Origin: a virus | Reading direction: 5' to 3' (one strand) | IMG/VR virus record: IMGVR_UViG_3300038321_000157 | Coordinates: 7,929-71,928 of that record | DNA: 64,000 nt | Part shown: positions 1 to 64,000 of the stretch, piece after piece | How positions within the stretch are numbered: position 1 is the first letter of the stretch | Layout of the letters: every line of letters starts with the position of its first letter | Notes under the pieces: generated by a model | Told to the model about the DNA's origin: nothing | The model's database searches: none | The model's input: only the letters and a program-made list of their open reading frames with translations | Position numbers and translations under genes: made by a program

Positions 1-1
1 A

Positions 2-175
2 ATTAAAGAATGTAGAAGATTATTAAATCGTATTATGATTGAAGCAGTTCAAGATGAAAATTGGGATGGTGACAATTTTACTAGACCATTAAATGAAATT
101 GCAGAATTAGAAAGAGAAGAAAAGAAATTATTTTGGAATAAAATGCGTGACAATATTGATGGTTGGTGGGATTAG
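2..175 (+). CDS. 3' end of hypothetical protein (ends ...NIDGWWD), truncated by window start
   Basis: Open frame from base 2 to TAG at 173-175. Confidence 0.7.
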   Translation: MKECRRLLNRIMIEAVQDENWDGDNFTRPLNEIAELEREEKKLFWNKMRDNIDGWWD

Positions 176-220
176 AGTAAAATCTAATTTTCATTTTAAA
201 AATAATTGGAGGTGTATATA

Positions 221-589
221 ATGTGTATGGCAACAATATTATCATTTAACTTACTTGAAACAGTGACTACAATAAGAAAAACAAGTAAAGATTTAAACGA
301 ACAATTATCTACCATAGATAAAACTATTTGTGATTTAGAACACGAAATTATGCTTAATAAATTTGATGTATGCAGAGGATATAAGAAATTCAAACAGCTT
401 CAAGATGCTCTGATAGAAAGACGTCAGATCAAAGACGAATGGGAGTTAATTCAACCTTTAATTGCTTATACTGGAACTATAGAAAAGAAAGTAAATGAAT
501 TACATAATACAATTAATGAAAGAGAAAGTAAATATGAGAATAGAAAATATACACCAAGAGTTTTGAAAGGAGAATTAAATGCTAGTTGA
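221..589 (+). CDS. Hypothetical coiled-coil protein
   Basis: ORF track 206..589; start moved to ATG 221 after GGAGGT at 208-213. Confidence 0.7.
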   Translation: MCMATILSFNLLETVTTIRKTSKDLNEQLSTIDKTICDLEHEIMLNKFDVCRGYKKFKQLQDALIERRQIKDEWELIQPLIAYTGTIEKKVNELHNTINERESKYENRKYTPRVLKGELNAS

Positions 590-1185
590 TTGAAACCTGG
601 ATTTTAGTATTTTTATATAGTTGGAAGAAAAAATTAAACATTAAATTAATCTTTTATGATTGGCCTATATATTTCCCGCTGATTTGTTTAATAGGATACA
701 TAGTTTTTGAAGTAATGATATTTAATGACCAATACTGGATTACACAATATGGAACTATTATTAAACCAGTAACTTTGCTTAGTTATTTTGGATTGATGTA
801 CAAATATAATCTTTATTATTCGCAGAATAAAAGTAAAAGTGAATTAGTAAGGTTTTTAATTTCTCCTTTTATAATAGGAATTATTTTCTTGGTTTTAGGT
901 TACATTTTCAACGGAATAGCGATTTTAAGCAACAATGGCCACATGCCGGTATTTCCCTCTTATACATATTTTACAAATTATACGGATATATCTAGTTTTA
1001 CTGAAGATAGTTTTTATATCTTAGGGGATCATACAAGTAAAGCGATTTGGGCTTGCGATTGTATAGACATTTTTTATTCCAATTTAAGTTTGGGTGATGT
1101 ATTCGTAAGAATATATGTTGCAATTTTGATTTATTTTTCGATAAAAAGAGTGAACGAAAAACATAAAATAAATATAAATGTGTAG
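586..1185 (+). CDS. DUF5317-like membrane protein
   Basis: Several hydrophobic segments; 'NGIAILSNNGHMPV' and 'LSLGDVFV' match the family pattern as recalled. Confidence 0.65.
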   Translation: MIETWILVFLYSWKKKLNIKLIFYDWPIYFPLICLIGYIVFEVMIFNDQYWITQYGTIIKPVTLLSYFGLMYKYNLYYSQNKSKSELVRFLISPFIIGIIFLVLGYIFNGIAILSNNGHMPVFPSYTYFTNYTDISSFTEDSFYILGDHTSKAIWACDCIDIFYSNLSLGDVFVRIYVAILIYFSIKRVNEKHKININV

Positions 1186-1205
1186 ACAAACAGCAATAAT
1201 TCTGC

Positions 1206-1235
1206 TAATATGTAATTAGAAAATATTACATATTA
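1206..1235. promoter_or_regulatory. Perfect 11-bp inverted repeat directly before the RBS of the receptor-agrD operon (candidate operator or hairpin)
   Basis: TAATATGTAAT (1206-1216), 8-nt spacer, ATTACATATTA (1225-1235); RBS AAGGAG follows at once. Confidence 0.5.
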
Positions 1236-1250
1236 AGGAGTTGTTGGGAA

Positions 1251-2051
1251 ATGCATAGTGATATATTTAATGCAGTAATGAATACCATATTCGTAAGTAT
1301 TCCAGAAAGTGTTTTATGGATTTTATTCGTATTTTTTCTCATGAAACGGAATGATTTATTGGATGTTTATAGATGGCAATATAATTTGAAACAAATTATG
1401 ATTGCGGCAATTCCAGTATCTATAAGTATAAATGTAATGAGATATATTCTACACGTAAATAATTTAATAAATTTTATTATTATAGAAATAATGATGATTA
1501 TATTAATTGTTTACATAATTAAAAAAAATAATTTTTTAAATGAAAAGATTAGTTATTTAAAAATAGTAATTTATGTAATGCTTGCGGATTTTATTATGAT
1601 TTTTACCACAGAAGGATTATTAGGTTTAATTATAATTCAAATGTTGCATATGAGTATAGATGTAATTAATAATAATATTGGATTAAATATAACTTTATCA
1701 CTTATACCAAGGACGGTACAAATTTTATTAATTAGTTTATGTATATATAAACAAAACGTTGGTAAAATGATTAATTATGTTGAATTAATTTTAAGAAATA
1801 AGATATTGTCAATATCAATGAGTGTGTTTTTAATAACAGTGATAATATCAAATTTTATTTTGCAAAGATTTGTTATGGCAACAAATTATTTAGATCATTA
1901 TATTATGTCAATTAAAATTGCTCTAATAGTATTAATGATAATAATCCCAATAATTATGATCGGGAGTTATATTTTTTCGATCTATAATCTTTTGTGGATT
2001 AATATAAAAACACAAAAAGAGAAAGATAATATGTTGAATGACATATATTAA
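1251..2051 (+). CDS. Polytopic membrane protein (about 7 TM) resembling an AgrC-type sensor domain, with no kinase domain
   Basis: 266 aa, hydrophobic almost throughout; no H-box or N/G1/G2 boxes; stop codon abuts the agrD RBS. Confidence 0.55.
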   Translation: MHSDIFNAVMNTIFVSIPESVLWILFVFFLMKRNDLLDVYRWQYNLKQIMIAAIPVSISINVMRYILHVNNLINFIIIEIMMIILIVYIIKKNNFLNEKISYLKIVIYVMLADFIMIFTTEGLLGLIIIQMLHMSIDVINNNIGLNITLSLIPRTVQILLISLCIYKQNVGKMINYVELILRNKILSISMSVFLITVIISNFILQRFVMATNYLDHYIMSIKIALIVLMIIIPIIMIGSYIFSIYNLLWINIKTQKEKDNMLNDIY

Positions 2052-2064
2052 AGGAGGTGAAATT

Positions 2065-2184
2065 TTGAAAAAATATCGTTTAATTGCAGGTTTAATAGGC
2101 ATCATAGCTATTGTTGGTGCTGGCATGGTGGCATCTCATACCCTATTCAACGAACCCCGCATCCCCTCCATGCTTTCTAAGTAA
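2065..2184 (+). CDS. agrD: AgrD-like cyclic lactone autoinducer propeptide MKKYRLIAGLIGIIAIVGAGMVASHTLFNEPRIPSMLSK (39 aa; not in ORF track)
   Basis: RBS AAGGAGGTGA then TTG; basic/hydrophobic leader, S-x-x-L-F core, x-E-P-x-x-P-x-x-L tail as in clostridial AgrD; AgrB lies 1.4 kb downstream. Confidence 0.85.
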   Translation: MKKYRLIAGLIGIIAIVGAGMVASHTLFNEPRIPSMLSK

Positions 2185-2210
2185 TTAAAATACCCTATCA
2201 ATACTCTAAA

Positions 2211-2248
2211 TTCTGTGCAGATTAATTTTTTAACTCTTCTGCACAGAA
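2211..2248 (+). terminator. 11-bp stem-loop after agrD (likely terminator)
   Basis: TTCTGTGCAGA (2211-2221) / TCTGCACAGAA (2238-2248). Confidence 0.55.
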
Positions 2249-2278
2249 TAATAATATAAAAATATCACCAAAAAACTA

Positions 2279-2307
2279 TTGCAATATTTTCCAGTAAATG
2301 ATACAAT
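2279..2307 (+). promoter_or_regulatory. Sigma-A-type promoter for the mazF-fusion/agrB operon
   Basis: TTGCAA-17 nt-TACAAT with extended TG. Confidence 0.7.
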
Positions 2308-2345
2308 GAAAATGTAAAATAAATAATATAGAAGGAGTGATTTAA

Positions 2346-3230
2346 ATGACAATGGCAATGAATATTTTGAATGAAGTGGAATTTAAAAAGAATATGGAAA
2401 ATGCAAAAACAGAATTATCAATTGCGCTAAAAATAGCAATTGGTCATCGTTCTGTTTCTCAGTTTGCAAGAGATTGTAGAATAGTAGATGTAACATTAAT
2501 CAATGATATTTTAAAAAGAAAGATTAATGTGTTACCTGAAAGAGATTTTTTAAGAATTGTTGAAAGAACCAGTGAAGGAAGGGTAACTTATACATATCTA
2601 TGTGAGATATGTGGTTACACCAAATGTGATCCTAATGAAGATAGGAGTTGGGCAAATTATCATCCAGAGCGTGGAAGTATTTATATGGCTGATTTAGGAT
2701 TGAATAACATGGATTCTGAACAAGAAGGGGTTAGACCTTGCCTTATTATTTCAAATAACATGGGGAATAAACATAGTAGTATAATAACAATTGCACCATT
2801 AACTTCAAAAAGGAAACATAGGTTGCCTGTCCATGTTGATTTAACAGTTCAGGATGGTATGAGACAGAATTCCATTATATGTTTAGAGCAGACTAGAGTG
2901 GTTTCTAAACGTAGGTTATTTTACAATGGTACACCCATGAAGATATTGAAATTAACTGAAGAAAAAATAAATGAAGTTAATATAGCTATTGAAAAGCAAT
3001 TCGGGATTATTGATTTAATGTATAATCCAGATCATGCATTTGAATTGGTAGGACAGATCGAAACACTTGAACATAATATAAAAACGAAAAAAATTAAACC
3101 TTCCTTCTTATCTGAATTGCTTAATGGTAAACGTAAGGAATTAGTTACGTATTGTAAGAAATATAATAGGAACGAAAAGACGATTATTAATAATTACACA
3201 GGGACAAGAGATTTTGTGCCTGTAAATTAG
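2346..3230 (+). CDS. mazF: N-terminal HTH-like domain fused to a PemK/MazF endoribonuclease, with a C-terminal helical extension
   Basis: RGSIYMADL..SEQEGVRPCLIISNNMGN..IAPLTS..LPVHV..SIICLEQTRVVSKRRL aligns by eye with B. subtilis EndoA, catalytic Arg (VRP) and Thr (LTS) kept; N-terminal 'AIGHRSVSQFARDC' is XRE-like. Confidence 0.85.
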   Translation: MTMAMNILNEVEFKKNMENAKTELSIALKIAIGHRSVSQFARDCRIVDVTLINDILKRKINVLPERDFLRIVERTSEGRVTYTYLCEICGYTKCDPNEDRSWANYHPERGSIYMADLGLNNMDSEQEGVRPCLIISNNMGNKHSSIITIAPLTSKRKHRLPVHVDLTVQDGMRQNSIICLEQTRVVSKRRLFYNGTPMKILKLTEEKINEVNIAIEKQFGIIDLMYNPDHAFELVGQIETLEHNIKTKKIKPSFLSELLNGKRKELVTYCKKYNRNEKTIINNYTGTRDFVPVN

Positions 3231-3244
3231 GAGGTTGATAATAA

Positions 3245-3544
3245 ATGATTGATGAGTTAGAAATTAAAAGTTTTGATGCTAGGTTTGGAACCAGATCAAA
3301 AGTGTTTCAATGCACTAATACGATTGTTATAGAAACACCTTTAGACAGTTGGATTGTAAAAGTTACGAACAGACAAACCAGACCACTATGTTTATTGCAT
3401 AAGAACAAATTTGGAAGAATAAATAAATACCACATTCAATCTTGGAAGACAAAAATGTTTCATGTCTATGATTCTATTTACAAACATAAAGGGATGCATC
3501 TTGTAGGTGCACCCAATACATATAAAGGTAGTCAAATAAAATGA
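3245..3544 (+). CDS. Hypothetical protein translationally coupled to agrB
   Basis: GGAGG RBS; ATGA overlap with agrB. Confidence 0.7.
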   Translation: MIDELEIKSFDARFGTRSKVFQCTNTIVIETPLDSWIVKVTNRQTRPLCLLHKNKFGRINKYHIQSWKTKMFHVYDSIYKHKGMHLVGAPNTYKGSQIK

Positions 3545-4134
3545 AAAAATATTTTCGGTACTTATACACCTTAAAATACATTAAATTACTCGCATATATG
3601 TCAGCAAGATCATTACAATTATCACGTAACGAGTCTCATAAACACAAATATATGTATTATTATGGATTTAATATTTTATATGGAGCAATTAATAAAGGAA
3701 CACTCCTTATACTGGCAGGATTATTATTCCATGCGTTACCCCAAATCCTTGTTACTACACTTGCGTTTATGTCACTTAGGGGTTTTATAGGGGGATTACA
3801 TTTTGATTCATATACAAAATGTGCCTGGATTTCATTGTTATGTTTGGTTTCAATAGGGTTATTAGCAAAATATATTCCTTACAATAATATTATAAATTTA
3901 TGTGTGTTTATTTATCTGTTAGTTATTGCTTTCATTTATGCACCAGTTGAACATAAAAATAGACCACTAACAGATAAGAAAAAAATAACTTTTAAATATG
4001 TATCCATTGTAATAATTTTTGCACTATATAGTGCTCAGGCCATAGTTAATAACGATAATATTAGTAATTGCATCATGTACGGTGTTTTATTATCGGGCAT
4101 TATCGCATTGCCAATATTTAAGAAAGTCAAATAA
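3541..4134 (+). CDS. agrB: Accessory gene regulator B-type membrane peptidase/cyclase
   Basis: YGFNIL, LRGFIGGLH..S..KC (catalytic His and Cys), IYAPVEHKNRPL; multi-TM. Confidence 0.9.
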   Translation: MKKYFRYLYTLKYIKLLAYMSARSLQLSRNESHKHKYMYYYGFNILYGAINKGTLLILAGLLFHALPQILVTTLAFMSLRGFIGGLHFDSYTKCAWISLLCLVSIGLLAKYIPYNNIINLCVFIYLLVIAFIYAPVEHKNRPLTDKKKITFKYVSIVIIFALYSAQAIVNNDNISNCIMYGVLLSGIIALPIFKKVK

Positions 4135-4237
4135 TGTCGTAAATTGTCTATAAGTTTAAATTGTAAAATCGAAATAATAGTTTTAAAATAAATTTATGGT
4201 TAATTTTGTTTATAATGTTTTAATTAAAAAATTTTAG

Positions 4238-4266
4238 TTGTATTTATTTGCCACAATGGTTATAAT
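4238..4266 (+). promoter_or_regulatory. Sigma-A-type promoter
   Basis: TTGTAT-17 nt-TATAAT. Confidence 0.55.
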
Positions 4267-4338
4267 AAACAGAACAGTTGTTCTATATTAACGATGGAGT
4301 GATGTTAGAGGAATAGTGTAAAGGAGGCTTTATAATTA

Positions 4339-4566
4339 ATGTCAAATTCAAATCAAATGGTATGGGTTATTCGAAATAGGGATGGGTATTTTGTTAATGC
4401 AGACTTCAGAGCGTTATTTAATGGAAGAACAACAGGATTTGTTGGATATACAAATAAGGATAGGATGCAAAAGGATTTAGATAAGTTAGGTGAATTAGGT
4501 GAAGGGTATTATAGCGAACAGGTTTGTTTGAATGAGATTCCTAAAGGGGTAAGGATATATACATAA
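4339..4566 (+). CDS. Hypothetical protein
   Basis: ORF with AGGAGG RBS. Confidence 0.65.
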   Translation: MSNSNQMVWVIRNRDGYFVNADFRALFNGRTTGFVGYTNKDRMQKDLDKLGELGEGYYSEQVCLNEIPKGVRIYT

Positions 4567-4638
4567 AGGATATTTTAATCTGTAATATTAAATAAATAAA
4601 ATATAAAATAACAAATAGAAAGGAGAAGGAATTGTTTA

Positions 4639-5379
4639 TTGGGTAGAAAAATAATAGATTTAACGGGAATGAATTTTGAGAAATTAACAGTAATAAAAAG
4701 AGCAGAAGATTATATTTCTCCAAATGGGAAAACACAAACACAATGGTTATGTGAATGTAGTTGTAAAGATAAAAATAAAATTATTGTAACAATGGGACAT
4801 TTAACTTCTGGAAAAACTAAATCATGTGGGTGTTTAAGAAAAGAAAATATGAGTAAATTATTTAAGAAATATAACACATATGATTTAACTGGAGAATATG
4901 GAGTAGGTTATACATTAAAAAATGAACCATTTTATTTTGATTTAGAAGATTATGATTTAATTAAGGATTATTGCTGGAGTTTAGATAAAAATAAATATGT
5001 TATAACAACTTTAAACAAAGAAAAAGAAAAAACTACTTTACTTATGCATCGTTTAATCACAAATTGTTCTAATGATATGGATGTAGACCATAAATTTCAT
5101 GATCATTGGGATAATAGGAAAGAGTTTTTAAGGATAGCAACAAGAAGTCAAAATGGTATGAATAGTGGTTTACAATCTAATAATACTAGTGGTGTAACAG
5201 GAGTATATTGGAACTCGAAAAATGAAAAATGGAGAGCACAAATAACAATAAATAATAATAAAATACAATTAGGGTCTTTTGATAATTTTGAAGAAGCTGT
5301 TGAAATTCGTAAACAAGCTGAAATAGAATATTTTGGTGAATATCAATATAAAAACATTAAATCATCTGGGAAAAAATAA
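4639..5379 (+). CDS. HNH-AP2 homing endonuclease with N-terminal Cys module
   Basis: DLTG..WLCECSC..SCGC; MHRLI..VDH..DNRKEFLR; AP2 signature SGVTGVYW..KWRAQI..LGSFD..EA. Confidence 0.85.
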   Translation: MGRKIIDLTGMNFEKLTVIKRAEDYISPNGKTQTQWLCECSCKDKNKIIVTMGHLTSGKTKSCGCLRKENMSKLFKKYNTYDLTGEYGVGYTLKNEPFYFDLEDYDLIKDYCWSLDKNKYVITTLNKEKEKTTLLMHRLITNCSNDMDVDHKFHDHWDNRKEFLRIATRSQNGMNSGLQSNNTSGVTGVYWNSKNEKWRAQITINNNKIQLGSFDNFEEAVEIRKQAEIEYFGEYQYKNIKSSGKK

Positions 5380-5418
5380 ATTAAATCACTAAAATAAAAT
5401 TAACACATGTATATTTGC

Positions 5419-5448
5419 TTGACATTTTGTATATACTGGTAATATAAT
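5419..5448 (+). promoter_or_regulatory. Sigma-A-type promoter for the DGQHR/repressor operon
   Basis: TTGACA-18 nt-TATAAT. Confidence 0.55.
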
Positions 5449-5470
5449 TACATATGAAAGTATATAGGGG

Positions 5471-6799
5471 GTGTCAATAATGGTTGGAAACAAAGAAGAA
5501 CAATTAAAAAATAAACTAAAAAATGTTATCCGTGAATTTGGGTATGACAATAGTACAAAGCAGTTTGTAATGGATGAATTTAAATTACGTAATTTATCAT
5601 CCTTAAGAGCTGCTTGGGTTTTTTCTGAAAATCTTGATCTGGATACTCTAACAGAATCAGAAGATGATGCCCAATTTTTATATCTATTTTCTTTTGCTCT
5701 TAATAAAGCATTAAAAGAAAAAGATATAAATATTTTGAATGATTATCAGAGTTATTTTACCAGTGTTGAAATTAGTGAATGGGAAAATTATAAAGAAGAA
5801 AAAGAATCTGAAGATATTTTCCCTTATAATTTAAAAGATGTACAAGAAATTGTTCCTGGTCAACAATGGCAAACTAAACTTACTATACAACAATTTAATG
5901 AATTATATAATGTATTACTTTGGAATCCCAACTCACAAAGGGGATTTAAGGTAACGAAAAAAGCAATTAGAATTAATGAAAATCCTCTAAAGGTTAAAGA
6001 AATAGCAGAGAATATACTTGCAGGAACATATTATCCTGACCATATTAAAATTAATGTTGTAAAAGACGAAAATAAACCTATTTATAATCCTAAAACGAGA
6101 ATGTTAACTTTAAGGGAAGGGACAAAACTTAATATTTGGGACGGTCAACATCGAAAATCTGCAAGTGCATTAGTCTTGGTAGAAAATCCCGATATAGATT
6201 TTACATGGCCTATAGATATCACAAATCTATCAGAGATTGAAACTCACAATGCGATGGTACAAATCAACAAACAAAGTCCAATTAAACTTGATGTTATATC
6301 TACTAAAGACTATTCCAAAAATGAAAATTTAGTGCTTGATAAGATTATGGATAGTCGTGGAGATTTAGCAAGCGCAACAAAAGATACAGATGCATTTGTA
6401 AAGTCAGATCGTGCTTTAACCACAAAACCTATCCTTGCCGAAGCTATTAAAGATAATTACGATAATTTAGATTCAGCTATGCAACGTGATGAAGTTGCTA
6501 AATGGATAGTTGAGTTTACAAACTACCTCATGGGTGTCTACTCAGATGAGTTTATTGTCAATCCTTATGAAGTAAAGAAAACTTCCTATATTAATAACCT
6601 AAATATGTTCTATGGATATATTGCTCTTTCCGCAATATTGAAAGATAATAAAAATTGGAAAGAAATTCTTAAACAAAAAATTAACTCAATTGATTTTTCC
6701 GTAGACAATCCTATGTGGCGAGAAATAGGGATTATCAAAGAAAACAAAATTGGTAAACCTACAAAGAATAAACTCTATAAACTTTTTATGGAGGTGTAA
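5471..6799 (+). CDS. DGQHR (DndB-like) domain protein, SPbeta YopQ-like
   Basis: IWDGQHR motif; lies directly upstream of the MrpR-like gene as in SPbeta. Confidence 0.75.
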   Translation: MSIMVGNKEEQLKNKLKNVIREFGYDNSTKQFVMDEFKLRNLSSLRAAWVFSENLDLDTLTESEDDAQFLYLFSFALNKALKEKDINILNDYQSYFTSVEISEWENYKEEKESEDIFPYNLKDVQEIVPGQQWQTKLTIQQFNELYNVLLWNPNSQRGFKVTKKAIRINENPLKVKEIAENILAGTYYPDHIKINVVKDENKPIYNPKTRMLTLREGTKLNIWDGQHRKSASALVLVENPDIDFTWPIDITNLSEIETHNAMVQINKQSPIKLDVISTKDYSKNENLVLDKIMDSRGDLASATKDTDAFVKSDRALTTKPILAEAIKDNYDNLDSAMQRDEVAKWIVEFTNYLMGVYSDEFIVNPYEVKKTSYINNLNMFYGYIALSAILKDNKNWKEILKQKINSIDFSVDNPMWREIGIIKENKIGKPTKNKLYKLFMEV

Positions 6800-6802
6800 A
6801 TA

Positions 6803-7837
6803 TTGATGATTGAATTTCAAATTGACTCTGAAATTAAGCAAGAATATTTACAAACAAAACCAACTGCAACCGCAGAATCAGATGCTTTTATACTTCGTGA
6901 TTTTGATAATTATGAAGTACAGGTTGGTAAACAAGTTTACAATCTTAACATTTCTGAATTAAATGAAATGTTTGCTACATTGCGTAATTCTTCTAAACGC
7001 ACAGCACAAAAAAATAAATCAATATTAACCAACTACATTGATTTCTGTGTTGCAAAGAAAATTGTTCCCCATATGGAAAACAGAGCAAAATATATTGATG
7101 TTGAAAAATTTGTGTCTCGACAAGCACTATTGAACAAATTTATTTCAAAAGAAAAAGTAAGAGAATATGTAAATCTCTTATATAATTCACAAGACCAATT
7201 ACTCTTATGGTTGTTATTTATAGGAGTAAGGGGTAGAACTACTGAAGATGGCACTATGGAAGAGGTTATAAATTTAACAATAGATGATGTTAATTTTAAA
7301 GAAAATATGCTTACTCTTAGACAGAATGATGGTAAATTCCGTTTATTAGATGATGTACCTGACCACATTATAGATTTAATTAGAGAGACATACGAGCAAG
7401 AATATTATATCGAGAATAATGGTGAGATGACTAATAATCCTAGAGTGCCTAACCCTAGAAAAAGTATTATTAACAAAACTGGTGAATCAAAAACAAGAGA
7501 AACAATAGATAGATATATTTTTAGAATACCAGGAAAGAGTAAATTTGAAAAATTTAGTCCTGCTTTGCTTAACTCACGGATGATTAAAATTCAAAAGGTC
7601 GTTGACAACCGATACGTAACCTGGAGCAGTTTGTATTTTTCAGGTATGTTGCAATCGTGTATAGATATTTACAAAGAGAAGGGTGAAATCACTGATAGAG
7701 ATTTTGATAACATCTGTCTTAGATATAATTACGGAGTATCAGAAGAACCAATTGGTAAGTTAAATATTAAACAAAGTGCATATTGGTTCGTTTTAAAAGA
7801 TTTGTTTTTGCAATACAAGGAGTTACTACAATTATGA
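6803..7837 (+). CDS. MrpR/YopR-like master repressor (tyrosine-recombinase fold with degenerate catalytic motif)
   Basis: SAM-like N-terminus; 'QDQLLLWLLFIGVRG..EEVINLTIDDV' recombinase box I; box II reads 'TWSSLYFSG' with no H-x-x-R. Confidence 0.75.
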   Translation: MMIEFQIDSEIKQEYLQTKPTATAESDAFILRDFDNYEVQVGKQVYNLNISELNEMFATLRNSSKRTAQKNKSILTNYIDFCVAKKIVPHMENRAKYIDVEKFVSRQALLNKFISKEKVREYVNLLYNSQDQLLLWLLFIGVRGRTTEDGTMEEVINLTIDDVNFKENMLTLRQNDGKFRLLDDVPDHIIDLIRETYEQEYYIENNGEMTNNPRVPNPRKSIINKTGESKTRETIDRYIFRIPGKSKFEKFSPALLNSRMIKIQKVVDNRYVTWSSLYFSGMLQSCIDIYKEKGEITDRDFDNICLRYNYGVSEEPIGKLNIKQSAYWFVLKDLFLQYKELLQL

Positions 7838-8223
7838 TCTTAGAAACAATGTGGCAAAGATATAAAATACTAATATATCTAAAAAGTGAATTAGTGAAGA
7901 AAGGGTATAATTTTAAATCCCTTACTTATATCAATTCACAGATTGAATTATTAAATATATTAATCAAAGAAGAAAGTTTTAATCAATTAGAACAAATACT
8001 CCGCAAAACGAATTATAGACTTCTTAAACAAATAGAAAAAGGTGAGGAAAATTTAGTGAGTATTGTTAATCATCCTGAACAATGGAGATTATGTAAAATT
8101 GATGAACATTGTAATGAATGGTTAAATAATAACTCACTTATTTTTTCCACAGAACGAGGAGAATTTTTAGCATTTACTCAAAGTGAGTATGGACAACAAT
8201 ATATTAATAATAAATGGCAGTAA
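7834..8223 (+). CDS. Hypothetical protein
   Basis: ORF track 7783..8223; ATG 7834 overlaps the previous stop (ATGA). Confidence 0.65.
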   Translation: MILETMWQRYKILIYLKSELVKKGYNFKSLTYINSQIELLNILIKEESFNQLEQILRKTNYRLLKQIEKGEENLVSIVNHPEQWRLCKIDEHCNEWLNNNSLIFSTERGEFLAFTQSEYGQQYINNKWQ

Positions 8224-8240
8224 AGAAAGGATTGATATAA

Positions 8241-8636
8241 ATGAATATAGGTCAAAAAATCAATCAATTATTTGAACGATCTGGATATAAAAACTATGCT
8301 GATTGGGGTAAGGCAATGGGGTTGCCTGGAGATTGGTTACTTGATCTTAAAAAGAAAGATACTATAAAGACTGTAGATATTACACGTTTAATAACTATTG
8401 CTGAATATAATCAAATTACTCTTGATGAACTATTAAAAGACAATAATGATAATTATATCCTTGACATTAATAGCGGCATGGAAGATAATGACATATATAA
8501 GCTATTAGGTCAAATTCAAACGCAATTAGAAGAAAATGAAGTAAAATTTAATGGTTTTATAATGAATAAGGAAAGTAAAGAAATAACTTATGATGTAATA
8601 GACGTATTAAAAGGATTGATTGGTAATAATTTATAA
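8241..8636 (+). CDS. XRE-family HTH regulator (YopS-like position)
   Basis: MNIGQKINQL..NYADWGKAMGL..ITRLITIAEYNQITLDELL. Confidence 0.7.
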   Translation: MNIGQKINQLFERSGYKNYADWGKAMGLPGDWLLDLKKKDTIKTVDITRLITIAEYNQITLDELLKDNNDNYILDINSGMEDNDIYKLLGQIQTQLEENEVKFNGFIMNKESKEITYDVIDVLKGLIGNNL

Positions 8637-8672
8637 TATTTAAAATTTCACATAGTCATTCAGTAATTCCAC

Positions 8673-8984
8673 ATGCCTAATACATATTTAATAAGAGTGG
8701 AGAATGACAAAGTGAAATTTCAAAAAATTAAAAAAAGAAAAGTATATGAAACTTGGCAACATAAAAATAGAGAAACAGGGTTGGTAAGTTTTATTTTTCA
8801 CATACCAAATGGTAATTACCATTTTTATATTACTTGTTTTAAAAAACGTTGTGGATTAGAGCAATGTATAAAAGATAATTGTGATTTATACGTTTCTTAT
8901 AATTCATTAAAATATGGATTAATGTTTAATACTTTTGATGAATGTAGAGAAGTTGTAATCCATTGGCATAAAGATAGAGGATAA
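8673..8984 (+). CDS. Hypothetical protein
   Basis: ORF track; weak RBS. Confidence 0.45.
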   Translation: MPNTYLIRVENDKVKFQKIKKRKVYETWQHKNRETGLVSFIFHIPNGNYHFYITCFKKRCGLEQCIKDNCDLYVSYNSLKYGLMFNTFDECREVVIHWHKDRG

Positions 8985-9031
8985 GAAGAAGTTCTATCCT
9001 CATTTTTAATTAAAAATATAAAATAAATATG

Positions 9032-9059
9032 TTGACAATGATGCTGAGTGTGGTATTAT
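9032..9059 (+). promoter_or_regulatory. Sigma-A-type promoter opening the accessory-gene array
   Basis: TTGACA-16 nt-TATTAT with extended TG. Confidence 0.65.
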
Positions 9060-9146
9060 TGATATTAAGATATAGATAATTTATGTTAATATAGAATTAG
9101 CATTTGGTGCAGATTTTTGGCTTGAAAAATGGAGCATGAGTGAGTA

Positions 9147-9176
9147 TGAGGGAGATTGAGGGAGATTGAGGGAGGT
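9147..9176 (+). repeat. Three tandem 10-mers TGAGGGAG(A/G)T
   Basis: TGAGGGAGAT TGAGGGAGAT TGAGGGAGGT, followed by a 12-codon mini-ORF at 9184-9222. Confidence 0.85.
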
Positions 9177-9244
9177 AAAATTAATGTCTAAAATAATATC
9201 TGAAAAAATAATTTCAATATGAATGAAAGGAGGATGGTGATTAA

Positions 9245-9739
9245 GTGTATTTGAAAGAATGTGATACAAATATTGAAAACTTTGATGTAGCAGTCAATGT
9301 TTTATACAACGTAGTAGAACAAGAATTTAAAAAATATCCAGGGTTTAAAGGAATAATTTCATATGAAGATATTTTAAAAATATTTTACAGGTCTTCTTCT
9401 GTAGCAAATGTTTATCAAATACCAATAGAGGATTATGTTAAACTTACAATAGAATCTTACATTGCCTATGATACATTTTTGAAAAATGCTTATAATAGTG
9501 TTATACCAATAGACGGAGATAAAGCAGGTGCATATTTAAGGATATTGATTTGTAGATTATGTCGTGATGAAGATGGAAATGAAATTATTAATAATTTTAT
9601 GGAACAATTCAGAAATATTATTGTAGAATTTAATGTTAGGATTAATCCAGAAGAAAAAATCTCTTATTGTGAATCTAAGATTGGCAAAAGAAATGCTTTG
9701 ATTTTATATATTATGTTATCAGATTTTTATGAAATGTAG
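9245..9739 (+). CDS. Hypothetical protein
   Basis: ORF with GGAGG RBS. Confidence 0.65.
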   Translation: MYLKECDTNIENFDVAVNVLYNVVEQEFKKYPGFKGIISYEDILKIFYRSSSVANVYQIPIEDYVKLTIESYIAYDTFLKNAYNSVIPIDGDKAGAYLRILICRLCRDEDGNEIINNFMEQFRNIIVEFNVRINPEEKISYCESKIGKRNALILYIMLSDFYEM

Positions 9740-9780
9740 ATTCGATTCAATAAAAGTAAAGGAGATATAATAAAAATATA

Positions 9781-10557
9781 ATGATAGGATTACAAGAGTA
9801 TATAGTAAATAATAATGTCTCAGTTATAGAATTAGCAAAAGAAATGGAAATACGTCCTGCTACAATATGGAGATGGTTTAATGTTAATAAGGTTTCAGAA
9901 AAATATCATGATTTTCTTTCAAATAAATTTGGAATAGATAAAGATTATATAAATAGAAAAGTTAATGATATAAATACATATCAACCTAGAAGGAAAGGTT
10001 TTAATGAATATATAATAAATGGCGAAGAAACAACAATACTTATAAAAAGAAAAAATAAAGAAATAGTAGAAATGATAATTGATACCGAAGATTTATTATT
10101 ATTACAAAGTTATAATAGGGCAGTTCAAGTAATGTGGAATAATAATACTAAAACCTACTATGCTAGATTTTATATATATGATGGTATTGAAGATGGGAAA
10201 GTACGATATAAAGTATTATATATACATAGACTATTGGTTGATGCAAAGGAAGATGATTATGTCGATCATAAAGATTTAAATAGTCTTAATAATAGAAAGA
10301 AAAATTTACGAATAACACAAAATAGTCCAAATTTAAAACATAGATTAGATGCTAATTCAAATAATAAATCTGGATATCGAAGTGTACATTGGATAGAAAA
10401 ACTTCAAAAATATATTGTGCAATTAACTATTGATGGAGTTAATACAAAATTGGGAGAATTTGAACCAAATGAACTAGATCAAGCTGTAGAATTTGCTAAT
10501 AAAATGAGACAAAAATATTATGGCAGTTTTAAAGGTAAAGATGATATTATAAATTAA
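9781..10557 (+). CDS. HTH-HNH-AP2 endonuclease
   Basis: N-terminal HTH (ELAKEMEIRPATIWRW); IHRLL..VDHKD..NNRKKNLR; AP2 SGYRSVHW. Confidence 0.8.
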   Translation: MIGLQEYIVNNNVSVIELAKEMEIRPATIWRWFNVNKVSEKYHDFLSNKFGIDKDYINRKVNDINTYQPRRKGFNEYIINGEETTILIKRKNKEIVEMIIDTEDLLLLQSYNRAVQVMWNNNTKTYYARFYIYDGIEDGKVRYKVLYIHRLLVDAKEDDYVDHKDLNSLNNRKKNLRITQNSPNLKHRLDANSNNKSGYRSVHWIEKLQKYIVQLTIDGVNTKLGEFEPNELDQAVEFANKMRQKYYGSFKGKDDIIN

Positions 10558-10571
10558 CATGAAATGGAGGT

Positions 10572-10766
10572 TTGGATCAAATGTTAAATAGTATTCTGTA
10601 TTTTAATGTTGCAACAACTTATATTGAAGGTAATCTTGTTAATTTTAAAAATCATATTTATATGGTTAAATTTTCGGAAAGAAAAACGCATACGAATATT
10701 ATTACTGGTTATCTTCCACCTGAATACCCTATTGTAGAAAATGAATATTGGATATTGCGTGAATAA
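10572..10766 (+). CDS. Hypothetical protein
   Basis: ORF with GGAGG RBS. Confidence 0.55.
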   Translation: MDQMLNSILYFNVATTYIEGNLVNFKNHIYMVKFSERKTHTNIITGYLPPEYPIVENEYWILRE

Positions 10767-10820
10767 AGTTAAAACAAAAGAATCATTTCATAATTATTTT
10801 AGAAATAGAAAGGAAAATAT

Positions 10821-11630
10821 ATGATAGGATTGCAAGAAATTATGATAAATAATAATATAAATGTTTATCAATTTTCAGAAGAATTAGGTGTGACGCATAG
10901 TACTGTATATAGATGGTTTAATGAAAATAAAGTACCTAAAAAATATTATAGTATTATTTCGGAAAAATTAAATATTAATAAGGATTATATTAATAAAGTA
11001 GTTAATGATATTAGTACACATACTTCAAGAAAAAAAGATTTTAATTTTTATAGAATAGATGGAGATATTGTTTATATTGAATTAAAAAATAAAAAAGGAA
11101 TAGTATTAGAAACACTAATTGATTTGGAAGATTTAAACCGTATTAAGGCTTTGGGAATATGTTGGAATGCTGCGTGGGCAAAAGATATACAAGATTATTA
11201 TGCGAAATCATGTGAATATTTAGGAACCAAGAACGGAAAACCAAAATATAAAATACGTTATTTACATAGAGAAATAATGAACAATCCTAAAAATATGACG
11301 GTGGATCATAAAGAACATTATATACATAGTAGTTTAGATAATAGAAAAATAAATTTAAGAATAGCAGGAAGAAATAAAAATTCTAGTAATAGAAGTGGAG
11401 AAAATAAGAATTCAAGTACAGGTGTTAGAAATGTTCATTTAATAACAAAATATGGTGGCAAGCAAGTTTATAAAGTTCAAATTATGAAAAAAGGCATTAG
11501 TTATAGATGGGAGTTTAAATTAGATCAATTTGAAGAGGCATGTGAATTTGCTGAAAGAAAACGCAAAGAATTGTTTGGTGAATTTGCTGGAAATGGAGAA
11601 AATAAAAAGGATGATAATTATGTTTTTTAA
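10821..11630 (+). CDS. HTH-HNH-AP2 endonuclease (paralogue of 9781..10557)
   Basis: Same MIGLQE start and HTH; LHREI..VDH..DNRKINLR; TGVRNVH. Confidence 0.8.
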   Translation: MIGLQEIMINNNINVYQFSEELGVTHSTVYRWFNENKVPKKYYSIISEKLNINKDYINKVVNDISTHTSRKKDFNFYRIDGDIVYIELKNKKGIVLETLIDLEDLNRIKALGICWNAAWAKDIQDYYAKSCEYLGTKNGKPKYKIRYLHREIMNNPKNMTVDHKEHYIHSSLDNRKINLRIAGRNKNSSNRSGENKNSSTGVRNVHLITKYGGKQVYKVQIMKKGISYRWEFKLDQFEEACEFAERKRKELFGEFAGNGENKKDDNYVF

Positions 11631-11635
11631 GAGTA

Positions 11636-11664
11636 TTGACTTATTACTATTAAAACTATAAAAT
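11636..11664 (+). promoter_or_regulatory. Sigma-A-type promoter
   Basis: TTGACT-17 nt-TAAAAT. Confidence 0.6.
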
Positions 11665-11691
11665 ATAAATATATAGAAAGGAGTATACATA

Positions 11692-11940
11692 TTGAAACAA
11701 AAATCAAACATAGTAGGTTACAATCATGATGACATTTTACTTATCTGTAACAATGTTGAGCAAGCAATACAACATCTTGTTGTAGAGTTTGAAACTTTAA
11801 ACAAACAAGAAAAAGCTGAACTAATAGTTATGTTTGAGAATTCAAATACATATGTGGGGCAGATATTAAAAACGATATATGAAAATAGTAATGTAAAGAA
11901 AAGAACTAGAAAAACAAAAAATACAGATGCTACAAATTAA
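11692..11940 (+). CDS. Hypothetical protein
   Basis: TTG start after AAGGAG. Confidence 0.65.
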   Translation: MKQKSNIVGYNHDDILLICNNVEQAIQHLVVEFETLNKQEKAELIVMFENSNTYVGQILKTIYENSNVKKRTRKTKNTDATN

Positions 11941-12187
11941 GAAGGAGGAAGTATGAATTATTCAACTACTAAGAAAATTAGGAAATATAAAGATTGGTGA
12001 TAAAACATTCAAAGAAAAAGATATAAGAATAAAAAATGAAATAAAACAGTTACAAGAATCTTTACAAAGAAATATTGATATTTATCAAAATGATATGGAA
12101 GTAAATCTTACACTAATTAGTATATAAAATCGTTATAAATGTTTGATTTTACATTAAATGTATAATATAATAATAAAGGAGAATAAT

Positions 12188-12607
12188 ATGTTTCGTAAAT
12201 TAAAATCACTATGGAATAAACATCAATATAGTATTGAAGAAAATACATATATAAACACCCATAAATTTATTTGGGGAATTAAATCAGCAAGTGATCTGTC
12301 TTATGGTGAACCAGATTTATGTACAATGAATGATATTGATATTGTTTATGATAAAGAAAGTAAAATGTATTCACTTAGTATTGAAACTATATATCAATTT
12401 ACCAATAATCAAGAAGGAGAGAAATTTTATATACAACATTTATTTAATAAATTGACGGAATGGATGGACAGTAAGGGGTATGATACTAATAGGGAATTAG
12501 ATATTTATGATGTTTTTACCAGGGGAATAAATATTAATACTGAGTTTGAATCAATAGAAGAATTGTATGCTACTTTAAAGTTTTTGGTTAAAGGATTTTG
12601 TGATTAA
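12188..12607 (+). CDS. Hypothetical protein
   Basis: Start moved to ATG 12188 after AAGGAG. Confidence 0.7.
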   Translation: MFRKLKSLWNKHQYSIEENTYINTHKFIWGIKSASDLSYGEPDLCTMNDIDIVYDKESKMYSLSIETIYQFTNNQEGEKFYIQHLFNKLTEWMDSKGYDTNRELDIYDVFTRGININTEFESIEELYATLKFLVKGFCD

Positions 12608-12621
12608 AAAAGGAGGCTAAT

Positions 12622-12888
12622 ATGAAAATAGAAAGACAATTTGAAGAAAACGAATGGGTAAAAGAAATTACAGGGAAAGAATTTAGAGAATCAGGTGCAT
12701 TATGGTTTGTTAATTCTATTTTACATCTGTTTGGTATGGCAATTACTTGGAATCCAGATACGGATGAATTAAAAGCTTCTATTGTACGGTATAGGGGTTT
12801 TGACAACAAGTATAATGATAAAGGATATAAGATGCTTAGTAATTATTTAAAAGATAATATAATTGAATTAGAAAAGGATTGTGATTAA
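12622..12888 (+). CDS. Hypothetical protein
   Basis: AGGAGG RBS. Confidence 0.7.
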   Translation: MKIERQFEENEWVKEITGKEFRESGALWFVNSILHLFGMAITWNPDTDELKASIVRYRGFDNKYNDKGYKMLSNYLKDNIIELEKDCD

Positions 12889-12947
12889 ATCATTATAAAA
12901 TCCAGCTTTTATAATGTTATAAAAATAAATATAGGAGGAAGTAAAAA

Positions 12948-13994
12948 ATGTATGGATATAATGAATATTATGATGAGCAGATTTATGAGCCAACGCCTTT
13001 AGATGAATTGTTTATAGAGTATAGAGAGAAATGTAAAACTATCCTTTTAGCATCAGTTCAAAGCGAAATTGATGATATTAAAAACAACAATATTCAACTA
13101 AGAGAAGAAAATCAAAAATTACGAAATGAAGCAAGGCAATTAAAAGAGGAAGTTAAATTATCGAATGAAAAGTGTAAAAATTCTCTATTCATTGATTTAA
13201 TCTCAAACAATATTAATAAAGATAATTTCACTAAATTCCTTGCGGTTGTTTATGAAAAAGATTATGAAGAATCTTGGTCAACAGAAGAAACTCCATTATG
13301 GTTAAGGGTATTAACAGAATATTATTCACACAAAAATGAAATTATTGAAATGTTTAATATTCTTAATATAAAAAGACCAAAAGATATTAATAATTTTAGA
13401 TTGCCTATAGATTGGAATGAAGAAGAATTAGATATCTTTTTTGATACTATGAGAAATCATTATAATTGCAATGGGAATTTCTTTCAATATAATTTGCATT
13501 TTTGGAGTAGTAGTTCTTTGAAATCCGTTAAAGAGCAATGTAATAAAAATTATTCGGAAATACCTTGGCAATATGTATTGAGAAATCCATTATTAAAAAC
13601 AGAAAAGTATCTTAAATTAATGGGACAAAAAATGACTGAAACGCATGGAAATAATTTTGCAAATATTTATAAATATCAAAATTTAAATGAAAATGAAGTA
13701 AAAATTATATTAGATAATATTGATTATGCCAAATTGACAGGATTAAAAAATAATAGTATTGGTAATTTTATTCTGGAATATATACATCTTATAGATAACG
13801 ATGATTTTTTAGATAAGATTTATCCTTTTATTAAAAAGGTATGGAATGAATTTAATTATATCAAACAAATGAAATCGAAATATATTAAAAAATATCTACT
13901 AGAACATAAAGAAGATGCTTTAGGATTGTTAAAAGAAAGTGATAAGTTATCTAAAAAAGATAAAGAAGAAATAATTAAACAATTAATAGATTAA
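12948..13994 (+). CDS. Hypothetical protein with N-terminal coiled coil
   Basis: 348-aa ORF, AGGAGG RBS. Confidence 0.75.
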   Translation: MYGYNEYYDEQIYEPTPLDELFIEYREKCKTILLASVQSEIDDIKNNNIQLREENQKLRNEARQLKEEVKLSNEKCKNSLFIDLISNNINKDNFTKFLAVVYEKDYEESWSTEETPLWLRVLTEYYSHKNEIIEMFNILNIKRPKDINNFRLPIDWNEEELDIFFDTMRNHYNCNGNFFQYNLHFWSSSSLKSVKEQCNKNYSEIPWQYVLRNPLLKTEKYLKLMGQKMTETHGNNFANIYKYQNLNENEVKIILDNIDYAKLTGLKNNSIGNFILEYIHLIDNDDFLDKIYPFIKKVWNEFNYIKQMKSKYIKKYLLEHKEDALGLLKESDKLSKKDKEEIIKQLID

Positions 13995-14029
13995 AACCCC
14001 GATTTTATAACGAGTGAAGGGAGGCAGTT

Positions 14030-14239
14030 ATGAGAGTATTTGAATTAAGTGATACCCAAATAGAAAAAATTAAACAATGGGATAATGCTGAAACTGGTCA
14101 TAAATGCAATGCAAGTAAACGTGGTGACGTTACGGGTGCAAGATTGAGTTATACGTTTATTCCTACTGGATTAGATGATGTTGTCAAAGTTGAATGTGAA
14201 TGCGGTGAGGTATTAGATGTTACTGAAGGTTGGGATTAG
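14030..14239 (+). CDS. Small Cys-containing hypothetical protein
   Basis: GGAGG RBS; HKC...CECG. Confidence 0.7.
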   Translation: MRVFELSDTQIEKIKQWDNAETGHKCNASKRGDVTGARLSYTFIPTGLDDVVKVECECGEVLDVTEGWD

Positions 14240-14285
14240 AATCGTAATCAAATAACCCTTTTAACTCAATATAGAAAGGAGAATT

Positions 14286-14468
14286 ATGGATCGTTTTTTA
14301 TCTTTGTTGCCTTATATTATTGGGGTTCCTTTGTGCATTTTAGCTCCAACTGGTTTTATCATGATGTTCGTTTTTGATAAACCTACCCTTGTTATTATTA
14401 CAATAGCCTATTGTTTATTTTTATTAGGCGTTGGGTTAACACATACGATTAAACAAGTTTTAGATTAA
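14286..14468 (+). CDS. Small 2-TM membrane protein
   Basis: AAGGAG RBS; two hydrophobic stretches. Confidence 0.65.
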   Translation: MDRFLSLLPYIIGVPLCILAPTGFIMMFVFDKPTLVIITIAYCLFLLGVGLTHTIKQVLD

Positions 14469-14518
14469 TTTCAACCAAATTTCTCTTTTGTGTACTTTTT
14501 GAAAGGAAGAATAAATAT

Positions 14519-14704
14519 ATGAAAGTAAAAGACTTCATAAATAAATTAGAAGATATTGGATATAATGACGATACCGAAATAGTTTTTGATTTGAAAAATG
14601 AAGATGGTGAAACATATTCAGATTATTATTGTCAATCAGTATATACCCATATGCCTTTTGTACTTAATGCAATAGGAATTGAGATTGATAGGGTTTACAA
14701 ATAA
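14519..14704 (+). CDS. Hypothetical protein
   Basis: AAGGA RBS. Confidence 0.65.
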   Translation: MKVKDFINKLEDIGYNDDTEIVFDLKNEDGETYSDYYCQSVYTHMPFVLNAIGIEIDRVYK

Positions 14705-14803
14705 TTAAATCCCAATTTAATTTTGGACACGATTTATATTACTATTGCTATTTTTATGTTATTGTATTAAAATTATAATATAAATATACAGAAAGGAGAT
14801 AAT

Positions 14804-15112
14804 ATGGATTACCCTTTTAATTTAAGTAACTCAAAAACCAATTTAGTTGAATTAAATAAAGAATTAGGTTTATGGTTATTAGAAAATAATTTCTCAGACG
14901 ATATAAGAAACAAAATTTTATACTTTATTAATGAATCATATATGCAGGGTTTTAAAAGTGGATATTCTGAATGTAAGATTGTTAATTTTATAGATGAAGA
15001 TACAGATGTTGAAGATGACCCATGTAGATTATGTGGTACTCAAAGATGTTATCCTGAGTATTGCGCTGAATTACATCCAGAATTGAAACATAAAAAAGTT
15101 GAGTTCAAATGA
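14804..15112 (+). CDS. Hypothetical protein with C-terminal Cys cluster
   Basis: AAGGAG RBS; CRLC..RC..YC. Confidence 0.65.
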   Translation: MDYPFNLSNSKTNLVELNKELGLWLLENNFSDDIRNKILYFINESYMQGFKSGYSECKIVNFIDEDTDVEDDPCRLCGTQRCYPEYCAELHPELKHKKVEFK

Positions 15113-15150
15113 ATGTTTTGTGATGATATTAAGGAAGGAGATTATTTACT

Positions 15151-15708
15151 ATAGCAAAAGGTCAATTTAAACCATTTAATAAATATAAAATAAATGGTGA
15201 TGAAACTATAATATATATCGAAAGAAGAGATGGAAGTGTCCAAGAAACAGTTATTGATACAGAAGAATTAGAAAAAATAAAAAGTATTGGTACTCCTTGG
15301 CATAGTCATTGGGCAAGAAAAACAAAATCATATTATTGTAGATGTTGTAAATACATAAGCGAACTAAAATATAGTAAAACAATTCAAATGTCTCGATTTA
15401 TAGTAGACGCACAAGATGATGAAGTAGTTGATCATATAGATCATGACACTATGAATAATAAAAAAGAAAATTTAAGAGTAACCAAATTTATTAAAAATGT
15501 AGCAAATAGAAAAGGTGCAAACTCCAATAATAAAACTGGTGTTAGGAATGTAAATTACATAGAAAAACTAGATGAGTATTGGGTTCAAATTATGAAGAAT
15601 GGAGTAAGATATAGGTGGATATTTCCTGGCGATCAGTTTAAAGAAGCATGTGAATTTGCTGAGATTAAACGAAAAGAGATATTTGGGGAATATGCAGGTA
15701 ACGGATAA
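15151..15708 (+). CDS. HNH-AP2 endonuclease, probable ATA start
   Basis: Frame open from ATA 15151 (AKGQFKPFNKYKI...), 9 nt after AAGGAG; VDHIDH..NNKKENLR; TGVRNV. ORF track begins at 15388. Confidence 0.75.
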   Translation: MAKGQFKPFNKYKINGDETIIYIERRDGSVQETVIDTEELEKIKSIGTPWHSHWARKTKSYYCRCCKYISELKYSKTIQMSRFIVDAQDDEVVDHIDHDTMNNKKENLRVTKFIKNVANRKGANSNNKTGVRNVNYIEKLDEYWVQIMKNGVRYRWIFPGDQFKEACEFAEIKRKEIFGEYAGNG

Positions 15709-15765
15709 AACAGAAATATAAAACCAAAGAATAGTTTTATAATGAAACGAAAGAAGGAATGTTTT

Positions 15766-15939
15766 ATGAAAACTTATATTAGTGAAATAAATAAAAAACA
15801 AAAAGAACACCCATGTAATAATTGTCAAGTAGGATGGGGTAATTATTGTTATGGCAAAGATGATAAAGGTGAATATATAGAAATGACTACATGTGCTGAT
15901 AATTGTAAACATATAGAAGAATTTAATAAATCAATATAA
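15766..15939 (+). CDS. Small Cys-rich protein
   Basis: ATG after AAGGA; CNNC..C..CADNC. Confidence 0.6.
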   Translation: MKTYISEINKKQKEHPCNNCQVGWGNYCYGKDDKGEYIEMTTCADNCKHIEEFNKSI

Positions 15940-16046
15940 ATATTGTATTTTATAAAAAAGCAAAATAAAATTAGCAAAATATAAATTTGTTTAAAAAGTT
16001 TTGGCCAGTACAAAAACTGTATTCTATAATAATTTGGAGGTAAGAT

Positions 16047-16184
16047 ATGTGCGTTAAATTATGTTTATGTAATTCATGTTATAAGAAAAAGAATTGCTCT
16101 GATTGTGAATATATTGATGAACATAAAGAAGATGAATGTTGTGTTAAAGGAATTACATATTGCGTACATTATGAAATACGATAA
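16047..16184 (+). CDS. 45-aa Cys-rich protein (not in ORF track)
   Basis: GGAGGT RBS; MCVKLCLCNSCYKKKNCSDCEYIDEHKEDECCVKGITYCVHYEIR. Confidence 0.65.
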   Translation: MCVKLCLCNSCYKKKNCSDCEYIDEHKEDECCVKGITYCVHYEIR

Positions 16185-16242
16185 TATTTCGTTACCAAAT
16201 CTACGTTTCATTCAAACTTTAAAGAAAGGAAATTATTTTATT

Positions 16243-16440
16243 TTGAAAGATATTTTATTAGATATCCTTGTGACAGTATTGTTAGGTTTAATAGGATTAA
16301 TACTAATAGGTTTAATAATCAGTATAATAATAGGGGTCATAATAGGTTGTGTTACATTCCCTAAATATGTTGTTCCTATAGTTGTTATAATAATAAGTTA
16401 TATTATTGGGAGATCAATAAAAAATGGATCACTTTATTAA
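16243..16440 (+). CDS. Small membrane protein
   Basis: TTG after AAAGGA; hydrophobic; replaces the track start at 16105. Confidence 0.6.
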   Translation: MKDILLDILVTVLLGLIGLILIGLIISIIIGVIIGCVTFPKYVVPIVVIIISYIIGRSIKNGSLY

Positions 16441-16481
16441 ATAGAATATCACTTTGGTAGTGATTAAAGAAAGGAGTTAAT

Positions 16482-16685
16482 ATGAGAGAAAGTAAACCAA
16501 TGTATGTTATTGTAGACCATGAGAAAATTCTAGGATTAGTTTGGGAAACTGAATTAGGTAAAATAGTTACTTTTCAAGGAAATTTAGATATACAAGATAA
16601 TTTATCTATTAGAGAAGTTGAAACTGGAAAAGAAATAGACAATATAGATTTAAGAAATGTATTAATGTCTATATTACCAAAATAA
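16482..16685 (+). CDS. Hypothetical protein
   Basis: AAGGAG RBS. Confidence 0.65.
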   Translation: MRESKPMYVIVDHEKILGLVWETELGKIVTFQGNLDIQDNLSIREVETGKEIDNIDLRNVLMSILPK

Positions 16686-16734
16686 ATAATATAATAAATC
16701 ATCAATTTGGTGTTGATTTTAGAAAGGAGAAGTA

Positions 16735-17118
16735 ATGGGAAAACAAATAGATAGAATTGATATAGTTTTTGAAAATTGTGAAGTAATACAAGTTCCGATG
16801 AGTGATGTTAGATTTATATGGTTAGGAGATATTAAAGAAAGATTATTTATAAATAATATTTGTTATCGAAAAAATGACGGTTTTGAATTGGACAAAAGTG
16901 CAACGCAAGCAAAATTAATAATTAAGAATAAACCAGAATATGAAAGAGTTAATAAATATAGTGACATTACTCATATTGATTTTATGAGAAATAATAAGTC
17001 TGTATCATACATAGGAATAAAATGGTTGGGAGAATCAGAATATCATAATGTTGGTCAAGAAGTAGAAATAGTAAAGGATGAAATATTTATTAATATAAAT
17101 ATTGAAAATGAAGATTAA
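16735..17118 (+). CDS. Hypothetical protein
   Basis: AAGGAG RBS. Confidence 0.7.
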   Translation: MGKQIDRIDIVFENCEVIQVPMSDVRFIWLGDIKERLFINNICYRKNDGFELDKSATQAKLIIKNKPEYERVNKYSDITHIDFMRNNKSVSYIGIKWLGESEYHNVGQEVEIVKDEIFININIENED

Positions 17119-17212
17119 CATAAAATTCTAGATTTATAATGATTATGGTAAAATTGGATGCCTAAAGATTGGGATTCTTAGATTATAAATTATTTTAAAT
17201 GAGGTTTATAAT

Positions 17213-17665
17213 ATGAATATAATACAAAGTAGAATGTTTATTGATGTTAAATATCTTACTGTAAGAAAGAATTATATTTGTGATAATTGTAAGTCTATTA
17301 TTAATAAAGGAGATCGAGCTATATTAAAATATAATAGATATGCAACTACTAGTAATAAAGATAAAAGAAAATATTATTGTTTAAATTGTTCTGCTGTTGG
17401 CAATATGAGTGGTAAGATAATAAAAGATACAAATATTATGAAAACACCAAAATGCAAGACCTGTGAAAACTGCGAAGACTATGGATTAGACGAACATTTA
17501 TTTATATGTGAGTATGTTGTTCCAGATTATGATACTTATGGTAATACTTTTGATGATGATTTTTTAGATGCATTAACTATTCTAATGGATACTTATAAAA
17601 AATCTAGTCCAGATTGGTGTCCATTAAGAGAAGAAAATAAAAAATATTATAAAAAGGAGGATTAA
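17213..17665 (+). CDS. Cys-rich (zinc-finger-like) hypothetical protein
   Basis: CDNC..CLNC..CKTCENC..C..C. Confidence 0.65.
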   Translation: MNIIQSRMFIDVKYLTVRKNYICDNCKSIINKGDRAILKYNRYATTSNKDKRKYYCLNCSAVGNMSGKIIKDTNIMKTPKCKTCENCEDYGLDEHLFICEYVVPDYDTYGNTFDDDFLDALTILMDTYKKSSPDWCPLREENKKYYKKED

Positions 17666-17668
17666 ATT

Positions 17669-18076
17669 ATGAAGAATAAACGACAAAACGTTAAAAATGA
17701 TTTAAAAACATTAGGAAAAGATTTGGTTGATTTATTAAAAGAAATTATAGCTCATATAATTGTTTTACTCATTCCCAATTATATTGTGTATTTATGGTTT
17801 TTACATGACGTTAAAAAGCACATGTGGACTAAACAATATTTACGAGAATTTGAAATTAATATGAATGATTGTGTAGATGATAAATATATAAAACCTTATC
17901 AAAGAGATAAATTATTAAAAATTGCCAGACATAACTCTGAATTAGGTTATGAGAAATACAAATGGTGTTTTGAATGTAGTAAACGAAGGACTAAAGAATG
18001 TAATATGAAAGTTTGTTACTCAGAATTTAATAAAAATGGTGAGCCAAAGTTATTTAATGATATATGGATGAAGTAA
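17669..18076 (+). CDS. Hypothetical protein
   Basis: AGGAGG RBS. Confidence 0.65.
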   Translation: MKNKRQNVKNDLKTLGKDLVDLLKEIIAHIIVLLIPNYIVYLWFLHDVKKHMWTKQYLREFEINMNDCVDDKYIKPYQRDKLLKIARHNSELGYEKYKWCFECSKRRTKECNMKVCYSEFNKNGEPKLFNDIWMK

Positions 18077-18092
18077 GGGAGGAGGTAAAAAG

Positions 18093-18356
18093 ATGAATAT
18101 AGTTATTATAGTTATTGGAATATTTTCTGCTATTAATGCTATGTATAATGCTCATTTAAATGATAAGTTAAGATGTAGAGTTGAAGAATTAGAAAAGAAA
18201 AATTCAAAAAATATAGTTACAAATAAACAACAACAAACATTTCAAAAAATATGTGAAATCTATAATATTGACCCTGAGACATATACATATTATCAATTTG
18301 TTTGCGATGTGTTTTTAAAGATTAATGAGATCGAGAAGAAATTATGGGACAAATAG
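18093..18356 (+). CDS. Hypothetical protein with N-terminal TM helix
   Basis: GGAGGT RBS. Confidence 0.65.
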   Translation: MNIVIIVIGIFSAINAMYNAHLNDKLRCRVEELEKKNSKNIVTNKQQQTFQKICEIYNIDPETYTYYQFVCDVFLKINEIEKKLWDK

Positions 18357-18511
18357 AATATTGGACTTATTCAGCTAAAGATACTAACGCTTATATTTGG
18401 TTTGATGGACAGAGTAGATATATTAAAATATCTAAAAACGATTTAAGAAAAATGCTAGATTGGATAGATACTGATAAAAAGTTGAAAATATTAGATTCTA
18501 GGAATGCCTAA
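18344..18511 (+). CDS. 55-aa hypothetical protein (not in ORF track)
   Basis: MGQIEYWTYSAKDTNAYIWFDGQSRY...; overlaps the previous stop. Confidence 0.5.
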   Translation: MGQIEYWTYSAKDTNAYIWFDGQSRYIKISKNDLRKMLDWIDTDKKLKILDSRNA

Positions 18512-18584
18512 AGAATGGGATTCTTATTAACACATTTTTTAAATTGTAATTAAAATAAAAATATAAATAAGGAGGTAAAAACAA

Positions 18585-19379
18585 ATAGCAAAAATTGAAT
18601 TAGATAAGTATTATACTCCACCTGATTTAGCAAAATATATAGTGGATAAAACAAAAGAAATTATAGGTGAAGATAATATCACAGAATACATAGAACCGTC
18701 AGCAGGAGCAGGGGTATTTTTAGATTATTTAGATAAACCATATCTAGCTTATGATATTGAACCAGAAGATAATAGAATTAAGAAACAAAATTTTTTAGAA
18801 TTGAATTTAGAGTATAAGAAAGGAAGGTGTGTGATTGGTAATCCACCCTATGGAGAATTTAATCTCTTATCTGAAAAATTTTATAAAAAATCAATTCAAA
18901 TTTGTGATTATATATCTTTCATTCAACCTATTAGCCAATATAAAAATAATATAAAATTATATGAATTTGACCTAATATATAGTGAAGATTTGGGTAAACG
19001 AGTATATACAGATAGAGAAATTCATTGTTGTTTAAATATTTACCGAAGACCTATAAATGGAAAAATCAATAAAAAACAAAATTATAAATTAAAGGATGTA
19101 TCAATTACAAGATTAGATAGGGGGAGTAAAACAGTTATCAATGAATATGATATTAATATTTGTTCTTATGGTGCATCAATAGGTAAAATACCTGAATACA
19201 TAGGGCAATATAGTCAAGAACTTTATATAAAAATACATAATAATAAATATAAAGAACAAATCAAATTTTTAATTATTAATACTAATTGGAAAGAAATAAT
19301 TGAAATGACTGCAACACCAAAACTTCAAATATGGAGAGTTTATAAATACATAAAAGAAAAAATACCTGAAATAAGTTAA
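18585..19379 (+). CDS. Orphan amino-DNA methyltransferase (gamma order), probable ATA start
   Basis: ATA 8 nt after GGAGGT restores AKIELDKYYTP (motif X); IEPSAGAG (motif I); GNPPY (motif IV). Confidence 0.85.
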   Translation: MAKIELDKYYTPPDLAKYIVDKTKEIIGEDNITEYIEPSAGAGVFLDYLDKPYLAYDIEPEDNRIKKQNFLELNLEYKKGRCVIGNPPYGEFNLLSEKFYKKSIQICDYISFIQPISQYKNNIKLYEFDLIYSEDLGKRVYTDREIHCCLNIYRRPINGKINKKQNYKLKDVSITRLDRGSKTVINEYDINICSYGASIGKIPEYIGQYSQELYIKIHNNKYKEQIKFLIINTNWKEIIEMTATPKLQIWRVYKYIKEKIPEIS

Positions 19380-19476
19380 AAATCAAAAATTATAAACACC
19401 GTTAAAATGGGATTCTTAATCAGTAAAAACATAACCAAATTTGAGATTTATCACATTATTTAAGAAGGGAATAATT

Positions 19477-19824
19477 ATGGATACAATTGAAGAATACATA
19501 TTAAATTGCTTTGAGGAAAACAAAGAAAATAATTTTCACTATTCAAAAATAGGCGTATTCACTAATGACCGAAATAAAGTAGAAAAGTTATTTACCAATA
19601 TCTATCACGATAAAAGACAGGAGATAGATTATTATAGAAACTCAAGAGAAATACAAGAAATAAGATTATTAGATGGCACACAATATTTATGGATTAGACC
19701 AAATGACAAATCAAGAGGACATAAATGCGGAAAAGCGTATATAGATAAAAATTTAACATTAAATGAATTAGATTATGTAATACCTAGTTGTTATTGTTCA
19801 AGAGAAAATGTAATTGTGTTTTAA
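19477..19824 (+). CDS. Hypothetical protein
   Basis: ATG after AAGGGA; track start 19441. Confidence 0.6.
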   Translation: MDTIEEYILNCFEENKENNFHYSKIGVFTNDRNKVEKLFTNIYHDKRQEIDYYRNSREIQEIRLLDGTQYLWIRPNDKSRGHKCGKAYIDKNLTLNELDYVIPSCYCSRENVIVF

Positions 19825-19865
19825 ATCAACACAAAAACTATGTTTCATAATGATTGGAGGTAAAT

Positions 19866-20024
19866 ATGGCTAAATGGTGTAATACATACGGCAGTTGGTG
19901 TGCTGACGTAGAAGAAATCACAGATGGGCAATACTCTTGTAGTCTTAATTGTAATGATTGTGAAGACATGGAAATAATTGAATATACAAAAGGGTGTTAC
20001 GAGGCATTTAAAGAGGAGTGTTGA
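19866..20024 (+). CDS. 52-aa Cys-rich acidic protein (not in ORF track)
   Basis: GGAGGT RBS; MAKWCNTYGSWCADVEEITDGQYSCSLNCNDCED... Confidence 0.6.
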   Translation: MAKWCNTYGSWCADVEEITDGQYSCSLNCNDCEDMEIIEYTKGCYEAFKEEC

Positions 20025-20143
20025 TAAATTCTCTATTTGGTGCAGAAATGAAGTCCGAAATTTGGGCGTTTGTGAGGCATGATTTTCTGAAAAAAATCTA
20101 TTAAAAGCATAAAATAAAAATAAGGAGGATAATAATACATAAA

Positions 20144-20875
20144 TTGATTGAATTGAATACTATTTATAATGAAGATTGTATTAAAGAAAATGGTATGTGT
20201 TTAATACCAGATAAAAGTATTGATATGATCTTATGTGATTTGCCGTATGGGGTTACGGCAAGAAATAAATGGGATGAGATAATTCCATTTGAACCATTAT
20301 GGGAGCAGTATGAAAGAATTATAAAAGATAATGGGATGATGTGTTTTACTGCTACACAACCATTTGCAACTAAATTAATTAATAGTAATAATAAATTATT
20401 TAAATATGATTTAATATGGGATAAAAAATTATCAACAGGTTTTTTAAATGCCAAAAGACAACCTTTAAGAAGACATGAATTAATATTATGTTTTTATAAA
20501 AAAATGCCTACATATAATCCAATTATGAGAAAAGGAAAACAGAGAAGTAAAGGTGGAAAACTTTATTCTTTAAGTGATTGTTATGGCACTATAAATCAAC
20601 CTAAAGAAAAAGAAATATATGATGAATACTATCCAACAAGCATTATTGAAATCGGTAACGCAAATCAGAAAGAAAATGTTCATCCTACTCAAAAACCAGT
20701 AGAATTAATAGAATGGTTAATAAATACATATACAAACGAAAATGAACTCATATTAGATTTTACTTGTGGATCGGGTAGTACATTACTGGCATCAAGAAAC
20801 TTAAAAAGAAAATGTATAGGAATAGAATTAGACGAAAAGTATTGTGAAATTGCTAAAAATAGATTAATAGCATAA
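20144..20875 (+). CDS. Orphan N6-adenine/N4-cytosine DNA methyltransferase (beta order)
   Basis: DMILCDLPY; HPTQKP; LDFTCGSGST. Confidence 0.9.
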   Translation: MIELNTIYNEDCIKENGMCLIPDKSIDMILCDLPYGVTARNKWDEIIPFEPLWEQYERIIKDNGMMCFTATQPFATKLINSNNKLFKYDLIWDKKLSTGFLNAKRQPLRRHELILCFYKKMPTYNPIMRKGKQRSKGGKLYSLSDCYGTINQPKEKEIYDEYYPTSIIEIGNANQKENVHPTQKPVELIEWLINTYTNENELILDFTCGSGSTLLASRNLKRKCIGIELDEKYCEIAKNRLIA

Positions 20876-20967
20876 TTTATAAACGCCTATATAATTGGAT
20901 TTATAATTCACAAAATCATGATGAAATTTTTGTTTGATTAAAAGTTATAGAAAGGAGAGTCAAAAAC

Positions 20968-21651
20968 ATAGAAATTAATAAAATATACAATGAAGATTGC
21001 AATGAATTTATGAAACAATTGCCTAATGAATATATTGATTTAATAATCGCTGACCCACCATATAAAATAGAAGCTGGTGGAGGAGCAGGGAAAATGAGAA
21101 GTGGGATATTTTATAGAAATAAAGAAGAAAGAAAATTATTTGATTATCTTCAAGCTGATCAATATATGAGTGAATTTAAAAGAATATTAAAACCGTCTGC
21201 TCATTTATATGTTTATAGTAATGATAAAAATTTATTAGATATTTTGTATAATGCAGATAAATGTGGTTTAAAGTTGATGAATGTAATAGTTCTGAATAAA
21301 GGTAATAAAGTAATATTCGGTTGGTATATGAAACAAATAGAATTTGTATTATTATTTAGAAATTCTATTGGTAAGGCAAAACAAGTAAATAATAATTCCA
21401 TATCTAATTTAATAGATGTAAAATTCCCTAAAGGTAAAAAAAGGAAACATCCATCTGAAAAAAGTGTAGAAATTGCTGATATCCTAATAACTCAATCTTC
21501 AAATGAAAATGATTTAGTTTATATTCCTTTTGCTGGTTCAGGTAGTGAAATTGAAAGTTGTATTAAAAATAATCGTAATTGGCTGGCAACCGAAACTAAA
21601 TCAAAATACATAGATGAAATTATAACACCTAGAATCAAAAATATAATATAA
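20968..21651 (+). CDS. Orphan N6-adenine/N4-cytosine DNA methyltransferase (beta order), probable ATA start
   Basis: ATA after AAGGAG restores EINKIYNEDC; ADPPY; HPSEK; PFAGSGS. Confidence 0.85.
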   Translation: MEINKIYNEDCNEFMKQLPNEYIDLIIADPPYKIEAGGGAGKMRSGIFYRNKEERKLFDYLQADQYMSEFKRILKPSAHLYVYSNDKNLLDILYNADKCGLKLMNVIVLNKGNKVIFGWYMKQIEFVLLFRNSIGKAKQVNNNSISNLIDVKFPKGKKRKHPSEKSVEIADILITQSSNENDLVYIPFAGSGSEIESCIKNNRNWLATETKSKYIDEIITPRIKNII

Positions 21652-21869
21652 ACAAATAGGAACAAAATCATTATAAAAGTCTGATTTCATCACAATATTG
21701 TAAAAATCAGTATTTTACGGGTTTCCAACGAATGCACACAAATAAAACCCAATATATAGGGATTAAATAGGTATATCGGTTGGTTTTAACCCGTAAAAGT
21801 ATAAAAATATTTGAATCAAATGCGTCTTTGGTAATGTTATTAAAATAAAAATATAAAGAAGGTGATAAT

Positions 21870-22421
21870 ATAGCAAAGGGATATTTTAAAGGATTTAATA
21901 ATTATGAAATACGTGGTGAAGATATTGTATTATTTATTGAGCATAAGAATAAAATTCTTGAATGTTTTGTAGATTTAGAAAAATTAGATAAACTTATTAA
22001 AGCAGGATATAGATGGAATGCTCAATGGGATAAGGGATCACAAATATATTATGTTCGTACAATGGTGTATCCATCTGGAGAACATCCAAAAACAATCTCT
22101 ATACATAGATTTTTAACAGATGCTACTGAGAAACATATACGAGTAGACCATAAAGATCACAATGGATTAAATAATAGAGAATCTAATTTAAGAGTAACAT
22201 TACATCCTAATAATAATCAGAATCGTAAAAGCAAAAATTCTAATAATAAAAGTGGTTATAGAAATGTATTTTGGAATTCTCAAAGAGAAAAATGGCAAGT
22301 GTCATTGTGTCGAAATAATAAACGAATAATAATAGGTTATTTTGATGATGTTAATGAAGCTGGAAGGATTGCAGAAGAAGCAAGACAAAAATATTATGGC
22401 AAGTTTGCTGGTTTATCATAG
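21870..22421 (+). CDS. HNH-AP2 endonuclease, probable ATA start
   Basis: ATA after AAGGTGA gives AKGYFKGFNNYEI...; IHRFL..VDHKDHNGLNNRESNLR; SGYRNVFW. Confidence 0.8.
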   Translation: MAKGYFKGFNNYEIRGEDIVLFIEHKNKILECFVDLEKLDKLIKAGYRWNAQWDKGSQIYYVRTMVYPSGEHPKTISIHRFLTDATEKHIRVDHKDHNGLNNRESNLRVTLHPNNNQNRKSKNSNNKSGYRNVFWNSQREKWQVSLCRNNKRIIIGYFDDVNEAGRIAEEARQKYYGKFAGLS

Positions 22422-22459
22422 TTAAAACCAACCTAGTTTTTGGTCATGAAATTAAATGC

Positions 22460-22488
22460 TTGACAAATTTTTATTAAAAGTATAAAAT
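22460..22488 (+). promoter_or_regulatory. Sigma-A-type promoter for ligA
   Basis: TTGACA-17 nt-TAAAAT. Confidence 0.65.
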
Positions 22489-22514
22489 AAATATACAAAC
22501 GAAAGGAGGAAGTT

Positions 22515-24395
22515 ATGGATAAAATTCAAAACCTTAAACAACAATTAGATTATCATGATGATTTGTACTATAACAAAGATAATCCTGAATTATCTGATGC
22601 AGAATATGATGCTTTAAAATCACAATATTTATCTTTAACTAACCAACAAGAATACAATTATGTACCTGGAGAAGCACAATTTAAAAAATATACACATCAA
22701 TTTCCTGTTAAATCATTAGGTAAAATTAATACTATTGAACAAGCAAAAACGGAAATTAAAAGACTTTTTCCAGTAGTTATTGAACCAAAATATGATGGGT
22801 TGACTTTAGTTTTGTATCCTGATGGGAAAATAGTTACAAGAGGTAATGGGTTAATAGGGGAAGATGTTACTTATTGTGCAAGCAAATTCGTAAATAAAAA
22901 TCATCCCTTTAAATATTTACCATTTGATTTACCTATTCGTGGTGAAGCAATAATGCCTATTTCTTTATTTAAAGAAATAAATGCAAAAAGAGAATTAGAA
23001 GGTAAAGAATTATTTAAAAATCCTAGAAATGCAATAGCAGGTATTTTAAGGAATAAAGATAATTCTAATGTACCAGAGGGTTTAAGATTTATTGCTTATG
23101 AAATTGTAGGATCAGCAAATTCTCATATTCGGCAATTATTAGAACTTAGAGAATACTTTGAGATTCCTGAAGCAGATACCATATGGAATTATAGTGAAAT
23201 AGATGATGCAATTAGTTTTATTGAAAATTTTGATCGTTTAAAATTAGATTATGAGATTGATGGTCTTGTTATTAAATCTAATAAAGCGAATGCTTTAGAT
23301 GTGTTTGGTGAAGTTGAACATCACCCGAATTCTGCTGTGGCTTTCAAATTTCCAAATCAAGGTGAGTGGAGTGTTTTAAACTCTATAACTTGGCAAACAG
23401 GCAGAACGGGTAGGGTGACTCCTGTAGCTGAATTGAAGCCTGTAGATATCTTAGGAAGCACTATAGAACGTGCTACGTTGCATAATATAGGGTATATTAA
23501 TGCATTAGGGTTACAAATAGGTGATGAAATATTAGTAGTTAAAAGTAATGATGTAATTCCTGCTGTTATTCAATGTAAAGAAACTGAAAGTAGTGAACCT
23601 ATAGAGATTATAGATGAATGTCCTTCATGTGGAAGTAAATTAAAGACTATAAATGATCAATTATTTTGTACTAACGATAATTGTCAAGCAAAATTACTTT
23701 ACAAAACATCACATATGGTTAGTCGGGATGCCTTAAATATTGATGGATTAAGTGAACAAACCGTATTAAAAATGATTGAAGCAGGATATATCCAAGAACC
23801 TTGGGATATATTTGATATTACTGAAGAACAAATTTTAAGACTAGATGGTTTTGCTAAAAAGTCTGCTAAGAAAACATATGAAGCAATTCAAAACGCTAGA
23901 AATTGCGATTTTGATAGAGCAATTTATGCAAGTGGAATTGAATTAGTTGGCAGAAAAGTAAGTAAAGATATTGCTAAAAAATTTGGTTCTTATAATGAAT
24001 TGATTAATTGTTGTTTTTTAGAAGGTGTATTATCTAAAATAGATGGTATCGGTGATAGTATTATTCAAAGTTTTGTTAATAATATTGACCAACTTGAAAA
24101 GTTAGTTAAATATCTTAATATTCAAAAACCAGAAGAAAAGAAAGAATCAACCTTTAAACCACTAGATAACTTAACCTTTGTTGTCACTGGCAACGTAGAA
24201 ACATTTAAAAACCGTAAAGAGTTAGAAGAATTAATTACTTCTCTTAATGGTAAGTTGAGTGGATCAGTTTCAAGTAAAACTAATTACCTAATTAATAACG
24301 ATGTTACTTCAAGTTCTGGTAAAAATAAAAAGGCAAAGGAATTGAATGTGCCAATTATTAGTGAAGCACAATTTAATGAAATGATAGGCAGGTAA
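22515..24395 (+). CDS. ligA: NAD-dependent DNA ligase
   Basis: EPKYDG adenylation motif, TRGNG..GEDVT, RGE, NPRNA, Zn finger CPSC, HhH repeats, BRCT (VSSKTNYLI). Confidence 0.95.
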   Translation: MDKIQNLKQQLDYHDDLYYNKDNPELSDAEYDALKSQYLSLTNQQEYNYVPGEAQFKKYTHQFPVKSLGKINTIEQAKTEIKRLFPVVIEPKYDGLTLVLYPDGKIVTRGNGLIGEDVTYCASKFVNKNHPFKYLPFDLPIRGEAIMPISLFKEINAKRELEGKELFKNPRNAIAGILRNKDNSNVPEGLRFIAYEIVGSANSHIRQLLELREYFEIPEADTIWNYSEIDDAISFIENFDRLKLDYEIDGLVIKSNKANALDVFGEVEHHPNSAVAFKFPNQGEWSVLNSITWQTGRTGRVTPVAELKPVDILGSTIERATLHNIGYINALGLQIGDEILVVKSNDVIPAVIQCKETESSEPIEIIDECPSCGSKLKTINDQLFCTNDNCQAKLLYKTSHMVSRDALNIDGLSEQTVLKMIEAGYIQEPWDIFDITEEQILRLDGFAKKSAKKTYEAIQNARNCDFDRAIYASGIELVGRKVSKDIAKKFGSYNELINCCFLEGVLSKIDGIGDSIIQSFVNNIDQLEKLVKYLNIQKPEEKKESTFKPLDNLTFVVTGNVETFKNRKELEELITSLNGKLSGSVSSKTNYLINNDVTSSSGKNKKAKELNVPIISEAQFNEMIGR

Positions 24396-24456
24396 AAATT
24401 TTACTTGCCAAATCATTATAATAGTAATATAATAATATAAGGAGAGGAGGTATTTA

Positions 24457-25821
24457 TTGAAACCAATATATACATATGAATATATAAAAAACTATGTGGA
24501 AGTTGAAAGTGAATCTGGTTGTTTATTAATACAGTATAAAAATACAAGTGAAATTATATTAAAGTGTCAATGCGGAGAAGAATTTAAAGTTAGTTTCTAT
24601 AATTTTAAAAATAAAGGTAAACAACAATGTAATATTTGTAGGGGATATACAGATTGGGATATAGTTAAAATAGAAAAATTATTTAAACAATATGGTTATA
24701 AACTTGTAATTGTTAATGAATATAAAGATATGAGACAGAAATTTACTATAATAGATCAAGAGGGTTATCAATATTATGTAAATCTTTATCAATTTAATAA
24801 AAGTAAAAATCCAAGAAAATTTGATAAATCAAATCCATATACTACTGAGAATATAAAATTATGGTGCAAATTAAATAATAAACCGTTTGAATTAATAAGT
24901 GATAAATACAATGGTTCAGATAAAAAACTTAAATGGAAATGTTTAAAAGAAGGATGTGGAGAAATATTTGAGCAGAATTGGAATAATATAACTACTGGAT
25001 ATGGATGTAGTTATTGTTCAAATTATCAAGTAGGTATTTTAAATTGCCTAGCAACTAAAAATCCTCAATTAGCATTTGAATGGCATCCAACTTTAAACGG
25101 TGATTTAACTCCTTGGGATATTGTATTTGGTAGTCATAAAGAAGTTTGGTGGCAATGCGAAAAAGGGCATGAATGGCTTGCAACTATAAAAAATAGAAGC
25201 AAAGAAAAAGGTACAGGATGCCCTTATTGTGCAGGTTTATTACCTACAAAAGATAATAATTTATTAATTGTCAATCCTTTGCTATGTGAAGAATGGAATT
25301 ATAAAAAGAATAAGAAAAAACCTGAAGAATATCTTCCTAATAGTGGGGAATATGCTTATTGGAAATGCAAAGAATGTAATTGGGAATGGGAAGCAAGAAT
25401 ATATAGCAGAAACATTGGCAGGGGTTGCCCACAATGCAGTAAATCAATGGGTGAGAAAAAAATTAGAAAGTGGTTAGATAATAATAATATATTATATGAA
25501 ACACAAAAAGAGTTTGATAGTCTTATAGGTATTAATAAAGGTTTATTATCTTATGATTTTTATTTACTACAATATAATTTATTAATTGAATATCAAGGAG
25601 AACAACATGAAAAACCAGTAGATTTTAATGGTTTTGGTTTAAAGTATGCTAAAAAAATATTTAAACAACAATTAGAACATGACAAACGTAAACGAGAATA
25701 CGCACAAAATAATAATATAAATTTATTTGAAATATGGTATTATGATTATGATAATATTGAAAAAATATTAAATAATAAAATATTAAGAAAGGAGGACAAC
25801 TATGATCGAATTAATGTCTAA
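24457..25821 (+). CDS. Zinc-ribbon repeat protein with C-terminal PD-(D/E)xK/Vsr-like nuclease (putative homing endonuclease)
   Basis: Repeated W.C..CG..W....R...GCP.C; S.GE..I..WL; YDFYL..LLIEYQGEQH; HDKRK. Confidence 0.75.
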   Translation: MKPIYTYEYIKNYVEVESESGCLLIQYKNTSEIILKCQCGEEFKVSFYNFKNKGKQQCNICRGYTDWDIVKIEKLFKQYGYKLVIVNEYKDMRQKFTIIDQEGYQYYVNLYQFNKSKNPRKFDKSNPYTTENIKLWCKLNNKPFELISDKYNGSDKKLKWKCLKEGCGEIFEQNWNNITTGYGCSYCSNYQVGILNCLATKNPQLAFEWHPTLNGDLTPWDIVFGSHKEVWWQCEKGHEWLATIKNRSKEKGTGCPYCAGLLPTKDNNLLIVNPLLCEEWNYKKNKKKPEEYLPNSGEYAYWKCKECNWEWEARIYSRNIGRGCPQCSKSMGEKKIRKWLDNNNILYETQKEFDSLIGINKGLLSYDFYLLQYNLLIEYQGEQHEKPVDFNGFGLKYAKKIFKQQLEHDKRKREYAQNNNINLFEIWYYDYDNIEKILNNKILRKEDNYDRINV

Positions 25822-26059
25822 CCCATATAAATCAATTGTAGTAAAAACAGAAGAAGAAAATCCCGTTGTTATCTCAGAGGGTGATGATATTGAATTTACT
25901 TTAGAATCTGGTGAAGTTAAGAAGGGTACTGTAACTAAATTTAGCGGAAAAGATGATAAGTTAAAAATACAAATGTTAGCAGAAGATAAAACTTGTGAAG
26001 TTATTTATCCAACCGTTGTAATGGTTGATGGTAGTTTAAAGTTAGTAGAAGAAAACTAA
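25802..26059 (+). CDS. Hypothetical protein
   Basis: GGAGG RBS. Confidence 0.7.
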   Translation: MIELMSNPYKSIVVKTEEENPVVISEGDDIEFTLESGEVKKGTVTKFSGKDDKLKIQMLAEDKTCEVIYPTVVMVDGSLKLVEEN

Positions 26060-26111
26060 ATTAATTATAACTAAAAATATAAAATAAATAAATTGGAGGA
26101 AATTATTACAT

Positions 26112-27023
26112 ATGAGCGAAGCTAATACTATGTTACGTGAAGCAGAAAATAAGGTTTTTGTTGAGGGTATTGTATCCGAAATCAATTTAGAGGTTAAAGA
26201 CATTCAAGGTAAAGAAGCTATTACTGGTAATTTAGTAATTGAAACTGGTGAAAATTCTATTTGCACAGTAGATGTTTTTGCTAATAAGTATAAAAAAGAT
26301 AGTACTGATGAAAATTCAGTATTTAAAGGTTTATCTACTGTAATGAATGAATATAAATCAATTGCTAAAGTAGGGAAAGATGAAGCAGATAAAGTAAAGA
26401 TATCTGGTGCAAAAATTACAGTAAATGATTATTACAATGGAGCAGATGTACTAAAATCAGATATTAAAGTACAAACTAATTTTGTTAATAGGTTGAAAAC
26501 AGGAGAAGAATTTGATCCTAAAGCAGAATTTGAAATTGAAGTATTTATTCATAAGATTAATGATGAAGTAGATTCAAATGGAGATGTAACAGGTAATAAA
26601 ATTATTAGTGGCCTTGTACCCGTTTATAATGGTAAGATTGTTCCGATGGAATTTATCGTTAAAGACCCAGAAATTATTCAAGGAATTGATTCTTTATATG
26701 AACCTGGACAAACAGTTAAATTATATGGAAATGTAAATGTTTTTGTTACTACAACTAAAACTATTGTCCCTGTGGCTATAGGTAAACCAAAAGAAGTTAT
26801 TAAGACTTTAACTAATAGAGAATTAATAGTAACTGGTGGTAGTGAACCGTATTTAGAAGATAATCCAAATGTTTTTTCAGTTGAAACAGTTAAAAATGCT
26901 ATGGCTGCTAGAGAAGAAATGTTAGCAGAACTAAAAACTAAGAAAGAAAAGAAAGGTAATTCTAGTTCTGGTGGAAAAACTGCATCTTCTACCCCTAAGA
27001 GTGGTAAGCAATTACCATTTTAA
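26112..27023 (+). CDS. Putative ssDNA-binding protein (SPbeta YorF-like position)
   Basis: OB-like beta-rich body, flexible C-terminal tail ending LPF; synteny. Confidence 0.65.
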   Translation: MSEANTMLREAENKVFVEGIVSEINLEVKDIQGKEAITGNLVIETGENSICTVDVFANKYKKDSTDENSVFKGLSTVMNEYKSIAKVGKDEADKVKISGAKITVNDYYNGADVLKSDIKVQTNFVNRLKTGEEFDPKAEFEIEVFIHKINDEVDSNGDVTGNKIISGLVPVYNGKIVPMEFIVKDPEIIQGIDSLYEPGQTVKLYGNVNVFVTTTKTIVPVAIGKPKEVIKTLTNRELIVTGGSEPYLEDNPNVFSVETVKNAMAAREEMLAELKTKKEKKGNSSSGGKTASSTPKSGKQLPF

Positions 27024-27048
27024 ATAATCAATTAAATTACTAAAATAA

Positions 27049-27079
27049 ATAGGGTAGATAATATTATTATTTACCCTAT
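27049..27079 (+). terminator. Stem-loop after the SSB-like gene
   Basis: ATAGGGTA / TACCCTAT. Confidence 0.45.
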
Positions 27080-27099
27080 ATACTTTGAAAGGAGATTAT

Positions 27100-28083
27100 A
27101 TGATAGATATATTTAATCCACAAGTTTCAGTTGTTGCTAAAGGACTTGAAGGTAAAAGGATAATGGTTTATGGAGGCAATAACTTAGGGAAAACAAAACA
27201 ATCGACAAGAATGAAAAAACCTTTCTATTTACCATTTGAAAAAGGTGTAAATGCTATATCTGGTGTCCCTTTTGTTCCTATTAATAGTTGGGCAGACTTT
27301 AAAAAAGTTAATAAACAATTAACAAGCCTTGCGACAGTAGAGAAGGCAAAGGAATTATATAATACAATAATTTTTGATGAAGTTGAAGCATCAGCTAAGT
27401 ATTGCCAAAGGTACATAAATAGTCTATATGGTGTATCTCGTTTAAAAGATGGTAATGATGGTTTTGGATTATGGAAAGAATATGAAACTGAATATTGGGA
27501 AGAGATTAATAAATTAACTGGTGCAGGTTATACAATAATTTTTATAGCTCATCAAACCGAAAATAAAGATGGTTTTATTCTTCCAAAAGGTGACAAACGA
27601 GCATTAGAACCTATTATTGATAACTGTGATATTGTTGTTCATCTTGAATCAAATGGTGTGGATGAAGAAGGGAAAGTAATTAATTCATCTGGTTATTTAG
27701 CACAAACAGATAAATTCTTTGCTCGTAGTAGATTTGATTATATTGATACGCATATTGATAATTTCACAGCAGAGAATCTTGAGTCAGTAATTATTGAAGC
27801 AATTAAACGGCAGGAAGAAGCAGAAGGGATACAGGCAGTAACTTTCCAAGAGCAAAAGACTATCTTTGAATCTAAACCTATTAATTATGATGCATTAATG
27901 GAAAAGATAGGCGAAGCTGGAGAGAAATTAATAGATGCTAATAAATCAGATATTCTTGTTGAAATTATAGAAAAACATCTTGGCAAAGGTAAAAAGGTTA
28001 GTGAATGTACTAAAATGCAGATTGAAGTTATGTCTGTAATCTATGATGATTTATGCGATAAGGTAGAAGAATTAGGATTATAA
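27100..28083 (+). CDS. AAA_24/Sak4-like ATPase (YorG-like)
   Basis: YGGNNLGKT Walker A; IIFDEV; IAH. Confidence 0.75.
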   Translation: MIDIFNPQVSVVAKGLEGKRIMVYGGNNLGKTKQSTRMKKPFYLPFEKGVNAISGVPFVPINSWADFKKVNKQLTSLATVEKAKELYNTIIFDEVEASAKYCQRYINSLYGVSRLKDGNDGFGLWKEYETEYWEEINKLTGAGYTIIFIAHQTENKDGFILPKGDKRALEPIIDNCDIVVHLESNGVDEEGKVINSSGYLAQTDKFFARSRFDYIDTHIDNFTAENLESVIIEAIKRQEEAEGIQAVTFQEQKTIFESKPINYDALMEKIGEAGEKLIDANKSDILVEIIEKHLGKGKKVSECTKMQIEVMSVIYDDLCDKVEELGL

Positions 28084-28100
28084 TAGATTAAGTTATTAAA

Positions 28101-28126
28101 TAGGGCAGATATTTTCATCTGCCTTA
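28101..28126 (+). terminator. Stem-loop after the ATPase gene
   Basis: TAGGGCAGAT / ATCTGCCTTA. Confidence 0.5.
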
Positions 28127-28149
28127 TTATTTATAATGGAGTTGATCTT

Positions 28150-28740
28150 ATGGCAGGTAGACCAAGAATCTGTCCTTTATGCAAAGAACCAGTTTCTAAA
28201 GAAGAAAGTTTTGAGTATAAGAAAAAGTATTATCATGAAAAATGCTTTAATAGTTTTACTAAAGGGACTTCTAAAAAAGTAAAAGAGAAAAAACAACAAC
28301 AAATAATTGAGCAAGCGAAAAAAGAGATTATAAAAGATACTCATATTACTCTTGAGCAAAATATCTCTGATACCGATATTCTTGCAAAAGAGAAAGTAAT
28401 TACATATTTAAAAGAATTATTAAATATTAAACAATTAAATGTTAAGGTGTATAAATTACTTAAAGATTATTACACAAATTATAAATTTAGTTATGAAGGT
28501 ATGTTAATTGCTTTAAAATATTTTTATGGAACACAAGATAACCCTATAACATCTGATTGTGTTGGTATTATACCTTATATATATGAAGAAGCACAAGAAT
28601 ATGAAAGGATGAAAAAATCAATAGATAGACAAATGAGCAATATAAATGTAAATGATATTGTAATAGAAAAAACGGTAAAAATTAAAAAACCAGTATATGA
28701 TATAAAAAATAAACTAATTGATATAGATGAATTGAGGTGA
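28150..28740 (+). CDS. Replication protein with N-terminal zinc finger (YorH-like position)
   Basis: CPLC..YYHEKC; directly upstream of the helicase. Confidence 0.65.
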   Translation: MAGRPRICPLCKEPVSKEESFEYKKKYYHEKCFNSFTKGTSKKVKEKKQQQIIEQAKKEIIKDTHITLEQNISDTDILAKEKVITYLKELLNIKQLNVKVYKLLKDYYTNYKFSYEGMLIALKYFYGTQDNPITSDCVGIIPYIYEEAQEYERMKKSIDRQMSNINVNDIVIEKTVKIKKPVYDIKNKLIDIDELR

Positions 28741-28747
28741 TAAACAT

Positions 28748-31474
28748 TTGAGTTTATCCTGTAAAAGAAGTTATCTACAAGTATTAGGATGTTTATTACA
28801 AAAACCAGAATTACTAAGTGATAGTAGCTATAACTTAGATCGTGATGACTTTGATGAAATATTCCATAAAATGATTTTTGCTTCAATACATAATTTATAT
28901 TTGCAAGGTATTAAAAATATTGATTATATAGCAATTGATAATTATTTAGCACCATATGAATTACAATATAAAATATTTAATGAAAATAATGGGATGGATT
29001 ATATTATTGAATGTCAGAATAATAGCGACTTAGAAAACTTTGATTATTATTATCAAAGAATGAAGAAGTTTAGTTTACTTAGAGATTTATCAGATAAAGG
29101 TATTGATATTAGACTAATATATGATGAAACATTAGTTGAACCAAAAGAACAAGAAAAGATGCAATCATACTTTGATACACTTTCTGTCCAAGATATATTT
29201 AATATAGTTGAGAAAAAAGTTATTGATATTAAAAATAAACATTTAACAAATATAGATAATCAAGGACAAAAGGCAGGAAAGGGATTACGAGAATTAAAAG
29301 AAAGATGTAAAGAAACTCCTGATATTGGTATACCGATGGCAAGTAATATAATGAATACTATTGTGAGAGGTGCAAGATTAAAAAAATTCTATTTAAGGTC
29401 TGCTCCAACTGGAATAGGTAAACTATCAGCGTAAATATTAAGTTATTTTTCTATCTATAAACAATATAAAAGGAGGTGATGTATATGGGTAAAATTAACT
29501 ACGAAGAGTACAATCAAAAATTAGAAACAGCGAAATATAAATATGCTATGGGGAATAGTATTACTAAAATAGCAAAAGAATTGGATATGGATAGAGGGAC
29601 TTTAAGTAAGAATTTTAAATTATCTGGATTTAATATAGTAAATAATCAAAATGATAATCGTTGTTTAAGTAATTTGTTCCATATTATTAATACTGAAGAA
29701 AAAGCATATTGGTTGGGATTTTTATATGCTGACGGATATATTTCTTCTGCGACAAATATAATTGAATTATGTCTAAAAGCAGAAGATAAAGAGCATATAC
29801 AAAAATTCAAATCTTTTTTGAATCATGTTAATAAAATTGGAGAAAAAAATATAAAATTAAATGAAGAAAATTATAAAGCTTATAGAATTAGTTTTAATGA
29901 CAAGATAATGAAACAAGATTTAATAAATAAAGGATGTACTCCAAATAAAAGTTTAACTTTAACTTTCCCTAAAGAAAATCAAGTTCCTAATTATTTAATA
30001 AGACATTTTGTACGTGGTTATATTGATGGAGATGGTTCATTAATATACACAAATAAAACATTTAAAATAGAAGTATTAGGAACTAAATCATTTTTAGAAA
30101 CAATGTGTTTAGTTATGGGATGGAAACTTAATACTTTGTCTTCTAAAGAAAATATTTATACATGGGAATGTAATGATAAACAAACAATTCCATATATATT
30201 AGATCAATTATATAAAGAAAGTAAAATATATTTAGATAGAAAATATGACTTATATTTACGAATGATAAATGCCGTGTTAGGAAGAAATTCTTAATATTAT
30301 AAGTGCGAAATTAAGCGGGAAAGTCCTCCCTCTTTGATAGGATAACCCGAACCGAAGGCTAAAATTAAAAATTTAGTCAGGGGCAGAGCATAGGAATTGA
30401 AACTACTATTTAAAAGTAGAATATAATATTCCCAAGAGTTCGCACCACCTTAACGTAAAGCCGAAGGTGAAAAGATATGCCGAGCTAATCTGTAATGGAT
30501 TAGAAGTAAGGATAAAAAGCCTTACGATAACATAACTGAAATCCAGACTTGCCGCTGCTGATGCTTGTAGTTATGCTGTACCTTATATATGGGATTTAAA
30601 AGAAAAGAAATGGATGTATAGAGGTATATCTGAACCCACACTTTATATTACAACGGAGCTTGAAATAGAAGAAATCCAAACAATGTTTTTAGCTTATGTG
30701 AGTGGAGTTAATGAAGAAAAAATATTAGATGGTAAATATATTGGTAATGAAGAAGATGAAGAAGGTAGAGTAGATCAAGCAATTGAGTTTATTGAACAAT
30801 CTCCTTTATGGATTGAGTATTTATCAGATTTTAATATTGAAGATATTGAGACAGTAATAAGACGGTACCAAATTGATCATAAAGTACAATATGTTTTATT
30901 TGATTATCTACATACTTCTTTAAAACTTATAACTGAAATTGCTACTGCATCAAGAGGTATGAAATTAAGAGAAGACCAAGTATTATTAATGTTTTCTGAT
31001 AGATTGAAAGCAATGTGTAATACACTAAATGTGCATATTGATAGTTCTACTCAAACCAACGGAGATTATAAAAATATTAAAGATGCAGATCAAAATGTTC
31101 TACGTGGTGCAAAAGCTGTAGCTGATAAAATTGATGTTGGTGTAGTTGCTCTTGAACCCACTAATTCAGATATAGAAGCATTACAACCTATATTATCAAA
31201 AGGTATTTATCCTGTCCCTAATATGGTTTATCACATTTATAAAGTTAGGAGAGGAAAACTTACTAGGGTTAAATTATGGCAGTATATTAATCTTGGTAAT
31301 ATGAGAGGTCAAGATTTATTTCTTACAAACAATAAATATCAAATAATACCCGTAGAATCTACAAAAATTGAAATGATTGATGCAATGATTAATGAACATT
31401 CAGTTGACCAAAAAGAAATAGAATCTGATAAAGAAGATAATAAAAATTCAACTAAAGCACTATTCAATTTTTAA
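28748..31474 (+). CDS. dnaB: Replicative DnaB-like helicase, spliced (exons 28748-29419 and 30539-31474; 535 aa)
   Basis: Joining restores Walker A APTGIG|KSRLAAADAC; exon 2 has YITTEL, FDYLH, QTNG. Confidence 0.9.
29420..30538 (+). mobile_element. Group I intron in the helicase gene
   Basis: 5' exon ends in U (GGT), intron ends in G (ATAACTG); P7 GCATA 30388-30392 pairs with TATGC 30476-30480 within AAGATATGCCGA; contains a LAGLIDADG ORF. Confidence 0.88.
29485..30294 (+). CDS. Intron-encoded double-motif LAGLIDADG homing endonuclease
   Basis: AYWLGFLYADG and HFVRGYIDGDG; N-terminal HTH-like segment. Confidence 0.9.
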   Translation: MGKINYEEYNQKLETAKYKYAMGNSITKIAKELDMDRGTLSKNFKLSGFNIVNNQNDNRCLSNLFHIINTEEKAYWLGFLYADGYISSATNIIELCLKAEDKEHIQKFKSFLNHVNKIGEKNIKLNEENYKAYRISFNDKIMKQDLINKGCTPNKSLTLTFPKENQVPNYLIRHFVRGYIDGDGSLIYTNKTFKIEVLGTKSFLETMCLVMGWKLNTLSSKENIYTWECNDKQTIPYILDQLYKESKIYLDRKYDLYLRMINAVLGRNS

Positions 31475-31487
31475 GGGGTGTGAATAG

Positions 31488-32618
31488 ATGCTAGATAAAG
31501 AAAAAATAAAGGAATCTTTAGATGATAGTGATATTAAATTTATACTTAAAGATTTAGGAAGTGATGAACCTCGTACTGATAAAGACGGTAATTTAATCTT
31601 CCAAACCGTTTGTCATAATATTAACGGTGGTTCTTATAAGTTATATTACTATAGAGATACAAAAACTTTCAGGTGCTATACTGAATGTTCTGATACTTTT
31701 GATATTTATGAATTAGTAAGACGTTCAAAATTACGTAAGAATATTAAACTAACTTTTTATGAATGTATTAAACATGTTGCTGCACTTACAAATAAAATTA
31801 TTCATTGTTCTTCTATATTGTCAAATGCTAGTAAAGAGTATTTAATAGATGATTGGGAATGGATTAATCGGTATAAAAGGGTAGAAAAACCTAAAGCTAA
31901 TATACCTATTATTAATGATAAAGTTTTAGAAGTATTTAAAGAATTCTATCACGAATCATGGATAAATGAAGGTATCTCTATGGAGACAATGAGTAAATAT
32001 GGTATTAAGTATTATATAAAAGATGATAAGATAATTATCCCCCATTATGATATTGATAATAATTTAATAGGTATTAGGGGCAGAGCATTACGGGAAGAAG
32101 ATGTATTATCAGGTAAAAAATATATGCCTTTAATGGTAGAAAAACAATTATATAATCATCCTTTAGCATTAAACCTATATGGTTTAAATCATACTCAACA
32201 AGCTATCAAAAGAATAAAAAAAGTAATATTTTTTGAAGCTGAAAAAAGTGTTATGCAATGTGATACTTTTTTTGGAGAAGATTGTTTTGCAGTTGCTACA
32301 TGTGGTATGTCTATATCTAAATGGCATAGAGATATGGTACTTTCCTTAAATCCAGAGGAAGTTTTTATCGCTTATGATAAAGGGTTTACTGATCCTAATA
32401 GTAAAGAAGCATATGATTGTGCTAAGAATGTATTAAAACAAACCTATCCTTTCACACCTTTTGTACGGACATATATATTATGGGATGATTTAGGTTTATT
32501 ACCTTATAAAGCATCTCCTTCTGATATGGGAAAGGATATATTATTAGAATTAATGAAACATAAGTATGAAATTAAAACAAAGAATGGAGAAGATTTAGAA
32601 ATATGCAGTATAAATTAA
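31488..32618 (+). CDS. dnaG: DnaG-like DNA primase
   Basis: CHN..C..C zinc domain; RGR; Toprim FEAEKSV..AYD. Confidence 0.85.
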   Translation: MLDKEKIKESLDDSDIKFILKDLGSDEPRTDKDGNLIFQTVCHNINGGSYKLYYYRDTKTFRCYTECSDTFDIYELVRRSKLRKNIKLTFYECIKHVAALTNKIIHCSSILSNASKEYLIDDWEWINRYKRVEKPKANIPIINDKVLEVFKEFYHESWINEGISMETMSKYGIKYYIKDDKIIIPHYDIDNNLIGIRGRALREEDVLSGKKYMPLMVEKQLYNHPLALNLYGLNHTQQAIKRIKKVIFFEAEKSVMQCDTFFGEDCFAVATCGMSISKWHRDMVLSLNPEEVFIAYDKGFTDPNSKEAYDCAKNVLKQTYPFTPFVRTYILWDDLGLLPYKASPSDMGKDILLELMKHKYEIKTKNGEDLEICSIN

Positions 32619-34315
32619 TAGGAAAGAATGATTATTTAATTAATCCGATAGAAACTATTTTATATAATAGAGGAATTACTAATATTGAAGATTTTCTTAA
32701 TGTAAATTTAAAACATACATATCATTACTCACAATTAAAAAATATTGACATAGCAGTAAAATGTTTATTGAATCATTTACAAAATAATAATATAATATTT
32801 ATACAAATAGACTCAGACTTCGATGGTTTTTCTTCGGCTTCACTTTTATATAATTACATAAAATTAATTTGCCCTAATAGTAATATAATTTGGGAAGTAC
32901 CTGAAGGAAAGGAACATGGTATAGATATAGATAAAATTAGTGATGATGTATCTCTTGTGATTATTCCAGATGCAGGTTCTAATGATTTAGAACAACATAA
33001 GATATTAAAAGAAAGAGGAATTGATTGTTTAGTTCTTGATCATCATAAAATAGATAAAAAAGAAAGTACTGATGCAATTATAGTAAATAATCAAATAGGT
33101 GATTATCCGAATAAAAATTTATCTGGTGTGGGAGTTGTTTATAAATTTTGTCAAGCGTTAGATGATGAATTAAATATGCAGTATGCTGATAATTTCTTAG
33201 ATCTAGTCGCATGTGGGAATATTGCAGATGTAATGGATTTAAGAAGTTTAGAAACACGTTATTATGTTTTAAAAGGGTTAAAGAATATTAATAATCCATT
33301 TCTAAAAGAATTATTTGTAAAACAATCTTATTCAACTAAGGGAATAATCAATATTATTAATTGTGCTTTTTATATTGCTCCTTTGGTTAATGCTTGTGTT
33401 CGTTTTGGGACTCAAGAAGAAAAGGAAAATATGTTTAAAGCGTTTATCGGTAGTAATGAAACACTTCCTTATAAAAAACGTGGTACAAAGGAAGAAATTC
33501 AACAACCTATAACTGAAGCAATGGCAAGAATTTGTACTAATATTAAAGCAAGGCAAAATAGGGAGAGAGATAAAAATTTAATTGTATTAGAAGAAAGAAT
33601 TCAAGAAAAGAAATTGTTAGAAAATAAAATTCTTATTATAGATGTTACTAATATTCTCGAAAAGACTCTTACTGGATTAGTTGCTGGTCAATTGGCTGAA
33701 AAATATAAAAGACCAGTTATATTATTAAGGTATAATGAAAAAAAGAATCATTATGGCGGTAGTGCTAGGGGGTATGAAAAAGGTGTAATTAAAAATATAC
33801 AACAATTTTTGTTAGATTCTCATAAATTCTTATATGCTCTTGGTCATCCTAATGCTTGTGGGATTGGGATTACTTTTGATAATATTATCAAGGCAAATGA
33901 TATTTTTAATGAAAAACTAAAAGATGTAGTGTTTGAAGATATATATGATGTTGATTTTATAATTCCTAGTAATAATATTAATAAAGAATTTATATTAAAT
34001 ATGAATAAATATAGTAATATCTGGGGTGGAGGAATTGATGAACCATTAATTTGTTTTTCAGGAATAATAATAATTGCAAATGATGTTGCTATATTAGGAA
34101 AAGAACAAAATACTATTAAGTTCACATATAGAGATATTGAATTTATAAAATTTAATTGTAATGAAGAACAGATTAATAATATAAAAAATACTGCAAAAAC
34201 AGTTGAAGTTGATATAGTTGGTAGATGCGGAGTAAATGAGTATAAAGGTAATATATCAGCACAAGTAATCATAAGTGATTTTAATGTTAAGAAGACTAAA
34301 AAATTTGTGTTTTAA
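32603..34315 (+). CDS. recJ: RecJ-like ssDNA exonuclease (DHH)
   Basis: DSDFDG, IPDAG, LDHH, GSAR, GHPNACG. Confidence 0.9.
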   Translation: MQYKLIGKNDYLINPIETILYNRGITNIEDFLNVNLKHTYHYSQLKNIDIAVKCLLNHLQNNNIIFIQIDSDFDGFSSASLLYNYIKLICPNSNIIWEVPEGKEHGIDIDKISDDVSLVIIPDAGSNDLEQHKILKERGIDCLVLDHHKIDKKESTDAIIVNNQIGDYPNKNLSGVGVVYKFCQALDDELNMQYADNFLDLVACGNIADVMDLRSLETRYYVLKGLKNINNPFLKELFVKQSYSTKGIINIINCAFYIAPLVNACVRFGTQEEKENMFKAFIGSNETLPYKKRGTKEEIQQPITEAMARICTNIKARQNRERDKNLIVLEERIQEKKLLENKILIIDVTNILEKTLTGLVAGQLAEKYKRPVILLRYNEKKNHYGGSARGYEKGVIKNIQQFLLDSHKFLYALGHPNACGIGITFDNIIKANDIFNEKLKDVVFEDIYDVDFIIPSNNINKEFILNMNKYSNIWGGGIDEPLICFSGIIIIANDVAILGKEQNTIKFTYRDIEFIKFNCNEEQINNIKNTAKTVEVDIVGRCGVNEYKGNISAQVIISDFNVKKTKKFVF

Positions 34316-34328
34316 AGGGTGAAATATA

Positions 34329-37300
34329 TTGGAGCAAAAATATTTTAATCTACATAATCATACAAATTACTCAAATCTAAGGCTTGTAGACTGTATTACT
34401 AAAGTCGATAAATTAATAGATAGAGCAATTGAATTAGATTATAGTGGTTTAGCAATAACTGAACATGAATGTATATCATCACATATAGAAGCAATTAAAC
34501 ATATTAAAATATTACGTGAAGAAAATAAAATTGACGATAATTGGAAGTTGATTCTTGGTAATGAAATTTATCTAGTTGATGATAAATATTGTTTAAAAGA
34601 GAATTATATTTCAGGAGAAACAAAGTTTTATCATTTTATTTTATTAGCAAAAGATAAAGAAGGCCATAAACAAATTAGAGAATTATCATCAATTGCTTGG
34701 GATAATCTTTATTCTACTGGACAGATGGAAAGAGTACCTACTGGCAAAAGTGACTTAGAAAGAGTTATCAAAGGGAATCATGTAATTGGGAGTACTGCCT
34801 GTTTAGGAGGTGAGTTCTCTCAATTAATATTGAAATTAATAGAATTAGAGCAGAGTAATAATATAAAGCTAGTAGAAGAAATTAAATGGCGAATAGATAA
34901 TTTTATTCAGTGGTGCATCTCAGTATTTGGTAAAGAGTGTTTTTTTATCGAAATCCAACCTTCAAATATGATTGGACAAATTGAATTTAATAAAAAAGCT
35001 ATAGAAATTGCTAAAGCATATGGTTTAAAGTGGATTGTAACAACAGATACACATTATCTTAATAAAGAGGATAGAATGATTCATAAAGCCTATTTAAATT
35101 CTAAAGATGGAGATAGAGAAGTAGATGATTTTTATTCTTCTACATATTTACAATCCATCGAAGAAATTAAAGATTACTTATCATATTTAAATAAAGAAGA
35201 CATTGAACAAGCAATAAATAATACTTTATTAATTGGGAATATGGTAGAAAATTATGATTTAAAAAGTAATGTTATAGTTCCTAGAATTACTTTACCTAAG
35301 TTTGAAGTAGAACATATTTTTAAGCAAGTATATGAAAAATATCCTTATTTAGAAAAGTTTGCTTACAGTAATGATGATCAGGATAGATATTTATTTAAAC
35401 TTATAGAAGAAGGTTTTAAAAATAAAATATGGACAGATACACTTACTAAAGAATATTTTTATCAAGTTCTTGAAAGAATTAATACTGAATTAAAGGAATT
35501 ATGGGAAATTACAAATGTAATAAACACTAAATTATCCTCTTATTATATTACTACTAGGCAAATCATTAATATAATGTGGAATGAAGGAGATAGTTTAGTC
35601 GGAGTAGCAAGAGGAAGTGTAACTGGTTTTCTAATATGCTATCTCATAGATATTACTCAAATTAATCCTTTGCAATGGGGGTTGCCTCATTGGAGACATC
35701 TTACTGCATCAAGACCAGAGTTACCAGATATTGATTTGGATTCCGCAGCTAATAGAAGAAAACAGATACTTAAAGCATTACAAAATTATTTCGGAGAAGA
35801 TAGAGTACTTAATATATGTACTTTTGGTACAGAAGGTAGTAGAAGTGCAGTTTTAACAGCATGTAGAGGACTTTTCATTGATAATGATACTGCTCAATAT
35901 ATTGCTGATATGATACCTTTTGAAAGAGGTTCTAATTGGCCTATTAAAGATTGTATTAATGGGAATGAAGAAAAAAGTAGAAAACCCGTAAAAGAATTTA
36001 TTAATGAAATTAAATCTTATGAGAATTTACTTGATGTGGCATTAGGTATTGAAGGTTTGATTAATAAACGCTCAATTCATGCTTCAGGTGTATTCATTTA
36101 TAATGATAATTTTGTTAATTTTAATGCACGAATGAAAGCACCAAATGGTCAATTTATAAGTCAATGGAATATGAATGATAGTGAATATTGTGGGAATTTA
36201 AAAGTTGATCTTCTTACTATTGAAGCATTAGATAAAATAAGAGCAACTTTAGATATGTTAGTTGAAGATGGATATATGGAATGGCAAGGAAGTTTAAGAG
36301 AAACTTATAATAAATATATTCATCCAGACGTATTAGATTATGATACACCTGAAATGTGGAAAATGATTGCTGATAATACAATTGTAGATTTATTTCAATT
36401 TGATACTGAAGTAGGATTACAAGCAGCACAAAAAGTAAAACCAACTAACATGTTTGAAATGGCAGTTGTTAATTCATTAATGAGATTAATGGGAGATGGG
36501 AATAAACAACCAGTAGATCAGTATATAGAATATAAAAAGAATATTAATAAATGGTATGAAGAAATGAGAAGTTATAATTTAACTTCCGAAGAGATTAAAG
36601 TGTTAGAAAAATATTTAAAAAAAATATATGGAGTAGCAGATACACAAGAAGTTGTGATGGAATTGTCTATGGATGATAAAATTGCTGGATTCGATTTAAA
36701 GCAAAGTAACACACTCAGAAAAGGTATTGCTAAGAAAAAAGGTAAAATTATTGATGAAGCAAAAGCAGAATTTTTTAAACAAGGTGAAAAGATTGGTACA
36801 AGTAATAATTTATTAAAATATGTTTGGGATGTTCAAATTAAACGGCAGTTAGGATATTCTTTTTCGATTAATCATACGACCCCTTATTCCTGTATTGGTT
36901 TGCAAGAAATGAATTTAGCATTCCATTATCCTAAACTTTATTGGGAAACTGCTTGTTTATCAGTAAATGCAGGAGCAGATGAAGAATCAGAAGATAATAA
37001 ATCTACTAACTATGGTAAAATTGCAAGTTCAATAGGTAATATGCAACATAGAGATGTTAAAATAGCTTTACCTGATATAAATAAGGCTAGTTTTGGTTTT
37101 AAAGCAGATTTAAAAAATAATCAAATAATATTTGGATTAAAAGGTATTAATGGAATTGGTGATGATGTTGTTAAAAATATTATTTCTAATAGACCATATA
37201 TATCATTTGAAGATTTTTTAAATAGAATGGTTTTATGTGAAAATTCATTAATTAAAAATAGCCATATGATACAGTTAATAAAAGCAGGGTGCTTTGACGA

Positions 37301-38267
37301 ATTAGTCAACAAATCAAGAATAGATATTATGAAAGATTATCTTAACCAAATATATGAACCTAAAAAAGACTTAGGATTAAGAAATATTAACAATGTAATT
37401 GAAGCAAATTTAGTACCAGAAGATAAACAAATTTATTTCAGATATTATAATTTTAAAAATTACATTACCAGTAAAGAGTTTATTCATGAATTAATACCTT
37501 CTAAAAGACCGACTAAAAAAGGGTATAGTGATAGATTAATCAAACTTGATGATATAGCATATCCATTCTATCAAGAACATTTTTCAGAAGATAATATTAC
37601 TGAATACTATGATAATACTATAATAATATCCGAAAATAAGTTTATGAAAGAATATAATAAAAAGATGGAAGATTTTAAAATATGGATAAGTAATGAAGAA
37701 TTATTAAAAAAGTATAATGATTACTTATATCAAGAAATTTGGAATAAACATGCCAAAGGCAGTATCCCAAAATGGGAAATGGACGCACTTTGTTTTTATT
37801 ACACAGAACATGAATTGTGTAATGTTAATATGAATAAATTTAACATTGTTAATTTCTTTGAAATGCCTATAAAACCAAAAGTAGTTGATACATATACTAG
37901 AAAAGGAATTAAAAGAAATAAATTTGAAATAGTTAGAATTGCTGGAACTGTGTTAGATAAAAATAAACATAAACATTCAATATCACTATTAACTGTAGAT
38001 GGGGTAGTAAATGTAAAATATTATGACGGTGCATTTTATCATTATGACCGTCAAATATCACAGAAAAATAAAGATGGTAGTAAAACTGTGTTAGAAAAGT
38101 CATGGTTTTCAAGGGGTTCGCTCTTAATCATAGCAGGTTACAGGAGAGGTAATACATTTCGCCCGTATAGATATAAAGATACTATTTATCAACATACAAC
38201 CACAAAGATTGTCGGTATAAGTGATAATGGAGATTTAATATTAGAATCAGAAAGGACACAAGAATAA
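34329..38267 (+). CDS. dnaE: DNA polymerase III alpha subunit
   Basis: PHP domain (LHNHTNYS, ITEH, TDTHY); RGS; PDIDLD; HASG; YSFSINH. Confidence 0.95.
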   Translation: MEQKYFNLHNHTNYSNLRLVDCITKVDKLIDRAIELDYSGLAITEHECISSHIEAIKHIKILREENKIDDNWKLILGNEIYLVDDKYCLKENYISGETKFYHFILLAKDKEGHKQIRELSSIAWDNLYSTGQMERVPTGKSDLERVIKGNHVIGSTACLGGEFSQLILKLIELEQSNNIKLVEEIKWRIDNFIQWCISVFGKECFFIEIQPSNMIGQIEFNKKAIEIAKAYGLKWIVTTDTHYLNKEDRMIHKAYLNSKDGDREVDDFYSSTYLQSIEEIKDYLSYLNKEDIEQAINNTLLIGNMVENYDLKSNVIVPRITLPKFEVEHIFKQVYEKYPYLEKFAYSNDDQDRYLFKLIEEGFKNKIWTDTLTKEYFYQVLERINTELKELWEITNVINTKLSSYYITTRQIINIMWNEGDSLVGVARGSVTGFLICYLIDITQINPLQWGLPHWRHLTASRPELPDIDLDSAANRRKQILKALQNYFGEDRVLNICTFGTEGSRSAVLTACRGLFIDNDTAQYIADMIPFERGSNWPIKDCINGNEEKSRKPVKEFINEIKSYENLLDVALGIEGLINKRSIHASGVFIYNDNFVNFNARMKAPNGQFISQWNMNDSEYCGNLKVDLLTIEALDKIRATLDMLVEDGYMEWQGSLRETYNKYIHPDVLDYDTPEMWKMIADNTIVDLFQFDTEVGLQAAQKVKPTNMFEMAVVNSLMRLMGDGNKQPVDQYIEYKKNINKWYEEMRSYNLTSEEIKVLEKYLKKIYGVADTQEVVMELSMDDKIAGFDLKQSNTLRKGIAKKKGKIIDEAKAEFFKQGEKIGTSNNLLKYVWDVQIKRQLGYSFSINHTTPYSCIGLQEMNLAFHYPKLYWETACLSVNAGADEESEDNKSTNYGKIASSIGNMQHRDVKIALPDINKASFGFKADLKNNQIIFGLKGINGIGDDVVKNIISNRPYISFEDFLNRMVLCENSLIKNSHMIQLIKAGCFDELVNKSRIDIMKDYLNQIYEPKKDLGLRNINNVIEANLVPEDKQIYFRYYNFKNYITSKEFIHELIPSKRPTKKGYSDRLIKLDDIAYPFYQEHFSEDNITEYYDNTIIISENKFMKEYNKKMEDFKIWISNEELLKKYNDYLYQEIWNKHAKGSIPKWEMDALCFYYTEHELCNVNMNKFNIVNFFEMPIKPKVVDTYTRKGIKRNKFEIVRIAGTVLDKNKHKHSISLLTVDGVVNVKYYDGAFYHYDRQISQKNKDGSKTVLEKSWFSRGSLLIIAGYRRGNTFRPYRYKDTIYQHTTTKIVGISDNGDLILESERTQE

Positions 38268-39206
38268 ATGTCTAGATTTAAGAATTTAACAGGAGAAATT
38301 TATGGGAATTTTAAAGTTTTATATTTAGACAAAGAAAGGAGTAGTAAAACCAATAGAACCTATTGGATGTGTGAATGTCAATGTAGGTATAAAACTTTAG
38401 TAAGTAAAAGACAAGATGTGTTAAAGAAAAATAAAAATAATAAATGTCCAAAATGTGATTGTTGTTATTGTGATTTATCTGGTGAATATGGAATTGGTTA
38501 TACTTCACAAGAAATAGTATTTTATTTTGATTTAGAAGACTATGATGTAGTTTGTGATTATAATTGGATAAAAAGTGAAGGAAATTATATATATAGAAAT
38601 GTTAATTCTCAACAAGTATATTTACATAGAAGTATTATGAGTAAATATGAAAATATAGAAAGTAAAACAATAGACCACATTAATCATAATACTTTAGATA
38701 ATAGGAAAGAAAATTTAAGAGTTTGTGAACTTTATGAAAATCTTAGAAATAATAAAGTTAGTAGAGCAAGTTCAGGATATAAAGGAGTATATTATAATGA
38801 AAGAGATGATAATTGGCGTGTTAGAATATCATTAATTGATAATAAAATAAACATAGGAACATTTGATAATCTTGAAGATGCAGTTATTGCAAGGATTCAA
38901 GCAGAAAAAGAGTATTATAATGATTTTAGATATAAAGACAGAGATGAAGAAATTGAATCAAATTTAAATATAAACATTGATGAAATTAGCAATATAAAAA
39001 TAAATAAAAATTCCAAACAGTCTAAACCTGTAATACAATATAGCTTGAATAATGAATATATTAAATCATTTAATAATTTATTAGAAGCAGAAAAACTTAC
39101 AAATTGTAATTATCAACATATAAGAGAGTGCTGTGAGAATATAAGAAAAACCCATAAAGGTTATAAATGGAGTTATGGCACAGAAAGGATACAAGTTAAT
39201 GAGTGA
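38268..39206 (+). CDS. HNH-AP2 homing endonuclease with C-terminal NUMOD1-like domain
   Basis: LHRSI..IDHINHNTLDNRKENLR; SGYKGVY; KPVIQY..CC...RKTHKGYKW. Confidence 0.85.
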   Translation: MSRFKNLTGEIYGNFKVLYLDKERSSKTNRTYWMCECQCRYKTLVSKRQDVLKKNKNNKCPKCDCCYCDLSGEYGIGYTSQEIVFYFDLEDYDVVCDYNWIKSEGNYIYRNVNSQQVYLHRSIMSKYENIESKTIDHINHNTLDNRKENLRVCELYENLRNNKVSRASSGYKGVYYNERDDNWRVRISLIDNKINIGTFDNLEDAVIARIQAEKEYYNDFRYKDRDEEIESNLNINIDEISNIKINKNSKQSKPVIQYSLNNEYIKSFNNLLEAEKLTNCNYQHIRECCENIRKTHKGYKWSYGTERIQVNE

Positions 39207-41496
39207 AGAGAATCAAATTAAATGTACAGCGAAAATAAATCAAATTAGATATTATAAAGATAATTGGGGTATTCTTTCTGTTTCCTTAATTGATTCTATA
39301 TATGGAGTAATAAATACAGATAAATATAATTCTTTTATAGTTAAAGGGAATATGGGTGAACCTAATTATCAGGATACTTTTACAATAGTTGCTAATGAGA
39401 CTGATGATCCAAAATGGGGGAAACAATATGAATTAATTTATATGGGAGTATCTGCTGATATATCTACTGAAGATAAACAAAAAATATTTTTATCTAAAAT
39501 ACTTACTCAAAGGCAAATAGAAAATTTATATAATACTATAGAAAATCCTATCGAAGTATTAGAAAATGAAGATATTAAACAATTAACTAAAGTAAAGGGG
39601 ATAGGGGTAACAACTGCTGTCGCATTAATTGAAAGATATAAAGAGCATATAGATTATTCCATTGCTTATGTAGAATTAGATAAATATGGTTTAACTCCTA
39701 ATGCGATAAGAAAAATAGTTGATATGTATCAATCACCAGAGTTGGCAATACAAAAAATAAAAGAAAACCCTTATATATTAGCAGATGAAGTAGAAGGAAT
39801 AGGATGGAAGAAAGCAGATAGTATTGCTTTAAGTGTAGGTATTCATCCTCATGCACCCGAAAGAATAAAAGCATTTATTACATATTTTTTAGAATGTAAT
39901 GCAAATGATGGAGATTCATTTATTTCACCTTCTTTATTAATGGATGGGATAGTTGCAAACATTGGAGATGAATTAGATGATGAACATTTAAGAAATGTTT
40001 TATACGATATGCAAGATGTTCTTTGGTGGGATGAAGATAAAACAAAAATTGGGTTAAAAAGGTATTATGATTTAGAATTTAAAATTACTGAAGAGTTAAT
40101 AAGAATATTAAATGGTCAAAATAATTTTGAATATAAAAATTGGGAAAATGATATTAAAGAAGTTGAAAAAAAGCAAGGATGGGAATATACTTCTCAACAA
40201 ATTGAAGGTATAAAAACTGTTTTAGAAAATCAAGTTGTTATGATTACAGGTCTTGCCGGGACGGGGAAATCGAGTGTTGTTGCCGGAATGTTAAAAGTCC
40301 TTGAAAATTATTCATTTGCTCAATGTGCTTTAAGTGGTAGAGCAGCAGCAAGAATGACAGAAATTACAAATGTAACAGGATATACGATACATAGATTATT
40401 AGGATTTATACCAAGGCAAGGATTTGAATTTAATAAAAACAATCCTTTAAATGAAGATATTATTATTGTTGATGAAGTATCAATGATTGGTGGTTATTTA
40501 TTCTATAGTTTAATTCAAGCTATTAAAAATGGAGCAAAATTAATTATGCTTGCAGATATTGGGCAACTTGAAAGTATTGGAGTATTAAATGTAGCAAGTG
40601 ATATAATAAATTCTAATAAAATTCCAGTAGTAAGGTTAGATAAAATCCATAGACAGGCTCAAAAGTCTGCTATTATTACGGAAAGTATAAAAGTAAGAAA
40701 TGGAGTCCAATTATGTGATAATTCATTCAATGATAAAGAAATTAGAGGAGAACTTCAAGATTTAGAATTAGACATTTACTTAAATAAAGATAAAACAGCA
40801 CAAAAAGTTATAGAAAAGTTTAAAGAAAACCTACCTAAAGTAAATAATATTATGGACATTCAGGTGATTTTACCTATGAAAACTAATGGTAAATCATCAA
40901 CATTTAATATTAACCAAGAATTACAAAACATATATAATCCATATAATCCTTCTATTAAGGAAATCGAAATTAGGCATTCAAAGAATTTAAGTTATAAATT
41001 ACGTATTAATGATAAAGTTATGAATACAAGAAATAATTATAAAACTATAAAATATAATCCTTATTCAGAAGATGAAGAAGAATTATATAATAATGATTCT
41101 GATCTCCAAGTATTTACTCCTATTTTTAATGGTAATTTGGGTGTTATAAAAGAAATCCATTCAAGTTATATGATTATTGACTTTTATACTATTGGTGAAA
41201 TTATTGTACCTCAAAAACATTGGAAATATATCGAACTTGGATACGCAGCAACTTGTCATAAGTTTCAAGGCTCACAAAGTCCTATAGTTATTATTGGTTT
41301 GGATTTTAATGCTTATATGTTGTTGACTAAAGAATGGATTTATACTGCTTTAACCAGAGCACAAGAATATTGTGTACTCTGTGCAGAGAATAAAGCATTA
41401 AGATATGCAATATCTCATAATGGAGTATCTAATAAGAAAACACATTTAAAAGATATGTTAGAAAACTATGGTGCAATTAAAATGAAGGATTATTAA
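39199..41496 (+). CDS. recD2: RecD2-like SF1B helicase
   Basis: HhH region; GLAGTGKS; TIHRLL; VDEVSM; QLESI; HRQA; YAATCHKFQGSQ; YTALTRA. Confidence 0.9.
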   Translation: MSEENQIKCTAKINQIRYYKDNWGILSVSLIDSIYGVINTDKYNSFIVKGNMGEPNYQDTFTIVANETDDPKWGKQYELIYMGVSADISTEDKQKIFLSKILTQRQIENLYNTIENPIEVLENEDIKQLTKVKGIGVTTAVALIERYKEHIDYSIAYVELDKYGLTPNAIRKIVDMYQSPELAIQKIKENPYILADEVEGIGWKKADSIALSVGIHPHAPERIKAFITYFLECNANDGDSFISPSLLMDGIVANIGDELDDEHLRNVLYDMQDVLWWDEDKTKIGLKRYYDLEFKITEELIRILNGQNNFEYKNWENDIKEVEKKQGWEYTSQQIEGIKTVLENQVVMITGLAGTGKSSVVAGMLKVLENYSFAQCALSGRAAARMTEITNVTGYTIHRLLGFIPRQGFEFNKNNPLNEDIIIVDEVSMIGGYLFYSLIQAIKNGAKLIMLADIGQLESIGVLNVASDIINSNKIPVVRLDKIHRQAQKSAIITESIKVRNGVQLCDNSFNDKEIRGELQDLELDIYLNKDKTAQKVIEKFKENLPKVNNIMDIQVILPMKTNGKSSTFNINQELQNIYNPYNPSIKEIEIRHSKNLSYKLRINDKVMNTRNNYKTIKYNPYSEDEEELYNNDSDLQVFTPIFNGNLGVIKEIHSSYMIIDFYTIGEIIVPQKHWKYIELGYAATCHKFQGSQSPIVIIGLDFNAYMLLTKEWIYTALTRAQEYCVLCAENKALRYAISHNGVSNKKTHLKDMLENYGAIKMKDY

Positions 41497-41514
41497 AATA
41501 ATAATATAAATATA

Positions 41515-41543
41515 TTGACAAATACCACAACTGAATATATACT
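41515..41543 (+). promoter_or_regulatory. Sigma-A-type promoter upstream of the candidate ncRNA
   Basis: TTGACA-17 nt-TATACT. Confidence 0.75.
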
Positions 41544-41549
41544 ATTACT

Positions 41550-41640
41550 AGAGAGCGAAGGGATTGAATAAATCAGTTCCATGCCCAATAAAAACGGAAT
41601 CCCTAACCGTGGGATAAACATGGGAGTTTGCTCTCTTTTA
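41550..41640 (+). ncRNA. Candidate structured small RNA with a pseudoknot, family unassigned
   Basis: Closing stem 41551-59/41627-35; inner stems 41577-83/41619-25, 41584-86/41611-13, 41594-97/41607-10; loop AAUCCC pairs with GGGAUU 41560-65; U-run follows. Confidence 0.65.
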
Positions 41641-41690
41641 TAATTAATAAAAGGCAGGTTTTATCCAAACTGTAGAAAGGAATTATTTTT

Positions 41691-41873
41691 ATGAGAGATA
41701 TAAATAGAATCGAACCACTATTAAATGATCTTAAAGAGTTATGGTTAAAATATCCAGATTTAAGATTATGTCAATTACTTGCTTGGATCGCAAATGATAG
41801 TGGTTGGACTAATAATGATTTATTTTATTTAGAAGATGATGTAATTGCAGAGCAAATTAAAAAGATATTATAA
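41691..41873 (+). CDS. Hypothetical protein
   Basis: MRDINRIEPLL..W..YPDLRLCQL; AAGGA RBS. Confidence 0.7.
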   Translation: MRDINRIEPLLNDLKELWLKYPDLRLCQLLAWIANDSGWTNNDLFYLEDDVIAEQIKKIL

Positions 41874-41904
41874 ATTTGGGATTTGGTAACGAAAGGAGTT
41901 AAAT

Positions 41905-42150
41905 ATGTTAAATAAACAAGAAATGATAAATATCTATAAACAATATGGTTTTGATATGCCATTAAAAGCTAAATATAAAAGAGACTCCAATAGAATTTAT
42001 ACTTCAATAGATTTTCAAGACGGAGAAGAAATAGAATTTTTATGGAATTGTGAACATCCAAGTGCGTGTTCTATTGGGAATGCTTTTTATAGAGGAAAAG
42101 ATGGGTTATCTCATCTTATAAATATAAAAGAATTAGAATTAATATCATAA
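41905..42150 (+). CDS. Hypothetical protein
   Basis: AAGGAG RBS. Confidence 0.65.
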   Translation: MLNKQEMINIYKQYGFDMPLKAKYKRDSNRIYTSIDFQDGEEIEFLWNCEHPSACSIGNAFYRGKDGLSHLINIKELELIS

Positions 42151-42194
42151 CTGAATCTTGGTTTTATTAAAACTTAAAAATAAAAGGAGGTATT

Positions 42195-42704
42195 ATGTTA
42201 CCAACAATAAAACAATACAAATTAAAACCAGATATAACCAAGGAAGATTTACTCAACGCAGGATTTAAGGAAGGTGGTTGGCAAAAAGAATTTAATGATC
42301 CTAAAGTAAATTATTATATACCACTCATTGATGAAATAAGTTTACATATAGAAATAGAAACAAACACAATGCAATTTGACTCCATTGATAACGTTTTAAT
42401 ATTAGATGAAGATTTTGGTCAACCTTATGGAGCATTTTATAGAGATATAGAATTTGAATATTTAAACAAAGCTATAGATAAGTATAATATAATTATGGAT
42501 GGATTAATAGAAAAGGGTATATTGCAATATACGATCGAAGAAGCAACCAAACAATATTATAATAATGAAATATCTCTTGAAGAACTTATGAAGTATATCA
42601 ATGAAAGTGATGAAGGAGATAAGGAAAGACGTAGGATTGAAAAAGAATTTTATGAGATATTTAAAGATGATTTTCCAGAACATTTGAATATAGTTATTGG
42701 TTAA
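42195..42704 (+). CDS. Hypothetical protein
   Basis: AGGAGG RBS. Confidence 0.7.
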   Translation: MLPTIKQYKLKPDITKEDLLNAGFKEGGWQKEFNDPKVNYYIPLIDEISLHIEIETNTMQFDSIDNVLILDEDFGQPYGAFYRDIEFEYLNKAIDKYNIIMDGLIEKGILQYTIEEATKQYYNNEISLEELMKYINESDEGDKERRRIEKEFYEIFKDDFPEHLNIVIG

Positions 42705-42742
42705 AATATCTGTTTTGTTCAAATATTGAATGGAGGTTAAAA

Positions 42743-42916
42743 ATGAATTTAATAAGTGATTTCTGTAGAAATAGTTGCCCTTTTGCATATAAAAATAATC
42801 ATCCTGATTGTCCTTGTCTTGATGATAAATATAAATGTCCAGTAGATTATTATCAAAAATGGTTAAATAAAAAATTAACTAGAGATAATGAATTATGTGT
42901 GCCAGATTATGATTAA
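42743..42916 (+). CDS. 57-aa Cys-rich protein (not in ORF track)
   Basis: GGAGGT RBS; MNLISDFCRNSCPFAYKNNHPDCPCLDDKYKCP... Confidence 0.6.
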   Translation: MNLISDFCRNSCPFAYKNNHPDCPCLDDKYKCPVDYYQKWLNKKLTRDNELCVPDYD

Positions 42917-43036
42917 AATAAAATTTTTACTTTATATAGAGTGAAATAAACCTAATTATTAATTTGTTTATTTACAACATAATATGTTAATACTTATAAT
43001 AAAATTAAACTAAACAAATTGAAATGAGGTATTAGC

Positions 43037-43522
43037 ATGTACGAATCCTATACTTACGAACAAGTTAAATCTCTACCAGATGACCAAAAGATCATTGCAT
43101 TAAAAGAACTAAAATCAATCTACCCTGAAAACAAAATGTTAGCAGAACATTGGAATGTAGCTTATATTGCAGTAAGTAATATGGTAGGTAAATATCTTGA
43201 AGGTAAGCAAATTGGTAGAAAGAAAATGACTAATGAAGAAAAAGCACAAAAGAAATTAGAAAGAGAGCAACAAAAGCAATTAGAACTTCAAAAGCAACAG
43301 ACTCAGGAAAATAATGAAGCAAAGAAAGAAACTGAATTAGAAGATACTACAACAAATATTCCACCAATTACTGAAACATCTAAACCTAAATCAAATGCTT
43401 TTGGCATTACTCTAAGTAAAACCTTGTCGGGTGAAGAAGCAATTAAAAGATTTAATGGAATTGCTAATTCGTTGTTAGGTGAATGTGAGTATAAAATTGA
43501 GATTAGTATTGAGGAAGTTTAG
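43037..43522 (+). CDS. Hypothetical protein (possible HTH plus coiled coil)
   Basis: GAGGT RBS; GAGGAAGT/ACTTCCTC hairpin (43511-43531) spans the stop. Confidence 0.7.
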   Translation: MYESYTYEQVKSLPDDQKIIALKELKSIYPENKMLAEHWNVAYIAVSNMVGKYLEGKQIGRKKMTNEEKAQKKLEREQQKQLELQKQQTQENNEAKKETELEDTTTNIPPITETSKPKSNAFGITLSKTLSGEEAIKRFNGIANSLLGECEYKIEISIEEV

Positions 43523-43584
43523 TACTTCCTCCTCCCTTGCATTAAAAATAAAATATAAATATATATATAAAAAGGAGGAATTTA

Positions 43585-43743
43585 ATTACGGAATTAGAAC
43601 CAGAGACACAACAATGTAAAACATTTGGTAATCCAGATGTAAAGATAAAATACTGTATTAATTGTCTTCACAAGAATAAAGATTTGTGGATGAAATGTAT
43701 GAAATATAAAACAGAAATAATAAGAGGTAAAAAAATAATATGA
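43585..43743 (+). CDS. 52-aa Cys-containing protein, probable ATT start (not in ORF track)
   Basis: ATT 6 nt after GGAGG; stop overlaps the next ATG (ATGA). Confidence 0.5.
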   Translation: MTELEPETQQCKTFGNPDVKIKYCINCLHKNKDLWMKCMKYKTEIIRGKKII

Positions 43744-43952
43744 TTAGATATGGAATAAAAGACTGTAATCACAAATGGCGATATAGAAAAGATGGTTGGG
43801 AAGAACAATGTATTCCAACAATATGTATTGAGTGTGGTGCTTTTGGTTGTAGATGCGATATGAAAGAAGAATTTCCGAAAGATATTTTCTTCGATGAAGG
43901 TCAAGAAAGTAATGCTAATATAAATGGTAAATGGGTAAATTCATATATTTAA
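43740..43952 (+). CDS. Small Cys-containing protein
   Basis: CNHKW..CIECGAFGCRC. Confidence 0.6.
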   Translation: MIRYGIKDCNHKWRYRKDGWEEQCIPTICIECGAFGCRCDMKEEFPKDIFFDEGQESNANINGKWVNSYI

Positions 43953-43992
43953 TACATACCAAAAATGAAATATAAAAGTGTGGTGATATAAT

Positions 43993-44472
43993 ATATTAAC
44001 ATTATTTACTCTAAAACTAATAGACAACATTCTTACTACTTGTAAAACGATATTTATAATAAAAAATAAATACATATTATCAGCAATTACAAACGCATTA
44101 GCTTCATTCTTCTATTTCTTACTCATTGTAAAACTTAGTAAGACCAATGATATGATATCCATCATTGTAGTAAGTTTTGCTGTATTCTTAGGGACATTAT
44201 TACCTCAATATGTAATGAAAAGATTTCAAAAAGATGCTGTTTGGATTTATGAGATAACTCCTACTAGTTCTACTATTGCAAGGGAATTAGCAGATACTTT
44301 GAGAGAAAATAACGTACCCGTTACCACTGTAGTAGTTTATACAAAAGAGAAAGAGAAGACATTACATTTAAAAGTTTATAGTCAATCAAAGGAATATAGT
44401 AGGTTAATTGAAGATTTGATTCCAAAAAGTTGTTTGTTTAGTGTTAGTGAAGTGAAGAATTGTAATTTTTAG
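43993..44472 (+). CDS. UPF0316-like (DUF5698 plus DUF2179) membrane protein, probable ATA start
   Basis: Frame open from ATA 43993 after GTGGTGA, adding two TM segments (LKLIDNILTTCKTIFIIK..SAITNAL); C-terminal ACT-like beta-alpha domain. Confidence 0.6.
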   Translation: MLTLFTLKLIDNILTTCKTIFIIKNKYILSAITNALASFFYFLLIVKLSKTNDMISIIVVSFAVFLGTLLPQYVMKRFQKDAVWIYEITPTSSTIARELADTLRENNVPVTTVVVYTKEKEKTLHLKVYSQSKEYSRLIEDLIPKSCLFSVSEVKNCNF

Positions 44473-44500
44473 TTAAATAAAATAAAATAAGGAGTTGTTT

Positions 44501-44794
44501 ATGAAAAGGAATTATCGTGGATTTGAATTAGAAGTATATAGAGAGAAATGTTTAGCAGGATATCCTTTATTATATTATTCAATATATCAAGGTGGTCATG
44601 AATTAGTATGCAGTTTTGAAGATTCAGATGAAAAAATATCAACTAAAATAAAATATCTTAAAAACTGGGTAGATGATTTTTACATACAAGTTAAAAAAGG
44701 TATATGTCCTTTATGTGAAGATGTATTAAGTAAAACAATGAATGGAAATTGGTATTGTGAAGATTGTGATGAATATTACGAAATCAAATCATAA
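44501..44794 (+). CDS. Hypothetical protein with C-terminal zinc ribbon
   Basis: CPLC..WYCEDC. Confidence 0.65.
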   Translation: MKRNYRGFELEVYREKCLAGYPLLYYSIYQGGHELVCSFEDSDEKISTKIKYLKNWVDDFYIQVKKGICPLCEDVLSKTMNGNWYCEDCDEYYEIKS

Positions 44795-44828
44795 TTTTAT
44801 TTTTATTTAGTAAAGAAAGGATAATTAA

Positions 44829-45409
44829 ATGAGTTTAGAAATAAGGGAATTTGTTAAATATTTAATAAATGAAATTAAAAAAGAAGGAATAATGAGTTGT
44901 AACTATTATTCTGATGAAGAAGTAGAAAATGATGTTATAGATCAAATATAGAATCAAAAATTAAAGAAAAAGGTGTAGTTTTATATACTGAAAATATAGA
45001 TAACATCTTCGGTACTCATTATATTAAATATTTGTATTCAGATAATAAAACAAAAGAAATTCACATTGATACAATGTTATTTTATACCTATTATAATGAT
45101 AATGATAAGGAAAAATTAATTATTATTCCTAAAGAAGAAGTAGGTAATTTTGAATACTTAATGCTAACCATTCAATTATATTTATCATCTCAGAAATATA
45201 AAAATATTGCATATAATATGAGTCATTATGATGGTGATGGAACTTCAAGAATAGGTTGGGAATTAGGTTGTTATGATATGTATCACGATTATTTAATGGA
45301 ACAGTTTAATAAAATGGAAGATACTAAAGATAAATATAGTTATTATCCAGATTATGATCATTATGCTTGTCTGTATTTAAAACCGTATTGGACTTTTTAT
45401 CATAAATAA
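44829..45409 (+). pseudogene. Apparently frameshifted hypothetical gene (extra AT dinucleotide near 44947)
   Basis: ATG 44829 has an RBS and stops at 44951; removing 2 nt from CAAATATAGAA fuses it to the frame running to 45409. Confidence 0.5.
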
Positions 45410-45457
45410 AACATAATAAATTTGTATTTTTCATGTAGATTTAAGAAAGGAGATAAT

Positions 45458-45865
45458 ATGTTTACAAAACCTAAAAATGGATGGGTTAATCTAGAACTTA
45501 GTAATCTTTCATTAAGAGCAAGTTACCTAACTAACGTGCCCAATAATTGTTTAGATGCTTTTATTTATGGGTTAAAAAATAATAGACCAGTTACAATTTT
45601 CTTTGATGCTGAAGGTTGGGATTTTCATCTAGTATCTTCGCATTATTGTAGTTATATTATAGTTCATAAAGATAAATTAACCGTACATTTGATTAGTAAA
45701 GATTTTAGAGAACTTGCACAAGAATTAATTGATGATATTGAACTTTATCTATATGATTGGGCAAATTGGGAATGTTACGATGATAAAAGTGAATCCGAAA
45801 TTGAAGATATAAGTGATATGTTATATGGCAAAGTATTGATATTAAAGTCACTATTAAATAAGTAA
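45458..45865 (+). CDS. Hypothetical protein
   Basis: ATG after AAGGAG; track start 45422. Confidence 0.7.
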   Translation: MFTKPKNGWVNLELSNLSLRASYLTNVPNNCLDAFIYGLKNNRPVTIFFDAEGWDFHLVSSHYCSYIIVHKDKLTVHLISKDFRELAQELIDDIELYLYDWANWECYDDKSESEIEDISDMLYGKVLILKSLLNK

Positions 45866-45888
45866 TATATTAAGAAAGGAGAAAATAA

Positions 45889-46161
45889 TTGAAATATTAT
45901 AAAATCATATCTTTGCAAAATACCAAAAAGGTTGAATTAGAAAGATATGGAGAATTCAATGAAGAATATCATCAAAAATATTTAGGCAAAACAGGTTATA
46001 TGATTGGACATTTTATTTCAGACGATAATATGTTCTGTGATTTTAGATGTATAATAACCGATACTGATAAACAGGGTAGACCGTTAGATGGAGATTGGTT
46101 TCATAAAGATGATCTTGAAGAAGTAAATGAAATAGATATTGAAATTAAATTAAAAATATAA
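45889..46161 (+). CDS. Hypothetical protein
   Basis: TTG after AAGGAG. Confidence 0.65.
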   Translation: MKYYKIISLQNTKKVELERYGEFNEEYHQKYLGKTGYMIGHFISDDNMFCDFRCIITDTDKQGRPLDGDWFHKDDLEEVNEIDIEIKLKI

Positions 46162-46259
46162 TATAATAATATTGGAAAACAAATAAACAAAAAGGAGGTA
46201 ATTCACAAGTCATGCGATTAATCACAATACACCTATGACTAAAGAGAAAGGAGTAAATT

Positions 46260-46382
46260 ATGGCAGAATGGACGAAATGTGAAAATTGTGGTGAGTATAT
46301 TAACCTGGAAGTTGATGTGTATAGAGATGAAAACGGCAATATTTATTGTAAGAAGTGTAATACCCAAATACTTATTAAGTAA
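46260..46382 (+). CDS. 40-aa zinc-ribbon-like protein (not in ORF track)
   Basis: AAGGAG RBS; CENC...YCKKC. Confidence 0.6.
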   Translation: MAEWTKCENCGEYINLEVDVYRDENGNIYCKKCNTQILIK

Positions 46383-46429
46383 TCAATTAAAACTATAAAA
46401 TAAAAACAGGAGAAAGTAATAATATACAT

Positions 46430-46669
46430 ATGGATGATTTAATACAAATATTAGAAGAAAAATACTTACCAGTAGAAATTATTGAAATCTTAAATACCAT
46501 TGATAGACAAGATATTGAGGATTATGCCATTGAACATAATATATGCCCCAGATGTTTAAGTCAACTGAATTTCAAAACTTTTAAAGATTATAGAAATGAG
46601 TATATGGGGTTTCCTGCATATGAAGATGTAACGGAAGTTTATTGTCAATGTTGTGGTGCTGTTTATTAA
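46430..46669 (+). CDS. Hypothetical zinc-ribbon protein
   Basis: CPRC...CQCC. Confidence 0.65.
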   Translation: MDDLIQILEEKYLPVEIIEILNTIDRQDIEDYAIEHNICPRCLSQLNFKTFKDYRNEYMGFPAYEDVTEVYCQCCGAVY

Positions 46670-46687
46670 TTGTAAAGGAGGTAGTAG

Positions 46688-46906
46688 ATGATATTAGTAA
46701 TTGGAATACCAAATTGTTCACGCTGTAATATGACAAAATCTATACTAGATAATAAAGGTATAGAATATACATATAAACTCAGTGATGAAATACCAGAGTT
46801 TAATTTAACTAGATATATAAAACAGGCAAGAATTGCAGGATTAATGAACTTCCCGATGATAATAAAAGATGATGAAATAATTACGTTACAGGAGATAGTG
46901 AAATAA
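46688..46906 (+). CDS. nrdH: NrdH/glutaredoxin-like redoxin
   Basis: CSRC active site; FPMI; adjacent to nrdD. Confidence 0.8.
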   Translation: MILVIGIPNCSRCNMTKSILDNKGIEYTYKLSDEIPEFNLTRYIKQARIAGLMNFPMIIKDDEIITLQEIVK

Positions 46907-48811
46907 ATGTATATAAAAGTTAGTTACGATCAAGAGTTCGATGATTTAATGATGTATCTACGGTCAAAATATCCGTCAAAAATATTTGATTTAGATGGAA
47001 TTGGTGAGCAAACGGATATGAGTAAATTCAGTAAGAAGTTTTTCTCAGTATCAACTACGGCAGATGCTAGTATTGATGCAAATGCTAATGTTGACGATAT
47101 AAGTGTTATTGCCTATAGTACTGAATTACCAAAACCTTTCCTTCGGTTAAATAGTTATTATATGGTTTGGAAAGAATTAAGAAGATTATTTAATTTAGAG
47201 ATTGCTAATGAAACTGTAGAAAGAAACCTCATTGGTGATATTTATATAAATGATTTTCATGGTATTGGTGCAGGACTCCCATACTGCTATAATTATTCTA
47301 CATACGATATTATGACTAAAGGTTTACCGATGGTCAAAAAAATTAAATCTTTTCCACCAAAATATCTTTATTCCTTTAAATCACAACTTGAACAATTTAC
47401 TATTATTGCAGCAAACTCAACTTTAGGAGCAACTGGATTAGCTGATTTATTAATTGTAATGAGTTATTATGTTAAGAATATTCTTAGTACATTGTCAGAT
47501 GCTAAATTTAAGTTTTCAACTAAAGAAGATGCATGGAAGTATATAAAGGAAAATTTAATTAGTTTTATTTACACTATTAATCAACCAATGAGAGGAAACC
47601 AAAGTTGTTTTACTAATATATCCATTTATGATGATATATTTTTAGAAGCAATGAAAGATGATTATATTTTCCCAGATGGTAGTGGATTAGATATAAATAT
47701 AATCAAACAATTACAAGATATGTTCTTAACTATTATGAATACTGAAATGCAAAGAACTCCTATTACATTCCCAATTACTACTGCTTGTTTTTCTATAGAT
47801 GAAAACAATAATATAAAAGACAGGGAATTCATTAAATTTATAGCAAAACATAATCAGAAGTATGGATTTATTAATATTTATTGTGGTGATAGTTCTACGT
47901 TAAGTTCATGTTGTCGGTTAAGATCAGACAAAAATAATGAATATTTTAATAGTTTTGGTTCAGGTTCAAGTAAAATTGGTAGTCTTGGGGTAGTTACAAT
48001 CAATCTCCCTAGATTGGCAATAAAGCATAAAAATAATAAAAAAACATTTTATATGGAATTAGCGCATTTAGTCCAGTTGTGTTCTAAAATAAATCATGCC
48101 AAAAGAAAATTAATTCAAAAGAGGATTGATAATGGCAATCATCCTTTATATACATTAGGTTTTATTAATATCAATACTCAATATAGTACCGTTGGTATTA
48201 ATGGATTTAATGAGTGTATAGAAATTTTAGGAGAAAATATTTTAGAGCAAAATGGAATTGACTTAGGATTAAGTATTATTGAAACTATAAATATTGAAAA
48301 CGATAAATGTGCAAAACAGTATAAAACACCACATAATTGTGAGCAAATTCCAGCAGAAAATGTATCAATTAAACTTGCCAATAAAGATAAAGTTTTAAAA
48401 TATCAAGATACATATAATATTTATAGTAATCAATTTATACCACTTACTACTAAAGCAAATGTATTAGATAGAATTAAATTACAAGGTGTTTTTGATAAGC
48501 ACTTTAGTGGAGGGGCAATTGCCCATATAAATATTGATACTCCTATAGAAGATTTAACTCAAATTGAAAACTTAATTGAGACTTGTGCAAAAATGGGAGT
48601 AGTTTATTTTGCAATAAATTATGTTATTGCTGAATGTGAAAAAGGTCATATATGTGTTACAACTAGTGATAAATGTACAATTTGTGGTGGCAATATTATT
48701 AATAAGTTTACTAGAGTAGTTGGGTTTTTAACATCAATTAAAAATTGGCATGAAGTAAGAAGGGAAAAGGATTTCCCTAATAGACAATGGTATAAGGGGT
48801 CAGATATATAA
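46907..48811 (+). CDS. nrdD: Anaerobic (class III) ribonucleotide reductase, no ATP-cone
   Basis: PYC; SSCCRLR; LGVVTINLPR; PAE; SGG; CxxC; RVVGFL glycyl-radical loop. Confidence 0.95.
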   Translation: MYIKVSYDQEFDDLMMYLRSKYPSKIFDLDGIGEQTDMSKFSKKFFSVSTTADASIDANANVDDISVIAYSTELPKPFLRLNSYYMVWKELRRLFNLEIANETVERNLIGDIYINDFHGIGAGLPYCYNYSTYDIMTKGLPMVKKIKSFPPKYLYSFKSQLEQFTIIAANSTLGATGLADLLIVMSYYVKNILSTLSDAKFKFSTKEDAWKYIKENLISFIYTINQPMRGNQSCFTNISIYDDIFLEAMKDDYIFPDGSGLDINIIKQLQDMFLTIMNTEMQRTPITFPITTACFSIDENNNIKDREFIKFIAKHNQKYGFINIYCGDSSTLSSCCRLRSDKNNEYFNSFGSGSSKIGSLGVVTINLPRLAIKHKNNKKTFYMELAHLVQLCSKINHAKRKLIQKRIDNGNHPLYTLGFININTQYSTVGINGFNECIEILGENILEQNGIDLGLSIIETINIENDKCAKQYKTPHNCEQIPAENVSIKLANKDKVLKYQDTYNIYSNQFIPLTTKANVLDRIKLQGVFDKHFSGGAIAHINIDTPIEDLTQIENLIETCAKMGVVYFAINYVIAECEKGHICVTTSDKCTICGGNIINKFTRVVGFLTSIKNWHEVRREKDFPNRQWYKGSDI

Positions 48812-48813
48812 TA

Positions 48814-49269
48814 ATGAATATACTATATATTGATTTTACTTTAAAAAATAAATCATTAGATATTTATGTAGCAGGATGTAATGGTAATCCACACTGTAAG
48901 GATTGCCATAATCCTGAATCTTGGGATTTTGATCAAGGAGCAGAATATAATAATAAATATATATCTTATATTAAACGTAGAATAGAAGAATTTGATTTAT
49001 TAATTGACAATATTATGATTATGGGAGGAGAACCATTAGACCAGGATTATGATGAGTTAATTAAATTATTATCAGATTTAAAGAAATTTAATAAAAATAT
49101 TTGGTTGTTCACTAGATATGAAATTGAAGAAATACCAGATGAAATAATTGGATATTGTAACTATATTAAAACAGGTAAATATATTCCTGAATTAGAGGTA
49201 AATGATAATATTCAAAATGGAATTAAATTAGCAACAAGTAATCAAAAGATATATAAAATAGAAATATAA
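48814..49269 (+). CDS. nrdG: Class III RNR activating enzyme (radical SAM)
   Basis: GCNGNPHCKDCHN; GGEPL. Confidence 0.92.
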   Translation: MNILYIDFTLKNKSLDIYVAGCNGNPHCKDCHNPESWDFDQGAEYNNKYISYIKRRIEEFDLLIDNIMIMGGEPLDQDYDELIKLLSDLKKFNKNIWLFTRYEIEEIPDEIIGYCNYIKTGKYIPELEVNDNIQNGIKLATSNQKIYKIEI

Positions 49270-49284
49270 AAGGAGAACTAAATC

Positions 49285-49503
49285 TTGACCAATATAGTAA
49301 TGTGTAAAAAATTTACTTGTCCAAAAGCAAATGAATGTTATAGGTTGCGTACATTCCCCGATGAAGATCAATTATATGATGAGTTCTTAATATGTAATGA
49401 ATCTGAAAATTATAAAATGTTAATTAAAGTTAGAGATGGAGATAATTTAAGAAAATTAGAAGAAATTATTGGAGGTACTAATGGAAATACCGAACCTTCC
49501 TAA
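49285..49503 (+). CDS. Small Cys-containing protein
   Basis: MC....CP....CYR. Confidence 0.6.
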   Translation: MTNIVMCKKFTCPKANECYRLRTFPDEDQLYDEFLICNESENYKMLIKVRDGDNLRKLEEIIGGTNGNTEPS

Positions 49504-49657
49504 AAATGAATTAGGTTTTTATCCTTCATGGTTAACCTGCTACAGACCCGACCTCTTCTATAAAAACCAATGTAATAAATGTAATTTTCGTGATTATGTC
49601 TATTGTAAGAATAGTGAAAATTATAAAAATATGTTAAAAGAGATGAAAAACACCTAA
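49469..49657 (+). CDS. Small Cys-containing protein
   Basis: ORF; a GGAGG RBS favours ATG 49481. Confidence 0.5.
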   Translation: MEVLMEIPNLPKNELGFYPSWLTCYRPDLFYKNQCNKCNFRDYVYCKNSENYKNMLKEMKNT

Positions 49658-49772
49658 ATGCGGTATATAGGCATTATCAAATGCTTACAAAGCCCAATAT
49701 ATAGGCATTTATGGCAAGTTGTGATAAAAGAGACATTTTGTGTTGAAATTAAATATTTGAAAGGAAAAATGT

Positions 49773-50285
49773 ATGGATATAAAAGAAATATTTATGGATA
49801 AAATTAGAGGTTTTGAAAAAATTTCATTTAAACAATATCAAAAAGATATAGGTGGGGATGTTGACCTTAGTCAAGAATATGACATAATAAAACTTCCCCA
49901 AAGGGCAACAGAAAAATCATCTGGATATGATTTTTTTAGTGTATGTGATTTTCAATTAAATCCTGGTGAAGAAATTAAACTTCCAACAGGAATAAAAATC
50001 TATATGCAAGATGATGAAGAATTACTAATATTCCCTAGAAGTTCAGTTGGGTTTAAATATAATGTTAAAATTAATAATACAATAGGAAAAATAGATGCTG
50101 ATTATTATAATAATGAAGATAATGAAGGTCATGTATGGATTAAGTTTACTAACACAGGAAATAAAATATGGGAAGTAAAACACGGTGAAGCTATTGCACA
50201 AGGAAGTTTTTATAAATATCTAAAAGCAGATAATGATATTCCTAAAAATAAGGAACGTAAAGGTGGATTGGGTAGTACTAATTAA
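49773..50285 (+). CDS. dut: Trimeric dUTPase
   Basis: SSGYDF; PRSS; GKIDADY; IAQG; RKGGLGST. Confidence 0.93.
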   Translation: MDIKEIFMDKIRGFEKISFKQYQKDIGGDVDLSQEYDIIKLPQRATEKSSGYDFFSVCDFQLNPGEEIKLPTGIKIYMQDDEELLIFPRSSVGFKYNVKINNTIGKIDADYYNNEDNEGHVWIKFTNTGNKIWEVKHGEAIAQGSFYKYLKADNDIPKNKERKGGLGSTN

Positions 50286-50290
50286 ATCAT

Positions 50291-50318
50291 AGCAGGGGTT
50301 AATTCTCCTGCTTTATTT
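50291..50318 (+). terminator. Intrinsic terminator after dut
   Basis: AGCAGGGG / CTCCTGCT followed by TTATTT. Confidence 0.6.
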
Positions 50319-50338
50319 AAATATTAAATTAAAAGGGG

Positions 50339-50527
50339 TTGATTATTATCAAATGTACTTTTCCAACTATATGCATCTGGTATTCTGAATCAGACCTTCA
50401 TAAAAAACCTTATTGTACATTACATGAATTTTATATTAATTATTTCAACATAGAAAAAATAGAAAACTGTCAAGACCATAAAACATTAGAAGAAATCAGA
50501 GATAATTGGAAAAATAGCAGTTGTTAA
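50339..50527 (+). CDS. Hypothetical protein
   Basis: ORF track. Confidence 0.45.
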   Translation: MIIIKCTFPTICIWYSESDLHKKPYCTLHEFYINYFNIEKIENCQDHKTLEEIRDNWKNSSC

Positions 50528-50577
50528 ATACCTATTAAAATGATAAAATAAATATATAAATAATAGGAGGTAATATT

Positions 50578-50805
50578 TTGGAGTATCAAATCACAAATAA
50601 TATCACCGAAGCAACTCACTGGCTTGCACATACTGATAATAAAAGCAAAGTAAAAGATTATATCGAACCTAATAAAGTCTACGAATTAATTAAACATGAA
50701 GATGGTTTTGGTGAAGAGGAATGTTTTATCAAAGGAAGTGATGGTAGTTTAAATATGTATTGGATGTGTTACAATGGTAGTTTTTTAAAGGCAAAGGAGA
50801 ATTAA
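50578..50805 (+). CDS. Hypothetical protein
   Basis: GGAGGT RBS, TTG start. Confidence 0.65.
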   Translation: MEYQITNNITEATHWLAHTDNKSKVKDYIEPNKVYELIKHEDGFGEEECFIKGSDGSLNMYWMCYNGSFLKAKEN

Positions 50806-50807
50806 AT

Positions 50808-51005
50808 ATGAGTAGAAGTGAAAACTACATAATCCAACTTGAACTTGAAATTCAAAGACTACAATTAGAAAATGATATTCTTGATACTGCATTACTTAAT
50901 GCTTGCCAGAGTATATGTAGAGATTTAAATTATAATCAAAATCAAATTATAAAAATGAAACAAATGTTTATTAATAGAGTAGAAGAAAATTATAAGGAGA
51001 ATTAA
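50808..51005 (+). CDS. Hypothetical coiled-coil protein
   Basis: AAGGAG RBS. Confidence 0.65.
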   Translation: MSRSENYIIQLELEIQRLQLENDILDTALLNACQSICRDLNYNQNQIIKMKQMFINRVEENYKEN

Positions 51006-51006
51006 T

Positions 51007-51318
51007 ATGCAAATGAATTTTATTAAGGGTATGCCTAATATTAAAATCTTAAAAGATAATAAATATATGTTTGATATTACAACTGTTCAAAAATTTGATG
51101 AAAAAGAAGATAAGATAATTTTACAATGTGCAGAAGATATACCTGAATTTATGCGAGGTTTTGTATGTGATATGGATTGCCGTTTTCAAATAGTAAATGA
51201 AAATTGTGAAAACAAATATGAAAGAAATAGTATTAATAAAGATTTAGTATTAGTTTATATCAATAAAGATTTGCAATATAATTATATGCCAAGTTTTGAA
51301 TATATATTTTTTAAGTAA
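51007..51318 (+). CDS. Hypothetical protein
   Basis: AAGGAG RBS. Confidence 0.6.
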   Translation: MQMNFIKGMPNIKILKDNKYMFDITTVQKFDEKEDKIILQCAEDIPEFMRGFVCDMDCRFQIVNENCENKYERNSINKDLVLVYINKDLQYNYMPSFEYIFFK

Positions 51319-51471
51319 ACGAGGTGATAATGTATTGTCAAATAAACTAGCAAATCTAATACTTGCCTTTGGGATAGGATTATGTGTTTATGTATGGTAT
51401 TTAATTGTATTTAGATTGTTTTCAAATTAAAGAAAGGAAATATATAATTATATAATAGAAAGGATTAATTA

Positions 51472-52056
51472 ATGGACGTTAAATTAATAAAAGTAAAAGG
51501 CACCTGGAGAGATGTAGCAGATGCAGCTAGGACTACAATTGGGATGGAGGCAGGAACAAACGAACCTTCTTCTAATTGGAAAAGGAAAATGCTTTTATGT
51601 GAACATTCTCCAATAAGAAAAATACATATTAATTGGAAATGGATTAATTTAAAGTCATGGATAAGTGTACATTTTGTACGTCATAAATTTGGAATTGAAC
51701 ATTGGGTTAAAAGTCAAAGACCTGACAGAACGGGAAATAGAGATAATAGAGATAATGCACCACAAGGAACATTAATTGATCATGAATGTGAAGCAAATCC
51801 ACAAGCAGTTATTAATATTAGTAGAAAAAGATTATGTAATCAAGCAATGCCTGAAACTAGAGAAGCATGGAAACTATTTTTAAAAAGTTTAAGATATAAA
51901 GAACCTGAATTATATAGTGTTTGCGTACCTGATTGTATATACAGGGGTTGGTGTTATGAATATAAATCATGTGGTTTTCACAAAACAAATCAATTTAAAG
52001 AACAATTAAATAAATATCGCATAAATATAAATGATTGGGAGGTAAAAGATAACTAA
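51472..52056 (+). CDS. thyX: FAD-dependent thymidylate synthase
   Basis: EHSPIR; VHFVRHKFG....SQR; SRKRLC..A..ETR; C..RGWC.E...CG. Confidence 0.85.
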   Translation: MDVKLIKVKGTWRDVADAARTTIGMEAGTNEPSSNWKRKMLLCEHSPIRKIHINWKWINLKSWISVHFVRHKFGIEHWVKSQRPDRTGNRDNRDNAPQGTLIDHECEANPQAVINISRKRLCNQAMPETREAWKLFLKSLRYKEPELYSVCVPDCIYRGWCYEYKSCGFHKTNQFKEQLNKYRININDWEVKDN

Positions 52057-52058
52057 AT

Positions 52059-52589
52059 ATGAAAATAATTAATATATCAGGTAAAGCACAACATGGTAAA
52101 GATACAACGGCATTAATTTTAAAAGAAAAATTAGAATCAAAAAATAAAAAAGTATTACTTACACATTATGCAGACTTATTAAAATATGAAGCAAAACATT
52201 TTTTTAATTGGAATGGATTAAAAGACAAGCAAGGTAGGCACATTCTTCAATACATAGGTACAGACGTAATTAGAGCAAAAAATCCTAACTATTGGGTTAA
52301 TTTTGTTAAAGAATTTTTGACAATGTTTCAAAATGAATGGGATTATGTGATAATTCCAGATTGCAGATTTAAAAATGAGTGTGAAGCATGGAAGATTGAT
52401 GGTTGGTCTAATGTTACTGTAAGAGTTATGAGGGACAATTTTATAAGTAATTTAACTACCGAACAATTAAATCATCCTTCTGAAACTGCTTTAGATGATT
52501 ATAAGTTTGATTATTATATACATAATGATGGAGATTTAAAACAATTGGAGAATGAAGTTGATAAATTTATTGATTATTTAGGAGGTTAA
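52059..52589 (+). CDS. Deoxynucleoside monophosphate kinase
   Basis: ISGKAQHGKDT; LQYIGTD..R; IPDCRF.NE; HPSE. Confidence 0.85.
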   Translation: MKIINISGKAQHGKDTTALILKEKLESKNKKVLLTHYADLLKYEAKHFFNWNGLKDKQGRHILQYIGTDVIRAKNPNYWVNFVKEFLTMFQNEWDYVIIPDCRFKNECEAWKIDGWSNVTVRVMRDNFISNLTTEQLNHPSETALDDYKFDYYIHNDGDLKQLENEVDKFIDYLGG

Positions 52590-53147
52590 ATGAAACAAAA
52601 ACTTTTTATAGACTGTGATGGAACAATTACAAATACAATTGATGCTTTCTGCTCAGTCTACAATAATTTATACATAAATCACCCACAATTTAAAACAGCA
52701 GAACCAGATTTAGTTAATGTTTATAATTTTTCAGATCAATGCCCATTAGTTGAAAATGTATTAACTATATTTGAGCATCCGTTATTCTTTCAATTTGCCA
52801 ATTTTATAAATGATAATACATATGAAGTTTTAGAACAATTAAATCAAAAGTATAAAATAATTATATGCTCTATTGGAACACCTAAAAATATTGCATATAA
52901 GGCACGTTGGTTGGAAGATAAATTACCTTTTATTAAAGATTATATTCTTATTGCAAATCCAAATTGCAAGATGGATAAATCTATTGTAAACGCAGAAGAT
53001 TCAATTTTCATTGATGATATCCCGTCTAATCTTTTATCAAATAAGTCTAGTAGGAAAATACTCTTCGGTAAAATTTACCCTTGGAATGATGAATGGAATG
53101 GAGAAAGATGTGAAACATGGAGTGAGGTAGGAGAGAGGTTGTTATAA
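52590..53147 (+). CDS. 5'(3')-deoxyribonucleotidase (HAD family)
   Basis: FIDCDGTI; KARWL; IFIDD...NL. Confidence 0.85.
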   Translation: MKQKLFIDCDGTITNTIDAFCSVYNNLYINHPQFKTAEPDLVNVYNFSDQCPLVENVLTIFEHPLFFQFANFINDNTYEVLEQLNQKYKIIICSIGTPKNIAYKARWLEDKLPFIKDYILIANPNCKMDKSIVNAEDSIFIDDIPSNLLSNKSSRKILFGKIYPWNDEWNGERCETWSEVGERLL

Positions 53148-53189
53148 GGGGTTATTAAAATAGAAAAATAAATATAAGAAAGGAATTTA

Positions 53190-53885
53190 ATGAAAGATAA
53201 ATATTTAGAAAGTTTCACAAATGAGCATGGTGAAACTTGGTGGTTTAATTATAATAATAAAAACAATATGGGAATGTTATGGGGTAATGATAATTTAATA
53301 GAAGGAAAGATTTTTTATATATTTAATGGTATATGTCCCGAACTTATTTTAGATACAAATGAAAAAGATTGGATTAGAAATATTTGGAATAAATATTCCA
53401 AATATAAAAATACATATTTAAATTTTCCAACAGAAATTAAATATAAAAATAATACTTATCTTACAAATAATTATTGTCCTATATGTTTAAAACAACATAA
53501 AGAATTTGAAGGACATCATTGTATTCCTGCTTCTCTTGGTGGAAGTGATGACTATGTAAATATGTTAATAATCTGTAATAGTTGTCATAGTTTAATTACA
53601 AATGGATGTGAAGAAGATAGAAATGCAAGATTTTTATGTGCTATAAATCATCAAATTAGTATTTACGGGATAGACTTTTATAAAATGAATCCACTTAATA
53701 ATAAAAGATTTAAAAATAAAGATATAGGATTATATAAAAATTATCCATATATAAAGAATATTTTAAATTACTATGATCAATTAGATGACAATGGCAAAAT
53801 TATTTACAACAATAATATAAAAACATATGCATTATATTATTATAAATATTATAGAAGTATTATAAATAATACAATATACACATAA
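53190..53885 (+). CDS. HNH endonuclease domain protein
   Basis: CPIC..EGHHCIPASLGGSDDYVNMLIICNSCH. Confidence 0.75.
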   Translation: MKDKYLESFTNEHGETWWFNYNNKNNMGMLWGNDNLIEGKIFYIFNGICPELILDTNEKDWIRNIWNKYSKYKNTYLNFPTEIKYKNNTYLTNNYCPICLKQHKEFEGHHCIPASLGGSDDYVNMLIICNSCHSLITNGCEEDRNARFLCAINHQISIYGIDFYKMNPLNNKRFKNKDIGLYKNYPYIKNILNYYDQLDDNGKIIYNNNIKTYALYYYKYYRSIINNTIYT

Positions 53886-53946
53886 AAATTATCTATTTTG
53901 TAATAGTACAAGTTCAAAATTTCATATTATACATAGAGGTGAGGAT

Positions 53947-54165
53947 TTGGAAGTAGAAGAAATTAAGGGAGAAATAATTATAAATAATAATATAATACCA
54001 GAAGTTTATACTGTTGCCGAAATACAAAAATTATTAAAGATATCTAAAAATGTTGCGTATGATCTTATTAAAGAAAATTTATTTCCTGTGATAAAAATTA
54101 AAAGTGTTTTTAGGATACCGAAGAAAAGTTTTCATGAATGGCTTGATAATTTAAAAACTGAATAA
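53947..54165 (+). CDS. xis: Excisionase-like HTH_17 protein
   Basis: YTVAEIQKLLKISKNVAYDLI..FP..KI...FRIPKKSFHEWL; adjacent to attP. Confidence 0.85.
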   Translation: MEVEEIKGEIIINNNIIPEVYTVAEIQKLLKISKNVAYDLIKENLFPVIKIKSVFRIPKKSFHEWLDNLKTE

Positions 54166-54221
54166 TATAATATGGGAAAGTAAAAGAAAATAACTGTAAG
54201 GGGTAAGTTAAACCTAATTTC

Positions 54222-54535
54222 AGGTAGACATTAGGTAGACATACTCCTTATTTTATTGTAAAATACCATATAATTTTATATAAGAAAGTAAAAGATTATA
54301 AGGGAAATAAAAGTTTAATTAATACTGATATATTAGGGATTACAAAAGATTATATAAGAAAGTAATTGAGTATAAAAGAAACACAAGGCAACAGTTCGAC
54401 TCCCCCCGCCTCCACCAATGAAAATACCGAAACACAGGACTTCGTTAAAATAAATCAACTTCTAGGTAGACAAATAGGTAGACATTTAGAAAATTAACTG
54501 ATAAAATATTGCCATAAAATCTTTCTAGGTAGACA
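54222..54535. repeat. Five direct AGGTAGACA repeats flanking the attP core (integrase arm-type sites)
   Basis: Copies at 54222, 54233, 54464, 54476, 54527. Confidence 0.85.
54394..54417 (+). other. attP core: 3' end of tmRNA (ssrA)-type RNA, GTTCGACTCCCCCCGCCTCCACCA
   Basis: T-loop TTCGA, 3' T-stem, acceptor strand CGCCTCC (implies G3.U70) and ACCA; no 5' half upstream; lies between xis and int. Confidence 0.85.
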
Positions 54536-54566
54536 TTTTAAAATTACTAATGAAAGAAGGATTAAA

Positions 54567-55715
54567 TTGGCAAGAAAAAAAGTCGAAAAGAATATTGCAT
54601 ATGATGATGAGAAAAATTTATATTATGTAAATCTTGATTATGGTAAAAATGACTCAGGTAAAAGGATTAAATCAACAAAAACATTCACAAAAATTCAAGA
54701 CGCAAGACAAGCATTAAAAGAATTTGAAGCTAATAAAACTAAAAACACTATTGTTTTCCCATCTTCTATTAAATTTAAAGATTATGCTACTTATTGGTTA
54801 AATGATATTAAATCATTAAAATGTGAAGAAACTACACTCTATGGGTATAGAAATATAATTAATAATCATCTTATCCCATCATTAGGTAATCACAAACTTC
54901 AAGATTTAAAACCAACAACTATTAATAAATATTTTAAAAGAAAATATGAAGATGGATTAAGTAAAAATACAGTAAGAAAGCATTATGATTTATTAAAAGA
55001 TATATTAAAAAATGCTGTGAATGAAGATATATTAGTAAAAAATCCTTTAAATAAAATAGAACCTATTAAACCTAATAAAAAAGAAGCGAAATATTATACT
55101 AAAGAAAATTTAGCAAAATTATTTGATATTATTAAAAATGATCGTATGGAAATAGTTGTTAAATTGGCAGGTTTATTAGGATTAAGAAGAGAAGAAATTG
55201 CAGGACTCAAATGGAAGAATATAGATTTAACTAATGATGAAATTACTATAGCAGAAGTGAGAATACAAGCAGGTAAAACAGTTAAAACTTTTCAACGCAC
55301 TAAAACAGAATCTTCTTATAGAACACTTCATATACCGGAAGATATTAAAAACATACTTTTAAAAATTAAATCTGAGCAAGAAGAAAGAAAAAAGATTCTA
55401 AAAGATTCTTATTATAAAGAAGGTTATGTTATCGCATGGGAAGATGGAAGTCCATATAGACCAAATTATTTAGGTGATTTATTTACAAAAATAATCAGAG
55501 ATAATAATTTACCATCTATAGGATTACATGGATTAAGACATACGTTTGCGAGTATAGCAAATGATATGGGTGTTAATTTATATGATATTAGTAAAGCATT
55601 AGGGCATAGTCAAGTTGGGACTACTAGTGAAATCTATACACATTTATTTGATAAAGCACATAAAAAAGCTGTTAATAAAGTTGCTGATGTTTTTAAAACA
55701 GAAGAAAACAAATAA
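54567..55715 (+). CDS. int: Phage tyrosine integrase
   Basis: SAM-like domain; GLRREE; HGLRHTFA; LGHS....T..IYTH. Confidence 0.95.
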   Translation: MARKKVEKNIAYDDEKNLYYVNLDYGKNDSGKRIKSTKTFTKIQDARQALKEFEANKTKNTIVFPSSIKFKDYATYWLNDIKSLKCEETTLYGYRNIINNHLIPSLGNHKLQDLKPTTINKYFKRKYEDGLSKNTVRKHYDLLKDILKNAVNEDILVKNPLNKIEPIKPNKKEAKYYTKENLAKLFDIIKNDRMEIVVKLAGLLGLRREEIAGLKWKNIDLTNDEITIAEVRIQAGKTVKTFQRTKTESSYRTLHIPEDIKNILLKIKSEQEERKKILKDSYYKEGYVIAWEDGSPYRPNYLGDLFTKIIRDNNLPSIGLHGLRHTFASIANDMGVNLYDISKALGHSQVGTTSEIYTHLFDKAHKKAVNKVADVFKTEENK

Positions 55716-55749
55716 AATAAGGAGTGAAATTAATCACTCCTTATTTTAT
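55712..55749. terminator. Bidirectional terminator between convergent int and holin
   Basis: Perfect 16-bp inverted repeat ATAAAATAAGGAGTGA / TCACTCCTTATTTTAT, 6-nt loop. Confidence 0.8.
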
Positions 55750-55877
55750 GCCAAAAGCCAAAAATTGACAAATGTTAAAATTCACTTTTACAAACTCCGT
55801 TTTTCTTTGATTTACTTCCATTTACTCCGTTTTTCAAAGCAAAAATCATGATAAAATACTTGTTTTATGTTGACTTC

Positions 55878-56231
55878 TTATTTAGCAACCCAATTCTCAC
55901 CGTAAGCATCTTTAATACCTCTCAAAGCACTCTCAACTAATCCTTCAATCTCATCTTCATTTATTTCAATACCTTTTTCATATAATCTATCACAAACCCA
56001 ATTTACAGCTTGTTCTAATTTATCTTTCCCATGTAAATCAACATATGCCTGTTCAACAAATTTTACAGCATCATATGCTAAACCTTGTTTTAATTTTAAT
56101 TCTTGCTCAATCTTAGTTATTTTTTCAGTCCCAATCTTTTTCTTAATTAAAGCAATCCCATAACTAATAAAAACTAACGCAAGAACATAAACAATATCAC
56201 TAATAATTTTTATAATTAAATCTTGATACAT
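55878..56231 (-). CDS. Holin (LL-H-like)
   Basis: N-terminal TM; AVKFVEQ..GKDKLEQA..IEGLVESA; follows the endolysin. Confidence 0.8.
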   Translation of the reverse strand: MYQDLIIKIISDIVYVLALVFISYGIALIKKKIGTEKITKIEQELKLKQGLAYDAVKFVEQAYVDLHGKDKLEQAVNWVCDRLYEKGIEINEDEIEGLVESALRGIKDAYGENWVAK

Positions 56232-56348
56232 ATAGTACCTCCTTTTTATATTATATTTATAATCTGTTACTCAAACAAAATATAATTATTCCTAACAACC
56301 ATATTACTAACCCGAAAACCACTTCCATCGTTCCAACATAATAATCAC

Positions 56349-57266
56349 CTACTTTACAATTGCTGTTTTAGTATCATTTACCCACTCAACTTTTTTACCT
56401 AATGCTTCCGCAATTTCTCTTAAACTACCAAATGTTTTATCTTCAATAAGAATTCCATTTATTTTTTTATTTTGGACTTCAATATTTACTTTAGGAAAAT
56501 TTTCTTTACTTACTGTTGCTGTTGAAGTATTATTATCCCATTCAATTGATCTATTAATAGAATCACAAAAACTACGAAGTTCAACAAAAGTTTTATTATT
56601 TATTAAATAAGCATTTAATTGTCTATCATCAATTTTAACTTTAGTTTCTAACAAATCTTCTTCATCTCCTCCATGTTCTTTATATTGAACACCAAAATAT
56701 TTACATATAGCTTTACAAATTGCTTTTGCTAAAACTAATTGATGTGCATCATCATAAACCCATATTTCTTCATCAGGATTAGATATAAAAGCACATTCAA
56801 TTAAAGATACAGGTTTCTTAATTGCTCTAACTACTCCAATAGATTTACCAACATTTTTACTACCCCTATTAGTTAATCCTGTAGCATTTACTACTTCATT
56901 TACTAATAATTCTGCTAATTTTATATTATTATTTAGCAATCCATTATATTGCGAATATAAACTTTCAACTCCATGAGCAGTTTTATTTACAGCGGAATTA
57001 AAATGAATTGATATAGCAATATCCGCATTAGAATTATTGCTAAATGCAATTTGGTTATTAACATCTTGCTTGGTATTTTTTGCCCCACCACAAGCAATAT
57101 TTGTATTTCTACTTAAATTTGATTTTATTCCATTTATATTTAATAAATATGCTAATTTTAAAGCAACCGCTAGAGCACCATCACATTCTCTAGTACCTTT
57201 ACTTCCACAAGCACCAGGATCACCGCCGCCATGCCCAGGAATTATATCAACTTTATATTTATACAT
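56349..57266 (-). CDS. Endolysin: Amidase_3 N-acetylmuramoyl-L-alanine amidase with two C-terminal copper-amine-oxidase-stalk-like repeats
   Basis: IIPGHGGGDPGA..E; SIHFNS; LIECAFISN; repeats TFVELRSF..IEWD and TFGSLREIAE..VEWV. Confidence 0.9.
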   Translation of the reverse strand: MYKYKVDIIPGHGGGDPGACGSKGTRECDGALAVALKLAYLLNINGIKSNLSRNTNIACGGAKNTKQDVNNQIAFSNNSNADIAISIHFNSAVNKTAHGVESLYSQYNGLLNNNIKLAELLVNEVVNATGLTNRGSKNVGKSIGVVRAIKKPVSLIECAFISNPDEEIWVYDDAHQLVLAKAICKAICKYFGVQYKEHGGDEEDLLETKVKIDDRQLNAYLINNKTFVELRSFCDSINRSIEWDNNTSTATVSKENFPKVNIEVQNKKINGILIEDKTFGSLREIAEALGKKVEWVNDTKTAIVK

Positions 57267-57588
57267 TATCTAATTCACCTTCTTTATTATTATCTTCTTT
57301 ATTAATTACATTTTTACTTAAATTTATTTTTTTACTTTTATTAAAAATACAATTAATAATATTTTCAGCAGAACTTCCTCCAAAATAAAAACACAAGATT
57401 ATTATTACTTGTGCACTAAGTATTTTATAAAATTCTATATCAAAATAATCCAAACTTTTTATCATCATTTTTTTACAAGCAATAAAAACTGAATAACCAA
57501 AAATTAAAATAAGAATCATTGCAATTGTCTCTTTAAATGACACTCCATCGTTCCACCAATTTGAAACCTTTTGTTTTATTTTACCCAA
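57259..57588 (-). CDS. 2-TM membrane protein of the lysis cassette (holin-like)
   Basis: Two hydrophobic helices; position. Confidence 0.6.
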   Translation of the reverse strand: MGKIKQKVSNWWNDGVSFKETIAMILILIFGYSVFIACKKMMIKSLDYFDIEFYKILSAQVIIILCFYFGGSSAENIINCIFNKSKKINLSKNVINKEDNNKEGELDNV

Positions 57589-57598
57589 ATAAATCACC

Positions 57599-58051
57599 TT
57601 ACTTTAATATGGAACTAATCCACACTCCAAAACCCATAGATAACCCCATCATAATTAAATTTTTTATAATATCTGGTATTTTAATAGTATTATCTTTATT
57701 TATATTTTTAACATCATTCTTAACTTCTTTTATCTCTCCTTTTAAATCAGAAACACTTTTTTCTGACTCTTCAAATTTATGATTCATATTAATTAAAGAA
57801 GTGTTCATTTGAGTCAATGTATCACTATGTTGTTTTAATAATTCATCACGATCCTTATTACTTTCTAATTGTTGTTTAGATATAGTTTTTAATTCTGCTA
57901 AAGTTACATTTATAGAACTTAAATTATCTACTTTCCCTTCAAGATCATTTAGCCTGTGGTTCGCGACCTTGATTTTTTCATCTAACATATCAAATTCTTT
58001 TTCACATATTTTTATTTGCTCACAATCATTAGATTTTACCAACAACAACAC
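57599..58051 (-). CDS. Coiled-coil protein with C-terminal TM (XhlA-like)
   Basis: ANHRLNDLE coiled coil; hydrophobic C-terminus; position. Confidence 0.6.
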   Translation of the reverse strand: MLLLVKSNDCEQIKICEKEFDMLDEKIKVANHRLNDLEGKVDNLSSINVTLAELKTISKQQLESNKDRDELLKQHSDTLTQMNTSLINMNHKFEESEKSVSDLKGEIKEVKNDVKNINKDNTIKIPDIIKNLIMMGLSMGFGVWISSILK

Positions 58052-58162
58052 TTCCTTTGCAAATCATCTCCTTGCATGATATAATCTAATAAGGATAGTC
58101 TAAATTGTTCCTTTAGATTATCTACACAATAGGGTAGGGGGAAGGAGTGTTCTCTACCCTAT

Positions 58163-58306
58163 TTATTTTAATGTTTTAATAAACTTTAAAATATCATTTA
58201 AACATTTTTTATATCCTCTTAACCATTCATAAGTAAATTCATTATAACTATCGATAAGTTCCAACAATTTTTGTTCAATCCATTCTGTTAATTTTTGAAA
58301 TGGCAT
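58163..58306 (-). CDS. 47-aa hypothetical protein (not in ORF track)
   Basis: AAGGGA RBS; MPFQKLTEWIEQKLLEL...; hairpin 58128-58163 follows. Confidence 0.45.
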   Translation of the reverse strand: MPFQKLTEWIEQKLLELIDSYNEFTYEWLRGYKKCLNDILKFIKTLK

Positions 58307-58479
58307 TTATCATCCCTTTCTTTCTAATTTTATAAATTTCCAAATTATTGTATATTTTTGCAAAAATATAAACGCCTAGATTTCGGCGTTTCTAAGGGGT
58401 AAAATCAACGCCAAATTAAAGTTTTATCACGATATTATAAATCAAAATTAATATATATATTTATATTAATATTTTAATG

Positions 58480-59469
58480 CTATGAAGCATATCGCCTATA
58501 TCCATCATATTTACTTTGCTCAGATAATTGACAATATACCTGAGTGGTATCAGGAGAACTATGTCCTAACATTGCTTGAACTAATGCTAAGTCTGCACCT
58601 GAATTTAATAAATTAGAAGCAAATGTGTGGCGGCACTTGTGAACGTGCAATTTTATATTTGCCTTATCTCCAAGATTATTAAAAATTCTTTGTATCCCTC
58701 TATTGGATAATCTTCTATATTCTTTTCTTTCAGTGACAAATAAAGCTTCACAATTATCATTCCTATTATTTAGGTATTTTTTTAAATAATGAGTTGCTTT
58801 AAAATTAAAATAAACTATTCTTTCAGAATTACCTTTTCCTATTACTTTTATTGATTGATATTTCCAATTTATATCATTAATATTTAATTGAGACAACTCA
58901 TTTAAACGGCAACCCGTTGCAATAAAAAGCTCGAATATGGCTTTTTCACGTAACGTTGTACAATTCTCTCTAAGTGTTTCTACTTGTTCTTCAGATAATG
59001 CTTTTGGTAATCTTTTTTCTTTTTTGGGAGCGTTAATTTTGTTCATAGGATTTTTTATTATTACCTCTTCTCTAACCATAATTTTAAAGAATGATTTAAG
59101 AACATATATTTTCTTTCCAATAGAACTTTGTTTCAATTTTGGAAATTTAGATAAATACAATCTAATATCATTACTTGTAATTGCAGGTAATGATTTGTTT
59201 ATATTTTTGTTAAATATATTAAGTTCTAGTTTATAAGTATCTAAAGTAATATCACTTAATCCTTCCAATTTTTTAATTGATAAAAACATATTTATGTAAT
59301 AGGATATGTCGGCATCTTCAATATTATCAGTTTTATAATTTATATTATATTTATATAATATTGAAGAAAAATGTGATTTAAGTTCTATTAAATTGATAGG
59401 AGTATCTAAAGAATTAATTGAATTTACTTCTGAAACTTTTTGTAACAATTCGTTTAATAAAGATTCCAT
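58480..59469 (-). CDS. Second tyrosine recombinase (XerD-like), catalytic residues intact
   Basis: TGCRLNEL; GKG; HKCRHTFA; LGHSS..TT.VY. Confidence 0.9.
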   Translation of the reverse strand: MESLLNELLQKVSEVNSINSLDTPINLIELKSHFSSILYKYNINYKTDNIEDADISYYINMFLSIKKLEGLSDITLDTYKLELNIFNKNINKSLPAITSNDIRLYLSKFPKLKQSSIGKKIYVLKSFFKIMVREEVIIKNPMNKINAPKKEKRLPKALSEEQVETLRENCTTLREKAIFELFIATGCRLNELSQLNINDINWKYQSIKVIGKGNSERIVYFNFKATHYLKKYLNNRNDNCEALFVTERKEYRRLSNRGIQRIFNNLGDKANIKLHVHKCRHTFASNLLNSGADLALVQAMLGHSSPDTTQVYCQLSEQSKYDGYRRYAS

Positions 59470-59662
59470 TATTAATATCCCTTCTTTATGTATTTTATTT
59501 ATTAATTAATTGTAACATAAAGAAGGGGATTAAACAATAAAATAATAAATAAATTTATATTATTGTTTTAATAATACTATAAATACAAAAGTAAATTATT
59601 GTTAATACATTTTCGACAAATTATGTAAGTTATATTTAAGTAAACTGCTTCGTCTCTATAGT

Positions 59663-59917
59663 CTACTGCGTAACAAACTCCACTTCTTCTGTATCGGGAT
59701 TTATTCGATATCCTCTACAAATTGCGAAGCTATCGCTTAATTCTCCGAAGGTGAGTTGTTTAACCCCTAAATGTTCCGGTGCAATTAATGTCAATACTGG
59801 CATTACTTCCATATCCTGCTCCAGCGTGGTTTCTACCACATCGCCTTCCATTTGGCCTTTATCCCAAATCACAACGCCATTCGTTTTCTTATAATATATT
59901 TTTCGTCCTATTTGCAT
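59663..59917 (-). CDS. Small tail-fibre-associated protein (putative chaperone)
   Basis: MQIGRKIYY..G..VETTLEQD..GYRINPDT pattern; directly after the fibre gene. Confidence 0.6.
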   Translation of the reverse strand: MQIGRKIYYKKTNGVVIWDKGQMEGDVVETTLEQDMEVMPVLTLIAPEHLGVKQLTFGELSDSFAICRGYRINPDTEEVEFVTQ

Positions 59918-59928
59918 TTCATTACCTC

Positions 59929-61860
59929 CTATTCAAAAGCATACCAATAATATGTATTTGTATAACCAACTGGTAAACAAAAACCAGTACTATTAACATA
60001 CATAGGTGCATCAGCAATTATATAAGAATAATATTCATCACAAATATAATGTAAATTATTGTTAGCTGTCTTAATTACTCCAGCAGCTTGATAAATTACA
60101 GGTTTTGTATATGATGATGTTCGGTCAACTACTAGAATTGTTGAAGGAGTAAATGTTAGTCCTGAAACAGTAACAACATATTTATCATAAGTACTTGAAG
60201 AGGTGTTATTATATCCCTGAATACTATAGGTAGTACTGCCTCGCGAAATAGTCCCACTTGCAAACTTTTTCATCCCCGAACCATCGACCGCATTACCGGC
60301 TACCCCAAAAATACTCTTCCCAGATAGGATATTAGTTGCTAATAGGTTAGCATCCCCTTTGATAGTCTGTATCCCAGCTAAATACTGCCCCGCTGCAATA
60401 GTTTGGTTAGCCGTTCCGGGTGTATAAGTCTGAGCAGCTTTGCTCGTAATAGTACCTGTAATCTCTCCTGCATCCGTTGTTGCCGTTTTGCCAGAGAGAA
60501 GGTCAGATGCAGTAGCAGTACCCGAAGCACCTTCACCCTGTAATATAAAATTTGTGCCATCATACCTCAATGTATAAATGCCATTAGCTTTTAGGTTTGT
60601 AACATCGGTACCATTAGCTTTTTTAATGGCTTTTGCACCTAACCCATTTATGTTAATAGTAGATGCGCCGGTACTGTCCACATTAATCTTTACAGCAATT
60701 GCCATACCAGCAACCAAAGACGTTGGTGCGGGGTTGAGAGTAACAGCATAGGTATTAGTACTACCACTTGATATTGTATATGGTACATGCTGCGTTTCAT
60801 CGGCCAAATGTTCACTAACTTTTTTCCCAACACCACTAACCAAAGGTCTTTTATCAACAATCGTATTTACAGTTTTATCTGATTTTGTACTAACCGTACC
60901 TATTGTTATACTACCTATTGAAGTAGTTCCATCTGTACTACTTGCAAAATTACCATCATTTTTTAAATAAATAGTATAAGTAGTACTTGCGGTTACTGGT
61001 GTAATATTTAAAGTAGTATCAGATGTTTTTGTTATAGTATTGATTGTTGTGGAATTAAATGTTTCACCTGAACCTGAAGATATTGTTATAGATAATGTAT
61101 CTGTTCCAGATGTGTAAGTTGCAGATTTTATTTTGAATGGAGTTTCTCCACTATCCAAAACTTCATTAATAGCACCAACTAAAGAAGTTTTATTATTTGT
61201 ATTTAAATTAGATAATGTTTCACCATTACCAGCTAAAAATAATTCAAAATAATTTTCATTAGTTGGATAATTACCTGTACTGTCTACAATACAACGATAT
61301 AAATTAGCATTGTAATAAACCAAATCATTTACATGATACTGTGTACTTGCAGAAAAATTGCCTTGTGGTGTTACCCCCACACCGTAACCTGTGTCACCCT
61401 TAATACTAAGAGTTCTCCAATATGTAGAACTAGAAGATGGGGTTTGATTTAAAGAATCTTGTAGTGCAATATAAACATTATCATCTGAATAATGTACGAA
61501 ATTCATTGTTTCATATGTTATAGCAGGATCATAAGTACCTTTATCAGTAAATTGTGCTATTAACGCATCAAATTCTGTTTGTTTGGTTGTAATGTAACCT
61601 TCTACCGAATTTTTGAAAAAGTTTTCAACCGCATAAACGCAACTCGCAAATTTATTCCATACTTCAGGAGTTAAAATATAATCTTGAAGCAAAGTTGTTA
61701 AGGATTGAAATTCAGTTTCTTCTTCAGAAGTTCTAGTCTTCTGTCTTAATACCATATATCTCTCTGCATTTGTTACTTGAGAAACTGGAAGATCGAGAAG
61801 TTGAACAAAACTATCAAGATTTGTTGGAAAACTCGATAATGAACCATCTAAATAACTCAA
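59929..61860 (-). CDS. Tail fibre / receptor-binding protein
   Basis: Thr/Ser/Gly-rich; carbohydrate-binding-like Y..ND.V.Y repeats; LVGAINEV; HLAD..H module; A.KIL.GKSIFGVAG. Confidence 0.75.
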   Translation of the reverse strand: MSYLDGSLSSFPTNLDSFVQLLDLPVSQVTNAERYMVLRQKTRTSEEETEFQSLTTLLQDYILTPEVWNKFASCVYAVENFFKNSVEGYITTKQTEFDALIAQFTDKGTYDPAITYETMNFVHYSDDNVYIALQDSLNQTPSSSSTYWRTLSIKGDTGYGVGVTPQGNFSASTQYHVNDLVYYNANLYRCIVDSTGNYPTNENYFELFLAGNGETLSNLNTNNKTSLVGAINEVLDSGETPFKIKSATYTSGTDTLSITISSGSGETFNSTTINTITKTSDTTLNITPVTASTTYTIYLKNDGNFASSTDGTTSIGSITIGTVSTKSDKTVNTIVDKRPLVSGVGKKVSEHLADETQHVPYTISSGSTNTYAVTLNPAPTSLVAGMAIAVKINVDSTGASTININGLGAKAIKKANGTDVTNLKANGIYTLRYDGTNFILQGEGASGTATASDLLSGKTATTDAGEITGTITSKAAQTYTPGTANQTIAAGQYLAGIQTIKGDANLLATNILSGKSIFGVAGNAVDGSGMKKFASGTISRGSTTYSIQGYNNTSSSTYDKYVVTVSGLTFTPSTILVVDRTSSYTKPVIYQAAGVIKTANNNLHYICDEYYSYIIADAPMYVNSTGFCLPVGYTNTYYWYAFE

Positions 61861-61882
61861 AAATAAAATCCTCCTTTCAAAT

Positions 61883-62914
61883 TCATACCACTAAAAAAGA
61901 AGGGTTAAAAACTCTTCCTGTTTTTGTTTTATAAAATTCATAAAAATCTTGTGGAGTAAAATTAGAAGTGCTATAAATTTTATGAAATTCGTCATGTAAT
62001 TCTCTTGTTAAACAAACGCCTAATGGATATTTATAATGTAATTCTAAACAAGTTTTTTCTGCTAAACTTAACTCATCTATAGTATATTTATTTATTTCAT
62101 CATATAAAGGTAATTTTGTGATTTGTATAATTTCATCGATAATCTTATAAAGAGGATATAAATGATGAATTACATCAAATCTTTGATTACTTATAATACA
62201 TTTATAATTACAATTTTTCATAGAATCATCTTTCCATTTTTGTATTCTATCTCTTAAATATCTAGTTAAACTACGTGTCCCTTTCCAATTAGGATGATTT
62301 TCTCCAACCCAAGATTTTAATCTTTCTAATTTCTTACATCCGCAACTCGTAGTATTATCACACATTAAAGCATTTTCACTAACAATATAATTTTTTGTTC
62401 CACAATCACAATTACAATACCATGCAAATCTTCCTTTAATATTTGGTGCTTGTTTTATCACTATTAATCTACCAAACTTTTGCCCTGTAATATCTTTAAA
62501 ATATAAATCATGTATTTTTTCTTTACGAAAACAACCACAAGAAAGAGTTGTATTGTTTACTAAAGCAGGAGTTGTAACATTAGCAGTATTACCACAATCA
62601 CATAAACATTCCCAAAGAGGTTTTTTATAATTAACGGTTCCTATTCTTTTAATAACTAATAGTTTCCCAAATCTCTGCCCAGTTAAATCATGTAATGAAG
62701 TAGAAGGTTTTCCTGTATTAATTTTTTTACTTAATTGTTCTTTATGTAAACAACCACAACTTTGTGATCTACCTTGAACTAAACTAGTTGAACTAATTAA
62801 TTTTTTAGTATGTTGTTCACAAGAACACTCACATAACCATTGAGCATCACCTTTATATTCTAATGCTTTCCATCTTCCAAAATGTTGACCAGTTAAATTT
62901 CTAAATTTACTCAA
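61883..62914 (-). CDS. HNH-type homing endonuclease with three N-terminal Cys modules
   Basis: Three copies of (D/N)(L/I)TGQ.FG...W.C.C.C...SCGC; NHPNWKG; IHHL..VCL..LH..FH; TTG start after GGGGTG. Confidence 0.75.
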   Translation of the reverse strand: MSKFRNLTGQHFGRWKALEYKGDAQWLCECSCEQHTKKLISSTSLVQGRSQSCGCLHKEQLSKKINTGKPSTSLHDLTGQRFGKLLVIKRIGTVNYKKPLWECLCDCGNTANVTTPALVNNTTLSCGCFRKEKIHDLYFKDITGQKFGRLIVIKQAPNIKGRFAWYCNCDCGTKNYIVSENALMCDNTTSCGCKKLERLKSWVGENHPNWKGTRSLTRYLRDRIQKWKDDSMKNCNYKCIISNQRFDVIHHLYPLYKIIDEIIQITKLPLYDEINKYTIDELSLAEKTCLELHYKYPLGVCLTRELHDEFHKIYSTSNFTPQDFYEFYKTKTGRVFNPSFLVV

Positions 62915-62984
62915 ATAATAAATCACCCCAAATAAAAAGAGAGGTAAAACCTCTCTAAAATAATTATTTATTATTAAATTTAAC

Positions 62985-63998
62985 TTAATATATTCGATAA
63001 GCTTGTAATCCCATATTCCCATCTGGCCTTAAAGAAACACTTATGTTTGTAATACAATATTTCCCAACTAAATTATTTTCAATATTATTAAAATATACGT
63101 TCTGATTTACATCAAGAATATAAATTGGAACTGAATTTATATTAATACTTTCTTGAAAATTTGTATGTTGCTCAATCTCCCAATCTCTCCAATCATCTGC
63201 TTGTTGTTGCGTACATAATTTATCATTTTCTTTAAAATAATTTCTCTGTCCAATCTTTTCAACAGTAAAATTACTATTAGGAGAATTTGCATTAGTTAAT
63301 GTTTTACTTGATTTTATCTGTGTCCCGTTATCTAATAATTTCCCATAGATAGTGAAATTATTTCTTATATTTTTAAAATCAATATTCTGACTACCATTCA
63401 ACGTATAATCTTTTTCTTCAAAATTCCAAATTATAGGACTATTTAATTTATTTTTCTTTTCTCTAAATACAAAGAATCCGTTTAAATCATAAAACGATTC
63501 CCAACTCATATAGAGATTTGTTAATTCTTCTACTATATCCCAAACTGTATTCCCAGCATCTTGTTCAATTTCATATGGTGTAGTATAAGGAGATGTATCA
63601 ATTAATACTCTAGTTTCTAATCCTTGAGTCATTACTGTAGATTTAATTGCATTACTTATAGGTGTATTCGCTTCAATAATTACCTTGTTCATCAATTGTC
63701 CACCAATATCATCATTCAATAAACAAGCTTTGTCATATCCTTTGATAGATATAGTTTTACTGACAACTTGTATATCAATTGAAGGATCAGAAATCACATA
63801 TATACCATAATCAAACCAAACTATTTCGCCAGTTACTACACTTCTAATTCCTACCCATAATCTAAATCTTTTATTTAACCATATTGGACTAGAAGGGGAG
63901 GGGATTAATTTAGATTTTAATGCCATTTTTAAATCACAAGTTCTTCTAACCGCACTTTCAGAAGTTATATCTATACTCCCATCAATAGCAATTCCTTC
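62985..63998 (-). CDS. Tail/baseplate-associated protein (DUF5048-like), 5'-truncated by window end
   Basis: Frame stays open upstream of the track ATG (EGIAIDGSIDITSESAVRRTCDLK); KRFRLWVGI..GIY..ISIKGYDK. Confidence 0.65.
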   Translation of the reverse strand, partial: EGIAIDGSIDITSESAVRRTCDLKMALKSKLIPSPSSPIWLNKRFRLWVGIRSVVTGEIVWFDYGIYVISDPSIDIQVVSKTISIKGYDKACLLNDDIGGQLMNKVIIEANTPISNAIKSTVMTQGLETRVLIDTSPYTTPYEIEQDAGNTVWDIVEELTNLYMSWESFYDLNGFFVFREKKNKLNSPIIWNFEEKDYTLNGSQNIDFKNIRNNFTIYGKLLDNGTQIKSSKTLTNANSPNSNFTVEKIGQRNYFKENDKLCTQQQADDWRDWEIEQHTNFQESININSVPIYILDVNQNVYFNNIENNLVGKYCITNISVSLRPDGNMGLQAYRIY

Positions 63999-64000
63999 AA

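Follow-up and report, generated by a model that had tools for sequence, protein, structure and literature searches.

Arbitrium is, to our knowledge, so far the only phage-to-phage peptide system to have been worked out, and it was a surprise to find it tied to the MazF of the host in phage phi3T. There, arbitrium uses AimX to act on the host enzyme, whose activity promotes lysogeny (PMC10769878; bioRxiv 10.1101/2023.04.27.537455). This arbitrium-AimX-MazF circuit of phi3T and SPbeta includes the sroA-F (yopM-R) repressor operon (PMC10769878; bioRxiv 10.1101/2023.04.27.537455; PMC10516654), and the genes of both phages are rich in the MazF motif (bioRxiv 10.1101/2023.04.27.537455). For the Bacillus enzyme (MazF-Bs), the published site is given as UACAU(A) (Park et al. 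2011, as cited in bioRxiv 10.1101/2023.04.27.537455). The Clostridioides difficile phage phiCDHM1 carries agr genes, including that of the AgrC kinase, and no MazF (PMC4124054).

We analyzed a 64,000-nucleotide window (positions 7,929 to 71,928 of IMG/VR record IMGVR_UViG_3300038321_000157) from the 139,278-bp genome of a phage known from metagenomes only. The phage is most likely a Clostridium-type SPbeta-like temperate phage, and its three tyrosine recombinase genes fit a temperate lifestyle. Near the start of the window, an agr-type cassette encodes a protein that joins a helix-turn-helix (HTH) domain, a MazF domain, and a helical tail (Table 1). We give a probability of about 0.5 to the reading that this phage-borne MazF is an effector of the lysis-lysogeny decision and that its HTH came together with an agr-type input.

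As in phi3T and SPbeta, the peptide module lies immediately upstream of the SroE/SroF homologues (in phi3T, aimR-aimP-aimX occupy the position equivalent to that of the agr cassette), a MazF-type RNase is probably tied to the decision, and the phage genes are motif-rich. The repressor-sparing logic that we propose below is the one published for host MazF in phi3T. Unlike in phi3T, the peptide system is of the agr type (AgrB/AgrD) rather than AimR/AimP, and no homologues of AimR, of the MazE mimic AimX, or of phi3T_92-94 were found in the phage. In addition, the MazF is phage encoded and HTH fused, whereas phi3T uses the host enzyme under a phage MazE mimic, and the shuffle measure shows strong motif avoidance for the repressor genes in this phage group and none for those of phi3T. 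Phage-borne AgrB/AgrD are shared with phiCDHM1, from which this phage differs in having a MazF and in lacking any detectable AgrC-type kinase (HATPase_c_5) or LytTR domain; the AgrB of the window had no match in phiCDHM1 at an E value of ≤1e-3. Compared with canonical agrBDCA, AgrB is present, and the AgrC histidine kinase and AgrA LytTR regulator were not found.

Table 1. Features of the agr-type cassette and the adjoining repressor region, in window coordinates
Feature	Position	Strand	Description
DUF5317 membrane protein	586..1185	+	First gene of the cassette; Pfam DUF5317, E 4e-11
Promoter-like P1	1183..1211	+	TAGACA-17-TAATAT with TG; upstream of membrane-protein/agrD genes
Leader palindrome	1206..1235	+	11/12 arm positions pair; contains UACAUA (1227-1232), 3 nt before Shine-Dalgarno
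266-aa polytopic membrane protein	1251..2051	+	Candidate peptide receptor/processing partner; no output domain
AgrD-like precursor	2065..2184	+	39 aa, read from sequence; predicted ring S-H-T-L-F, tail NEPRIPSMLSK
Hairpin after agrD	2210..2249	+	12-bp stem; dG -17.6 kcal/mol, z -7.8; probable terminator or insulator
Promoter P2	2279..2307	+	TTGCAA-17-TACAAT with TG (extended -10); for fusion-orf99-agrB operon
HTH-MazF-tail protein	2346..3230	+	294 aa; Pfam, AF2 model, structure matches, alignment
 XRE-fold HTH	~2379-2621	+	aa ~12-92
 MazF/PemK domain	~2658-3014	+	aa 105-223
 Three-helix tail	~3015-3227	+	aa 223-293
orf99	3245..3544	+	Small alpha/beta protein; AF2 pLDDT 85; no Pfam match; stop overlaps agrB start (ATGA)
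AgrB peptidase/cyclase	3541..4134	+	Pfam AgrB PF04647, E 1.2e-36
orf75	4339..4566	+	Small protein; relatives directly upstream of repressor pair in many related loci
DndB-fold protein	5471..6799	+	YopQ/phi3T_96 (SroE) homologue; Pfam DndB, E 9e-12; coding body without UACAUA
MrpR-type repressor	6803..7837	+	YopR/phi3T_97 (SroF) homologue; Pfam MrpR_N_CB, E 8e-14; coding body without UACAUA

The fusion gene starts with ATG, 8 nt downstream of a GAAGGAG sequence. A preliminary description of this DNA had proposed a single protein of HTH, MazF, and helical tail with intact catalytic residues, and both points hold. The Pfam model PemK_toxin (PF02452) aligned over its full length (model positions 1 to 109 of 109) with residues 108 to 219 (E value, 1.6e-21; 77 bits against a cutoff of 23.1). 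In the AF2 model (pLDDT, 83), the MazF domain resembles the MazF structures of Staphylococcus aureus, Mycobacterium tuberculosis, and Bacillus subtilis (VIA Z, 17.7, root mean square deviation, 2.0, and 113 aligned residues for 4mzm; Foldseek E value, 2e-9 for 1ne8) and is predicted to have the SH3-like barrel fold of MazF/Kid/CcdB. The N-terminal domain is modeled as a five-helix XRE/Cro-type HTH, with 2ofy as a match (Z, 9.3; 76 residues aligned) and about 25 further XRE entries (Z, 6.3 to 7.8) that each span the whole domain; these Z values are middling. No Pfam HTH model (HTH_3 and relatives) matched at an E value of ≤0.1, and a word-indexed search for a stand-alone form of this domain, as in a split antitoxin, returned nothing shorter than 160 aa. 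Structure matches to the three C-terminal helices were generic only.

MazF-Bs/EndoA (YdcE; PDB 1NE8 and 4MDX), S. aureus MazF, and Bacillus anthracis MoxT have the same fold, with about 35% of residues identical across the whole 115-aa domain. In alignment to Bacillus MazF, R130 and T153 of the fusion correspond to Arg25 and Thr48, whose catalytic roles are described in PMC8634880, and the SEQ loop (S124-E125-Q126), Pro26 (P131), and Asn36 (N141) are also kept; Gly18 is replaced by an invariant Asp (Asp123), a difference that counts against the reading that we favor. R130 does not vary among 29 relatives, all of which have Thr or Ser at position 153, and the full domain with the catalytic Arg and Thr persists across about 46 family members, with identities as low as 36%. 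Unlike MazF-Bs (∼116 aa), the 294-aa protein carries the N- and C-terminal extensions, has no mazE upstream, and is encoded by a phage within an agr-type cassette. Based on these comparisons, it is most likely a phage-borne MazF-type endoribonuclease.

The surrounding genes form an agr-type cassette. The AgrB translation contains the His...Cys pair (GGLHFDSYTKC). The precursor pattern VAS-HTLF-NEPRIPSMLSK is kept in relatives (loci L001 and L004), and locus L013 has the classical Cys form, CFAVW-HQPKTPK; NCBIfam models did not match the precursor. The 266-aa membrane protein has no match in Pfam, NCBIfam, or PDB. Among 1.8 billion representatives, it has 71 relatives, of which the full-length ones are about 250 to 325 aa and the shorter ones look like fragments. 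We rejected its interpretation as a truncated AgrC, for which the one lead was a language-model assignment to a “sensory transduction kinase” cluster (0.92); none of the 71 relatives is fused to a kinase. A CPBP/MroQ-like protease was likewise rejected (one member only, at an E value of 0.036, without the His motifs). The DUF5317 gene is syntenic in related loci and, in L053, follows a bare MazF without agr genes.

All 12 phage lineages that carry the fusion (phages of 40 to 180 kb) share one gene order: DUF5317, the 266-aa membrane protein, the AgrD-like peptide, the fusion, often orf99, and AgrB, followed further on by the DndB-like and MrpR-like genes. The DndB-like protein matches SPbeta yopQ (tblastn E value, 7e-15) and phi3T_96 (7e-23), and the MrpR-like protein matches phi3T_97 (2e-21). 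A MazF gene, with or without the extra domains, lies just upstream in 17 of 20 DndB/MrpR loci on viral contigs, at 25 to 56% protein identity. Loci with the HTH have the membrane protein in 12 of 12 cases and AgrB, within the fetched stretch, in 11 of 12, compared with 0 of 6 loci whose MazF lacks the HTH. Based on this co-occurrence, the HTH, and probably the helical tail, are most likely an add-on acquired along with the agr-type module. In this distant SPbeta-like clade, whose phages are those of anaerobes, the repressor pair is accompanied by a MazF gene of the phage itself, which is often HTH fused and set in an agr-type cassette. The earlier reading of the fusion as an orphan toxin-antitoxin oddity under-weighted this context.

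The repressor genes also stand out in their sequence. We compared observed motif counts with those in synonymous-codon shuffles for 40 repressor-pair genes (44.6 kb, 21 loci). Of 782 pentamers, none was more depleted than UACAU (22 sites, with 48.2 expected; z, -4.7), which also ranked first of 544 for depletion in the MrpR genes alone (9 versus 26.2 expected), and UACAUA was absent (0 versus 12.1 ± 3.3 expected). Reverse complements were at expectation, so the avoidance is strand specific. UACAUA was enriched in the other open reading frames (ORFs) of the same loci (98 versus 66.3 ± 6.6 expected), with 40 occurrences versus 30.0 expected in the agr cassette and 96 versus 65.2 genome-wide. Genome-wide avoidance of UACAU, as for a host-shut-off RNase, was rejected (189 sites versus 172 to 176 expected; about 900th of 1,024 5-mers from the most-depleted end). 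Avoidance of UACAU(A) is confined to the repressor pair, and the avoided motif is the one given for MazF-Bs in the source cited above. The suggestion of a lysogeny switch, put forward at the outset as one possibility, gains real support from the cassette lying directly upstream of the SroE/SroF-type genes and from these genes alone avoiding UACAU(A).

The signal appears only at the family level; the two repressor genes of this genome hold 1 and 2 UACAU sites, about as expected. For calibration, yopQ and yopR of phi3T contain 5 and 1 UACAU sites, respectively, and neither is depleted in the shuffle test. The phi3T repressor has reportedly been called free of MazF sites, which we did not rely on because of this result. 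The avoidance could be driven by host MazF rather than by the phage enzyme. The leader of the DndB-like gene carries UACAUA at 5440-5445, and the motif is about threefold enriched next to ribosome-binding sites (positions -40 to -1), where it ranks first of 60 same-composition words, narrowly (10 versus 9); this enrichment is suggestive only.

In the proposed mechanism, P2 would become active early in infection, or alternatively in the lysogen, to express the operon of the fusion, orf99, and AgrB, and a dimer of the MazF domain would cut RNA at UACAU(A). With this motif over-represented in most phage genes and purged from SroE/SroF-type coding sequences, MazF activity would lower lytic and cassette transcripts and spare repressor synthesis, and lysogeny would be favored or stabilized. 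The HTH, and probably the tail too, would most likely couple the enzyme to the peptide signal, either by binding DNA at the promoters of the cassette or by contacting other proteins. A classical antitoxin would be dispensable if expression is timed, if cut sites in its own operon make the enzyme self-limiting, and/or if host MazE cross-neutralizes it. What the sequences show is the domain layout, the retained catalytic residues, the synteny, the relationship of the neighbors to SroE/SroF, and the motif counts. From these we infer the RNase activity of the fusion, its UACAU(A) specificity, the direction of its effect on lysogeny, and any link to the peptide signal; control of the lysis-lysogeny outcome by MazF is supported by synteny and motif statistics, and RNase activity is supported indirectly by the strand-specific avoidance.

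If this reading is true, MazF control of lysogeny would be old and general in these phages and not peculiar to Bacillus, and peptide communication would have arisen two or more times independently in one genomic position. The fusion would then offer a natural example of how the toxin of a toxin-antitoxin system can be domesticated into a regulatory effector that lacks a classical antitoxin. Motif avoidance would then serve as a cheap genomic readout for RNase-protected repressor genes. A more elaborate version, which we hold only tentatively and consider somewhat unlikely, is quorum sensing without a kinase and with an RNase as its output. The cyclic peptide made by the phage, a predicted SHTLF lactone, would be sensed by the 266-aa membrane protein, possibly with DUF5317, and this receptor would hold or release the fusion by directly contacting its HTH, tail, or C-terminal motif. 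Extracellular phage density would thereby be converted directly into sequence-specific RNA cleavage that spares the repressor mRNAs and sets lysogeny, making this a second, independently evolved, arbitrium-equivalent system.

The preliminary description had noted that no antitoxin ORF fits between 2184 and 2346, and this interval indeed holds only the hairpin, promoter, and ribosome-binding site; its sole ORF, of 42 aa on the minus strand (2230..2358), overlaps these signals. The adjacent MazE gene of canonical type II mazEF is thus missing, and a search of the whole genome for MazE antitoxins of the PF04014 type gave no match at an E value of ≤1. The restraints proposed at the outset (in cis, by orf99, by host MazE, or by the peptide pathway) are candidates. 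CapRel-SJ46 and EzeT are fused toxin-antitoxin proteins that, like this one, combine a toxin with a putative regulatory or neutralizing domain in one polypeptide and have no separate antitoxin gene; their toxin folds differ from MazF, and cis-inhibition of the fusion is putative. XRE-type HTH domains are common antitoxin modules.

Such features could also describe a prophage defense or addiction toxin, an RNase that lysogens express for abortive infection or superinfection exclusion against incoming UACAUA-rich phages or a postsegregational killer, with the HTH and/or tail as a fused cis antitoxin. We regard this alternative, which takes in the superinfection defense suggested at the outset, as unlikely. 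Membership in the MazF family, the intact catalytic residues, the antitoxin-like HTH with HigA among its weaker fold matches, and the missing antitoxin gene are all consistent with it, and B. subtilis MazEF restricts SPbeta/phi3T mutants without antitoxin (bioRxiv 10.1101/2023.04.27.537455). The motif avoidance is equally expected if MazF is a defense expressed by the prophage, since repressor genes expressed in the lysogen would likewise need to avoid the motif. However, PADLOC defense models match neither the fusion nor its neighbors, and decision circuitry more typically shows such strict linkage to a peptide cassette and a repressor operon. Relatives consisting of MazF only, with neither HTH nor tail and with no orf99 beside them, hold the same genomic position (L041, L044, and L053); cis-neutralization is therefore not general, and tolerance of the enzyme does not generally depend on the added domains. 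Since the genes of the phage itself are motif enriched, an always-on defense would be costly at induction.

It is improbable that orf99 completes a reversed type II toxin-antitoxin pair by binding and blocking the MazF domain. This small protein is encoded 14 nt downstream of the fusion in the same operon, has 15 relatives, and is kept in at least 7 lineages, and its unspecific fold has some immunity proteins among its weak matches. Nevertheless, it is not a universal antitoxin of the fusion, since it is absent from L007 and L009, which both have the full fusion, and it is also absent from L013. Its gene is translationally coupled to agrB and not to the fusion; in L048, its relative lies about 1.6 kb from the MazF gene; and its fold recurs fused to Ada_Zn_binding/RNase_T domains. 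The six invariant polar or aromatic residues (W36, H52, N54, H63, Q65, and H81) would be more usual in a ligand or catalytic site than in an antitoxin. PADLOC, Pfam, and NCBIfam gave no match for orf99, and its best PDB match, to Mediator Med17, was rejected as not meaningful (Z, 8.6), leaving no clear match in PDB.

A generic phage growth inhibitor, an early host-takeover RNase that degrades host mRNA without a role in lysogeny and whose adjacency to the repressors reflects early-region gene order, is still less probable. The fusion matches PHROGs 1936 and 35650 (“MazF-like growth inhibitor”), MazF domains are carried by 82 deposited phage records, and BFVD includes PemK-like phage proteins of 200 to 260 aa. 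Proteins of these PHROGs and of BFVD, such as gp171 of Brochothrix phage A9, resemble the fusion in that large Firmicute phages encode them and that helices extend the MazF domain at its C terminus, but they have neither the HTH nor an agr context and are functionally uncharacterized. MazF-plus-tail proteins also occur in phages regarded as virulent, A9 among them, which counts against the reading that we favor. The enrichment of the canonical motif in this phage is the opposite of what selection by a host-shut-off nuclease sparing phage RNA would produce, and neither the confinement of avoidance to the repressor pair nor a MazF-repressor adjacency kept at such low protein identities fits this alternative. 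Very improbable is a role mainly as a transcription factor, with the HTH binding cassette promoters and MazF serving as a dimerization or peptide-binding module of little or no nuclease activity: although the HTH co-occurs with agr genes, the MazF groove naturally binds MazE peptide tails, and HTH-plus-peptide-binding receptors (RRNPP and AimR) are the norm in Gram-positive peptide signaling, the catalytic Arg and Thr/Ser positions are conserved across the family, no recurring operator motif for the HTH was found, the HTH has no Pfam HTH match, and the motif avoidance suggests that an active RNase is part of the system.

The control signals around the fusion are conserved in part. The strong promoter first proposed before the fusion stood as to its placement, with a sigma-A-type promoter at the P2 position in 9 related loci, but the P2 pattern alone is not above chance in such AT-rich DNA (37 sites found versus 41 expected). 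A TTGACA-17-TAnnAT sequence occurs at the P1 position in L004, L009, L010, L011, and L013. Hairpins with stems of 10 to 14 bp and differing sequences occupy the position after agrD in seven further loci, and none is present in L013. Two candidate operators to which the HTH might bind were rejected. The arms (12 bp) of the hairpin at 2210-2249 did not recur above chance in the window, and the leader palindrome has a counterpart only in L001, a close relative. No repeat family joining the cassette to the repressor region was found.

We found no published description of the fusion cassette. Megablast against deposited phage genomes gave no match, and no deposited phage record covered at least 80% of the fusion. 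Among 185,579 species genomes, the fusion was present in one, on a phage-sized contig of a metagenome-assembled genome.

The fusion is a genuine MazF family member by sequence, fold, and catalytic residues. A complete PemK/MazF domain spans residues 108 to 219 (Pfam, E = 1.6e-21). An AlphaFold2 model was built on 29 relatives (mean pLDDT, 83); its central domain overlays experimentally determined MazF structures (VIA; Z, 17.7; rmsd, 2.0; 113 residues aligned) and matches Bacillus subtilis YdcE (Foldseek, E = 2e-9). Based on HMMER alignment, R130 and T153 correspond to the catalytic Arg25 and Thr48 of Bacillus MazF (residue roles from PMC8634880), and the SEQ loop and the equivalents of Pro26 and Asn36 are retained; Gly18 is replaced by an invariant Asp. 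Residues 12 to 92 consistently match XRE/Cro-type HTH domains, with 2ofy at the top (Z, 9.3) and C.AhdI, SinR, ImmR, the 434 and P22 repressors, and others each matching over the whole domain (Z, 6.3 to 7.8). This assignment is at the fold level, not the family level, because no Pfam HTH model reaches an E value of 0.1. The HTH-MazF architecture and intact active site of the preliminary description are thus borne out. Residues 223 to 293 form three helices with no specific structural match. All three parts are conserved in the ∼46 relatives found by database search (275 to 300 aa, down to 36% identity). Nearer relatives carry a CxxC (C86, C89) at the end of the HTH. Most aligned relatives end in a short hydrophobic stretch such as N-x-Y-(V/A)-C-A-(I/L/M)-COOH (last 6 to 10 residues, low pLDDT), which could be a degron or docking peptide; the window protein ends in ...DFVPVN.

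The gene lies outside any canonical mazEF module. Apart from a strong hairpin (dG, −17.6 kcal/mol; z, −7.8), a promoter, and a ribosome-binding site, the gap between agrD and the fusion is empty, with no MazE gene, and PF04014 (MazE) has no match across the whole 139,278-bp genome, in agreement with the earlier reading that no MazE was visible. The same reading had called the promoter strong; on its own it is not significant in DNA of 27% G+C, but a sigma-A-type promoter occupies this position in nine related loci. Wherever the flank suffices, gene order is constant: DUF5317, a polytopic membrane protein of ∼266 aa, an AgrD-like peptide of ∼40 aa, the fusion, orf99 (a 99-aa ORF present in most cassettes, not all), AgrB, a small orf75-like protein, a DndB-fold protein, and an MrpR-type protein. 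The peptide has an agr layout, with VAS-xxxx-N(E/Q)P(R/K)xPSML in the window and close relatives and a classical Cys ring (CFAVW-HQPKTPK) in locus L013. Searches of the phage for an AgrC-type kinase domain, a LytTR regulator, and AimR gave no match, and no kinase fusion was found among 71 relatives of the membrane protein (250 to 325 aa when full-length). A literature search found no description of a phage HTH-MazF or agr-MazF cassette. In four relatives, ACUACAUA follows the agrD stop and precedes the hairpin (L004, 5865-5872; L006, 6840-6847; L010, 6831-6838; L011, about 6819-6826).

Features of the fusion locus and of one related locus (window positions unless a locus is named)
Feature	Position	Strand	Remarks
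UACAUA	1227-1232		3 nt 5' of the membrane-protein gene Shine-Dalgarno sequence, within a palindrome at 1206-1235
Promoter TTGCAA-17-TACAAT	2279-2307		With TG
Fusion, 294 aa	2346-3230	+	Good Shine-Dalgarno sequence
orf99	3245-3544
HNH/AP2 homing-endonuclease-like gene	4639-5379		Insertion separating orf75 from the DndB-like gene; absent there from close relative L001
DndB match, 442 aa	5471-6799		Pfam DndB; SPbeta yopQ; phi3T_96, E = 7e-23
MrpR-type protein, 344 aa	6803-7837		Pfam MrpR_N_CB; phi3T_97, E = 2e-21
IS605/TnpB-like gene, 359 aa	L011 8198-9277		Insertion separating the fusion from the orf99-like gene

The 442- and 344-aa proteins are, judged by their sequences, homologues of SroE and SroF, of which SroF (YopR, alias MrpR) acts as master repressor (PMC10516654, PMC10769878). 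The SroE/SroF operon of phi3T is closely preceded by the arbitrium genes aimR-aimP-aimX. Arbitrium there controls host MazF via AimX, a mimic of MazE, and MazF activity favors lysogeny (PMC10769878; bioRxiv 10.1101/2023.04.27.537455). The best-supported function of the fusion is effector of a phage lysis-lysogeny circuit, to which we assign a probability of about 0.5; its main rival is a role in prophage defense or addiction. An isolated SPbeta-like phage, Psychrobacillus phage Perkons, encodes its own 120-aa MazF (2003-2365 of locus L061) ∼11 kb upstream of an integrase-DndB-MrpR block (12524-15957).

The preliminary description had proposed looking for depletion of the cleavage motif in phage genes; for UACAU(A), depletion is seen in the repressor-pair genes, whereas other phage genes are enriched in UACAUA. 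We counted sense-strand k-mers against shuffles that kept the encoded protein and the codon usage of each gene constant, in a 44.6-kb set of 40 DndB-like and MrpR-like genes drawn from 21 related loci (mostly 25 to 56% protein identity). UACAU, the published B. subtilis MazF site (Park et al. 2011, as cited in bioRxiv 10.1101/2023.04.27.537455), is the most depleted of 782 pentamers (22 versus 48.2 expected; z, −4.7) and ranks first of 544 in MrpR genes alone (9 versus 26.2). UACAUA is absent (0 versus 12.1 ± 3.3 expected), second of 1,424 hexamers after A6, and UACAUU is barely affected (17 versus 21.6). Reverse complements occur at expectation, so avoidance acts at the RNA level. Also depleted in these genes are words containing GATC (strongly) and words resembling Shine-Dalgarno sequences (GAGGA, AAGGA), patterns suggestive of restriction-site and internal Shine-Dalgarno avoidance, respectively. 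The other ORFs of the same loci carry more UACAUA than expected (98 versus 66.3 ± 6.6), as do the agr cassette (40 versus 30.0), the mazF genes (7 versus 3.3), and the window genome as a whole (96 versus 65.2), a parallel to the enrichment reported for SPbeta/phi3T (bioRxiv 10.1101/2023.04.27.537455). A motif-rich phage with UACAUA-free repressor genes is what a MazF biasing the outcome toward repression would select, although the selecting enzyme could be host MazF. The avoidance is a family-level signal, with 1 and 2 UACAU and no UACAUA in the window repressor genes, and unlike this family, phi3T yopQ/yopR show no UACAU depletion by the same measure. Genome-wide, UACAUA is about threefold denser in leaders (−40 to −1) than in coding sequence. 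The DndB-like gene has one copy in its leader (5440-5445), although neither repressor coding sequence contains the motif; a cut there could trim the mRNA without destroying it.

MazF is the constant element across these loci and the HTH the variable one. A MazF gene lies a short distance upstream in 17 of the 20 DndB/MrpR loci retrieved from viral contigs. The HTH form occurs in 12 lineages, all with the membrane protein and 11 with AgrB visible in the sequence retrieved. In six lineages, MazF lacks the HTH and is either bare (L041, L044, L053) or equipped with the tail (L048, L058, L015), and agr genes were found in none of them. This distribution indicates that the HTH arrived with the peptide module and that the MazF-repressor association is older and more general.

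Candidate restraints on the enzyme are timed expression with self-limitation, neutralization by host MazE, the HTH or tail in cis, and orf99. Self-limitation of the predicted RNase is possible because the operon's own genes contain cut sites. Since bare MazFs occupy the same position, the HTH, tail, and orf99 are not generally needed to tolerate the enzyme, which argues against any general requirement for the HTH or tail and against a general antitoxin role for orf99. L007, L009, and L013 lack orf99, whose translational coupling is with agrB, not with the fusion; the protein may be an enzyme or nucleic-acid binder instead. Its invariant residues are W36, H52, N54, H63, Q65, and H81, with H-x-N and H-x-Q on neighboring strands in the model, and the ESM Atlas contains the same fold joined to Ada_Zn_binding and RNase_T domains. 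An additional short MazF paralogue (117 to 140 aa) is present in L004 (2123-2545), L010 (3298-3678), L013 (4044-4439), and L053 (2278-2631), followed by AgrB in L013 and directly by DUF5317 in L053; DUF5317 may therefore be tied to MazF instead of agr.

The window spans bases 7929-71928 of its 139,278-bp IMG/VR record, which CheckV rates as complete and which has no DNA-level match among deposited phages. The genes of this phage include those for a large DNA polymerase, NAD ligase, RecJ, exonuclease V, NrdD, tail fiber proteins, and three tyrosine recombinases. The fusion occurs in 1 of 185,579 species-representative genomes, on a 149-kb contig of a Clostridium sp. MAG. GGACC and GGTCC are nearly absent from coding strands genome-wide (0 and 1 versus 15 and 12 expected), which, together with the GATC-word depletion, looks like restriction-site avoidance.

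Follow-up and report, generated by a model that had tools for sequence, protein, structure and literature searches.

To our knowledge, work on the recombinase-fold repressor system found in SPbeta and phi3T has been confined to Bacillus, where the system is tied to arbitrium. The repressors SroF and MrpR bind operators known as SPBRE or SroF boxes (bioRxiv 10.1101/2025.11.27.690993; PMC10516654), arbitrium acts through host MazEF (PMC10769878), and Sar (phi3T_99; PDB 9RGL chain F) is a LexA-controlled antirepressor of SroF (bioRxiv 10.1101/2025.11.27.690993). We analyzed a locus that places the same repressor pair, without arbitrium, in a clade of ~130- to 150-kb phages of anaerobic Clostridia. 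Such a clade amounts to a natural experiment that can separate the core parts of the switch from the interchangeable ones.

The window, a stretch of 64,000 nucleotides, comes from the CheckV-complete, 139-kb genome of a Clostridium phage. Gene order is conserved with phi3T genome-wide (yonO ... yopQ-yopR ... yorF-L ... late genes), as a preliminary description of the DNA had anticipated when it proposed a synteny comparison. The later ligase and yorF-yorL-like genes that it mentioned were also found, the ligase as an NAD-dependent enzyme at 22515-24395 and the yorF-yorL homologs at 39-67% identity. All four genes that it had named for the block, encoding a DGQHR protein, a recombinase-fold protein, a small ORF and an XRE regulator, were present where it had placed them or close by. 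The locus is, on computational evidence, a variant of the already known SPbeta switch; we hold it fairly probable that the block serves an SPbeta-like phage of a low-GC Clostridium host as its lysis-lysogeny switch, working by the steps proposed below. The features are as follows, in window positions:

1153-1211, + strand: A-tract box (1153-1176; PWM score 15.4) with promoter TAGACA-17-TAATAT (promoter scan)
2038-2184: AgrD-like ORF, 48 aa, with an amphipathic leader, SHTLF and a NEPRIP tail; conserved in lineages L011 and L013
2346-3230, + strand: HTH-MazF/PemK fusion, 294 aa (Pfam PemK_toxin, 1.6e-21)
3541-4134, + strand: AgrB homolog, a peptide-processing membrane protease (Pfam AgrB, 1.2e-36)
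4238-4283, + strand: promoter TTGTAT-17-TATAAT (4238-4266), 5 nt, then LexA/SOS box GAACAGTTGTTC (4272-4283), from the sequence
4339-4566, + strand: orf75, 75 aa, new small-protein family, candidate SOS-induced antirepressor (conservation and predicted complex)
4639-5379, + strand: HNH-AP2 endonuclease of the homing type, mobile insertion that separates orf75 from yopQ (phrog_99, 1.6e-40)
5419-5448, + strand: promoter of the yopQ-yopR operon, TTGACA-18-TATAAT (12 of 12 matches to the sigma-A consensus), flanked by GTATATAC-like repeats
5471-6799, + strand: YopQ/SroE homolog, DndB-like, with DGQHR motif, 442 aa (Pfam, PHROG and YopQ alignments)
6803-7837, + strand: YopR/MrpR/SroF homolog, tyrosine-recombinase fold lacking H-x-x-R, 344 aa (Pfam and alignments)
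7834-8223, + strand: orf129, conserved protein of 129 aa, its ATG overlapping the yopR stop (ATGA)
8241-8636, + strand: orf131, XRE-type HTH with a helical C-terminal domain (SinR/AimC/DdrO-like), 131 aa, pI 4.6
8712-8984, + strand: orf90, small basic protein conserved in relatives, last gene of the block
9008-9059, + strand: best-scoring A-tract box (9008-9031; PWM score 25.3) abutting promoter TTGACA-16-TATTAT (9032-9059; promoter scan)

Related loci were recovered with alignment-based scans, 8 in viral contigs and 2 in genomes; when positions 3000-9000 of the window were searched as DNA against the phage collection, an HNH match alone came back, and a related-locus search with just the YopR protein as query returned nothing from viral contigs. 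The linkage MazF-(AgrB)-orf75-YopQ-YopR is conserved across 14 lineages (given here as L numbers), and the consensus promoter of yopQ-yopR is kept in every relative examined.

The first protein of the pair matches Pfam DndB (9e-12) and phrog_5732 (4e-57), carries the exact motif DGQHR at residue 224, and aligns with YopQ of phi3T over nearly its full length (27% identity, E 2e-25) and with that of the SPbeta-type phage Goe14 (26% identity). It thus combines the traits by which we recognized YopQ/SroE: a DndB-like ParB/Srx-fold domain, DGxHR and full-length similarity to YopQ. The protein encoded directly after it matches Pfam MrpR_N_CB (PF22822, 8e-14), and this core-binding domain and PF22823, the catalytic-like domain of the C-terminus, occur together on nearly all of 104 close homologs, a few shorter ones having PF22823 only. 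Its identity to phi3T YopR is 26% (E 3e-24); it matches the solved structures of SroF-phi3T (9rd5/9rgl, E 2e-18) and MrpR (8a0a, E 3e-9), and the alignments to 9rd5 and 8a0a span the full length. At the box-II position, S275..Y278 stands in place of H-x-x-R and F279 occupies the following H/W position throughout the clade, so the motif has been lost in all these YopR homologs. The first conserved arginine (G-V-R143) is retained, unlike in MrpR and SroF. T23 and K250/F251, which are conserved, align with the positions by which SroF-phi3T reads DNA, T22 and K233/F234. The DGQHR protein and the recombinase-fold protein without H-x-x-R of the preliminary description, which had called for their comparison with YopQ and YopR, are therefore true homologs of these.

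By these alignments, yopQ and yopR are a repressor pair, composed of an SroE-type protein and an SroF/MrpR-type recombinase fold that has lost catalysis. DndB is the sole Pfam match of the first protein and the generic PHROG annotation of the second is "integrase," which would suit a Dnd-like defence or DNA-modification cassette. We regard that reading as very improbable: both proteins align full-length to the experimentally characterised YopQ/SroE and YopR/SroF, the second has MrpR-specific Pfam domains and no catalytic H-x-x-R, dndCDE genes are absent, and the place within the SPbeta genome plan is conserved. The earlier statement that the repressor core was kept stands for YopQ and YopR and fails for yopP/SroD and the small sroA-C, which are absent. 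Directly upstream of yopQ, the phage and its relatives have an HNH gene or nothing in place of yopP, and a search of the genome for YopP gave only weak matches to distant integrases elsewhere.

We found candidate operators for the pair by a mismatch-tolerant search of intergenic DNA, the only search to reveal them; exact k-mer counting showed no strong repeat. The resulting family of 24-bp A-tract boxes has ~37 PWM sites against ~1.5 in local dinucleotide shuffles, a contrast inflated by training the PWM on the same genome. All boxes are co-oriented with the local genes, 29 of the 37 are intergenic, and they sit just before the −35 hexamer or just before the ribosome-binding site, the same two architectures as the SroF boxes of phi3T. 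They are kept in relatives at 55-93% YopR identity; at 52-53%, L015 has none and L016 has one. In these respects the boxes resemble SPBRE/SroF operators, as far as sequence can tell; the same picture would arise from a contiguous 20-nt promoter element recognized by a sigma factor or polymerase of the phage. The best-scoring box (9008-9031) stands at the start of the next early operon, has counterparts at the same place in L007, L009, L011, L013 and L014, and is a candidate repressor operator. The box at 1153-1176 precedes the genes for a 266-aa membrane protein and the AgrD-like peptide, with an equivalent in L011 and L014, and is a candidate point of repressor control over the peptide cassette.

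Two other operator candidates were rejected: the palindrome ATAAAA-N6-TTTTAT, taken as an exact pattern, has only three occurrences in the window, and the word AATCATTATAA does not form a coherent family.

Downstream of yopR, the small ORF of the preliminary description is real, although its start is the ATG at 7834 and not 7783, giving the 129-aa orf129; the protein is 61-80% identical in relatives and had no Pfam, PHROG or Atlas match. The putative XRE regulator, orf131, had a subthreshold Pfam match (HTH_26, E 0.006) and its profile reached only E 0.14 among PDB sequences, so confirmation of the HTH required a fold search. Its AF2 model (pLDDT 82) bears out the assignment, with a five-helix XRE domain superposing on SinR, P22 c2 and the 434 repressor at ~2 Å; over the whole chain, the model is matched best by the phi106 AimC repressor, DdrO and SinR, at weak Foldseek E values (0.01-0.07). 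The idea that this gene is the counterpart of YopS did not hold: the two proteins gave no alignment at E ≤ 100, and orf131 lies on the yopR strand whereas YopS in SPbeta follows yopR in divergent orientation. After orf90, a weak hairpin with a T-run at ~8979-9007 was noted by eye in the sequence and left uncalled by the terminator scan.

On the other side of the pair, orf75 is found directly upstream of yopQ in 14 of 14 lineages, and the HNH-AP2 gene is absent from the gap between the two in L009, L011 and L013-L016. A word-index protein search returned three relatives of orf75 and an exhaustive profile search 111 clusters. The LexA box upstream of the gene is a perfect GAAC-N4-GTTC, unique in the window and with one further copy in the genome; it occupies the same place in 11-12 of the 14 lineages, though the flanks have diverged, and is not clear in two (L016/L027 and L022). 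The recA promoter of a host MAG shares this layout of promoter and LexA box, and in a Clostridium MAG carrying a related phage the boxes of recA and lexA have the same form. The orf75 protein was modeled with AF2 at pLDDT 87.5 and has a pI of 7.8, not acidic. Against solved folds including Sar, Foldseek reached a best E of 1.3 and VIA-align a best Z of 5.2 (rmsd 3.4 Å over 66 residues); neither these nor phmmer detected similarity between orf75 and Sar (phi3T_99, 9rgl_F).

Complex prediction for orf75 and the YopR homolog gave an ipSAE of 0.87 (best control, 0.00), a mark that 58 of 80 solved complexes attained but just 2 of 110 mismatched pairs, with contacts agreeing between runs to at least 73% and partner pLDDT of at least 85. 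The predicted interface draws on the most conserved residues of both partners, G29, G33, F34 and Y37 of orf75 and R180, I304, C305, Y310 and Y327 of YopR. The model thus predicts that orf75 binds the YopR homolog, which is compatible with a role as antagonist or as helper; as an antagonist, orf75 would be a nonhomologous analogue of the Sar antirepressor, and its family of 111 clusters an antirepressor candidate with a defined predicted interface.

The gene sits upstream of the repressor genes, not downstream.

A helper could assist the repressor as co-factor or chaperone, or the LexA box could boost the entire repressor operon under stress, with the inducer located elsewhere, for example orf131 or a gene further downstream that has escaped recognition. 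The small pro-lysogeny Sro/YopN proteins, upstream of yopP-yopR in SPbeta, provide a model, and orf75 has the position of sroA-C, not that of sar; its charge is close to neutral, in contrast to the acidic Sar and YopT, and it is the acidic orf131 that lies downstream of yopR, like sar. No terminator separates orf75 from yopQ-yopR, so SOS transcription would also read into the repressor genes. We nevertheless judge these alternatives improbable, since LexA-repressed small genes beside noncleavable phage repressors are typically antirepressors, Sar being so controlled (bioRxiv 10.1101/2025.11.27.690993), and since the predicted interface covers the beta-hairpin with K178 and R180, which in tyrosine-recombinase folds would, from the presumed orientation, face the DNA. 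The fold of orf131 is that of a canonical DNA-binding HTH and not of a mimic, which argues against it as the inducer.

The agr-type cassette does lie beside the lysogeny block in the arbitrium position, as described previously: it is located 1.3-4.9 kb upstream of yopQ, the place of aimR-aimP-aimX in phi3T, and contains the only AgrB of the phage. The AgrD-like ORF had no NCBIfam or Pfam match. Arbitrium itself was not detected. The AimR family (PF22871) gave nothing up to E ≤ 1 across the complete phage, whereas the control was detected in B. subtilis; two AimR proteins used as queries in phmmer and tblastn-type searches also had no match, and none was found within ±10 kb of the 14 related loci. 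The search for AimX and YosL found no similarity and is a weak test as both are short and fast-evolving. Pfam detected no TPR in the large unassigned early ORFs, four of which had no match at all and leave a small chance of a very divergent receptor, in agreement with the earlier remark that no RRNPP/TPR receptor is seen; the search of the remaining genome for aimR, which the same source had proposed, extends this to the complete phage. The AgrC and AgrA domains HATPase_c_5 and LytTR were likewise absent from the complete phage.

Among relatives whose flank is long enough, nearly all have a MazF-domain gene upstream of yopQ. The linkage of agr/MazF with yopQ-yopR is found in ~9 of the 14 related lineages, the most distant at 35% YopR identity. 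Several relatives have MazF without AgrB; AgrB is missing in L009/L010, L016/L027, L029 and L030, which keep orf75-YopQ-YopR, and in one close relative, at 72% YopR identity, the cassette has been lost next to an IS605 element. The agr genes are thus not obligatory for the switch. Such losses, together with the HNH and IS605 insertions in the region, would also fit an accessory "moron" that manipulates or eavesdrops on host agr and has no part in lysis-lysogeny, its position being a permissive insertion site of the early region. Host-agr manipulation has been proposed for the C. difficile phage phiCDHM1, agr genes lacking agrA have been described in phages before (PMC11945551), kinase and response regulator are missing here, and a host MAG with a related phage has AgrB loci of its own. 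We think this unlikely, while allowing it a real chance: the order of the cassette and its position relative to yopQ are kept in ~9 lineages to that same 35% identity, the state of L009, where a remnant of orf99 lies next to IS605, suggests secondary loss, the promoter of the membrane-protein/AgrD genes has a conserved A-tract box before it, and the complete genome has no other communication module.

From their position and conservation, the MazF fusion and the kinase-less agr cassette in the arbitrium slot probably supply a density or physiological input. The earlier proposal that the communication module was replaced is supported in so far as agr occupies the arbitrium slot; it presupposes a putative arbitrium-bearing ancestor, and no receptor or output to YopQ/YopR is visible.

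In the mechanism that we propose, yopQ-yopR would be transcribed with orf129, orf131 and orf90 from their own consensus promoter, and the YopR homolog would silence the early operons via the ~37 co-oriented 24-bp boxes, as MrpR/SroF do at SPBRE; the box before the membrane-protein/AgrD promoter would mirror MrpR control of aimR. DNA damage would remove LexA from the box over the orf75 start site, and the orf75 product would then bind the repressor at the beta-hairpin region within its catalytic-like domain and release it from the DNA, filling the role of Sar in phi3T by an unrelated protein. The core of the system appears to consist of YopQ and YopR, a repeated A-tract operator and a small binder under SOS control, while the communication module, antirepressor family, yopP and integrase type are apparently interchangeable. 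That the clostridial clade runs SroE/SroF on kinase-less AgrB/AgrD and a phage HTH-MazF in place of arbitrium and host MazEF, and on orf75 in place of Sar, is a tentative and, taken as one claim, rather doubtful proposal. A phage MazF beside the switch echoes arbitrium acting via host MazF and makes it testable whether MazF activity is intrinsic to such decision circuits.

Among the systems most similar to this locus is SroE-SroF of SPbeta/phi3T (PDB 8A0A, 8BJ6, 9RD5 and 9RGL; PMC10516654; bioRxiv 10.1101/2025.11.27.690993), which shares the adjacent genes, their order and genome place, the MrpR-specific N-terminal domain with loss of H-x-x-R, the many-copy co-oriented A-tract box at early promoters and the small SOS-box gene beside the repressor. 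The clostridial system differs in its host, in identities of 22-27%, in box sequence and in retaining the first conserved arginine; it lacks yopP/SroD, sroA-C and yokI, has orf129, orf131 and orf90 following the pair, and comes with a tyrosine-type integrase instead of SprA. Like Sar, orf75 is a small phage protein with a host SOS box in its promoter and a (predicted) binding to the recombinase-fold repressor, but no similarity in sequence or fold was detected, it is not acidic, and its gene is upstream of yopQ whereas that of Sar is downstream of yopR; Sar works by DNA mimicry, while the contact predicted for orf75 is beta-strand addition to the repressor hairpin. Repressors of the AimC/SinR/DdrO type (PDB 9SF2, 1B0N and 6RNX) share with orf131 an XRE HTH followed by a helical C-terminal domain, without sequence similarity and with the weak whole-chain Foldseek values given above. 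With arbitrium (AimR-AimP-AimX; host MazEF, PMC10769878), the locus has in common a secreted-peptide cassette that directly precedes the repressor operon, a MazF-type ribonuclease by the decision module and a repressor box in the promoter of the signalling genes; it differs in having an AgrB/AgrD-type peptide system and no AimR, AimP or AimX, and in that the MazF domain, with a putative role, is phage-encoded and fused to an HTH where arbitrium uses host MazEF. The phage-borne agr of phiCDHM1 (PMC11945551; PMC7790227) likewise consists of AgrB/AgrD-like genes in a clostridial phage without AgrA; the phage studied here also lacks the AgrC kinase, and its cassette lies within the lysogeny region of an SPbeta-type genome and is conserved across the clade.

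The preliminary description placed a lysogeny-control block beside the agr cassette of the window, with a DGQHR protein, a recombinase-fold protein lacking H-x-x-R, a small ORF and an XRE regulator. Its genes are as follows (window positions; ORFs are named by length in amino acids).

5471-6799: homolog of YopQ (SroE); Pfam DndB 9e-12, phrog_5732 4e-57
6803-7837: homolog of YopR (MrpR in SPbeta, SroF in phi3T); Pfam MrpR_N_CB 8e-14
7834 (ATG start): orf129, 129 aa, in ATGA overlap with the yopR stop
8241-8636: orf131, XRE-domain protein
8712-8984: orf90, the fifth conserved gene, closing the block

The pair at 5471-7837 can be assigned with high confidence to the YopQ/YopR repressors, and both proposed relationships held. 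The first product carries DGQHR at residue 224 and is 26-27% identical to phi3T and SPbeta-type YopQ across ~390 residues; the second is 26% identical to phi3T YopR (E 3e-24) and matches SroF-phi3T (9rd5/9rgl, 2e-18) and MrpR (8a0a, 3e-9) in the PDB. Both MrpR domains are found in nearly all of 104 close YopR homologs. A ten-sequence alignment bore out the missing motif: across the clostridial clade, box-II H-x-x-R is replaced by S275..Y278 and the next H/W by F279. MrpR has N..V at this position, and its recombinase activity is demonstrably lost (PMC10516654). The first arginine (G-V-R143) is kept in the clostridial clade but not in MrpR or SroF. The DNA-reading T22 and K233/F234 of SroF-phi3T align with conserved T23 and K250/F251.

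The small ORF after yopR exists and is 61-80% identical in relatives, with its start corrected to ATG 7834. In two related loci, IS605/TnpB-type elements adjoin the repressor block (L015 11259-13313, with a resolvase, and L009 6488-7649), the one in L015 occupying the place of orf129. The XRE assignment of orf131 stood, but no YopS homology was found on comparison with YopS. Its HTH_26 score was below threshold; the AF2 model (pLDDT 82) contains a five-helix XRE domain superposing on SinR, P22 c2 and 434 repressor at ~2 A, and the best whole-chain structural matches were the phi106 AimC repressor (9sf2), DdrO and SinR.

A promoter with 12/12 consensus positions (5419-5448) lies immediately 5' of yopQ and is kept in every relative, giving the repressor operon a strong promoter of its own. 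Palindromic GTATATAC-like repeats at 5395-5470 are placed upstream of, within and downstream of it. They were found in the window and in L009, L013 and L014, all with orf131, and were absent in L011 and in L015 and L016, which both lack orf129 and orf131; they are possibly an autoregulatory operator for the HTH protein orf131.

ORF-by-ORF BLASTP against phi3T revealed an SPbeta-type genome plan in the whole IMG/VR record (G000; 139,278 bp, complete by CheckV rating), of which the window is bases 7929-71928 (G+C ~26%).

First in the order: yopQ-yopR
~18 kb after yopQ-yopR: yorF to yorL homologs, 39-67% identical to phi3T, including a 1312-aa DnaE-type polymerase
After yorF-yorL, opposite strand: late genes (yomI, yomU/V, yonD/E homologs)
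After the late genes: HU-like yonN and the YonO RNA polymerase (54% identical)
Window 22515-24395: NAD-dependent LigA-type ligase
Window 46907-48811: anaerobic NrdD ribonucleotide reductase
Window 54567-55715, plus strand: tyrosine recombinase (Phage_integrase 2e-20)
Window 58480-59469, minus strand: tyrosine recombinase (Phage_integrase 4e-40)
G000 119721-120644, minus strand: tyrosine recombinase (Phage_integrase 6e-36)

The ligase and yorF-yorL-like genes thus follow the block, as described, and the SPbeta-type gene order is retained. The ligase is of the LigA type, whereas SPbeta and phi3T have an ATP-dependent YoqV-type enzyme, and the reductase is anaerobic NrdD instead of aerobic NrdEF; both differences are consistent with an anaerobic host. 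A Clostridium sp. MAG has a repressor with 69% identity (149-kb contig) and the phage carries NrdD; the host is therefore anaerobic and Clostridium-like. All three tyrosine recombinases are intact, and the phage showed no serine integrase of the SprA type; the likeliest integrase is the gene at 54.6 kb, located where the coding strand switches. Outside the window, ~1.9 kb with no convincing ORF (G000 121225-123100) adjoins a tyrosine recombinase gene and may be an attachment region, a regulatory region or an RNA gene. HNH/AP2-type homing endonuclease genes are numerous in the early region (4639-5379, 9781-10557, 10821-11630, 15388-15708 and 38268-39206), the first being missing at the equivalent site in most relatives.

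A mismatch-tolerant search of intergenic DNA identified a 24-bp box, (T/A)ATTAAAA-n-TATAA(A/T)ATAAATATA, with two short A-tracts. Its PWM found 37 sites against ~1.5 in local dinucleotide shuffles, a contrast inflated by training on the same genome. All 37 are oriented with local genes, 29 are intergenic, and every one lies directly 5' of either a -35 hexamer or a ribosome-binding site. Scanning phi3T with the published 26-bp SroF box (bioRxiv 10.1101/2025.11.27.690993) recovered the same two architectures. In SPbeta, the promoters to which MrpR binds through the equivalent SPBRE include those of aimR, yopM and yorE (PMC10516654). With moderate confidence, we consider the boxes candidate operators of the repressor, the alternative being a phage-specific promoter element. 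The two best-placed copies are these.

9008-9031: abuts the TTGACA-16-TATTAT promoter (9032-9059) starting the next operon
1153-1176: 5' of the promoter for the 266-aa membrane protein and the AgrD-like ORF

Relatives with 55-93% YopR identity have a box at both of these places; at 52-53%, this box type is absent or single-copy. The leader between promoter 9032-9059 and the ORF at 9245 contains a short tandem run, GAGGGAGATT GAGGGAGATT GAGGGAGG (9128-9177).

An orf75 homolog lies immediately 5' of yopQ in all 14 inspectable YopQ-YopR lineages, and an exhaustive profile search gathered 111 clusters, mostly of 70-110 aa. The 75-aa ORF (4339-4566) is preceded by a TTGTAT-17-TATAAT promoter and, 5 nt 3' of it, a perfect GAAC-N4-GTTC (4272-4283), one of just two in the genome; the other is at G000 121495, inside the ORF-poor stretch. 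Despite diverged flanks, the box is kept just 3' of the -10 hexamer in 11-12 of the 14 lineages. In the Clostridium MAG with the related phage, recA has TATAAT then GAACATAAGTTC, and GAACATAGGTTT stands in front of lexA; GAAC-N4-GTTC is therefore the host's form of the SOS box. Further 5', window 4125-4190 holds one or two copies of a conserved motif, TGTCG(A/T)AA, and a conserved promoter-like TTGTAA-17-TAAAAT, both at the equivalent place in L009, L011, L013-L016 and L022. Because GTCG is rare in this 26% G+C DNA, the motif may be an operator for a further regulator, for example orf131 or YopQ.

The AF2 model of orf75 is confident (pLDDT 87.5), and no clear relative was found among solved structures, including Sar (9rgl_F), the phi3T antirepressor of SroF. 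When orf75 and the YopR homolog were co-folded, each with its family alignment, the pair reached an ipSAE of 0.87 against 0.00 for the best control, passing a mark that 58 of 80 solved complexes also reached, compared with 2 of 110 mismatched pairs; three runs had at least 73% of contacts in common, with partner pLDDT of at least 85. The prediction supports binding of orf75 to the YopR homolog, and since orf75 is unlike Sar, recall of the solved SroF-Sar complex is unlikely. In the predicted interface, orf75 residues 30-39 (conserved G33, F34 and Y37) add a beta-strand to YopR 176-184, a hairpin with K178 and invariant R180; YopR 302-312 and Y327 contribute further. The equivalent hairpin of tyrosine-recombinase folds is on the DNA-facing side, and we can reasonably infer from this that orf75 would occlude DNA binding. 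Predicted binding alone fits a helper as well as an antagonist; orf75 is not acidic, and no terminator was found between it and yopQ. Considering the SOS box as well, we favour, with moderate confidence, a LexA-controlled antirepressor as the most economical interpretation. The orf75 profile also weakly matches 4-7 short segments in each of several 600-2300-aa proteins (P0159, P0166, P0171 etc.), which resemble beta-hairpin cell-wall-binding-type repeats; orf75 may derive from such a unit.

The cassette (DUF5317, 266-aa membrane protein, 48-aa AgrD-like ORF, HTH-MazF fusion, orf99, AgrB) lies 1.3-4.9 kb 5' of yopQ, the position of aimR-aimP-aimX in phi3T, and its order recurs in ~9 of 14 lineages, at YopR identity down to 35%. 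Neither the family model nor pairwise search found AimR in the complete genome. The preliminary description proposed that agr replaced arbitrium while the repressor core was kept, a proposal that found support in part. The location, the missing AimR and the recurrence fit replacement, but the phage has only two genes of the five-gene lysogeny core suggested for SPbeta-like phages (mrpR, yopQ, yopP, aimR, yokI; cited in PMC10516654), and neither an AgrC-type kinase nor a LytTR regulator was found in the phage. Moreover, L016/L027, L029 and L030 keep the MazF gene, orf75, YopQ and YopR but no AgrB, so the MazF-domain gene, not agr, is the upstream element most consistently linked to the block. 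L022 has just an AgrB-like fragment, 5' of its MazF gene at a cut contig end. At 72% YopR identity, L009/L010 have an IS605 element, unrelated genes and an orf99 remnant at the cassette site, which looks like secondary loss. Functional replacement of arbitrium by agr is plausible; as a communication input, agr merits low to moderate confidence, the main rival being an accessory, host-directed role.

A phage already known to carry agr genes is phiCDHM1 of C. difficile (PMC11945551, PMC7790227), and phi3T arbitrium acts via host MazF (PMC10769878), which makes the MazF linkage notable. The SroE/SroF system, SPBRE boxes and Sar have been published for Bacillus phages; our literature search found no paper on the clostridial SPbeta-like clade, the orf75 family or the agr/MazF linkage. 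[quoted passage not shown] The block itself represents a new version of the SPbeta-type switch, adding candidate operators, an SOS-controlled predicted repressor-binder and a conserved MazF/agr association.

Follow-up and report, generated by a model that had tools for sequence, protein, structure and literature searches.

A pseudoknotted leader RNA behind a consensus promoter at the head of a phage small-gene array

The 5′ stabilisers of Escherichia coli ompA and papA, of Bacillus subtilis ermC and aprE and of phage SP82 are located at the extreme 5′ end of the mRNA, and any gene can follow them. They are simple hairpins or ribosome-binding purine tracts; in SP82, the 5′ strand of the stabiliser is purine-rich. 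The mRNA of T4 gene 32 starts with a 5′ pseudoknot followed by an unstructured A/U-rich leader that extends up to the ribosome-binding site, and the protein that binds this operator is the product of the gene so regulated. HK022 put and the Bacillus EAR element are self-contained structured RNAs heading the nascent transcript of a long operon; put consists of two stem-loops. Pseudoknotted riboswitch aptamers (preQ1-II/III, SAM-II/V, fluoride and ZTP) combine small size with an H-type pseudoknot, conserved junction nucleotides and an A-rich strand next to a G–C-rich pseudoknot helix. The c4 RNAs of P1/P7 and the CI RNA of P4 (Rfam C4) are small structured RNAs that come from a phage operon leader. 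To our knowledge, hardly any structured RNAs have been charted in phages of Gram-positive anaerobes.

The leader RNA described here is located in a 64,000-nt stretch of DNA (hereafter, the window) covering bases 7929–71928 of the 139,278-bp IMG/VR virus record IMGVR_UViG_3300038321_000157. It is an 87-nt pseudoknotted domain (41550..41636, plus strand; all coordinates are those of the window unless a contig is named). Purines predominate in its 5′ strand, a trait shared with the SP82 stabiliser. As with the known stabilisers, its predicted place is the extreme 5′ end of an mRNA, with differing genes behind it. Judged from the predicted start, it likewise leaves no unpaired 5′ nucleotides for RppH and RNase J1; RppH of B. 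subtilis requires at least two (PMC3997798). It differs from the stabilisers, which are simple hairpins or purine tracts, in having a pseudoknotted domain with invariant junctions. In layout, it follows T4 gene 32, with the pseudoknot first and an A/U-rich leader up to the ribosome-binding site behind it; there is, however, no sequence similarity to the T4 operator, and the first gene varies between members of the family. The position at the head of a long operon is shared with put and EAR, but the fold is different, there is no Rfam match, downstream terminators are few and the genome holds a single copy. The size, the H-type pseudoknot, the conserved junction nucleotides and the A-rich strand beside a G–C-rich pseudoknot helix are shared with the riboswitch aptamers; unlike these, the leader RNA has no Rfam match, no conserved expression platform and no coherent downstream gene, and it starts at the predicted +1. 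The c4/CI RNAs are likewise small structured leader RNAs, but no match to Rfam C4 was found, and complementarity of the loop to a downstream site occurs in only two of seven leaders. By analogy, the leader RNA appears functionally nearest to the 5′ mRNA stabilisers and, in layout, to the T4 gene 32 pseudoknot, being a member of neither group; it apparently represents an uncatalogued family among structured phage leader RNAs.

The replication module of the phage precedes the leader RNA. DNA polymerase III alpha (34329–38267) is separated by an HNH/NUMOD endonuclease (38268–39206) from a RecD2-like helicase (39175..41496, plus strand), which is the final gene of the module and the one directly upstream of the leader RNA. 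The endonuclease frame, which is NUMOD1 homing-endonuclease-like, overlaps the helicase start. Between the helicase and the gene array that follows is a gap of 194 nt containing a promoter and the leader RNA. The promoter is of the sigma-A/sigma-70 type, TTGACA-17-TATACT (41515..41543, plus strand). It had been pointed out in a preliminary description made from the sequence alone, and it is indeed present as the top-scoring site of the region, matching at 11 of 12 positions; its −10 hexamer ends at 41543, and a conserved A/T-rich block is located upstream of it. A second candidate, the internal promoter TAAACA-18-TATAAT at 41615–41644, was rejected, as it is not conserved among family members. 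A Shine–Dalgarno sequence, GAAAGGA, and the first array gene, encoding a 60-aa DUF1040-like protein, occupy 41675..41873 (plus strand). The co-directional array (41691..~54165, plus strand), apparently served by the leader promoter, comprises about 35 mostly small genes, including those of the anaerobic ribonucleotide reductase NrdD (46907–48811, plus strand) and its activase NrdG (48814–49269, plus strand). The array is about 12–14 kb in length, and a simple pattern-match scan of 14 kb found one terminator-like site inside it, at 50291–50312. No other strong promoter for the array was found between the leader promoter and position 42971.

Beyond the array, ORF 54567–55715 encodes a tyrosine integrase (Pfam Phage_integrase). 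Upstream of this ORF, a stretch at 54385–54418 ending in ...GTTCGACTCCCCCCGCCTCCACCA resembles the 3′ end of a tRNA or tmRNA (T-arm, acceptor and CCA); an Rfam search of this fragment gave no match. Repeated AGGTAGACA motifs flank it at 54224–54245, 54464–54487 and 54526–54537. The fragment and the repeats in front of the integrase gene are probably an attP core with arm-type sites.

In the window copy, the leader RNA begins 6 nt past the −10 box, with its first base at the predicted +1. It is closed by helix P1, whose 5′ strand (41550..41559) pairs with 41627–41636; P1 is composed of seven Watson–Crick pairs, a G·U pair and two A–U pairs. The 3′ strand of P1, UUUGCUCUCU, together with the short U-run at 41637–41639, occupies 41627..41639. 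Directly after the P1 5′ strand comes the 5′ strand of the pseudoknot, GGGAUU (41560..41565), which pairs with AAUCCC (41598–41603) in the P4 loop. Helix P3 (41577–41583 with 41619–41625) has 7 bp in the window copy, five of which are conserved, and is continued by the invariant P3b, CCC (41584–41586) with GGG (41611–41613); the 5′ strands of the two (41577..41586) read UUCCAUG and CCC. An A-rich junction, AAUAAAA (41587..41593), lies between P3b and P4 and is near-invariant as RAUAAAA in all eight known sequences; it may have a tertiary role. The P4 hairpin (41594..41610) is formed by ACGG (41594–41597) and CCGU (41607–41610) and carries a 9-nt loop, AAUCCCUAA, whose positions 41598–41603 are the 3′ strand of the pseudoknot and in which GAAYCCC is conserved. 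All these elements are on the plus strand. The closing stem and the nested 7-, 3- and 4-bp stems of the preliminary description were thus all recovered from the sequence as P1, P3, P3b and P4, and its stretch of about 90 GC-richer nucleotides was confirmed: the leader RNA has about 42% G+C, with values of 0.38–0.42 for the region against 0.20–0.29 for its flanks and 0.27 for the genome.

The plus strand of this 87-nt stretch folds with a minimum free energy (MFE) of −29.3 kcal/mol (z = −3.5), and none of 200 shuffled sequences folds as well; for the minus strand, z = −1.7. The single-sequence MFE of the window copy favours, in place of the pseudoknot, a local hairpin (GGGAUUGA/UCAGUUCC) that uses the G-run. 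The sole ORF across the leader RNA is a mechanical 42-codon frame on the minus strand. A coding region was rejected: one ORF would begin upstream of the promoter, and the indels among homologues are not multiples of three, one- and two-base indels arguing against a coding reading.

The preliminary description had recognised no known riboswitch, ribozyme or tRNA here, and the database searches agree. Rfam 15 (4227 models) gave no match to any family at gathering thresholds over the whole window; in 41400–41800 at E ≤ 10, only chance-level minus-strand matches to mir-1284 and rli36 appeared (15.5–15.6 bits, E 5–6). ARAGORN found no tRNA or tmRNA in the window. Resemblances to twister, ykkC, THF and boxA had no model match behind them and were set aside.

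Homologues were found in metagenomic phage contigs, at least seven distinct ones beyond the window copy (W). The first, L041, lies on a Logan contig that was reached via a downstream protein. A degenerate pattern on the shared core gave at least five further members (L071, L072, L116, L148 and L176) among at least 120 metagenome matches, and L179 was found in a genome collection, on a 3.5-kb phage-like contig binned to a Bacilli MAG. The family, therefore of at least eight distinct sequences, falls into three clades: W and L072 (clade 1); L071, L148, L176 and L179 (clade 2); and L041 and L116 (clade 3). The metagenomes it comes from include activated sludge and fermentation. Near-identical copies occur in further assemblies (L036–L039); one of them, the 96%-identical L039, differs by 12 substitutions across the 140 nt leading up to the element, with the element and its leader unchanged. 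A covariance model, R1, scores family members at 83–113 bits and the window copy at 112.8 bits, its sole match in the window and in the genome.

Further searches for the family added no copies. R1 found none in the 36.9-kb relative G001, in 18 helicase-related IMG/VR loci, in 12 loci fetched via a 115-aa neighbour protein and close helicase relatives, in 150 genomes from the order of the MAG holding L179, or in 13 of 16 DUF1040 loci, a search outside which L024, L027–L032 and L034 lay. In IMG/VR, an exact 22-mer and four degenerate patterns gave either nothing, as three of the patterns did, or chance matches only, and blastn of two family members against GenBank phages gave only chance matches of 20–35 nt. 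Since these searches of relatives and databases by R1 and by pattern yielded no further copies, the family is judged to be rare; it is real and so far confined to phage-like contigs, and more members probably exist. A miniature inverted-repeat element (MITE) was rejected as an identity for the sequence, which is single copy and absent from 185,579 species genomes save the one phage-like 3.5-kb contig.

Comparison of the eight distinct sequences (alignment A2, the basis for all pair counts) bears on the fold. The proposed structure pairs 95.9% of cells on A2, compared with 33–56% for every slid control. P1, P3/P3b, P4 and the GGGRU/AYCCC pseudoknot are kept in all eight. Both partners have changed in five pairs, of which two belong to P1 (G–C to A–U and A–U to G–C), two to P3 (CCAUG/CAUGG versus CCACA/UGUGG) and one to P4, whose middle pair is seen as G–C, C–G and U–A. 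When no structure was supplied, RNAalifold recovered P1, P3 with P3b, and P4, leaving the 5′ G-run and the P4 loop unpaired. The covariation, drawn from eight sequences in three clades, is suggestive; it is consistent with the fold without being statistically decisive. The pairing of AAUCCC with GGGAUU, which the preliminary description had proposed, is backed by the comparative data even though the single-sequence MFE prefers the local hairpin. The duplex of G-run and P4 loop amounts to −8.3 to −10.2 kcal/mol in 8/8 sequences; the competing hairpin has about −4 kcal/mol in clade 2, and −2.4 and 0.0 in the two members of clade 3. The pseudoknot is preferred because the duplex is kept throughout while the hairpin is lost in clade 3. 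Where U has become C in the loop, the 5′ strand shows a matching A/G-to-G change, and a one-base register shift in clade 3 accounts for two unpaired pseudoknot cells there in the column-wise count.

An operator, origin or recombination site acting as DNA, or a chance fold, could be imagined for a sequence that adjoins the replication module and contains inverted repeats. This reading is extremely improbable: all members have strand-specific G·U pairs, three helices show compensatory changes, the pseudoknot is kept throughout, the distance to the promoter is fixed and no shuffled sequence folds as well. The G·U at column 8/85, present in 8/8 sequences, fixes the transcribed strand as plus. Between clades, identity is 0.80 in the element, 0.77 in the promoter region and 0.58 in the following 60 nt. 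The leader RNA is a real, selectively maintained, strand-specific pseudoknotted fold.

Its position relative to the promoter is constant. All eight members are preceded by TTGACA-17-TATA(C/A)T, and P1 starts exactly 6 nt past the −10 hexamer in each of them, the six bases in between varying from member to member. Owing to this constant spacing, the first base of the RNA is taken as the predicted +1, with the 5′ end paired flush. The genes upstream are always those of replication or DNA modification (helicase, a Pol III alpha fragment, ERCC4 nuclease and methylases). Downstream, a spacer of 55–120 nt, A/U-rich and unconserved, leads up to the first ribosome-binding site; the first genes are unrelated between members and the small-gene arrays are mosaic. 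No protein common to all member loci was found. L041 and L176, with helicases 91% identical, carry elements from different clades. From these sequence comparisons, the leader RNA is seen to travel with its consensus promoter as a cassette that is not bound to one gene.

Three members from two element clades share a conserved ATATTTGTGAATAGATGACTTGTTTTGT-like block after the element (L041:1296-1325, L116:2369-2398 and L148:2761-2790); the block may mark a recombination joint or be a second leader module. In the window copy, the spacer contains a perfect palindrome, ATAAAA-N6-TTTTAT (41647..41664, plus strand), which the preliminary description had listed along with the U-run at 41637–41639. Both are real, but the palindrome is private to this phage lineage: it is absent from the leaders of the other members and is thus placed outside the RNA family. 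In the window, it occurs at three sites (12895–12912, 41647–41664 and 55851–55868) against 0.33 expected by shuffling, and it may form a small hairpin or serve as a site for a protein.

The sequence behind P1 is less uniform than the fold. It is U-rich in five of the eight members, with 4–6 U in the next 8 nt; in L041, L116 and L148, it has 1–3 U and then A-runs. Terminator-like calls were obtained at the 3′ end of the element in W and L176. These tails bear on the primary reading of the preliminary description, a stand-alone small RNA. In such a reading, the fold of about 90 nt would be freed by partial termination at the U-run or by processing and would work in trans: it could be part of a phage RNP, for instance, or could serve as decoy or inhibitor against a host nuclease or RNA-binding defence. 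Read-through would merely drive the array. The RNA has its own consensus promoter, both its ends are flush in P1 with U's directly after, and the whole fold is strongly conserved; it is single copy, with a patchy, accessory-like distribution independent of neighbouring genes. However, the U-tract is weak or absent in 3/8 members, and a conserved efficient terminator is not among the features found. The downstream genes have no conserved promoter of their own, the loci show no conserved protein partner, the tandem repeats and toxin gene of type III antitoxins are missing, and a downstream site complementary to the loop, which c4/CI-type RNAs would need, is present in only 2/7 leaders. A trans-acting small RNA is accordingly considered unlikely, and the claim was not upheld as the primary reading, given that three of eight members have only UUU and then A-runs and that no comparable conserved promoter precedes the first gene. 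Two specific forms were rejected. For a type III antitoxin RNA (ToxI/CptI), there is no tandem repeat, and Pfam gave no toxin-family match downstream; for c4/CI-like self-targeting, a significant site for the P4 loop exists only in L072 and L179 (z −3.4 and −4.4) and not in the other five.

A separate intergenic hairpin, ...AAUCCC-loop-GGGAUUCUU, was observed in the arrays of related phages (L072 ~3270–3300, L179 ~2075–2100 and L211 ~1795–1815). The 3′ arm of this hairpin and the P4 loop of the leader RNA are complementary, and one of the phages with the hairpin lacks the leader RNA.

The other suggestion of the preliminary description, a cis-regulatory leader for the array, fits better than a small RNA in that the element does head a small-gene array, whereas the regulatory mechanism it implied did not emerge. 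One such mechanism would be that of a sensor or attenuator: the fold would bind either a small molecule or a protein of the phage or the host and set transcription or translation into the array. The terminator of an attenuator would then be formed by the U-run together with either P1 or the local hairpin GGGAG/CUCYY. A compact pseudoknot with many invariant unpaired nucleotides (RAUAAAA and GAAYCCC) is aptamer-like, and a conserved structured domain with covariation, the generic mark of a riboswitch aptamer, is found here. The U-rich tail of five members and the terminator-like calls in W and L176 would suit a terminator, and ribonucleotide reductases, of a different class in each case, are encoded in the arrays of two lineages. 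On the other side, the expression platform is not conserved, since 3/8 members have UUU and then A-runs, and the local terminator hairpin is missing in clade 3. Between the fold and the first ribosome-binding site lie 55–120 nt of unconserved spacer, the genes that come first show no relationship to one another, the reductases are 5–8 kb distant, and no Rfam riboswitch matches even at E = 10. A sensor of this kind is therefore doubtful, at about the same level as the free small RNA. The variable first genes, the unconserved spacer and the lack of a usable U-tract in three of eight members weaken both the terminated-RNA and the gene-specific riboswitch readings. The reductases themselves occur 5–8 kb downstream in two lineages only and differ in class; in the L176 array, the enzyme is of class II (B12-type, with an ATP-cone; L176:636-2042, minus strand).

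A role as a polymerase-acting RNA, like HK022 put or the Bacillus EAR element, would make RNA polymerase resistant to pausing and termination over the 12–14-kb array as the fold emerges in the nascent transcript. A place right at the beginning of so long an operon, behind a strong promoter, would suit this role, for which neither a particular set of genes nor a conserved protein is required. The 3′ strand UUGCUCYYUUUA is, in our estimation, loosely boxA-like, but this strand is base-paired and covarying. There would also be few terminators to overcome: simple pattern matching showed one terminator-like site over 14 kb of W and none across 10 kb of the L176 array. Each genome has one copy despite its other long operons, and no Rfam family matched, the EAR/epsC entry presumably being included. 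An antitermination role is very unlikely on these grounds.

Relatives without the leader RNA were also informative. The same promoter type follows the helicase in these phages as well. In L010, the nearest IMG/VR relative by helicase (73%), the same promoter is followed by an unstructured A/T-rich leader without the element, which implies that the leader structure is dispensable. In others, simple unrelated hairpins stand right after the equivalent promoter (L210:869-935, L214:332-400 and L222 ~3655–3700), their register to +1 being uncertain. A DUF1040-specific regulator was rejected, as DUF1040 homologues in other phages directly follow a promoter without this leader RNA. The L010 helicase (L010:3019-6282) is 1087 aa in length versus 773 aa in the window, suggesting an inserted intein or domain.

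The leader RNA is best read, from its sequence context, as the 5′-terminal domain of the mRNA for the 12–14-kb array of small genes and ribonucleotide reductase genes. The three of eight members without a U-tract, the lack of a conserved promoter before the first gene and the lack of another strong promoter for the array indicate that, at a minimum, this RNA makes up the 5′ end of the operon mRNA. We infer the transcription start, the read-through into the array and the stabilising effect discussed below. Host RNA polymerase would transcribe the leader RNA from the consensus promoter following the phage replication genes. P1 would start at the first transcribed base and enclose a coaxial P3–P3b–P4 stack, and the apical P4 loop would pair back to the G-run after P1, giving an H-type pseudoknot with an A-rich junction. 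Such a compact fold, with no unpaired 5′ nucleotides, may deny access to the 5′-end-dependent decay of Bacillota (RppH, then RNase J1), and the block may stabilise a long early or middle mRNA whichever genes follow.

Protection of the 5′ end of the long transcript is a possibility that we hold tentatively, at somewhat less than an even chance. It is ranked first because the flush 5′ helix is the sole base-precise feature, because Bacillota decay needs unpaired 5′ nucleotides and because relatives have simpler hairpins at this place. What chiefly argues against a purely passive role is how intricate the fold is, since a simple hairpin would be enough for protection. The invariant nucleotides of junction and loop, together with the pseudoknot, suggest a specific partner, whether a ligand, a protein or the polymerase. 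A dedicated device is quite unlikely, though a little less so than antitermination; it could be a ring-like pseudoknot that stalls the 5′-to-3′ exonuclease RNase J, as a phage exoribonuclease-resistant RNA, or a signal- or polymerase-binding gate of a 12–14-kb early operon.

If the reading as a dedicated device is true, the leader RNA would represent a functional RNA class that is new and confined to large Bacillota phages; should it have a ligand, a protein or the polymerase as its binding partner, a new class of regulatory RNA would be at hand. If it acts by stabilising or gating, it would offer a portable 5′ expression module for use in Clostridia and Bacilli, and it would show how large temperate phages secure operons of more than 10 kb where mRNA decay starts at the 5′ end.
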